Assembly: GCA_039683575.1 (NCBI GenBank)
Contig: JBDKRC010000182.1
Location: forward strand, 1-29,333
Direction of reading: 5' to 3'
DNA from: Armatimonadia bacterium
Lineage (GTDB): Bacteria > Armatimonadota > Zipacnadia > Zipacnadales > UBA11051
DNA: 29,333 bases
Numbering within the stretch: the stretch's first letter is position 1; each line of letters opens with the position of its first letter. Below, in pieces: positions 1 through 29,333 of the stretch. A program made the position numbers and the translations under genes. The notes below the pieces were generated by a model that saw only the letters and a program-made list of their open reading frames with translations, was not told the origin of the DNA and ran no database searches.

Positions 1-112
1 GATCGTTGAGCGTCGAGCGATGATCGTTGATGATTGATGATTCATGATTGATGATTGATGCTGGATGCCTGATGACTGAGGATTGATGATTGATGATTGA
101 TAGTTGATGGTG
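1..112. repeat. Heptamer tandem repeat, 16 in-phase degenerate units, consensus GATGATT
   Basis: Positions 1-112 split into 16 seven-base units (gatcgtt gagcgtc gagcgat gatcgtt gatgatt gatgatt catgatt gatgatt gatgctg gatgcct gatgact gaggatt gatgatt gatgatt gatagtt gatggtg). It may extend beyond the left edge. Confidence 0.9.
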
Positions 113-140
113 AACGGCCCGGTGGTACCGGGCCGTTTTT
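113..140 (+). terminator. Rho-independent terminator of an upstream gene outside the window
   Basis: Perfect 11-bp stem AACGGCCCGGT / ACCGGGCCGTT with a GGT loop, ending in TTTTT. Confidence 0.8.
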
Positions 141-169
141 GGGTTCTAGTGAAGGAATGGGCAAGTTCC

Positions 170-189
170 GGCATGCGGAGCATGCCTAC
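170..189 (-). repeat. GTAG-type REP-like hairpin
   Basis: Minus strand reads GTAGGCATGCTCCGCATGCC: GTAG running into the 7-bp stem GGCATGC/GCATGCC. Confidence 0.55.
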
Positions 190-247
190 CACGCGTTCGA
201 GAGCATGCCTGCGACGTCTGCTGTCTCTCCTATCTTTGAGCCCTGCC

Positions 248-276
248 TCGCCATTTGAACATTTGTTTGGTATAAT
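248..276 (+). promoter_or_regulatory. Sigma70-type promoter with a putative LexA (SOS) box in the spacer
   Basis: TCGCCA (248-253), 17 bp, TATAAT (271-276) with extended -10 TG at 268-269. GAAC-ATTT-GTTT at 257-268 resembles the GAAC-N4-GTTC SOS box of Firmicutes, Actinobacteria and Chloroflexi. Confidence 0.6.
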
Positions 277-322
277 CTCCATGCGCGTATAACACGCGCG
301 AGCTTCACTCTCCCTCACTCAC

Positions 323-3154
323 ATGGACTTTGCCGCTTTTCTGCAGGAACTCCAGGACTCTCCTCGTTACCGCGGGCAGATCGTCTACTACGCCCGACAA
401 GAGCCTCGCGCCGCCCGCTATGGGCAGGTCGAGCCCCCGCTGTCGGACGCCTGCACGCGCGTGCTTGAGGGGCTTGGGATCGAGCGGCTGTACTCGCATC
501 AGGCCGATGGGCTGCGGGCTGTGAGGCAGGGGCATGATGTGCTGCTGGCCACTGGCACGGCAAGCGGGAAGTCGCTGGTCTACCAGCTTGCCATCCTCGA
601 ACTGCTGGAGCGCGACCCGGACGCGCGGGTACTGATGCTCTTTCCGCTCAAGGCCTTGGCCCAGGACCAGCTTCTGGCGCTGCAGCGGCTTTTCGCGCTG
701 GCTGGCCGTGAGGACATCCTGTGCGGCTGCTATGACGGCGACACGCCCCCGGCGATGCGGCGTAAGCTGCGCGACGAGGGCCGGGTCATCCTCACCAACC
801 CGGACATGATCCACGCGGGGCTACTGCCCCAGCACACGCGCTGGGCGGACTTCCTCGAGCGGCTGCGGCTGGTCGTGGTAGATGAAGTCCACACCTACAG
901 CGGGCTCTTCGGCGCCAACGTTGCGAACCTGTTCCGGCGTTTCCAACGCGTGCTCGGCCACTACGCCTCTTCTCCCTCTGATCCCGGTTCCCTGACCGCT
1001 GATCCCTGCCGTTTCATCTTCTGCTCGGCCACCATCGGCAACCCCGGCGAGTTGGTGACGAAGCTGACAGGCCGGCAGGTGACGGTGGTAGATGACGACG
1101 GCAGCCCCGCTGGAGCGCGGCACTGGGTCTTTTGGAACCCGCCGGTCATCTACGGCCGCAAGTACCGCGCCCGGCGCAGCGCCAACGTCGAGGCCACCGA
1201 ACTGATGGCCGAACTGGTCAGGCGCGGCGTGCCCTCGATCACCTTCTCCAAAGCCAAGATCACAGCGGAACTCATCTACCGCTACGTGAGCGACAACCTG
1301 CGAGATTCGGCTCCCGAGCTGGTCAGCAAGGTCATGCCCTACCGGGGCGGCTATCTCCCGGAGGAGCGACGCGAGATCGAGCACAAGCTATTCACCGGGG
1401 AACTGCTCGGGGTTAGCTGTACCCGCGCCCTGGAGCTGGGCATAGACATTGGCGGTCTCGACGCGAGTCTCGTGGTGGGCTATCCGGGGACACTCGCGTC
1501 CTTCTTTCAGCAAGCAGGCCGCGCCGGGCGGCGCGAGCGCGAGTCGCTGGTAGTGCTCGTCGGCCTCGACACCAGCATCAACCAGTACGTGATGGAGCAC
1601 CCCGACTACATCTTCGGCCGCCCCATCGAGGAGACCGTCCTCGACAGCGACAACCCCTTCATCATCGCTGGCCACCTGCGCTGTGCGACCCACGAGTTGC
1701 CCGTGACCGCTCCGGAAGCCACGGTATACGGCCCCGCGGCAAATGAGGCCCTGCGCGTCCTGCAGGACATGCGTAAGGTGCGGCAGGCGTCCGGGCGGTG
1801 GTACCACTCGACCGTCGAGGTGCCGCAGTTCGAGATCAGCCTGCGCGGCTCATGCGAGGCCGAACTGGTGGTGCAGGACCTCGACACCCGGGCCGTCATC
1901 GGCCACATGAACATCTATGACGCCCCGACCTACGTTCACCCGCAGGCCATCTACATGCACTATGGTGATACTTACCTGGTGGAGGAACTGGACTTCATCA
2001 GGCGAGTGGCGTGGGTTCGCAAGGTCGAGGTGGACTATTACACCCAGCCCATGGGCGGGACGGACGTCCACCACATCGACCGGCTGCTGCGCCGCAAGGA
2101 GTTCGGCCGCGGCACGGCTTCTTTCGGCGAAGTGACCGCGTACTTCAAGGTCCACGAGTTCGAGCGCATCCACTTCTACAAGCTCGATGCCTTCACTCAC
2201 GAGCCCGTCAGCCCGCCCGTGCCGACGCTGCAGCTTGAGACCATGGCAATGTGGCTCACGCCGGACGACGACCTGCTGCGGGAGGTCATCCGCAAGGGCC
2301 TCGACCCCTATAGCGGCCTGCGCGGCATCGGCTACGGCCTGCGGATGCTGCTGCCGCTGTTCGTGACCTGCGAGACCCTCGACTTCTCCCATACAGTCGG
2401 CTGCACGAACTCGCCCTGGCAGGCCACGTTCATCTATGAGCGCTACCCGCTCGGCCTCGGCTTCACCGAGCGCGCCTACGAGCGCCTGCACGAGATTCTG
2501 CCCGCGCTCCTGCAGCGCATCAGGACCTGCAAATGCCGCGAGGGCTGCCCCTGCTGCGTCGGCAAGCCGCTACGCCAGGACGCGACCTGGAACGTGGAGC
2601 GCCACGAGGGGTCGGTACCAAGCAAGAAGAGCGCCCGGATGATACTGGAATTGATGCTGGCCGACCCGGAGCGGCTGCAGCTACCGGACGAGGAGAGCCT
2701 CGGCCAGGAGGAAGAAGAGGCGCGGCTGCGGCTGGAGCGCAGCCTGCGCCGCCGTCTGGAGCGCAAAGCCTTCCCCGAGATCTTCCACGACATCGACCCC
2801 GAGCCGCCGGAGGGCTATCCGGCCCCAGAGCCGCCGAATCAAGGCCTCAGCGACACGGACGTAGCGCGGCGGGCCATGCGGCGGAGGGACCATGAGAAGG
2901 TGCGGGGAGCGGAGGCGTATCAGGAGGGGTTGAGGGAGGCGGCGCGGCAGAAAGAAGAGCCGAGGCGGCGGGTGAGGCCCTCCGAGCCCGACAGGAATAT
3001 CGCGCCGCCAGAAGCTGTCGGGCGTACACCGGACGCGGTTGGTGAGGTGGTGGAGGTGACGGACAAGAAGCCGCTTGCGGGGCGGGTGCTGGGGGACTCA
3101 GTGGCGGCGGCGGCGCTGAGAAGGAAGCGACATAAGCCGACGGAAGAGGCCTGA
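323..3154 (+). CDS. DEAD/DEAH-box SF2 helicase with C-terminal DUF1998 Zn domain (YprA/MrfA/SftH/Hrq1 family), paralog 1
   Basis: Motifs LYSHQ, TGTASGKS, PLKALAQDQ, YDGDT, TNPDM, DEVH, SAT, ALELGIDIG, QQAGRAGR; C-terminal FVTC...CKCREGCPCC; long charged tail. Confidence 0.93.
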   Translation: MDFAAFLQELQDSPRYRGQIVYYARQEPRAARYGQVEPPLSDACTRVLEGLGIERLYSHQADGLRAVRQGHDVLLATGTASGKSLVYQLAILELLERDPDARVLMLFPLKALAQDQLLALQRLFALAGREDILCGCYDGDTPPAMRRKLRDEGRVILTNPDMIHAGLLPQHTRWADFLERLRLVVVDEVHTYSGLFGANVANLFRRFQRVLGHYASSPSDPGSLTADPCRFIFCSATIGNPGELVTKLTGRQVTVVDDDGSPAGARHWVFWNPPVIYGRKYRARRSANVEATELMAELVRRGVPSITFSKAKITAELIYRYVSDNLRDSAPELVSKVMPYRGGYLPEERREIEHKLFTGELLGVSCTRALELGIDIGGLDASLVVGYPGTLASFFQQAGRAGRRERESLVVLVGLDTSINQYVMEHPDYIFGRPIEETVLDSDNPFIIAGHLRCATHELPVTAPEATVYGPAANEALRVLQDMRKVRQASGRWYHSTVEVPQFEISLRGSCEAELVVQDLDTRAVIGHMNIYDAPTYVHPQAIYMHYGDTYLVEELDFIRRVAWVRKVEVDYYTQPMGGTDVHHIDRLLRRKEFGRGTASFGEVTAYFKVHEFERIHFYKLDAFTHEPVSPPVPTLQLETMAMWLTPDDDLLREVIRKGLDPYSGLRGIGYGLRMLLPLFVTCETLDFSHTVGCTNSPWQATFIYERYPLGLGFTERAYERLHEILPALLQRIRTCKCREGCPCCVGKPLRQDATWNVERHEGSVPSKKSARMILELMLADPERLQLPDEESLGQEEEEARLRLERSLRRRLERKAFPEIFHDIDPEPPEGYPAPEPPNQGLSDTDVARRAMRRRDHEKVRGAEAYQEGLREAARQKEEPRRRVRPSEPDRNIAPPEAVGRTPDAVGEVVEVTDKKPLAGRVLGDSVAAAALRRKRHKPTEEA

Positions 3155-3198
3155 ACCATACTCAAACTGATGACAACCGTACTCAAATTGAGTATAAT
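3154..3198 (+). promoter_or_regulatory. Promoter and operator of the HTH-MNT gene
   Basis: ATGACA (3170-3175), 17 bp, TATAAT (3193-3198). Perfect palindrome TACTCAA-A-TTGAGTA (3180-3194). 17-bp direct repeat aaccRtactcaaaYtga at 3154-3170 and 3175-3191. Confidence 0.75.
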
Positions 3199-3204
3199 GC
3201 CAAC

Positions 3205-3822
3205 ATGGCTATAGCAGAACACACTCAAGGTATGCATACGCTTAACGTGCTCTTGGGCTCCGAAGCACGCGCGGCAATCCTGCGCTGGTTCTTCCTGCAC
3301 CGCGGCCAGGAGATACTCCTGCGCGAGCTGGCTGAGGCTTGTGGGCTGTCCGTGACGCCCGTTCACCGCCAGTTGGGCAAGCTGGAGCAGATCGGGCTCA
3401 TCGAGAGCCGGATGATCGGCAACTCCAAGGCCTACCGGCTCAACGAGGGCTTCCCCGGCCTCAAGGCGCTTGGCGAACTTGTGACGGCAACGGTGGGGGC
3501 GGTGCCGCTGCTGAAGGAGGCCCTCGCGCCGCTGGACGTGAAGGTTGCGTTTATCTTCGGCTCGGTCGCCCAAGGCAGAGAGACTGTGAAGAGTGATGTG
3601 GACCTGATTGTGATAGGCGATGTGGCCGGCCCCGCCCTTAGTGAGGCGATCTGGAGTGTAGAGGAGCAGCTTGGACGCGAGGTCAATCAGGTACATTACG
3701 GTGCAGCGGAGTTCAGCGAGAAGGCGACGGCCCCTTCGTCCTTCCTGAGCCATGTCCTTGGTGAGCCGAAACTATTCATCATCGGAGATGAAGATGCCCT
3801 ACGAGAGCTTGCTCAGGCGTGA
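3205..3822 (+). CDS. Winged-HTH plus minimal nucleotidyltransferase (MNT/MntA-like antitoxin)
   Basis: N-terminal HTH (LRELAEACGLSVTPVHRQLGKLEQIGLI). Pol-beta NTase motif FIFGSVAQG...SDVDLIVIG, then LGREVN. Start may be 3205 or 3232. Confidence 0.85.
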   Translation: MAIAEHTQGMHTLNVLLGSEARAAILRWFFLHRGQEILLRELAEACGLSVTPVHRQLGKLEQIGLIESRMIGNSKAYRLNEGFPGLKALGELVTATVGAVPLLKEALAPLDVKVAFIFGSVAQGRETVKSDVDLIVIGDVAGPALSEAIWSVEEQLGREVNQVHYGAAEFSEKATAPSSFLSHVLGEPKLFIIGDEDALRELAQA

Positions 3823-3962
3823 CGTCATCCGCGCCCACGGCCTCACCAACGAGTTGATCCGCAGATGAATCCACGAAATGCTCGTACTCCAGTGTGTTCC
3901 GCTTCCTGTATGAGATGAAGCTCTGGCTACAGGCTGATCACCGGGAACTGCAACCTACATGA
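3794..3962 (+). pseudogene. Probable remnant of the HEPN-type partner gene (premature stop, internal deletion, frameshift)
   Basis: GGAG plus ATG at 3794 overlaps the MNT 3' end and encodes MPYESLLRRDVIRAHGLTNELIRR* (stop 3866-3868). Another frame gives ...SVFRFLYEMKLWLQADHRELQPT* (stop 3960-3962). The pieces resemble, from recollection, the termini of small proteins that follow HTH-MNT genes. Confidence 0.5.
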
Positions 3963-3987
3963 TCCATTCAACCCCTTCGGAGCCTTC

Positions 3988-6516
3988 ATGAACGCAAAGT
4001 CACTATTGGAATCCCTCACCTTCAGCCGCCGCTATGGCGGGCAGGTCGAGCGCGTCGTCGAACTGCCCGCGCGCCCGGCGCAGTTTGGGGAGCTCTCCGA
4101 GCCCCTGAAGCTGCCCGTGCAGGCCGCGCTGGCCAATGCCGGGATCACCGACCTCTATACCCACCAGGTCTCTGCCATAGAAGAGGTTCGGCAGGGGCGC
4201 AGCATCGTGATTGTGACCGGGACGGCCAGTGGCAAGACGCTTTGCTACAATATTCCGGTGATCGAGGCCATCCTCGACGACCCGCTGGCGACTGCCCTCT
4301 TCGTCTACCCCACCAAGGCCCTCGCGCAGGATCAGTTGCGGGGCTTGGATCGTTTCAACGATGGGGCGGGCGGGACGCCCGCACTACGCGAGGAAGGCGG
4401 GCGGGACGCCGCCGCTACGCGGTGTGGGATCAACTTCATCGCCGGAACCTATGACGGCGACACGCCTGCGCCGCAGCGGCGGAAGCTGCGGGACAATGGG
4501 CAGGTGATCCTCACCAACCCCGACATGCTTCACCAGGCGATCCTGCCGCACCACTCCCGCTGGAGCAAGTATTTCTCGAACCTCAAGTACGTGGTCCTTG
4601 ATGAGGTCCACGCCTACCGCGGCGTCTTCGGGTCGCACCTGTCCAACGTCATGCGGCGGCTGCAGCGCATTTGCGAGCACTATGGCGCCTCGCCCCAGTT
4701 CATCTGCTGCTCGGCTACCATCGCCAACCCCGTCGAACACGCCTCTCGCATCGTAGGCCATGAAATGGCCCTCGTGGACGACGACGGCTCGCCGCGTGGC
4801 CCGAAGCGCTTCGTGCTGTGGAACCCGCCCATGGTCGGCGGCCCGGACTCGTCTCAGCCCTCCCCGGCCGGAGAGCGCCGTGGGCCCCTGGGTGAGGCCA
4901 TTGACCTCATGACGGCGCTGGTGCGGGAGAATGTGCAGACGATTGCCTTCGTGCGTACCCGTTTGGCCGCCGAGCTGATCTCACGCGGCGCGCGGGACAA
5001 CCTCGGGCTGGTCTCGCCACGCTTCGTAGAGAGGATTCAGGCCTATCGCGGCGGCTATCTGCCCGAGGAACGCCGTGAAATCGAGCGCCGCCTCGCCTCC
5101 GGCGACATTCTCGGCGTGGCCAGCACCAACGCCCTCGAACTGGGCATCGACATCGGCAGCCTCGATGCCTGCCTGATGGTTGGCTATCCCGGCACCATCG
5201 CCAGCGCCTGGCAGCAGGCCGGGCGGGCCGGGCGTGGGGCCGAGGAGGCCCTGATCTTCCTCATCGGCGACAACGCCCCCATAGATCAGTACCTGATGAA
5301 CCACTCGGACTATCTCTTCGACCAGAACCCCGAGAACGCCGTCGTTGACCCCAACAACCCCCACGTGGCCATCGGGCACATCAAGAGCGCGGCCTATGAG
5401 CTGCCCATCCCCGACGCCGAAGTGGACAGGTTCGGCGACTACGCCCTGCCGATGCTGGAGATTCTCGAAGAGCAGGAGCTGGTCAAGCACCTGCGCGGCA
5501 AGTGGTACTGGTCCAACGAAGAGTACCCCGCCGCCACGGTCAATCTGCGCAACATCGGCGGTCCCGTCTACAACATCATCGCCGCCACCGAGAACAACCG
5601 CGTCATCGGGACCATGGACGAGGTCAGCGCCTTCAGCCAGCTTCACAAGCACGCAGTGTACCTGCACGACGCGCAGAGCTACCTCGTGACTGATCTGGAC
5701 ACCGAGAACGCCATCGCCTACGTGGAAAAGCGCGACCTCGACTACTACACCCAGGCGATCACGAGCAGCCGCCTGCAGATCGAGGAGAAGGAAGAGGAAG
5801 CGCAGTGGCGCGAGTGTACGGTCGGTCTGGGCGCGGTGACGGTTACCACGACCATACCGATGTTCAAGAAGGTCAAGTACCACTCCCGCGACAGCCTGGG
5901 CTTCGAGCAGCTTGAGCTACCGCCCCAGATTCTCGAAACGATCTCCCTCTGGCTGGTACCGCCACAGGCGTGTCTCGAAGAGGTACGCCACCACAAGCTC
6001 GTGATGGCCGAGGGCCTCATCGGGATCGCCAACTGTCTCGTCGAAGTCGCCCCGATGTTCGTTATGTGTGACGTGCAGGACGTGGGCGTGGTCGTTGATG
6101 CCAGCAACCTCGGCCAGGACGCCCTCTTTCTCTATGACCGCTACCCCGGAGGCATGGGCTTCTCCGAGCGCTGCGCCGATCAGATGGAGGACCTAATACG
6201 GGCCGTGCACGAGGTCATCTCCAAGTGCCCCTGCACCGACGGCTGCCCGTCATGCGTCGGCGCGGCCCTGCCCGCCTTCGCCCTGAGTGACATAGACAGT
6301 GGCACGCGCGGCCGCATTCCCGACAAGCAGGCCGCGCTGGTCATTACCCACCAGTTACTCGGCCTGGAGCCGTACGTGCCGCGGCGGCGCGAGGACGTGG
6401 TTGAGATGGACCCGGAGCCGGAGGCTGAGAAGGCCACGGAGGAGACGGAGGCCATAGAGCCGAAGCTGCCGCTGGACTTGCGAAAGCGCCTGTCGGAACT
6501 ACGCCGCAAGGAATAG
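3988..6516 (+). CDS. DEAD/DEAH-box SF2 helicase with C-terminal DUF1998 Zn domain (YprA/MrfA family), paralog 2
   Basis: Motifs LYTHQ, TGTASGKT, PTKALAQDQ, YDGDT, TNPDMLH, DEVH, SAT, STNALELGIDIG, QQAGRAGR; FVMCD...CPCTDGCPSC. RBS GGAG upstream. Confidence 0.95.
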   Translation: MNAKSLLESLTFSRRYGGQVERVVELPARPAQFGELSEPLKLPVQAALANAGITDLYTHQVSAIEEVRQGRSIVIVTGTASGKTLCYNIPVIEAILDDPLATALFVYPTKALAQDQLRGLDRFNDGAGGTPALREEGGRDAAATRCGINFIAGTYDGDTPAPQRRKLRDNGQVILTNPDMLHQAILPHHSRWSKYFSNLKYVVLDEVHAYRGVFGSHLSNVMRRLQRICEHYGASPQFICCSATIANPVEHASRIVGHEMALVDDDGSPRGPKRFVLWNPPMVGGPDSSQPSPAGERRGPLGEAIDLMTALVRENVQTIAFVRTRLAAELISRGARDNLGLVSPRFVERIQAYRGGYLPEERREIERRLASGDILGVASTNALELGIDIGSLDACLMVGYPGTIASAWQQAGRAGRGAEEALIFLIGDNAPIDQYLMNHSDYLFDQNPENAVVDPNNPHVAIGHIKSAAYELPIPDAEVDRFGDYALPMLEILEEQELVKHLRGKWYWSNEEYPAATVNLRNIGGPVYNIIAATENNRVIGTMDEVSAFSQLHKHAVYLHDAQSYLVTDLDTENAIAYVEKRDLDYYTQAITSSRLQIEEKEEEAQWRECTVGLGAVTVTTTIPMFKKVKYHSRDSLGFEQLELPPQILETISLWLVPPQACLEEVRHHKLVMAEGLIGIANCLVEVAPMFVMCDVQDVGVVVDASNLGQDALFLYDRYPGGMGFSERCADQMEDLIRAVHEVISKCPCTDGCPSCVGAALPAFALSDIDSGTRGRIPDKQAALVITHQLLGLEPYVPRRREDVVEMDPEPEAEKATEETEAIEPKLPLDLRKRLSELRRKE
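4365..4421 (-). repeat. Two tandem GTAG-type REP-like hairpins inside the helicase 2 CDS
   Basis: 26-bp direct repeats ggcgggcgggacgcc-cgca-ctacgcg (4365-4390) and ggcgggcgggacgcc-gccg-ctacgcg (4396-4421). Minus strand reads GTAG followed by a GC-rich hairpin. Confidence 0.7.
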
Positions 6517-6518
6517 CT

Positions 6519-8708
6519 TCAGTTCGCCAGTTCGGCCACTTCGCACCGCGCAATGATCTCGTCCTGCAGCGGACGCCCGAGGTGCGTGAAGTCGGCGCTA
6601 TAGCCCGCCACGCGGACCATCAGCCCTGCGTGGTCTTCCGGGTGCTCCTGGGCCGCGAGCAAGGTCTCGCGGTCCAACACGTTTATCTGCAATTGGCTGC
6701 CGCCGAGGCTGACGAAGGTACGGATCAGGGAGATTACCTTGGCGCGGCTCTCCGCGTCGGCGAAGTCCGCGGGGAGCAGCCTGAGAGTCGAGACATTTCC
6801 GGCGATCAGCCGCGAATGGTCGAGGCGGCACAGGGAGCGGATGACGCCCGTCGGACCAGCCGTGGTGACGCCCTGTGATCCGGCGAGGGAGTCGGCGAGC
6901 GTCTCGCCCGCCCGGCGGCCGTCGAGTGTCGGCCCCATGATCTGCCCGTAGCACAGGTGCATGTTCTCTCCGCCTGCCAAATGCCCCAGTACGAGCGCCT
7001 CCCGCAGCGGCGTGCTGCGCTGCTCCAGCAGGCGCGACATCAGGTCAACCAGCCTCCCGGCGATCTCGTCCACGCTTTCATGGCCCGTTCCGAAGCGCGG
7101 CAGCTTGCGCAGGTGGCAAATGAGCGCGTCGTCTCCCGCGTCAAGGCCTTCGAGCAGGCCCGGCAGCGATTCCTGCCCCTCAAAGACGAGTTGGCGGGCG
7201 GCGTAAAGCATGTCCGCGGAGTTCGGTAGTCCGATGGCTTCCCAGTGCCCGAAATAGCTATCAGCCCCGCCATGGACGAGGTCGCGGCAACTGTCGAGGC
7301 AACAGGGCATGAAGAGACAGGCGTTATACGCCGGATCAACCCTCGCCTCATCCACGTAGGTGTTGCACACCCGGCAGGTCTCCGCCAGTTCCTCCGCCCG
7401 CCTCTCGATGATCTGCCACAGTAGCTCTTCAGTCGGCTCAGGAGCCTGCGCCAGCTCACGGATGGCATCGTCAATGAGCAGCGCCAGATTGATCCACCCG
7501 TTCGGCGCGCCCCAGTTGCCTTTCCCTGGCAAAACCACCTCTGTACACCCGCTCAAGGCATAGTCGCGCGCTCCCTCGAGCGGCACCCCTATTCGCGTCA
7601 GGCCCTCGAGAATCGGCTTATCTCCATAGAAGTTGGGCTCCGACAAACCCTCCCCCAGCATCTCGACCGCCAGTTCCAGCACGTCTTGCGGCGTCCCCTC
7701 ATGCAGGCGCACATAGATCGTGGGCCGCAGCAGCCGCACCGACCGGATCGCTTGCAGGAACAGGCGCGTGAGGTCATTTGTGGCGTCGGAACCGTCGGGA
7801 AGCACGCCACCGAGGGTCAGCGTGTGGATTGAGCTGACGTTGTAAACGCCCTCTGCATAGTCGCCGTGGAGCTTGATGAGTAGACACTCGATCAGCTCCT
7901 GCGCCTGCTCGGGGGTGATGCGTCCCGCCTGCAGGTCCGCCTGATAGAAGTCCCAGAGGTACACGTCGGGCCGCCCAACGCCATCCCCAGCGACCATGTA
8001 GGCGAACCAGAGGCTCTGCAGGGCTTCATGGAAAGTCTCGGCGGGGTGGGCGGGGACTTTGCGGCAGATCTCGGCCAGAGACCGCAACTCCTCCGCACGC
8101 CCAGGGTCAGCCGTCTCGGCCAGCCGGAGACACTCGGTCGCATAGCCATGGGCGAAGCGGATGAGCGCCAGATGCCCCAGTTCCATGGCGAGGGCAAAGT
8201 CGCGCTCGTGGCCGCTGTGGGCCTCCGCTGCCTCCCGCGCCCGCTGTGCCCACTGTCGCGACCCGGTCCGGATGAACCCGGCGTAGTCTACGACCTTGTG
8301 GTTCAGTGACCCCTGCGGCGACAGCAGCCCCCGCTCGGCCTGCGCGCGGATATCCGCCCGGTCAGGCGGAGTGTTGGCGGCAAAGCCCGCCGCATAGTTG
8401 CGCTGGCCGTCGGGAAACCAGGCAATGATCTCGGCGGCCTCAGCATCACGGCGTTTCGCGCCGACAATCAGCTCGTCCTCGCGAATCAGCGGGGTCAGGC
8501 GCGGGAAGACTTCTGAGAAGGTCTCCGCGTTGGCGCGAACGGTGTCTGGGGCGGTGGACTGGTACTGCTGGCTCAGTTCGCGATACTCGGTGAAGGGGGT
8601 ATAGAGGCGCGCGAGGACCTCCGCAGCCAGGCGGGCGGTGCGAACCGTAGACCCGCGGGGCCTAGAGGGCGTTGGGACACACGCATTCAGGGACGGATCG
8701 GCAGACAT
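6519..8708 (-). CDS. Glycyl radical enzyme (pyruvate formate-lyase superfamily), substrate unknown
   Basis: C-terminal glycyl loop LMVRVAGYSADF; Cys loop YALSGCTE; PAETFHEALQSLWF; DGRRAGETLADS; GGSQLQINV. Start chosen at ATG 8708, which has a GAGGA RBS (729 aa). Confidence 0.9.
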   Translation of the reverse strand: MSADPSLNACVPTPSRPRGSTVRTARLAAEVLARLYTPFTEYRELSQQYQSTAPDTVRANAETFSEVFPRLTPLIREDELIVGAKRRDAEAAEIIAWFPDGQRNYAAGFAANTPPDRADIRAQAERGLLSPQGSLNHKVVDYAGFIRTGSRQWAQRAREAAEAHSGHERDFALAMELGHLALIRFAHGYATECLRLAETADPGRAEELRSLAEICRKVPAHPAETFHEALQSLWFAYMVAGDGVGRPDVYLWDFYQADLQAGRITPEQAQELIECLLIKLHGDYAEGVYNVSSIHTLTLGGVLPDGSDATNDLTRLFLQAIRSVRLLRPTIYVRLHEGTPQDVLELAVEMLGEGLSEPNFYGDKPILEGLTRIGVPLEGARDYALSGCTEVVLPGKGNWGAPNGWINLALLIDDAIRELAQAPEPTEELLWQIIERRAEELAETCRVCNTYVDEARVDPAYNACLFMPCCLDSCRDLVHGGADSYFGHWEAIGLPNSADMLYAARQLVFEGQESLPGLLEGLDAGDDALICHLRKLPRFGTGHESVDEIAGRLVDLMSRLLEQRSTPLREALVLGHLAGGENMHLCYGQIMGPTLDGRRAGETLADSLAGSQGVTTAGPTGVIRSLCRLDHSRLIAGNVSTLRLLPADFADAESRAKVISLIRTFVSLGGSQLQINVLDRETLLAAQEHPEDHAGLMVRVAGYSADFTHLGRPLQDEIIARCEVAELAN

Positions 8709-8722
8709 GTGAGATTTCCTCG

Positions 8723-9199
8723 TTACCGGAAACAGAACCCGCAGGCCTCGCCGCCCCCGCACAGGCTGTTTGCTGCCTCAAACTCGAACTCCCGCCCAAA
8801 CTCCCGCGCCCATCCCGCCCCCTCCTGGGTGCAGATGTGGCGCGCGATGTCCTCGGCGAGGTGCAGCCGCTCGGCCTTCACCAGCGCCTCGCGCCACGGG
8901 CATTTCGTGATCTTCATCTCTAGACGCTCCGGCTCCACGCGCACCTCAAACTCATGCCCCTCCGCTGTGAACTTCAGCCCCAGCCCCCGCGCCAGTTCCT
9001 CCAGGCTGTTGCCCGGTAGCCCCAGCACCTCCCGTGCCTTGCGCGCTTGCAGCTTGGACATTACCTTCCAGACCTCGGCGTCAAGCTCCAGCGCCGCCTC
9101 AAACCCTGACCGCTGCTCGCACATCACGAACCACAGCCCATCCACCGCCAGGTACGAGCGGCGCAGCATCGCGATGATCTCCTGTGGATCGTAGCTCAT
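8723..9199 (-). CDS. DUF6125-like small protein (V4R / ATC-hydrolase-like, Cys-containing)
   Basis: MSYDPQE...AVDGLWF...AALELDAEVW...ITKCPWREA...ICTQEG...LCGGGEACGFCF. ATG at 9199 overlaps the upstream TGA (ATGA coupling). The longer 297-aa ORF start is spurious. Confidence 0.7.
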   Translation of the reverse strand: MSYDPQEIIAMLRRSYLAVDGLWFVMCEQRSGFEAALELDAEVWKVMSKLQARKAREVLGLPGNSLEELARGLGLKFTAEGHEFEVRVEPERLEMKITKCPWREALVKAERLHLAEDIARHICTQEGAGWAREFGREFEFEAANSLCGGGEACGFCFR

Positions 9200-11517
9200 T
9201 TCCCCGCCCCCCGCTGGTTCGCTGCTTCCCACATTCCCTTCTGCTCCTCGCTGATAGCCGTCGTGCATTGCTCGAAGACGTTCCCACGGCTCAGGATCGG
9301 CGAAGGCTGGCCGAGACGGTCCAGATACAGGCCCAGGGCTACCGAGTTTGGCTGGTCGAAGCTGCTGAAGGTGTTGCCCTGCAGGTTGAACTGTCCGCGC
9401 ACCGCCACAGCCTCCTTCACCCCGGTCGCTTCGCCCCGCGCAATCGTGTTGTCGCTGAAGGAGGAGGTCACGCTGCCGTAGCTGTCCAGCACGACCGGAA
9501 TCGAGCATCCGGCGACGGTGTTGTGGTGCAGGTTCCAGTTGGCCCCGCTCGCCGGGTATAGCTCGAAAGTATCCCCGGCCTTCATCGCACGGGGCTCGCG
9601 CAGCTTGAACTGGCACGTCACCGGATCACAGCCCTCCAGCACCGACTGCCCCAAAGCCTTCCCTGAGGCCAACCAGACCAGGTTCCAGCCTCGGTAGTCA
9701 TTGCCGGGGGCGCGGCCGACCGGCACCCCGCTCCACCCTGGCAGCGTGAAAGTCCGGTCATCAATAACCTCATTGACCCTTGATTGCGCCCGCGCCGTCA
9801 CCACCCCCTGCCCGCAGTTACGGATCAGGTTGTCATGCACGTTCACATTCACCGCCGGCTCGGCCAGCTTGATCCCCGTCACTGTCGGCTCCGCCGCGCC
9901 GCGCACGTAGATCTGGTTGTTGCAGATAGTGGTGTCATTGGCGCTGGCGCTGATGCCCCACCGCGGAACGGGCGTCTCGCCCACGCACGTCAGGTCAATG
10001 ATGTTACCGCTGATGATGCTGTTGGCCGACGGGTAATGCCGGTCGTCGCACCGTCCGCTGACCTCGATCGCAGGCGCGTTGAAGTTCACAAAGATGTTGT
10101 CGCGGATGATGACCTGCGTGGAGCCATACGAACTCACGATCATCGTGTTGCCTGGCTTGCCGCCGTAGCGCGTGCCGCCCTCGAAGACGTTGTCGGCAAT
10201 GATGTGCTGCCCCGCGCCCAGCGTGGGGAAGGTGTCATCGTGGTTCGGCGGCCCGAGATTGCCCATGGCGACCGTGCCGGAGTTGCGCACGTAGTTGCCG
10301 ACAAAGTGCATGAACCGCGACGCGCCCTCCCACGCACACCCGCCCACGTCCACAATGCGGCAGTAGAGCACGCTTGTGTTCTCCGGGCCGCAGTTCCAGT
10401 CGTTGAAGCCGTTGCGCCCACAGTCGACCGCCGAACAGCGCAGGTACGTCGTGGACTTGGTGTTCGTGCGGGGCGGCTTGGCCCCACGAGTAGCGCCGCC
10501 GGACACGAAGGCCTCCTGCGACATCCGCCGCGCGTGGCAATTCTCGACCAGCACCCGCTCGGTATCGGCCAGTGCAGTCGCGCCCGAGGTCTTCATGTAG
10601 AAGCCCCACAGCCCCCGCCCGCCGAGAGTGTTCATGTACCCGGCCTGATCGGCATTCTCAAGCCCCATGTGGCCGACCATGGTGATATTGCGCAGCGTAC
10701 ACTCCGTCCCGCCTGACATCGAAATGCACACCCCGTTGCCCTCGCTGATGTCCAGCACCACGTCCTGCGGGTTCGCGCCCTGTATCGTCAACCCCATTGG
10801 CTTGCGTGCCACTACTCCCTTGGCGAGGCAATAGTGCCCCGGCGGTATGTACAGGTTGCGCTGCTGCTTGATCGCCTCGTCAATCGCGGTCTGCAGCGCC
10901 GCGTCATCGGAATGCCGCACCACCGCATCATCGGCAGAGCGATTGGGGGTGTCCTTGAGCGTCAACACGTTCCCCTCGATCTTCTCGATGCGGCTCATAA
11001 GCTGATCGCGGGCGCTGAAGACGACGGTATAGCCGTCCTGCCAGTCAAACTTGCCGAACTTGATCTCGGTCCCGCCGCTGAGCTTGTGCCACTGATCGTC
11101 TATAAGGCCCCCCTCATGCCATGTGCGCCCAAAATCGTCGCTGTAGCGGAACTTGGCCGGGGTCGTCTGAGGGCAGTCCACCATGTACACGAACCAGCTA
11201 CCGGCGGAGCCGTCGTAGCCACGGAACTCAAGCTCGCCCTTGAGCGCCCGGTTGGATTCGTAGATCTTCCGCGGTCCCCATAGCCTTGGGCTGCTGTACT
11301 GGATGTTGCAGCGCGAGATCATCACGCCCTGACCAACCTTGAAGTCGCCCACATCCTTGACCGTGACCCGGTTCGATCCGGCGGTCGTGACCGCGCCCGT
11401 GGTGAAGGTCGACCCTGAGGCCCCGTAGTCGGCGGCGCTGAGCCATCCCGGCGGCGTTTGGGCCACAGCGGCCCCGGCGAGCATTAGCAGCGCGACAGCG
11501 GCGATGATCCTGTTCAT
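9196..11517 (-). CDS. Secreted right-handed parallel beta-helix protein (pectin-lyase-like fold)
   Basis: Signal peptide MNRIIAAVALLMLAGAAVAQ; SAADYGASG; DDAALQTAIDEA...LYIPPGHY (Pectate_lyase_3-like); repeated IxxN-type coils (IIADNVF, IIRDNIF, IISGNII, VHDNLI). Confidence 0.8.
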   Translation of the reverse strand: MNRIIAAVALLMLAGAAVAQTPPGWLSAADYGASGSTFTTGAVTTAGSNRVTVKDVGDFKVGQGVMISRCNIQYSSPRLWGPRKIYESNRALKGELEFRGYDGSAGSWFVYMVDCPQTTPAKFRYSDDFGRTWHEGGLIDDQWHKLSGGTEIKFGKFDWQDGYTVVFSARDQLMSRIEKIEGNVLTLKDTPNRSADDAVVRHSDDAALQTAIDEAIKQQRNLYIPPGHYCLAKGVVARKPMGLTIQGANPQDVVLDISEGNGVCISMSGGTECTLRNITMVGHMGLENADQAGYMNTLGGRGLWGFYMKTSGATALADTERVLVENCHARRMSQEAFVSGGATRGAKPPRTNTKSTTYLRCSAVDCGRNGFNDWNCGPENTSVLYCRIVDVGGCAWEGASRFMHFVGNYVRNSGTVAMGNLGPPNHDDTFPTLGAGQHIIADNVFEGGTRYGGKPGNTMIVSSYGSTQVIIRDNIFVNFNAPAIEVSGRCDDRHYPSANSIISGNIIDLTCVGETPVPRWGISASANDTTICNNQIYVRGAAEPTVTGIKLAEPAVNVNVHDNLIRNCGQGVVTARAQSRVNEVIDDRTFTLPGWSGVPVGRAPGNDYRGWNLVWLASGKALGQSVLEGCDPVTCQFKLREPRAMKAGDTFELYPASGANWNLHHNTVAGCSIPVVLDSYGSVTSSFSDNTIARGEATGVKEAVAVRGQFNLQGNTFSSFDQPNSVALGLYLDRLGQPSPILSRGNVFEQCTTAISEEQKGMWEAANQRGAGK

Positions 11518-11592
11518 CACACCCACCCTGTTCAGCTTGATGTGCAGTAGTTCACTGCCACAACAACGCAGACCTGCCACGGAGGATTCCTT

Positions 11593-12510
11593 GTGCCCTG
11601 GTACGAAGGCTATGACATGACAGATCCCACCTCCAAAGAGATAGTACGCCACGCCTGGGAGCATGGCACCGCCATCCCCAGTTTCAATGTCCCCTACCTG
11701 CCCATGATGGAACCAATCATCCGCGCCCTGCGGGATGCCGGGGTCATGGGCCAGGTCTCAGTGGCACGCGTGGACTGGACGCGCTTTGAAGCCGACAGCC
11801 CCAAGGCCGTCGCCGAAGAGTACCAACGCCTCAAGGACCCCGCCTGCGTCAGGTTGCACCTGGACCACGTGCCCGTCATTGACGAGGACAACGAACTGGT
11901 GGACTATGACGAGATTCTGTCGGAGGCGCTGGAACTGGGGTATGATTCCGTGATGGTGGACGGCTCCCGGCTCCCCTTGGACGAGAACATTGAGGTCACC
12001 CGTCAGGTTGTCGCCATGGCTCGCCAGACCGGAGCCGCAGTGGAGGCGGAACTGGGGGCGGTGCTGGGCCATGAGGCCGGGCCGCTGCCGGACTATGAGG
12101 AGCTATTCACCTCCGGCAGGGGCTTCACCGACCCCGGCGAGGCGCGGCGGTTTGTGCAGGAAACGGGCGTAGACTGGCTCTCCGTGGCTGTGGGCAACAT
12201 TCACGGTGCGGTGAGCGGGGCGGCCAAGAGCCAGAAGAAGGTCGAGGCCCGGCTGAACCTCGAACACCTCGCCCGCCTGCGGGAGGCCGCGGGGGTGCCG
12301 CTCGTGCTGCATGGCGGATCGGGGATCAAGGACGAGTGCATCGTGGCAGGTATCAAGGCCGGCATAGCGAAGATAAACGTCGCCACGGCGATCCGCCAGC
12401 CCTACGAGCAGGGCCTGCAGCAGTCGGTGCAGGCCGGGCAGGAGCGGGTCTACGAGGCGGTTACAGAGGTACTCAAACACATGGTTCACCTTGAACCATT
12501 CCGTGCATGA
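11593..12510 (+). CDS. Class II fructose/tagatose-bisphosphate aldolase family protein
   Basis: Motifs LHLDH, SVMVDGS, VEAELG, GNIHG, LVLHGGSG, KINVAT. GGAGG RBS before GTG 11593. Confidence 0.92.
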   Translation: MPWYEGYDMTDPTSKEIVRHAWEHGTAIPSFNVPYLPMMEPIIRALRDAGVMGQVSVARVDWTRFEADSPKAVAEEYQRLKDPACVRLHLDHVPVIDEDNELVDYDEILSEALELGYDSVMVDGSRLPLDENIEVTRQVVAMARQTGAAVEAELGAVLGHEAGPLPDYEELFTSGRGFTDPGEARRFVQETGVDWLSVAVGNIHGAVSGAAKSQKKVEARLNLEHLARLREAAGVPLVLHGGSGIKDECIVAGIKAGIAKINVATAIRQPYEQGLQQSVQAGQERVYEAVTEVLKHMVHLEPFRA

Positions 12511-12527
12511 TCATGAGGAGGACTACA

Positions 12528-13934
12528 ATGTCAGTACAGAAGACAACTTTCGCGGTATTTTTCGGCAATCGCGCGTTTTTCCCCGGTTCGCTGATGGCCG
12601 CGGCGCGAGAGGAATTGCAGAAGGTCCTGACCGGGCTCGGCCATGAGGTTCTCATGCTCGACGCCGAGGCTACCAAGTTCGGCGCAGTGCAGAGCCCGCG
12701 CGAGGGCGAGGTTTACGCCAACTTCCTGCGCAAGAACCAGGGCAAGTTCGGCGGCGTCATCCTGAGCCTGCCCAACTTCGGCGACGAGACCGGCGCCATC
12801 GCCGCGCTCAAGGACTGCGGCGTGCCAATCCTCATCCAGGCGTACCCTGACGAACTCGACAAGATGGCCCCCGCGACCCGCCGGGACAGCTTCTGCGGCA
12901 AGTTCTCGATCATGGACGTGTTCTTTCAGTATGGCCTGAAGTTCACGATCCTCCCGCCGCACACCGTCTCCCCCTCGTCGCCCAGGTTCGCCGAGCAGAT
13001 TGACTTCTTCGACCGCGTCTGCCGCGTGTACAACGGCATGAAGGGCATGACCGTCGGAGCCATCGGCGCCCGCACCACCGCTTTCAAGACCGTCCGCATT
13101 GATGAACTGGCCTTGCAGCGGCACAACATCACGATGGAGACCCTGGACCTGTCCGACGTCTTCCTGCGCGTGAGCAAGGTCCGCACCAGCACCAACAAGT
13201 ACAAGGAGAAGGCCGAACGGTTGCAGGCGTACACCTCCTGGGAGGGCGTGCCGGAAGAGGTCTTCCCCAAGCTCGTCCGCCTCGGCGTGGCGCTCGATGA
13301 CATTGTGGAAGAGTACCAGATGGACGCCCTGGCCCTCCGCTGCTGGGAGGAACTGCAGCGGCAACTCGGCGTTTCGCCCTGCGTGCTCCTGAGCGAGATG
13401 AATGACCGCGGCGTGGTAACGGCCTGTGAGGTGGACATGGGCAACGCAGTGACGATGTTCGCCCTGCGCCAGGCCTCCGGCAACGTCGTGACGTGTCTCG
13501 ACTGGAACAACAACTATGCCGACGAGGATGACAAGTGCATCCTGTTCCACTGCGGGCCGGTGCCACAGGCCATGATGACCGCGCGTGGGCGGATCACCGA
13601 GCACATGATCCTGCGCAACACGCTGGGCGAGGGCTGCTCGTTCGGCTGCAACGTAGGCCGCATCAAGCCCGGCGAAGTGACCTTCGGCAGCATGCTGACC
13701 GAGGAGGGCAAGCTGAAGTACTACCTCGGCGAGGGCGCCTTCACGGACGACCCGATCCCGGCAGACTTCTTCGGCTGCGCGGGCGTGGTAGAGATCCCGA
13801 ACCTGCAGGACGCGCTAGTAAAGATAGGCTACGCCGGCCACCGCCACCACACGAGCGTAACGCCCGGCAAGGTAGCCGCGCCGGTGATTGAGGCGATGGA
13901 GAAGTATCTGGGGTATGAGGTTATGAAGGTGTAG
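12528..13934 (+). CDS. L-fucose/L-arabinose isomerase family protein
   Basis: LPNFGDE, RRDSFCGKFS, ALRCW, ACEVD, LDWNNNY, LFHCG, HRHH. RBS GAGGAGG before ATG 12528. Confidence 0.85.
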   Translation: MSVQKTTFAVFFGNRAFFPGSLMAAAREELQKVLTGLGHEVLMLDAEATKFGAVQSPREGEVYANFLRKNQGKFGGVILSLPNFGDETGAIAALKDCGVPILIQAYPDELDKMAPATRRDSFCGKFSIMDVFFQYGLKFTILPPHTVSPSSPRFAEQIDFFDRVCRVYNGMKGMTVGAIGARTTAFKTVRIDELALQRHNITMETLDLSDVFLRVSKVRTSTNKYKEKAERLQAYTSWEGVPEEVFPKLVRLGVALDDIVEEYQMDALALRCWEELQRQLGVSPCVLLSEMNDRGVVTACEVDMGNAVTMFALRQASGNVVTCLDWNNNYADEDDKCILFHCGPVPQAMMTARGRITEHMILRNTLGEGCSFGCNVGRIKPGEVTFGSMLTEEGKLKYYLGEGAFTDDPIPADFFGCAGVVEIPNLQDALVKIGYAGHRHHTSVTPGKVAAPVIEAMEKYLGYEVMKV

Positions 13935-13941
13935 GGGGGCG

Positions 13942-13962
13942 GGGAATCGGGAATCGGGAATC
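13942..13962. repeat. Heptamer tandem repeat (GGGAATC)x3
   Basis: Three exact copies directly after the isomerase stop codon. Confidence 0.85.
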
Positions 13963-13970
13963 GGGGACGA

Positions 13971-14057
13971 CAGGCCCGAAGGGCCGTCAGCAGCTAGCCG
14001 GGGCCGCGAGGCCCCGGTTTGAGGGCGCGGTGAGGTAGAGCCCCGAAGGGGCGATAG
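13971..14057 (-). repeat. Three-hairpin palindromic repeat, family A (diverged inverted copy A0)
   Basis: Reverse complement reads ctatcgccccttcggggctc...ccggggcctcgcggccccggctagctgctgacggcccttcgggcctg, matching the three hairpins of A1 and A3 with a different linker. Confidence 0.8.
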
Positions 14058-14075
14058 ATAGAGCAGGGGGAAGAT

Positions 14076-14762
14076 GTGAGGCCATCCATACGGGGCCGGA
14101 AATCGACAAATCGCCATTGGGTTTGGGTGGCTCCACTGGCCACGGCCAGCGTAGTCGCGGTCATGATCTGGTTGGCGCCAATGGTGCATCCCCAACGGGC
14201 CTTCCATTGGGAGCTACGGCTTCTGAAAGCTCGCATTGCGGTTGAGCCAGACGCAAACCGGAGAGCGGAGCTTCTGTGTGACGCCGCTATCTACCACTCG
14301 GTGATAGGACGGGCGGAGGAGTCTCAAGATGATCGCGATGAGGCCCCGCTGTTTGCGCGGCAGGCATCTGAGATTGCATCAGAGACGGAGACGCGCCTGA
14401 GGGCGGCACGAGCATGGGTTAGGTTTGAGGAACAGGCGCATGGCCCGGCCGCCGGACAGCGAGCGTTTGAGAGTGTGTTTCAGGAGTACCCCGAAGCCAG
14501 AGGCGATAGCGCGCTGAGAGCCCGGTACATGGCGACGCTCCTAAAGACCGGCAATGAGCGGCAGGTCTTGAGGATATTCGCCGACGAGTTCATGGGATCA
14601 GCCGCACGCATGGGCTCGGTCCACAGCGAGGACGCCGTGCGGGCCGCGGCGCAGGCGGCGCGGAGGCTGCATGGGGAGGCGGCGAGCAGGGCATTGCTTG
14701 GGGACGTGATCAAGCGGTGGCCGAAGAGTCGAGGCGCCAGCACGGCGAGGGAGTTGCTGTAG
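14076..14762 (+). CDS. Hypothetical membrane-anchored alpha-helical (TPR-like) protein
   Basis: N-terminal hydrophobic segment WVWVAPLATASVVAVMIWLAP; TPR-like FESVFQEYPEA and DVIKRWPKSRGASTARELL. Confidence 0.65.
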   Translation: MRPSIRGRKSTNRHWVWVAPLATASVVAVMIWLAPMVHPQRAFHWELRLLKARIAVEPDANRRAELLCDAAIYHSVIGRAEESQDDRDEAPLFARQASEIASETETRLRAARAWVRFEEQAHGPAAGQRAFESVFQEYPEARGDSALRARYMATLLKTGNERQVLRIFADEFMGSAARMGSVHSEDAVRAAAQAARRLHGEAASRALLGDVIKRWPKSRGASTARELL

Positions 14763-14767
14763 GGTTG

Positions 14768-14862
14768 CTGCCGCCCCTTCGGGGCTCAAGATGGTTGGGT
14801 GCGGGTGGTCCCGGGGCTTGCGCCCCGGGCTAGGGGCTGGTCGGCCCGTTGGGCCTGAGGGG
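14768..14862 (+). repeat. Family A repeat, copy A1 (95 bp)
   Basis: 93/95 identical to 16772-16866. Hairpins GCCCC-TTC-GGGGC, CCCGGGGC-TTGC-GCCCCGGG, GGCCC-GTT-GGGCC. Confidence 0.92.
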
Positions 14863-14919
14863 GAAGAAGGCGGGGCCTGATAAGGAAGACGAAGGCGAAG
14901 TTGACGAGAGGGACTATGC

Positions 14920-15642
14920 ATGGCAACCGGATCAGCAGGTCAAATTGGCCACGTCCGGCGCGTCCAATGGATTGCGATAGCTATCGCCATTGTGGCTGCG
15001 GTGTGTTTTGTGGTCACCGTTCTATTCGGGTGGGGCGTCATCCGTTTTCTGCCCGGCCACATCGCGTTGACTAAGTCGACGCACTACATGATGCGCATGA
15101 GTGGCTGCCAGGCACTTGGCGAGTATCGCAATCATCCGCAAGTTGATCACATCGCAGAGGTATTGGAGGGCTGCCTAGACGACGAAAGCGACGTGGTTAG
15201 GGTGTCCGCCGTTGGCTCGCTGGAGCAGTTAGACCATCGGTCAAGCACCGGCGTGCTGCTTGCACGCGTGGATGACAGCAGCCGTTTCGTGAGCATGCGG
15301 GTGCGGGAGACCCTGGCACGATGGCAGGTCCCGGAACTGCAGAAGCTACTGCTGGATCGCCTGAACGCCGCCAGCGCCAGCGACGATGATCTTGTGGATG
15401 CGGGAAGGCTCCTCGGGTACTATCACACACCGGAAGCGTTTCAGGCCCTGAAGCGTGTATTAGGCCACAAGGATGATCTGGTGGCCGGGTGTGCAATAAC
15501 CGGATTGTCGGAGTATGACACGCCGGAAGCGTGGCAGCTGATCGAGAAGTCGGCGAAGCGGGATGATCTGGTGGGGCAGAGCGCACGAAGAGCGATTGAG
15601 GAGCGCAACAGAGGCGGGGACGACAGCGCCGGTGGTCGGTGA
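14920..15642 (+). CDS. HEAT-repeat protein with N-terminal transmembrane helix
   Basis: TM segment WIAIAIAIVAAVCFVVTVLFGWG; HEAT-like units LDDESDVVRVSAVGSLEQL, VDDSSRFVSMRVRETLARW, LGHKDDLVAGCAITGLSEY. Confidence 0.75.
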   Translation: MATGSAGQIGHVRRVQWIAIAIAIVAAVCFVVTVLFGWGVIRFLPGHIALTKSTHYMMRMSGCQALGEYRNHPQVDHIAEVLEGCLDDESDVVRVSAVGSLEQLDHRSSTGVLLARVDDSSRFVSMRVRETLARWQVPELQKLLLDRLNAASASDDDLVDAGRLLGYYHTPEAFQALKRVLGHKDDLVAGCAITGLSEYDTPEAWQLIEKSAKRDDLVGQSARRAIEERNRGGDDSAGGR

Positions 15643-15644
15643 CT

Positions 15645-15680
15645 ATCGCGCTCTGGTGAGCGCTCCTACAGGCAGCCGGG
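15645..15680 (-). repeat. Family B repeat (GTAG-type REP), copy B1
   Basis: 36 bp identical to 17350-17385. Minus strand reads TGTAGGA-GCGCTC-ACCA-GAGCGC-GAT. Confidence 0.92.
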
Positions 15681-15740
15681 AGGGGAGATGAGGCCCTGAA
15701 CCTGTCAGGCAGACATGCATGGCTAGATGCAGTAATCCAA

Positions 15741-16094
15741 GTGTTGCCGGCGGCAGGCGTTGGTTTGGTGGTCTTTGCTGCGACGACTGCCCTATTCCGG
15801 GCTATGCTTCATCCTCCGATTCTTATCGCCGCCATGCTTGGAGTTTGCATATCCGCGGTGGTCGCTGGCAGTCTGTGCCCGCGGCGTGCTGTGACTGCCG
15901 GCGACCGCAATGCGCGAGCCTGGCTGGGGCAGTACGAGGTCGAATTGGCGGGCAAGGGAAACGCGGCGTTCTACCTCGACTTGCGCGACATCATGGATGG
16001 GCGGCAACTCCGCATGCCTCGCCTGCTCGGGGCCGTCAGGTTTGAGTCGGCAATAGACGAGGCTGATGCATCCGACACGATGGAAGCGGCCTGA
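15741..16094 (+). CDS. Hypothetical small membrane protein (2 TM)
   Basis: Two hydrophobic helices followed by a soluble tail; fills the space between repeats B1 and A2. The frame is open from 15660, so the true start may be further upstream. Confidence 0.5.
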   Translation: MLPAAGVGLVVFAATTALFRAMLHPPILIAAMLGVCISAVVAGSLCPRRAVTAGDRNARAWLGQYEVELAGKGNAAFYLDLRDIMDGRQLRMPRLLGAVRFESAIDEADASDTMEAA

Positions 16095-16099
16095 GACAG

Positions 16100-16132
16100 T
16101 GCTGCCGCCCCTTCGGGGCTCAAGATGGTTGG
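16100..16132 (+). repeat. Family A repeat, truncated copy A2
   Basis: 33 bp identical to 14766-14798 (tgctgccgccccttcggggctcaagatggttgg); similarity then stops. Confidence 0.88.
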
Positions 16133-16174
16133 CAGCGAGAGGCGTCAGGAACCGCGTGGCTCGGGGGATAAACG

Positions 16175-16735
16175 ATGCCTCACCGAAGCGATGCCATCCT
16201 CATGATCGTCATTGGTGCCATACCCTTGGCCGCCGCGTTGGCGGTACTGGTGTGGTCACTTGTCAGGCCGAAGCGTTCTCGGCGCCGATGGATACCTTGG
16301 CTCGTGATCTGTCTTCTGGCAGCGCTGGGAGCTTGTCTGTTACTGGAGGGTGTTGGGCGTCTGCTTTACCTATCTGGAGATTCGCGGGCCGCAGCTGCGC
16401 GAATCTTCCGCACAGCCGCTTTCCTACCTGCAGGATTGTTCGTTTTCGGGTACCAGATGTCCACTAAGCGTCGGAATCAGATGTCCCTTCTCGTTGCTGG
16501 CATGGTTGTGGCGCTGATGCTGCTGCAGGTTGCCCTGACCGTGCTGGGGCAACTATCACCGGGCACTTCTCGCGTACTCTATGCCGCCGAGATAATCGGC
16601 ATGTGGTATGCCTGTGGCATGCCGAAGCCGCTCCCATTCATCTGGTCAGGGACCGAAGAGACGGCTCGCGACCACAGGCGACGAAGGCGGAGACAGCGGC
16701 CTGACGAGGACTCGGCCGATGGCGACAAGACCTGA
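16175..16735 (+). CDS. Hypothetical integral membrane protein (about 5 TM)
   Basis: Multiple hydrophobic segments separated by Arg/Lys-rich loops; GGGGG/GGA RBS-like stretch upstream. Confidence 0.65.
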   Translation: MPHRSDAILMIVIGAIPLAAALAVLVWSLVRPKRSRRRWIPWLVICLLAALGACLLLEGVGRLLYLSGDSRAAAARIFRTAAFLPAGLFVFGYQMSTKRRNQMSLLVAGMVVALMLLQVALTVLGQLSPGTSRVLYAAEIIGMWYACGMPKPLPFIWSGTEETARDHRRRRRRQRPDEDSADGDKT

Positions 16736-16771
16736 CGACACGCCAACGCGGGAATGGCTGTCGGCTCGTAT

Positions 16772-16866
16772 CTGCCGCCCCTTCGGGGCTCAAGATGGTT
16801 CGGTGCGGGTGGTCCCGGGGCTTGCGCCCCGGGCTAGAGGCTGGTCGGCCCGTTGGGCCTGAGGGG
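16772..16866 (+). repeat. Family A repeat, copy A3 (95 bp)
   Basis: 93/95 identical to A1. Confidence 0.92.
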
Positions 16867-16891
16867 AGGGGACCGCGGCGGCGGTTGAGGC

Positions 16892-17341
16892 GTGAAGCCA
16901 TCGGAGGGGGACACAGAAGTGGAAAGACGAAGAAACTGCGCGGGCTGTCTCATCCTCATCGCAGTCGGGATTCTGCTTGTTGCGGATCCGTTCCATATCG
17001 TGCTGGGTCTGCGGTGGGGTAATGAGCCGTTCGATCAAGCGCAGTGGAAGGCCGCGGCCCGTCGCGAGAAGCCTGTGCAGCCCAACCCGAGGGGCAAAAT
17101 GCTGGCCTCTCTGCTGCGTCAGCACAAGCTCAAGGGCATGGCAGAGGCGGAGACAAGTGGTCTCCTGGGTTGGCCGGATGAGGTTGATTTTCTTCGGAAG
17201 CGTACTGCAAGTCCCAAGGCCTTCGAGGAGTGGGACTACTATCTGGGAATGAACAGCAGTACTGGTGTTGATGAGGACATTCTTGTGATCGAGTTTGACC
17301 GTAGCGGATCGGTCATTCGGTACTTCACCTACAACACCTGA
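16892..17341 (+). CDS. Hypothetical membrane-anchored protein, SmpA/OmlA (BamE)-like domain
   Basis: N-terminal TM; FDQAQWK...RGKMLASLL...LKGMAEAETSGLLGWPD...WDYYLG...LVIEFDRSGSV pattern. Confidence 0.65.
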   Translation: MKPSEGDTEVERRRNCAGCLILIAVGILLVADPFHIVLGLRWGNEPFDQAQWKAAARREKPVQPNPRGKMLASLLRQHKLKGMAEAETSGLLGWPDEVDFLRKRTASPKAFEEWDYYLGMNSSTGVDEDILVIEFDRSGSVIRYFTYNT

Positions 17342-17349
17342 GCCGTCGG

Positions 17350-17385
17350 ATCGCGCTCTGGTGAGCGCTCCTACAGGCAGCCGGG
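17350..17385 (-). repeat. Family B repeat (GTAG-type REP), copy B2
   Basis: Identical to B1. Confidence 0.92.
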
Positions 17386-17443
17386 GCGGGCTCCACAGCG
17401 ATAATGGACACTAAGTTTGAATAGGATTAGCGAGGTAAAACGG

Positions 17444-18532
17444 ATGAGTACCATCAAAATCGGCGTACTAGGCGCGGGGCGGGGCGTTAGTTTGGCTAAG
17501 GCTACTAAGTATGCCCCCAGCGCGCAGCTTTGGGCTATTTGTGATGCCAATGAGGAACGGCTGGCCGGGGCGGCTCAGGCTACCGGGGTCGAGAAGACCT
17601 TTACCTCCTTTGAGGCGCTGCTGGATTCGGAGGTGGATGCCGTGGTCGTGGCCTCGCCCATGCCGCTGCATGTGGAGCATTGCGTGCAGGTGCTCAAGGC
17701 CGGGAAGCATGTGATGAGCGAAGTCACCGCCGCGACCACCATGGACCAGTGCTGGGAGCTGCTGGAGACCGTGCGCAATAGCGGTAAGAAGTACATGATG
17801 GCCGAGAATTATTGCTGGTACCGGCCGTGGTCCATCGTCATGGGGATGGTCAAGGCCGGGATCTTCGGCGAGATCTATTATGGCGAGTCCGAGCAGCTTC
17901 AGGAGTTCGCCGCCGCGCTGCCGCCGCTTAGCGTGCAGTACAACTGGCGCACCGCTGAACTGGCGATGCGGCTGGGGCACCACTACATCACCCACGACCT
18001 CGGGCCGCTGTACTGGGCGTGCGGCGAGCGGGTTGCGCAGGTGACCTGCCAGGGGTCCGGGCAGCGGCACACGGACTGGGCAGTGGCCGACAGCACCTGC
18101 ACAGTGCTGCTCGAGACCGTGACAGGCAAGCAGATTCGGATCAGGCTGGACTTCTTCTCCCACCGGCCCAACAACTACACGTACTATGGGCTGCAGGGGA
18201 TCAATGCGTGCTATGAGGGGCCGCGGGCGCCGGGGGAGGAGCACCGCATCTACGTCAACGGCCAGACCGAGCGCGGGACTTGGGAGAGTTTGTGGAACTA
18301 TAAGGAGTACCTGTCCGACGGCTGGAAGAACCTGCCCGAGGAGGCCATCAGCGACACCTACGACGGCGGCGCGCCCCTGATGATGGAGGAGTTCGCGCGG
18401 TGCATCATTGACGACACCAAGCCGCCGGTGGACGTGGTGGACGCGCTGAACCTCACGGCACCGGGGCTGATGAGCGAGGTGTCGCGCAGCAAGGGCGGGT
18501 GCCCGGTGGAAGTGCCGGAGTTTGTGTTGTAG
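17444..18532 (+). CDS. Gfo/Idh/MocA family oxidoreductase
   Basis: IKIGVLGAGRG Rossmann start, DAVVVASPMPLH, GKHVMSEV, YMMAENY, YITHDLGP. GAGG RBS before ATG 17444. Confidence 0.9.
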   Translation: MSTIKIGVLGAGRGVSLAKATKYAPSAQLWAICDANEERLAGAAQATGVEKTFTSFEALLDSEVDAVVVASPMPLHVEHCVQVLKAGKHVMSEVTAATTMDQCWELLETVRNSGKKYMMAENYCWYRPWSIVMGMVKAGIFGEIYYGESEQLQEFAAALPPLSVQYNWRTAELAMRLGHHYITHDLGPLYWACGERVAQVTCQGSGQRHTDWAVADSTCTVLLETVTGKQIRIRLDFFSHRPNNYTYYGLQGINACYEGPRAPGEEHRIYVNGQTERGTWESLWNYKEYLSDGWKNLPEEAISDTYDGGAPLMMEEFARCIIDDTKPPVDVVDALNLTAPGLMSEVSRSKGGCPVEVPEFVL

Positions 18533-18563
18533 AGGCGACGGCGGAGATTGGGAATCGGGAATC

Positions 18564-18594
18564 AGGGCGGCGGGAATGGTCCCGCCGCCCTTTT
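18564..18594 (+). terminator. Rho-independent terminator preceded by GGGAATC heptamers
   Basis: 12-bp stem AGGGCGGCGGGA / TCCCGCCGCCCT, ATGG loop, TTTT tail; (GGGAATC)x2 at 18550-18563. Confidence 0.8.
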
Positions 18595-18646
18595 CGTCTG
18601 TGGAAGGCAGAGCGCTGCGTGTGCTTCCACCCAGCGCGCTCAGCGT

Positions 18647-19936
18647 CTAGGGAGTGGCCGGAGTGTACTTGTATGCCCCAAGGTCTATCGGCTGCACCCG
18701 TTTGCTGCCCTCGAGGTCGTACAGCATGTAGTTATTGATCCAGACGCCCCGGCGGATACACGGGCTGTTGCCGAGCAGGTGGTAGTTGCCCCCGCTGTAG
18801 GACACAAAGCGTGGGTTCACGACGATTGAACTCGCCGCGAGCGGATACACACCGCCCGCCATGTCTACCGCACGCCACTGCTTGTCGAAACCGAGGTAGA
18901 ACATCCACCCGCGCCCCCCGACGAAGTAGCAGTTGTTGCTATCGGAGTACATGACCGGCTTCTTAACCCACACCGGGTTGAGGAAGAAGATGCAGTTGCG
19001 GACGCTGACGCTGGCAGGGCTCGACGACTCCAGTTGCATCCCGTAGTACCCGTTGTTGGCCAGCGTGAGGTTCCACAGCTTCAGCTTGTTACCCACCGCG
19101 ATGACGCCATAGCCGCCGTTGTGGTGGCTCAAGGAGTTGCTAAGCTGGATGCCGTCACGCCAGAGCTTGAACCCGGCCTCCCAGTTGTTGAAGGCCCGGC
19201 AACGGTCGATCACCGTGCCGACGGGCTTCACGTCAAAGCCGGTATCGCCATGGCCGTAGGAGACGCAGCGGGAGATGGTGACCTTGGAGCAGGCGCCCTC
19301 AATGCTGAAACCGTCGCTGTACTCGTTTGTGTTGTTCGAGTTGTTGGCGGCGACGCAATCAGTAATGGACAGGCCCGCGAGGCTTTCGGCATCCCAGCCG
19401 AGCATGTACCCTTTGTAGTTGTCATGCACGTAACACTTGCGCAGGGCCACGTTACTGCCATTTTCGATCCACAGGCTACGATAGCTATCCTTGATCTCAC
19501 AGTCCGTGATGGTCACATTCTGGGCATTGGCCAGGTGAAGCCCATCGCCATCGCCGGAGTTGGCAATCACAAGCCCGGTCAACTGCAGGCCGGTTATGGG
19601 TAAGGTGGTGTCGAAGGCACACTCTTCGGTGCCGTCGCCTTCAATGATAGCCGCGCGCGACGTCGTGGCCTCGATTCTGACGTTGGCCACATTCACAAGT
19701 GGTTCGAGCTGAACGCGTTCCTTGTAACTACCTGGGTTGAGCTTCAGCACATCGCCTGCGGCGAGGCGGGTGATCGCATAGTTGATGGTACCAAAGGGTT
19801 GGGCATCGGTGCCGAGGTTCGTATCGGCACCAACGGGGCTTACGTAGTATGTGGAAGCCATTGCCGCTGGCACCGCGCCAAGCAGCAACGCAGAAGCTAT
19901 CAGGACGCCGAAGCGCCCGACTCTGTACCGAGCCAT
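18647..19936 (-). CDS. Secreted right-handed beta-helix protein (DUF1565 / PL9-like N-terminus)
   Basis: Signal peptide; TYYVSPVGADTNLGTDAQPFGTI...AGDVLKLNPGSYKE; beta-helix coils; C-terminal NPRFV...YHLLGNSPCI...DLGAY. Confidence 0.82.
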   Translation of the reverse strand: MARYRVGRFGVLIASALLLGAVPAAMASTYYVSPVGADTNLGTDAQPFGTINYAITRLAAGDVLKLNPGSYKERVQLEPLVNVANVRIEATTSRAAIIEGDGTEECAFDTTLPITGLQLTGLVIANSGDGDGLHLANAQNVTITDCEIKDSYRSLWIENGSNVALRKCYVHDNYKGYMLGWDAESLAGLSITDCVAANNSNNTNEYSDGFSIEGACSKVTISRCVSYGHGDTGFDVKPVGTVIDRCRAFNNWEAGFKLWRDGIQLSNSLSHHNGGYGVIAVGNKLKLWNLTLANNGYYGMQLESSSPASVSVRNCIFFLNPVWVKKPVMYSDSNNCYFVGGRGWMFYLGFDKQWRAVDMAGGVYPLAASSIVVNPRFVSYSGGNYHLLGNSPCIRRGVWINNYMLYDLEGSKRVQPIDLGAYKYTPATP

Positions 19937-19997
19937 ACAACTCCACCTCACATAGCGTTTGGGCTATGCTCTGAGACGTTCGGGGGAGGTTAGGGGG

Positions 19998-20642
19998 TCA
20001 GTCTACCGGGGGTTCAGCGTCTGGTTTGCCAGAGGTGTGGCAGTCACAGCATTCGCAGCCGCCGCGGACCATCTCCAGGCCTTCGCGGACGAGAAATACG
20101 ACGATGATCAGCCCGGCCACCGGGTCGGCCCACCACAGTCCAAAGGCCGCATTGAGCCCCAGGCCGAACAGGAGCGCCACGGACAGCCACGCGCAGGCGA
20201 GGGTCTCCTTGGAGTCGCCGACGAGGCTCGGGCTCCCAAGCGCCTCGCCGGTGCGCCGCTTGGCCCTGGCAAGCCACGGCATAGCGATCAGCGAGAGCAA
20301 GGCGAGAGCCAGCCCCGGTATGCTCGCTTCGGGAGCTTCATGGCGGATCAGCTTCTCGCCCGACTCGTAAAGCACATACGCCCCAAGAGCCAGGAAAGTC
20401 CAGCCAACGAGGCGCACGGCCCGGTCCTCGATCCGTTCTTCCTGCTCTTCAGTCAGATCATGCCGCGTGAAGCGCCAGATCATGATGCTGCCGGAGAGCG
20501 ATTCGACGAAGGAATCGAGGCCGAAGCCTATCAATGCCGCGCTGCCAGCCAGCGTTCCAAGCAGCATCGAGACAGCGCCTTCGGCGATGTTGTAGGCGAC
20601 GGTGAAAATCGAGAGGTTCCGCGCGCGTCGCTGCAGGCTCAT
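19998..20642 (-). CDS. Cation diffusion facilitator (cation efflux) family membrane protein, short form
   Basis: YNIAEG...SAALIGFGLDSFVE...WRF...DSKETLAC...WWADPVAGL; about 6 TM; Cys/His tail GCECCDCH. Confidence 0.85.
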   Translation of the reverse strand: MSLQRRARNLSIFTVAYNIAEGAVSMLLGTLAGSAALIGFGLDSFVESLSGSIMIWRFTRHDLTEEQEERIEDRAVRLVGWTFLALGAYVLYESGEKLIRHEAPEASIPGLALALLSLIAMPWLARAKRRTGEALGSPSLVGDSKETLACAWLSVALLFGLGLNAAFGLWWADPVAGLIIVVFLVREGLEMVRGGCECCDCHTSGKPDAEPPVD

Positions 20643-20648
20643 GAGCGC

Positions 20649-21083
20649 CTACCCATGGCTGTGACCGTGTCCTTCCTCAAGGACCCCTGTCATAGTCAGC
20701 CCGCCATGCTTTACGCCCCGCGTGGCCATCAGCCGCCCCGCCACCCGCCGGACCGTGGCGGTTCTCCCACGAACTGCGATCATCTCCATACAGTTGTGCC
20801 GGTCCAGGTGTACATGGGTCGAGCAGATGATGCACTCCCCGCACTCGTGCTGCAGTTCCGTCAGTGTGTCGTCCAGCTCGCGCGTATGATGGTCGTATAC
20901 GAGCGTGATCGTCCCCACGACCTGTGCCTCGGGATGCTCCCACTCCTGCCGCAGCAGATAGTCCCGCACGATGTCCCGTATCGCTTCCGACCGCTGTGCA
21001 TAGCCCGCCTCGGCAATCGCCGCATCAAACTGCTGCAGCAGCCCCGCGGGCATGGACACCCCAAACCGCTCAATCTGATCCAT
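20649..21083 (-). CDS. nikR: Nickel-responsive transcriptional regulator NikR
   Basis: RHH N-terminus RFGVSM...RSEAIRDIVR; GTITLVYDHH; QHE; STHVHLDRHNCMEMI; GVKHGGL. Confidence 0.93.
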   Translation of the reverse strand: MDQIERFGVSMPAGLLQQFDAAIAEAGYAQRSEAIRDIVRDYLLRQEWEHPEAQVVGTITLVYDHHTRELDDTLTELQHECGECIICSTHVHLDRHNCMEMIAVRGRTATVRRVAGRLMATRGVKHGGLTMTGVLEEGHGHSHG

Positions 21084-21089
21084 TTGAGA

Positions 21090-22199
21090 TCACCCCTCCA
21101 GTAGCTCCCGGTAGACCTCCCACCGCCGCATGTTCACATGCTGCAGGTCATACTCCCGCAGCGCATGGCTCCGCCCCGCTCGGCCCATGCTCAGCCGCAG
21201 GTTCTCATCCGCTGCCAGCCGGTTGAGTTCCCCCGCCAGCGCGACGGCATCGCCTGGCTCAAACAGACACGTAGTCTCCCCCTCAAGGCCCACCTCGCAC
21301 ACCCCGGGCAAATTGCTGCACACCACTGGCCGCCCGCACAGCATCGCCTCCACCTGCGCCACGCCAAAGGACTCCCCCCGCGACACCGACGGCAGCACTA
21401 CTACGTCAGACGCATGGTACTGGCACACCAGTTCCGCGTCATCCACCCGCCCCAGGAAATGCACCCTCTCGCCGATCCCCAGCCGCTCTGCCAGGCCGCG
21501 TAGCCGCGATTCCATTCCACCCCGCCCAATGACATAGAGCTCCCCGTCCACCCACTGCATCGCCGTCAGCAGGTCGCCAAGGCCCTTGTAATGCGAGAGC
21601 CTACCCACAAACAGTACCCGCAGCCGCCCCGCCGCCCGCAAAGCCTCCACCCGCTCCTGCTGGCTCTCCTGCAGATCAAACTTGCACGGCTCAACTCCCG
21701 GCGGGATATACACGCACTTGCCCAGCCAGTGCTGCAGCACCGGCGAGGACTTCGCATAGCTCTCGGAATTGACGAAGATGCGGTCCGCGCGCCGCAGCAC
21801 ATCCTGCAAGACGGGCGTCACGACCTTCTGCAGCGCCCCAAAGCGCGAAATGTCGAAATGATAGTGGACAATCAGCCGCCCGCGATAGCCGGACTGCAAA
21901 AGCGCCCACATGCCGTACGGATAGGCGTGATGCATCTCCACGAGGTCTGGCCGCCGCCGCCGTATCCAGGCGGGCATGGTCGGGCAAATCGGTGTATTCG
22001 CCACCGTCCCCACGGACGCCGCCCGGATCACCTCGACCCCATTCACCTCCACCCGCTGGCTCCACGGGTACCGCGAACTGACCAGCGCCGACACCTCATG
22101 CCCGAGTCCTCTCGCATACTCGCAGAACTTGCGCATGGTCCACTCGATGCCACCCTCATCGGGGTAGTACCGGCGGTAGATATGGAGCAATCGGGCCAT
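21090..22199 (-). CDS. Glycosyltransferase family 4
   Basis: LHIYRRYYPDEGGIE; VLFVGRLSHYKGL; VLPSVSRGESFGVAQVEAMLCGRPVV. Start at ATG 22199; the longer ORF start overlaps the divergent gene. Confidence 0.9.
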   Translation of the reverse strand: MARLLHIYRRYYPDEGGIEWTMRKFCEYARGLGHEVSALVSSRYPWSQRVEVNGVEVIRAASVGTVANTPICPTMPAWIRRRRPDLVEMHHAYPYGMWALLQSGYRGRLIVHYHFDISRFGALQKVVTPVLQDVLRRADRIFVNSESYAKSSPVLQHWLGKCVYIPPGVEPCKFDLQESQQERVEALRAAGRLRVLFVGRLSHYKGLGDLLTAMQWVDGELYVIGRGGMESRLRGLAERLGIGERVHFLGRVDDAELVCQYHASDVVVLPSVSRGESFGVAQVEAMLCGRPVVCSNLPGVCEVGLEGETTCLFEPGDAVALAGELNRLAADENLRLSMGRAGRSHALREYDLQHVNMRRWEVYRELLEG

Positions 22200-22337
22200 G
22201 TCAGACAATTCCGCGAGCCCCGCCTGCACACCTCCGCCCGGCAACCGCAGCGCGCGCGCAAGGAGAACGGCCACCGGGCGCGGAACCGAAACTCCGGAAG
22301 TGTGTTTTTGCACTATATACATGATCAGGACCAAACC

Positions 22338-23204
22338 ATGACCATTCTTCTGACCGGCGCCGCCGGCGTCCTCGGCCAGACGATCACGGCCCTCCTCGAG
22401 TCTCTGGGCCATACCTTGCGTCTGACCGACCTCGCGCCGCTGCAGACCCCGCACGAGTTCGTCGCGGCCGACCTGAGCGATCCCGCGCAGACGACGGGGC
22501 TCTGTGAGAGCATTGATCAGGTACTGCACGTCGCTGCCATACATCCTTGGAAGCCGTACACGCCCCAGCAGTATCTGGACCTGAACATCAAGGGCACCCA
22601 CAACATCGTCGCCGAGGCCGCCCGCGCCGGCGTCCAGCGCCTCATCTACACCAGCAGCGTGGGCGCCATGGGCTATGACGTGGCACCCGACAGCCCCCTG
22701 CCATTCGACGAGAGCCGCCCCTGCCGTCCGTATGACAGTCTCTACAGTCTAAGCAAGCATGCTGGCGAGCAGCTATGCCGCCTCTACGCCCAAACCGCCG
22801 GGTTGCGCTGGCTTGCGCTGCGGCCGGGGACCTTCATCCCACGCCTTGAGTCGGACCCCGCCTACGGGCTGGCGCTGCTGGGGATAGCCGTCCACCGTGA
22901 CGACGTCGCCCAGGCCCATGTCCGCGCTCTACAGAGCGCCCTCTACAACGATTTCTTCATTATTGCGGCCGGGAATCGTTTCACCAAGGAGGACGCCGCC
23001 GATCTTGCGACCAACGCCCCCGCGGCTATCCTACGCCGCTATCCGGAGGCGGCCGAGCTGACGGAACGTGGCGTCCCTCTCCCCGAACGCCTTGCGCCGT
23101 GCTATGATATAGGCAAGGCTCGTAACCTGTTGGGTTACGAGCCGCAGATCACGTTCGATTCCTGGCTGCAGAACTGGCTCCGCCAATCGGAAAGAAGAGA
23201 GTAA
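22338..23204 (+). CDS. NAD-dependent epimerase/dehydratase (extended SDR)
   Basis: ILLTGAAGVLG, VLHVAA, NIKGT, IYTSS, YSLSK (YxxxK), LRPG. AGGA RBS before ATG 22338. Confidence 0.9.
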   Translation: MTILLTGAAGVLGQTITALLESLGHTLRLTDLAPLQTPHEFVAADLSDPAQTTGLCESIDQVLHVAAIHPWKPYTPQQYLDLNIKGTHNIVAEAARAGVQRLIYTSSVGAMGYDVAPDSPLPFDESRPCRPYDSLYSLSKHAGEQLCRLYAQTAGLRWLALRPGTFIPRLESDPAYGLALLGIAVHRDDVAQAHVRALQSALYNDFFIIAAGNRFTKEDAADLATNAPAAILRRYPEAAELTERGVPLPERLAPCYDIGKARNLLGYEPQITFDSWLQNWLRQSERRE

Positions 23205-23205
23205 T

Positions 23206-24513
23206 ATGCTCAAGTCCCGCCTGCTTGCCGTTGTTATCCTGCTGACACTCGCCTCTCTCGCGTGCGCCGCCCCCAAGAACATCATCGTCATGATTGCCGA
23301 CGGTTGCGGCTTCAGCCAGATCGAGGCCGCAAGCCTTTACCAGTTTGGCCGCCCCGACGGCTGGGCCTACCAGCAGTTCCCGGTCAAGTACGCCATGAGC
23401 ACCTTCCCCAACGGTGGCTCCTATGACCCCGCAGTCATCTGGTCTGACTTCCTCGCCTGCAAGCAGGGCGCAACCGACTCCGCCGCCGCTGCCACCGCTC
23501 TCGCTACTGGCGTGAAGACCTACAACGGCGCCATCGGCGTGGGTCCGGACAAGCAGCCGGTCAAGAACGTGCTCGAACGCGCTGAGGAAGTCGGCAAGGC
23601 GACTGGCGTGATCACCACCGTCCCCTTCAGCCACGCCACGCCCGCCGGGTTCCTGGCGCACAACGAGGGTCGGGGCAACTACTGCGAAATCGCCAACAGT
23701 ATGCTTTGCAGCCGCGCCGAAGTTGTCATGGGAGCTGGAAATCCCTTCTATGACAACAGCAGCAAGCTTCGCCCCGAGCCGAAGTACGAGTTCGTCGGGG
23801 AACCCGAATGGACTGCGCTCAAAGCCGGCACCCTCGCCAGCGATGCCGACGGAGACGGCCAACTCGACACCTGGAAGCTCCTGCAGGCTCGCGCCGACTT
23901 CCAGGCCCTCGCCACCGGTGAGGCCCCCCACCGCGTCTGCGGCATTCCCATGGTTGCCTCAACACTCCAGGAAGGCCGCGGCGGTGATGTCAAGGCCGAT
24001 GCCTACGCCGTGCCCTTCAACGAAAATGTGCCTACTCTTGCCGAGATGGTTATGGGCGCCTTCAACGTCCTCGACGCCGATCCGGACGGCTTCACGGTCA
24101 TGATCGAGGGCGGCGCCGTTGACTTTGCGGGCCATTCGAACCTCTCTGGGCGCTCCATCGAGGAAGAGAGCGACTTCAGCCGCACCGTCGAAGCTGTCAT
24201 CGCCTGGATCGAGAAGAACGGCGGCTGGGACCAGAACCTGCTCATCGTCACCGGCGACCACGAGACCGGCTATCTGACCGGCCCCGGCTCCGGACCCGGC
24301 CCCAACTGGGCGCCTTTGGTCAACAACGGTCAGGGCAAGATGCCCGGCATGCAATGGAACTACGGCAGCCACACCAACAACCTAATAGCGTTGTTCGCCC
24401 GCGGCGCCGGCTCCGAAGCCTTCGCCCAGAGCAAAATCAACCAGGACCCCAGGCGCGGCGCCTACGTGGACAACACCGACGTCGCCAGAGTAGTCTTCAA
24501 AGCCCTGAAATAG
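23206..24513 (+). CDS. Alkaline phosphatase (PhoA family), secreted
   Basis: Signal peptide; KNIIVMIADGCG, TDSAAAATALATGVKT (catalytic Ser), SHATPAGF, MIEGGAVDFAGHSN, VTGDHETG, HT. Confidence 0.92.
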   Translation: MLKSRLLAVVILLTLASLACAAPKNIIVMIADGCGFSQIEAASLYQFGRPDGWAYQQFPVKYAMSTFPNGGSYDPAVIWSDFLACKQGATDSAAAATALATGVKTYNGAIGVGPDKQPVKNVLERAEEVGKATGVITTVPFSHATPAGFLAHNEGRGNYCEIANSMLCSRAEVVMGAGNPFYDNSSKLRPEPKYEFVGEPEWTALKAGTLASDADGDGQLDTWKLLQARADFQALATGEAPHRVCGIPMVASTLQEGRGGDVKADAYAVPFNENVPTLAEMVMGAFNVLDADPDGFTVMIEGGAVDFAGHSNLSGRSIEEESDFSRTVEAVIAWIEKNGGWDQNLLIVTGDHETGYLTGPGSGPGPNWAPLVNNGQGKMPGMQWNYGSHTNNLIALFARGAGSEAFAQSKINQDPRRGAYVDNTDVARVVFKALK

Positions 24514-24540
24514 AGTAAGATCGCGTCTTGCCGTTCTGAT

Positions 24541-24564
24541 GTACGCCCGACATTCCTGTCGGGC
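24541..24564 (+). repeat. REP-like hairpin (GTAC variant)
   Basis: GTAC followed by the perfect stem GCCCGACA-TTCC-TGTCGGGC. Confidence 0.5.
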
Positions 24565-24580
24565 TCCGACGGTGTACCAC

Positions 24581-24665
24581 GAAAATGGGGACTGACACCA
24601 CTTTCGCAACCTGAACTCCATCATCCGCTAACTCTCATGCGAAAATGGTGTCTGTCTCCATTTTC
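24581..24665. repeat. 85-bp element with 28-bp inverted arms (MITE/REPIN-like)
   Basis: gaaaatggggactgacaccactttcgca (24581-24608) and tgcgaaaatggtgtctgtctccattttc (24638-24665) are 25/28 complementary. Confidence 0.7.
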
Positions 24666-24695
24666 CCCCGTCCGCACGCACAAGGAGCCTCGCCC

Positions 24696-27600
24696 ATGAA
24701 AATCCTCCTGCCCCTCGCCTTCCTACTGGCCACCCTTTCCACCGCCTTCGCGCAGGCCCCCGCGCTGGAGATCCGGGCTCTCACTGCCCGCTCCGTCCCA
24801 CAGGAGACGGGGAAGACCTTTGACATCCAGCTCCGCTTCATCACGAATGTCCCTGCGGTCGCTGAGGCCAACGCTGGCCCGACCAAGGACGCGGAGAAGT
24901 ACCCCAGCAACAACCACCGCCTGAACCTCACCGGTCTCACCCGCACGATGCAGATGCAGGGCAAAGAGGCTCCGGTGCTGTCCTACACTGTTTACCTGAC
25001 CCTCACCCCCTCGCAGGGCGAGAAGCTCACCCGGACGCTCAACGTTGCCCCGCCAGCCCCATATCCCGCCGCCAAGCCCGGCAAGGTTGAGCTCACGATC
25101 ACCGAGCCCACCGGCCGCGACCGCAAGCTCCTCCCCGTGACTGCCGGTATCCCGCTGCCCAAGGGAGCCCTGTACAGGCCAGAGAACGCCAGCCTCGGCA
25201 ATCACCCCCTGCAGGCCCGCGCGGAGGCCCGCTGGGAAGACGGCAGCATCAAGTGGCTGCTCCTCGACACCCAGCTTGACCTCAAGGCCAACCAGAAGGC
25301 CAAGGCCACGCTCGAATACGGCGGCAACGCCTCCTCGCCGGCCATAGCCAGCCCCATCAAGGTGACCGATTTCTCTGGTCGCGTCGGCGTATACGTCACC
25401 ACTGGTGCCCTCGAAGCGACTCTCCCGCTCGTCGGGAATGCCGAGTTCAAAGGCCTGGGCACCATGACGAGCCGCCTCACTGACGCCGCCGGCCGCGCCT
25501 ATGACTTCACGCCCGAGTCGGTCACCGTGCTCGAACCAGGCGCTCTCCGCACCGTTGTCCGGATGGACGGCCACTACCGCGACGGCGACGCCCGCCACTT
25601 CATGGGCAGCTTGCTCGTCACGTTCTATGCCGGGAAGCCCTATGCTCGCGTGGATCACGTCTTCGGCAATGATATCCTCGCCCCCGGCCCCACTCCTGCG
25701 ACCAATCACGACCTCGTCCCTGACATGGTCGCGATCAAGTCGCTGTCCCTGGATCTGGCTACAGCCCCCAGCGCCAGCGCCACCGTTGGCGTCGTGGATG
25801 CCAATGCCATTCCCGCCCGTTCCGGGGCCCAGTTCGTCCAGCAGTTCGATGACAAGTTCGCTGGCGCGGCCGCCGGCAAGCGCCTCGCTGGCTGGGTGAA
25901 GACGGACGCCGTTAGCCTGGCCGTCAAAGACTTCTGGCAGCAGTATCCGAAGTCTCTCGCGGTCACCGACACCGGCCTGCGCCTTGGCCTGTGCCCCGAG
26001 ATCACGCCAACAGACCTCTACGCCAACAAGCCCGATGAGGAGAAGCTCTACTACAACCTGCGCGATGGCAACTATACCTTCCGCCGCGGCCTGATGAAGC
26101 GCCACGAGCTATGGCTCGGCCCTACCGCCGAGGCCGACGAAGTCGCCGCCCTCGCTGCCCGCCATGCCACGATGACCTGCCAGCCCGCCTATTGCGAGCA
26201 GGTCCAGACTGCCGGACACAACCTCTCCACCAAGCCTGCCGACTTCGCCATGTTCGACCAGATCCTCGGCACCGGCATCGACAGCTATCTCAAGCAGCGG
26301 GACCTCGATCGCGAATACGGCCTGATGAACTACGGTGACTGGTGGGGGGAGCGCCGCCTGAACTGGGGGAACATCGAGTACGACCTGCAGGTCGGCATGC
26401 TCCAGGAATACCTGCGCACCGGCGACCTGCGCTTCCTGTACATGGGAGAGGCTTCCTCGCGCCACAACACCGAGATCGATACCATCCACTGGGCGCCGGA
26501 GCCCACGCGCCCGCCCAACCAGAGCTACGAGCCCTTCCCCGGCGAAGTCTGGGTCCACTGCATGGGCCACACCGGCGGCTACTATCCCCGCAACTACAAG
26601 GACATGGAAGTCTACTCCCTCGGCTACGCCACCAACCGCGGCCACATGTGGGTCGGCGGCAACTTCCTGTACGGGATGCTCTCCGGCGACCCCCTCGTGC
26701 TCGACAGCGCCAGGCTCTCTGCCGACTGGATGTCCGGGCCGAACTGCAACAACTTCGACTTCGGCAACGCCCGCGAACCCGGCTGGATGGGTATGGCGGT
26801 AATGAGCGCCTACCGCGCCACCCGCGACCCGTTCTACCTCAACGCCGCTGACATCATGTTCACCAAGGTCCATGAGAAGGCCCAGGCCACGAAGCCCGAA
26901 TATGGCCTCTACTATCACATCCTGCCCAGTGGCCACTGTGACTGCCCCGCCGACCAGAAGCACTACGGCGAGGCTGGCTTCATGGCCGGAGTGCTCATGA
27001 GCTCCATGAAGCGCTTCTACGAGGAAACCGGCCGCGAGCAGGTGGCCGATGACATCGTGGGCATCGCCAAGCTCATCGTGGACACGATGTGGGTCCCCGA
27101 GGAGAATTCCTTCCGCTACACCTCCTGCCCCAAGACCACCGTCAGTTCCAGCAGCGGCGGCATCATTGACGAGGGTCTCGCCTTCGCCGCCAACCGCACG
27201 AACAACGAGGAGCTGCGCGAGATCGTCCGCCTGAGCTTCGCCAACGCCATGCTGGCCCTGCAGAGCACCGGCGGCGGCGGGAAGTCCGCCGGCTATCTCC
27301 TGCATTCCATGCCGGGTGCCATCACCGAGATCGGCAAATTCCCCGGTCCCAGCTTTGCCGAATACTATCAGCGTCAGCTACGCGAGGCCCAAAGTCCCGC
27401 TCTGGCCACTCTCCCCTCGCTCATGCCCAACCCCGACTTCGAGGAGGGTATCAACGGTTGGGTCCCCCGCACCGGCTTCCGCCTCGAACCCGTTAGCGAC
27501 ATCACCCACTCAGGCCATGGCGCGGTTAAGATCAGCGGCTCGGGCAAGCTACAAAACGAATACATGGTTACCCGCTACGCCTGTGGTCCGCCCTGGGAGA

Positions 27601-28289
27601 TCATGGGCTTGCAGCCCGGCCAGAAGTACCGGCTCTCCGCCTGGATCCGCGTGGACGAGATCACTCCCGGCACACCAGCCGTGAACCTTCGCTGCGCCAT
27701 CCGTGATCGCGGCCAGACCAGAGATGCCTATGCCACCACCAGCTACGACCTCAGCAAGCCCGGCACCTGGCAGCGCCTCACCTGCGAGTTTACCGCGCCG
27801 GCCTATACCACCAGCGCCTACGTGGCGATAAACATGAACACCAAGGAAACCGTCAACATCATCATGTACGCAGATGATCTGACGCTCACCTCGGCCAGCG
27901 TGCCCGAGCCGAGCGCGGTCGTCTACAACGCCGCCACCGCCGAACAAGCTACCCTTGCCGGTGGCGCCAGGCTGACCGCGGCCAGGAGTGGCCCCAAGTG
28001 GCAGATGATCTCCGGCGGCGGCACCGCCACCTTCAGAGTCGCCGCTCCCGAGGGGCCCAGCGCGCTTTGGCTTCGCGCCCGCAACGACGGCCCGCCCGCC
28101 CGTTTGAGCCTCGGCTCGATGGGTATAGCTGAAGTACCAGAGGGCCCGTGGCAGTGGGTCAAGGTCACCCGCGACGGGCAGCCCGCAACTATCAACGCGA
28201 CCGGTGACCAGACGATAACCGTCACCTTGCCGTCAGGCAGCAAAGTAGGAGTGCAGAAGATCGTCCTCACCAACGATCTGAGCCGGTAG
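24696..28289 (+). CDS. Large secreted protein resembling exo-rhamnogalacturonan lyase (PcRGLX/YetA-like) with a C-terminal CBM-like domain
   Basis: Signal peptide MKILLPLAFLLATLSTAFAQ; PVTAGIPLPKGAL...PLQARAEARWEDGSIKWLLLD; KDFWQQYPK; YGLMNYGDW...WGNIEYD; NPDFEEGINGW (CBM4/9-like). AAGGAG RBS. Confidence 0.7.
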   Translation: MKILLPLAFLLATLSTAFAQAPALEIRALTARSVPQETGKTFDIQLRFITNVPAVAEANAGPTKDAEKYPSNNHRLNLTGLTRTMQMQGKEAPVLSYTVYLTLTPSQGEKLTRTLNVAPPAPYPAAKPGKVELTITEPTGRDRKLLPVTAGIPLPKGALYRPENASLGNHPLQARAEARWEDGSIKWLLLDTQLDLKANQKAKATLEYGGNASSPAIASPIKVTDFSGRVGVYVTTGALEATLPLVGNAEFKGLGTMTSRLTDAAGRAYDFTPESVTVLEPGALRTVVRMDGHYRDGDARHFMGSLLVTFYAGKPYARVDHVFGNDILAPGPTPATNHDLVPDMVAIKSLSLDLATAPSASATVGVVDANAIPARSGAQFVQQFDDKFAGAAAGKRLAGWVKTDAVSLAVKDFWQQYPKSLAVTDTGLRLGLCPEITPTDLYANKPDEEKLYYNLRDGNYTFRRGLMKRHELWLGPTAEADEVAALAARHATMTCQPAYCEQVQTAGHNLSTKPADFAMFDQILGTGIDSYLKQRDLDREYGLMNYGDWWGERRLNWGNIEYDLQVGMLQEYLRTGDLRFLYMGEASSRHNTEIDTIHWAPEPTRPPNQSYEPFPGEVWVHCMGHTGGYYPRNYKDMEVYSLGYATNRGHMWVGGNFLYGMLSGDPLVLDSARLSADWMSGPNCNNFDFGNAREPGWMGMAVMSAYRATRDPFYLNAADIMFTKVHEKAQATKPEYGLYYHILPSGHCDCPADQKHYGEAGFMAGVLMSSMKRFYEETGREQVADDIVGIAKLIVDTMWVPEENSFRYTSCPKTTVSSSSGGIIDEGLAFAANRTNNEELREIVRLSFANAMLALQSTGGGGKSAGYLLHSMPGAITEIGKFPGPSFAEYYQRQLREAQSPALATLPSLMPNPDFEEGINGWVPRTGFRLEPVSDITHSGHGAVKISGSGKLQNEYMVTRYACGPPWEIMGLQPGQKYRLSAWIRVDEITPGTPAVNLRCAIRDRGQTRDAYATTSYDLSKPGTWQRLTCEFTAPAYTTSAYVAINMNTKETVNIIMYADDLTLTSASVPEPSAVVYNAATAEQATLAGGARLTAARSGPKWQMISGGGTATFRVAAPEGPSALWLRARNDGPPARLSLGSMGIAEVPEGPWQWVKVTRDGQPATINATGDQTITVTLPSGSKVGVQKIVLTNDLSR

Positions 28290-28301
28290 TTGCCGCGTTG
28301 A

Positions 28302-28331
28302 TGCCTGTAGGACCGGTCACCAGACCGCGAT
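28302..28331 (+). repeat. Family B variant (GTAG-type REP), copy B3
   Basis: tgcctgtaggaccggtcaccagaccgcgat is 27/30 identical to the reverse complement of B1/B2, with a compensatory pair swap in the stem. Confidence 0.8.
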
Positions 28332-28359
28332 CATCAAACCTGTCGTGTGGAGGCCTGCC

Positions 28360-28812
28360 ATGGACCTACTCGCCCGTGACATCATGACCGAGACCGTAAC
28401 GGCGTGCGTACCTGATACCAGGCTTGAGGATGTGGTCAAGACCCTTGCCGAAAGCGGCATCAGCGGCATGCCGGTCATAGACGCCAACCAGAAAGTGGTC
28501 GGCATCATCAGCGAAAGCGACCTCCTGCTCGCCGACGAGAAGGAAGCCCCGCGCATGAAGACCGCGCTCTTCGGCTTCTACATCCTGCGCGAGAGCGTCA
28601 TGGACCGCATGGCCGAACTCCGTGGGGTCCTGGCCAAAGACATCATGACCAAGCACGTCATCAGCTTCCACCCGGAGACGCCAGTCCACGAAATCGCCAC
28701 CACCCTCGCTGAGAGGAAGATCAACCGCGTCCCCATCGTGGATGACGCCGGCAAGCTCGTGGGCATCGTCTCCCGCGCCGACATTATCAAGGCCATGGTC
28801 ACCGCAATGTAG
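28360..28812 (+). CDS. CBS-domain pair protein
   Basis: ARDIMT...ISGMPVID...VVGIISESDLL and AKDIMT...INRVPIVD...LVGIVSRADII. GGAGG RBS. Confidence 0.92.
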   Translation: MDLLARDIMTETVTACVPDTRLEDVVKTLAESGISGMPVIDANQKVVGIISESDLLLADEKEAPRMKTALFGFYILRESVMDRMAELRGVLAKDIMTKHVISFHPETPVHEIATTLAERKINRVPIVDDAGKLVGIVSRADIIKAMVTAM

Positions 28813-28860
28813 AGGCGCACCGTGGCGCGGCCGCCGTGATGTCTCACCACAAACACGAAG

Positions 28861-28897
28861 ACGGGGACGGTACCTTCGCGGTATCCGTCCCCGTTTC
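28861..28897. terminator. Hairpin between convergent genes, probable terminator
   Basis: ACGGGGACGG-TACC-TTCGC-GGTA-T-CCGTCCCCGT followed by TTC. Confidence 0.6.
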
Positions 28898-28913
28898 ACT
28901 ATCCGGGTCTATC

Positions 28914-29333
28914 TCACTGCACCGTCAGTATCACCTCAAGCACCAGCGCCTTCGTCTTCTCAGGCCGAACCGTGATCTTGCCCCTGTACTCCCCCGCCTT
29001 CAGCCCCTCCGGCACCACCACCCCGACCACGTAGCCCTGCGTCATATCACGCGCCACATCCACATGGCCCGGCGTGTCCCCGCCGTCTACAGCGGCTATC
29101 GTCACCGCCTCCTTGGCTATCTTCCCCGCCTTCCCCCTGAGCTCCCCCGCCGTCACTTGCACCGCCTGCAGGTCCTTCCCCACCGGCACCACCACAAACC
29201 GCCCCACCACCCGCTCCCCTGCCTTCGCCGCAAGCTTCAGCTCATTCCCTGCCTCCGCCGTCTCGCCGATCGCGAGTCCCCACTCCGGCTTCTTGTAGCC
29301 ATGCTGGCTCCAAAATGACCACACCCGCAGCCC
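28914..29333 (-). CDS. 3' end of a CDS truncated by the window edge; Ig-like beta-sandwich resembling GH123 accessory domains
   Basis: Frame is open to the right edge; AKAGERVVGRFVV...VPEGLKAGEYRGKITV...LEVILTV. Confidence 0.6.
   Translation of the reverse strand, partial: GLRVWSFWSQHGYKKPEWGLAIGETAEAGNELKLAAKAGERVVGRFVVVPVGKDLQAVQVTAGELRGKAGKIAKEAVTIAAVDGGDTPGHVDVARDMTQGYVVGVVVPEGLKAGEYRGKITVRPEKTKALVLEVILTVQ

Follow-up and report, generated by a model that had tools for sequence, protein, structure and literature searches.

Why should five mutually unrelated genes on one strand each be followed by a palindromic repeat? This arrangement, which recalls an integron array, occupies positions 13970–17390 of the window, the 29,333-nt stretch of an Armatimonadia bacterium genome analyzed here (from a 352-contig assembly, 96% complete), and reads A0(−)–g1–A1–g2–B1–g3–A2(truncated)–g4–A3–g5–B2, where A and B are two repeat families. 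We favor, with a probability of roughly 55%, the reading that orphan genes have been built into a strain-variable islet within a REP cluster, the REPs serving as the junctions for insertions and deletions. On this reading, the one-gene-one-hairpin appearance follows incidentally from insertion among clustered REPs and is not the work of a dedicated capture machine.

An islet of orphan membrane-protein genes

To the left of the islet is a sugar isomerase-like gene with a Pfam Fucose_iso_C domain (12507–13934, + strand, GC3 0.88), which is conserved among relatives at 63–82% amino-acid identity; none of g1–g5 was found downstream of it in these relatives. To the right is a GFO/IDH/MocA oxidoreductase gene (Pfam GFO_IDH_MocA; 17417–18532, + strand, GC3 0.85), with a likely ATG at 17444. 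These domains bear out the sugar-metabolism neighbors described in an earlier note on this DNA, and the layout given there also holds: repeats and ORFs are in place, and each of the five + strand genes is followed by a repeat, at distances of 3–5, 2, 5, 34–36 and 8 nt from the stop codons of g1 to g5, respectively. The A/T-ending codons remarked on by eye are reflected in low GC3 values in all five genes (0.64–0.71, against 0.85–0.88 in the flanking genes and a genome median of 0.80). In keeping with the claim that no integrase is in view, the 14 other ORFs of the window that were scanned contain no recombinase or transposase domain. Immediately 3′ of the isomerase stop codon stand 3.4 copies of a tandem heptamer (GGGAATC; 13942–13965, + strand), a tract with 7 additional nt in one strain contig; this genome has 19 tandem-heptamer loci.

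The five proteins proved to be mutually unrelated and membrane-anchored, as proposed: no BLASTP pair falls below E 7, and each protein carries at least one N-terminal hydrophobic segment. No paralogs or second copies were found in the genome. The g1 gene (14076–14762, + strand) encodes an orphan of 228 aa that combines an N-terminal hydrophobic anchor with a TPR-like solenoid, the latter assigned from ESM Atlas leads only (model pTM 0.82, TPR clusters), whereas the proposed HEAT-repeat character of g2 (14920–15642, + strand; 240 aa, membrane-anchored) is confirmed by Pfam HEAT_2 at 2e-17. One homolog of g2, 75% identical, was found in a large protein collection, and its matches within the order are weak and at the HEAT level only. 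Two further orphans are encoded by g3 (15741–16094, + strand; 117 aa, two hydrophobic segments and a soluble tail) and g4 (16175–16735, + strand; 186 aa, at least three hydrophobic segments), the latter having the lowest codon score of the five; neither g1 nor g4 has a match in the 66 other genomes of the order.

The g5 protein (16892–17341, + strand; 149 aa, probably 140 aa from a start at 16919) is membrane-anchored. Its family is large but unnamed: a profile search at E ≤ 1e-3 finds 4168 cluster representatives, and the distribution is patchy (8 of the 66 other genomes of the order, none from the same genus). The protein has no Pfam match at E ≤ 0.1. Its predicted model (mean pLDDT 73.5) aligns weakly with BamE chains in Foldseek (E 5e-3 to 0.2, target TM 0.45–0.60), and its best PDB fold match, also weak (E 4.7e-3), is a T6SS immunity protein whose fold is BamE-like. 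The BamE-like label given to g5 in the earlier note is therefore provisional, as is the TPR-like label of g1. We conclude that the genes of the islet are orphans of foreign appearance that encode membrane proteins. These proteins may have an immunity or receptor role, as the g5 fold match might suggest; Pfam and NCBIfam revealed no immunity families among them.

Two genome-wide REP families and a Y1 transposase

The A and B repeats are unremarkable representatives of two REP/REPIN families found across the genome, dispersed palindromes with inverted doublets, and the claim that they are REP-type hairpins thus stands. A is a ~90-nt module of three hairpins (a-b-c) with 90 sites in the genome, and B, one GC hairpin with a conserved tail, has 105 (three rounds of nhmmer in each case); crude gene calls put 14 A and 24 B sites within ORFs and the others between genes or at contig ends. 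At ≤1 mismatch, hairpin a is present in 73 copies here, compared with 0–1 per genome in 15 family genomes. Hairpin b covaries, with pair 45/60 being AT in 73 copies, CG in 7 and GC in 6, and pair 49/56 being CG in 68 and GC in 21. B forms eight doublets with loops of 22–60 nt. Nine head-to-head A pairs were found, of which seven are plain doublets with loops of 5–16 nt; the other two have long loops, each holding one tightly fitting gene, a transposase gene on contig C51 and g1 in the islet.

Within the islet, A0 (13970–14057, − strand; hairpins c′, b′, a′) and the complete A1 (14766–14862, + strand; a-b-c) are the left and right REPIN arms around g1, which fills the 709-nt loop. A0 is ~78% identical to other A copies (fold z −3.4). 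The second complete copy, A3 (16770–16866, + strand), matches A1 at 93 of 95 positions when 16772–16866 is aligned with 14768–14862. By contrast, A2 (16100–16142, + strand) is truncated to hairpin a and 12 nt of linker, sharing with A1 the first hairpin alone (33 nt identical), and g4 is thereby placed between a hairpin a and the remainder of an A element. B1 (15645–15685, + strand) and B2 (17350–17390, + strand) match at 39 of 41 positions, with 36 nt identical; a third B copy in the window (28302–28331, − strand) follows an ordinary 1214-aa gene.

The single-copy C51 gene (7065–7517) encodes an IS200-type Y1 (HUH) transposase and is bracketed by inverted A copies, A(−) at 6973–7062 and A(+) at 7519–7609, just as the earlier note had predicted for a Y1 transposase flanked by the same repeat. 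It is among seven Y1_Tnp matches in the genome. The protein scores 86.9 bits against Pfam Y1_Tnp and shows an HVH motif and a GYG..S stretch, which we take to be the HUH motif and the catalytic tyrosine region. The RAYT motif NP(L/V)(R/K)xG is absent from this protein and from that of the C168 transposase gene, which adjoins a diverged A copy (A′). Because the motif is missing and the C51 protein passes the NCBIfam model transpos_IS200 (58.4 bits versus a cut-off of 55) but fails REP_Tyr_transpos NF047646 (19.8 bits versus 80), we file it as an IS200/IS605 TnpA, although its genomic setting indicates that it behaves like a RAYT. No RAYT for family B was found among the seven Y1_Tnp loci of the assembly. 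A search for an integron integrase with TIGR02249 likewise found none in the genome (best 71 bits versus a cut-off of 265).

How unusual is the islet among REP sites? Only 100 of 4422 spacers genome-wide (2.3%) contain A or B, whereas all six spacers at the islet do; by crude gene calls, five consecutive spacers are occupied here (six counting g4), and the next longest run is two. Outside the islet, none of 106 spacers between two low-GC3 genes has a REP, compared with 86 of the 3617 whose neighbors are ordinary genes. Among 19 stretches of at least three low-GC3 genes, 17 lack any REP, and no other low-GC3 cluster in the genome has REPs between its genes. These figures weigh against a passive coincidence, in which a horizontally acquired islet was later colonized by REPs, its spacers being dispensable, and both direct-repeat deletions and ordinary homologous recombination within the conserved flanks produced the strain differences, with no part for REPs in gene gain. 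Several observations are nonetheless as this account would have them. First, REPs occupy intergenic DNA after genes everywhere. Second, A1 is closest to A3 and A3 to A1 (97.8%; other copies reach 89–90%, and 89% in the case of A1), and other local pairs behave likewise, indicating that local REP duplication is common. Finally, other species commonly have small variable segments bounded by direct repeats (PMC2884548). Overall, we judge passive coincidence to be quite improbable.

The avoidance of low-GC3 clusters by REPs elsewhere can also be read in favor of the explanation put forward in the earlier note, a dedicated REP-delimited gene-capture device. Here, acting in trans, the cognate Y1 transposase would use the feet of A (and B) hairpins as cleavage sites on single-stranded DNA and ligate in foreign gene-sized DNA, giving an integron-like system without an integrase that stockpiles envelope proteins such as immunity factors; the weak resemblance of g5 to a T6SS immunity protein fits such cargo. 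Moreover, g1 occupies its REPIN loop exactly, in the slot held by the transposase gene on C51 and with the same boundaries beside hairpin a′ and hairpin a, and the same 10-nt hairpin-a foot lies 5–36 nt beyond the ends of g1, g3, g4 and the transposase gene. However, the repeats did not show the predicted preference for short orphan genes. Genes upstream of A (median 347 aa, GC3 0.80) and B (median 422 aa, GC3 0.84) show no excess of short or low-GC3 members, and the roughly 90 and 105 copies mostly follow ordinary genes, an outcome that the note itself had set against its reading; we therefore rejected A and B as recombination sites belonging to genes. The expectation of further cassette-like arrays also failed, with no second array at the ~195 REP sites of this genome and none in six REP clusters examined in three other genomes, so that any general mechanism would act very rarely. 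With no transposase in the window and g1–g5 lacking second copies in the genome, we regard a dedicated device as unlikely. What survives of the gene-capture interpretation is the REPs, the Y1 transposase and the variability between strains; the short-gene preference, the other arrays and the integrase do not.

Strain variants and the feet of the hairpins

We compared strains using Logan contigs (k=31) from 4 of 23 listed runs (X1–X4), all other metagenomes; these contigs are short and come from mixed strains, and misjoins at repeats are possible. As predicted, related strains carry different genes in the interval, with several breakpoints at repeat edges. In an X2 contig, 14054 is joined to 14768 via 8 other nt, leaving a plain REPIN without g1. 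In X3 and X4, which come from different studies, 16127 is joined to 16821 via the same 22 other nt, so that hairpin a of A2 is fused to the b-c part of A3 as one A element and g4 is skipped. In X3, moreover, 1113 other nt replace 14053–15897. A0 is present in X2, X3 and X4 contigs, and g2 is covered by X1 and X2 contigs with 0–1 differences. Islet pieces are 98–100% identical to the window, compared with 91–98% for the flanks in the same runs. Of about seven breakpoints, four lie at hairpin feet; of the three off the repeats, 15897 and 15902 are inside g3, at the boundary between its hydrophobic segments and soluble tail, and 17439 is just before the oxidoreductase start.

Gene content changes between related strains at the same repeat edges, which suggests that the repeats mark the points of gene entry and exit. 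The variants bear on each alternative in turn. In favor of passive coincidence, recombination between hairpin a of A2 and hairpin a of A3, which lie in direct orientation, would remove g4 as observed. By contrast, A0 and A1 are mutually inverted, so that simple recombination between them cannot delete g1, yet a well-formed REPIN exists in one strain; the inner foot of A0 (14053/14054), too, recurs as a breakpoint in two different variants. The uninterrupted REPIN at the g1 site and the closer identity of islet pieces than of flanks between strains would suit a capture device, whereas the breakpoints away from repeats would not. It is doubtful that REPIN hairpins and their cognate Y1 transposase form a gene-cassette exchange system, with precise insertion and removal at hairpin feet generating a strain-variable array of envelope, possibly immunity, proteins; if they did, the system would be a single-strand, HUH-based analog of an integron.

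The array and its variants could also be unreal, with strain alleles chained through shared REP words during assembly or joined wrongly in Logan contigs. The fragmentation of the assembly into 352 contigs, the location of 18 of the 90 A sites at contig ends, and the presence of more than one related strain in each of the four runs, where many records fit two places, all leave room for such errors. However, the longest exact runs shared by local copies are 29–36 nt, presumably short for the words of common assemblers, and a 14.2-kb X3 contig strings together the 3′ half of g3, one A, g5, B2 and the oxidoreductase gene. Furthermore, contigs from two studies agree on the 22 extra nt of the g4-less joint, and the joints contain nucleotides found on neither side. 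An artifact is thus very unlikely.

We propose instead that two conserved sugar-metabolism genes already had a REP cluster between them, in which the strain-variable islet was built, with REP hairpins as the junctions where DNA would enter and leave. The most likely route would be REP-to-REP recombination between alleles of different strains, in which REPs could serve both as portable homology and as fragile hairpin sites, and nicking at hairpin feet by the cognate Y1 transposase may contribute. The first origin of A0–g1–A1 is left unexplained by this proposal.

Relation to known systems

The closest parallels are with REP/BIME and REPIN-RAYT systems (Nunvar 2010, PMC2817692; Bertels and Rainey 2011, PMC3337134), with which the elements share GC-rich extragenic palindromes in ~100 copies, inverted doublets folding as long hairpins, species-specific sequences with compensatory stem changes and, for A, a single-copy Y1 transposase gene between inverted copies. 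They differ in that the A unit is a three-hairpin module, the transposase is IS200-type, without the RAYT motif and failing the NCBIfam RAYT model, one REPIN loop holds a gene that encodes no transposase, and the five orphan genes are interspersed with REPs. Neither such a cargo gene nor such an alternating arrangement was described in the literature we searched. The HUH/Y1 TnpA of ~150 aa, subterminal hairpins and many transposase-less copies also recall IS200/IS605 elements and their non-autonomous palindrome-associated derivatives; unlike these, a single module in inverted copies forms both flanks here, the full transposase gene is single-copy and the g1 unit has no second copy.

Integron arrays share the succession of one gene and one folded palindromic site on a single strand, with unrelated cargo whose content varies between strains. 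In contrast to integrons, there is no IntI, and the sites, which are genome-wide REPs after ordinary genes, come from two unrelated families in alternation and include one inverted arm. The rAID-1 arrays of Bacteroidales (10.1101/471110) are recombinase-associated orphan immunity arrays with skewed base composition, repetitive intergenic sequences and small unrelated genes, and their existence in other bacteria lends some support to capture; g5, by its weak fold match, resembles one T6SS immunity protein. Unlike those arrays, the islet has five genes only and no adjacent XerD-type recombinase in the window.

Finally, hairpins b and c of A match the 46-nt Rfam model RF01687 (Acido-Lenti-1; Weinberg 2010, PMC2864571). 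Bases 13972–14017 of A0 score 40.6 bits, above the gathering cut-off of 37, whereas A3 (29.1 bits) and A1 (26.2 bits) score below it; about 22 genomic copies exceed the cut-off among 150 candidates scored. Unlike RF01687 as modeled, the matching sequence here makes up two thirds of a REP module, and that module is associated with a Y1 transposase. Among 41 genomes, 13 have a C51-like transposase and 12 have RF01687, and the two occur together in 12.

The islet and its genes

Between a sugar isomerase-like gene and a GFO/IDH/MocA oxidoreductase gene, positions 13935–17416 of the window hold five ORFs, all on the + strand, and six repeat copies. The genes, g1 (14076–14762), g2 (14920–15642), g3 (15741–16094), g4 (16175–16735) and g5 (16892–17341), alternate with copies of two repeat families, A and B, in the order A0 (13970–14057, inverted), A1 (14766–14862), B1 (15645–15685), a truncated A2 (16100–16142), A3 (16770–16866) and B2 (17350–17390). 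A1 and A3 agree at 93 of 95 positions, B1 and B2 have 36 identical bases in common, and the distance from stop codon to repeat is 2–36 nt for each of the five genes. The layout described in the earlier note is therefore confirmed in its coordinates, its repeat identities and its spacing.

The five products are mutually unrelated, as the same note had proposed, and each carries at least one N-terminal hydrophobic segment. Its assignments of protein type hold in part. The g2 product is a HEAT-repeat protein, whereas a TPR-like product of g1 is a lead only, from a confident Atlas model, and a possible BamE-like fold for g5 comes from weak matches. No paralogue of g1–g5 was found elsewhere in the genome. 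In 66 further genomes from the order, neither g1 nor g4 had a match, g3 had a single chance-level match, g2 HEAT-level matches only, and g5 eight patchy homologues (36–44% identity), none from the same genus. NCBIfam supplied no name for g1, g4 or g5, a chance-level match for g3 and HEAT-type matches below cut-off for g2; a protein homologue search with g5 and g3 returned the window's own protein alone. The g5 family is large and unnamed, with 4168 representatives. At three loci in other genera (L050, L051 and L053, in genomes G011, G044 and G006), small low-GC3 genes with hydrophobic N-termini adjoin its homologues, so the family may usually sit in small clusters. GC3 is 0.64–0.71 in g1–g5, compared with 0.85–0.88 in the flanking genes and a genome median of 0.80, which bears out the codon bias first judged by eye.

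REP families and their transposase

In the genome, which spans 6.23 Mb in 352 contigs (the window being contig C182), iterated nhmmer located repeat A at 90 sites and repeat B at 105. Three GC-rich hairpins, named a, b and c, make up module A; comparison of the copies shows covariation in stem b. Allowing one mismatch, hairpin a occurs 73 times here and at most once per genome in 15 others from the family. Seven head-to-head A pairs have short loops of 5–16 nt, eight head-to-head B pairs have loops of 22–60 nt, and both sets take the REPIN form, two REPs head to head, as laid out by Bertels and Rainey (PMC3337134). A and B are members of the REP/REPIN kind. Such elements are usually viewed as small non-coding passengers that influence termination, mRNA stability or local recombination. 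We rejected the candidate role of intrinsic terminator, because the five terminator-like scan matches all lie outside REPs, whose hairpins have no T tract. Two further sources describe REPs as insertion sequence targets (PMC1525189) and as sites of local recombination (10.1101/2021.07.10.451892).

Seven proteins encoded in the genome match Pfam Y1_Tnp. The earlier note had looked to a Y1 transposase flanked by the same repeats, and one exists. On contig C51, a 150-aa gene (7065–7517) lies between an inverted A copy (6973–7062) and a direct one (7519–7609), the gene-between-inverted-REPs layout that defines RAYTs (PMC2817692). By sequence, its product classifies as an IS200-type TnpA: it scores 58.4 bits against NCBIfam transpos_IS200, passing the cut-off of 55, fails the NCBIfam RAYT model (19.8 bits, cut-off 80) and lacks the NP(L/V)(R/K)xG motif. 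The REPs of this genome would thus work with a gene that is RAYT-like in setting but formally an IS200/IS605 TnpA. An NPV(R/K)-type motif, as in classical RAYTs, is found in four other Y1 proteins (on C237, C102, C31 and C338), none flanked by A or B. A paralogue on C168 is followed by a diverged A' module, and hairpins of a third family bracket the Y1 gene on C331. The best match to the C51 transposase in the genome collection has 46% identity, with no close relative. Around its gene (C51, 5700–7820; L002/L162) are eight tandem units of ~200 bp, each pairing the 3'-most ~100 nt of that gene with a complete A module.

A singular locus with alleles that differ at hairpin feet

The repeats had been expected to prefer short orphan genes, an expectation that fails genome-wide. 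A crude gene caller, scoring codons by log-odds learned from long ORFs, gave 4774 genes at 90% coding, and we compared those whose 3' end faces a REP, leaving out the islet. Genes upstream of A (n=51) have a median length of 347 aa and GC3 of 0.80, with 24% shorter than 250 aa and 8% below GC3 0.72; the corresponding values are 422 aa, 0.84, 21% and 2% upstream of B (n=61) and 326 aa, 0.80, 35% and 10% for the genome. By this comparison A and B come after ordinary genes, and the third B copy in the window follows a gene of 1214 aa. A and B are not cassette-specific. The islet layout is similar to that of integron cassettes and of rAID-1 immunity arrays (10.1101/471110), but their defining features, IntI and an XerD-type recombinase respectively, are absent here; searches found no integron integrase in the genome and no recombinase in the window. 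We consider it unlikely that the locus has a dedicated capture function.

Statistically, the locus is singular. A or B is present in just 100 of the 4422 spacers (2.3%). By the crude calls, five occupied spacers follow one another here, or six with the inclusion of g4, which the caller missed; elsewhere the longest such run is two. In REP density, the C51 transposase locus alone exceeds the islet. Outside the islet, REPs occupy none of the 106 spacers between two low-GC3 genes, compared with 86 of 3617 between ordinary genes, and among 19 runs of at least three low-GC3 genes they occur in only two, the islet (six REPs) and one other (two, at its edge). REPs thus normally avoid foreign-looking DNA. 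Passive colonisation of the islet by REPs is disfavoured by those 106 empty spacers, and we regard it as somewhat less probable still than a dedicated function.

Two of the nine head-to-head A pairs have long loops, each holding one tightly fitting gene: the transposase in a loop of 456 nt and g1 in one of 709 nt. Both genes have the same boundaries when measured from hairpins a' and a. The idea that g1 is a decayed transposase was rejected: neither its DNA nor its protein significantly resembles the C51 gene or any of the seven Y1 proteins (best E 0.07–0.11). In the same-genus relatives G002 and G003, the REP b-hairpin has only 21 and 5 copies, with no gene-sized loop besides that of the transposase, and in G036, G029 and G017 the six REP clusters examined are simple doublets with ordinary genes on either side. 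Searches of open-access text found no REPIN loop occupied by a gene other than a transposase, and no REP-delimited array of orphan genes.

The islet also varies between strains. Logan contigs from four metagenome runs (X1–X4, three studies) were aligned to 11500–19500 at a likeness of at least 88%; no run held half of the window's sampled words, and neither uncovered stretches in runs without joins across them nor the habitats of runs with a small share of those words were counted as evidence. One X2 contig, 98% identical to the window across the 3' end of the isomerase gene and A0, passes from 14054 to 14768 through eight other letters; in this g1-less form A0 abuts A1 as a plain REPIN. In a 14.2-kb X3 contig and in X4, which comes from another study, 16127 is connected to 16821 by 22 other letters that are the same in both, leaving one A element in place of A2, g4 and A3. 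X3 further replaces 14053–15897 (g1, A1, g2, B1 and the 5' half of g3) with 1113 other letters, and X2 joins 15902 to 17439 across ~234 letters, a length obtained by arithmetic from record coordinates. The variability that the earlier note had anticipated is therefore present. Its further expectation of breakpoints at the repeats holds for 14053/14054, 14768, 16127 and 16821, which lie at hairpin feet or within A, but not for 15897, 15902 and 17439, which lie away from repeats. Islet pieces are nearer to the window than their flanks are: those of X1 and X2 (g2, g3) show 0–1 differences in 249–694 nt with flanks at 91–98% identity, and those of X3 have 98% identity with flanks at 93%.

The strain contigs are short and come from mixtures of several strains, and assembly at k=31 can connect sequences wrongly at repeats. 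The g1-less and g4-less joints contain additional letters, for the g4-less joint the same ones in two studies, which argues that both are real. We judge an assembly artefact improbable. Within g3, two variants break inside 6 nt (15897–15902), between two hydrophobic segments and a soluble tail; X1 and X2 retain the 5' part and X3 the 3' part, and g3 could have arisen by recombination between two cassettes. Genomes of the same genus (G001–G003) have an isomerase of 79–82% aa identity followed by a ~310-aa lipoprotein-like gene rather than the islet or the oxidoreductase, and are too diverged to support or refute capture. A metagenome scan with the isomerase gave a best locus of 78% aa identity and hence no same-species contigs.

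We favour REP-to-REP recombination between strain alleles, together with hairpin fragility. The REP cluster 3' of the isomerase gene, with its REPIN, further A copies and B copies, has probably served as an entry place for foreign gene-sized DNA, which can also be lost again. The direct a-hairpins of A2 and A3 could recombine with each other, an event whose product is the loss of g4. Recombination between A0 and A1 cannot remove g1, because these copies are inverted, and the g1 allele calls for one of three routes. First, the whole A0-g1-A1 unit may have been exchanged, with its arms as flanking homology. Second, an event may have occurred at the single-stranded REPIN loop. Finally, both forms may descend from a transposase-bearing unit. 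Nicking at hairpin feet by the Y1 transposase could contribute. The first interpretation, of gene capture or shuffling between REPs, is partly supported, and the observation behind it stands. The locus departs from the usual view of REPs in three ways, with a gene in the transposase slot of a REPIN, a REP in every islet spacer and strain differences at hairpin feet, and it makes a role of REPs and Y1 transposases in gene gain and loss directly testable.

A second variable spot lies beside the islet. At 18534–18723, between the oxidoreductase gene and a convergent beta-helix gene, X3 has 1197 other letters for 188 nt; in the window, a canonical terminator of hairpin and T tract occupies this spot. 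A heptamer, (GGGAATC)n, directly follows the stop codons of both flanking genes (13942–13965 and 18550–18563) and recurs at 17 further, mostly intergenic places; one of these 19 genome loci is within 200 nt of a REP, and one strain contig has seven extra letters at 13948. Elsewhere in the window, 323–6516 holds two tandem MrfA-like helicase genes (DEAD, Helicase_C and MZB) separated by a small HTH-nucleotidyltransferase gene.

Repeat A and the Acido-Lenti-1 RNA

Hairpins b and c of A0 (13972–14017, minus strand) match the Acido-Lenti-1 RNA, RF01687, at 40.6 bits; the cut-off is 37, and A1 and A3 score 26–29 bits. Of 150 candidates scored in the genome, 34 reach E<=1e-3 and 22 exceed the cut-off. 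Across 41 genomes (G000, which contains the window, and 40 relatives), with a C51-like transposase defined at E<=1e-15, RF01687 occurs in 12 and the transposase in 13, with both in 12, neither in 28 and the motif alone in none. The transposase is therefore present in 12/12 genomes with the motif versus 1/29 without it. The relatives with both are G002, G003, G004, G017, G021, G024, G029, G031, G034, G036 and G038; the sole transposase-only genome, G027, has a transposase with an internal TGA. Counted by genus, eight have both, one the transposase only, none the motif only and 10 neither. Fisher's test gives 1.6e-9, which overstates the co-occurrence because kin are not independent. RF01687 matches (E<=0.01) lie inside 5 of 17 scanned transposase loci.

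Acido-Lenti-1 was published as a probable small RNA (PMC2864571, in its Table 1), and a 2026 preprint calls it abundant and of unknown function; a literature search under this name listed no link to REPs. Our results suggest that the Acido-Lenti-1 'small RNA' belongs to a REP/REPIN DNA element, and with this link a candidate small RNA would instead be classed as a component of a mobile DNA repeat. In the RF01687 seed alignment, genomes contribute several copies each, and one pair lies 200 nt apart, a spacing also seen in the length of the C51 tandem units.
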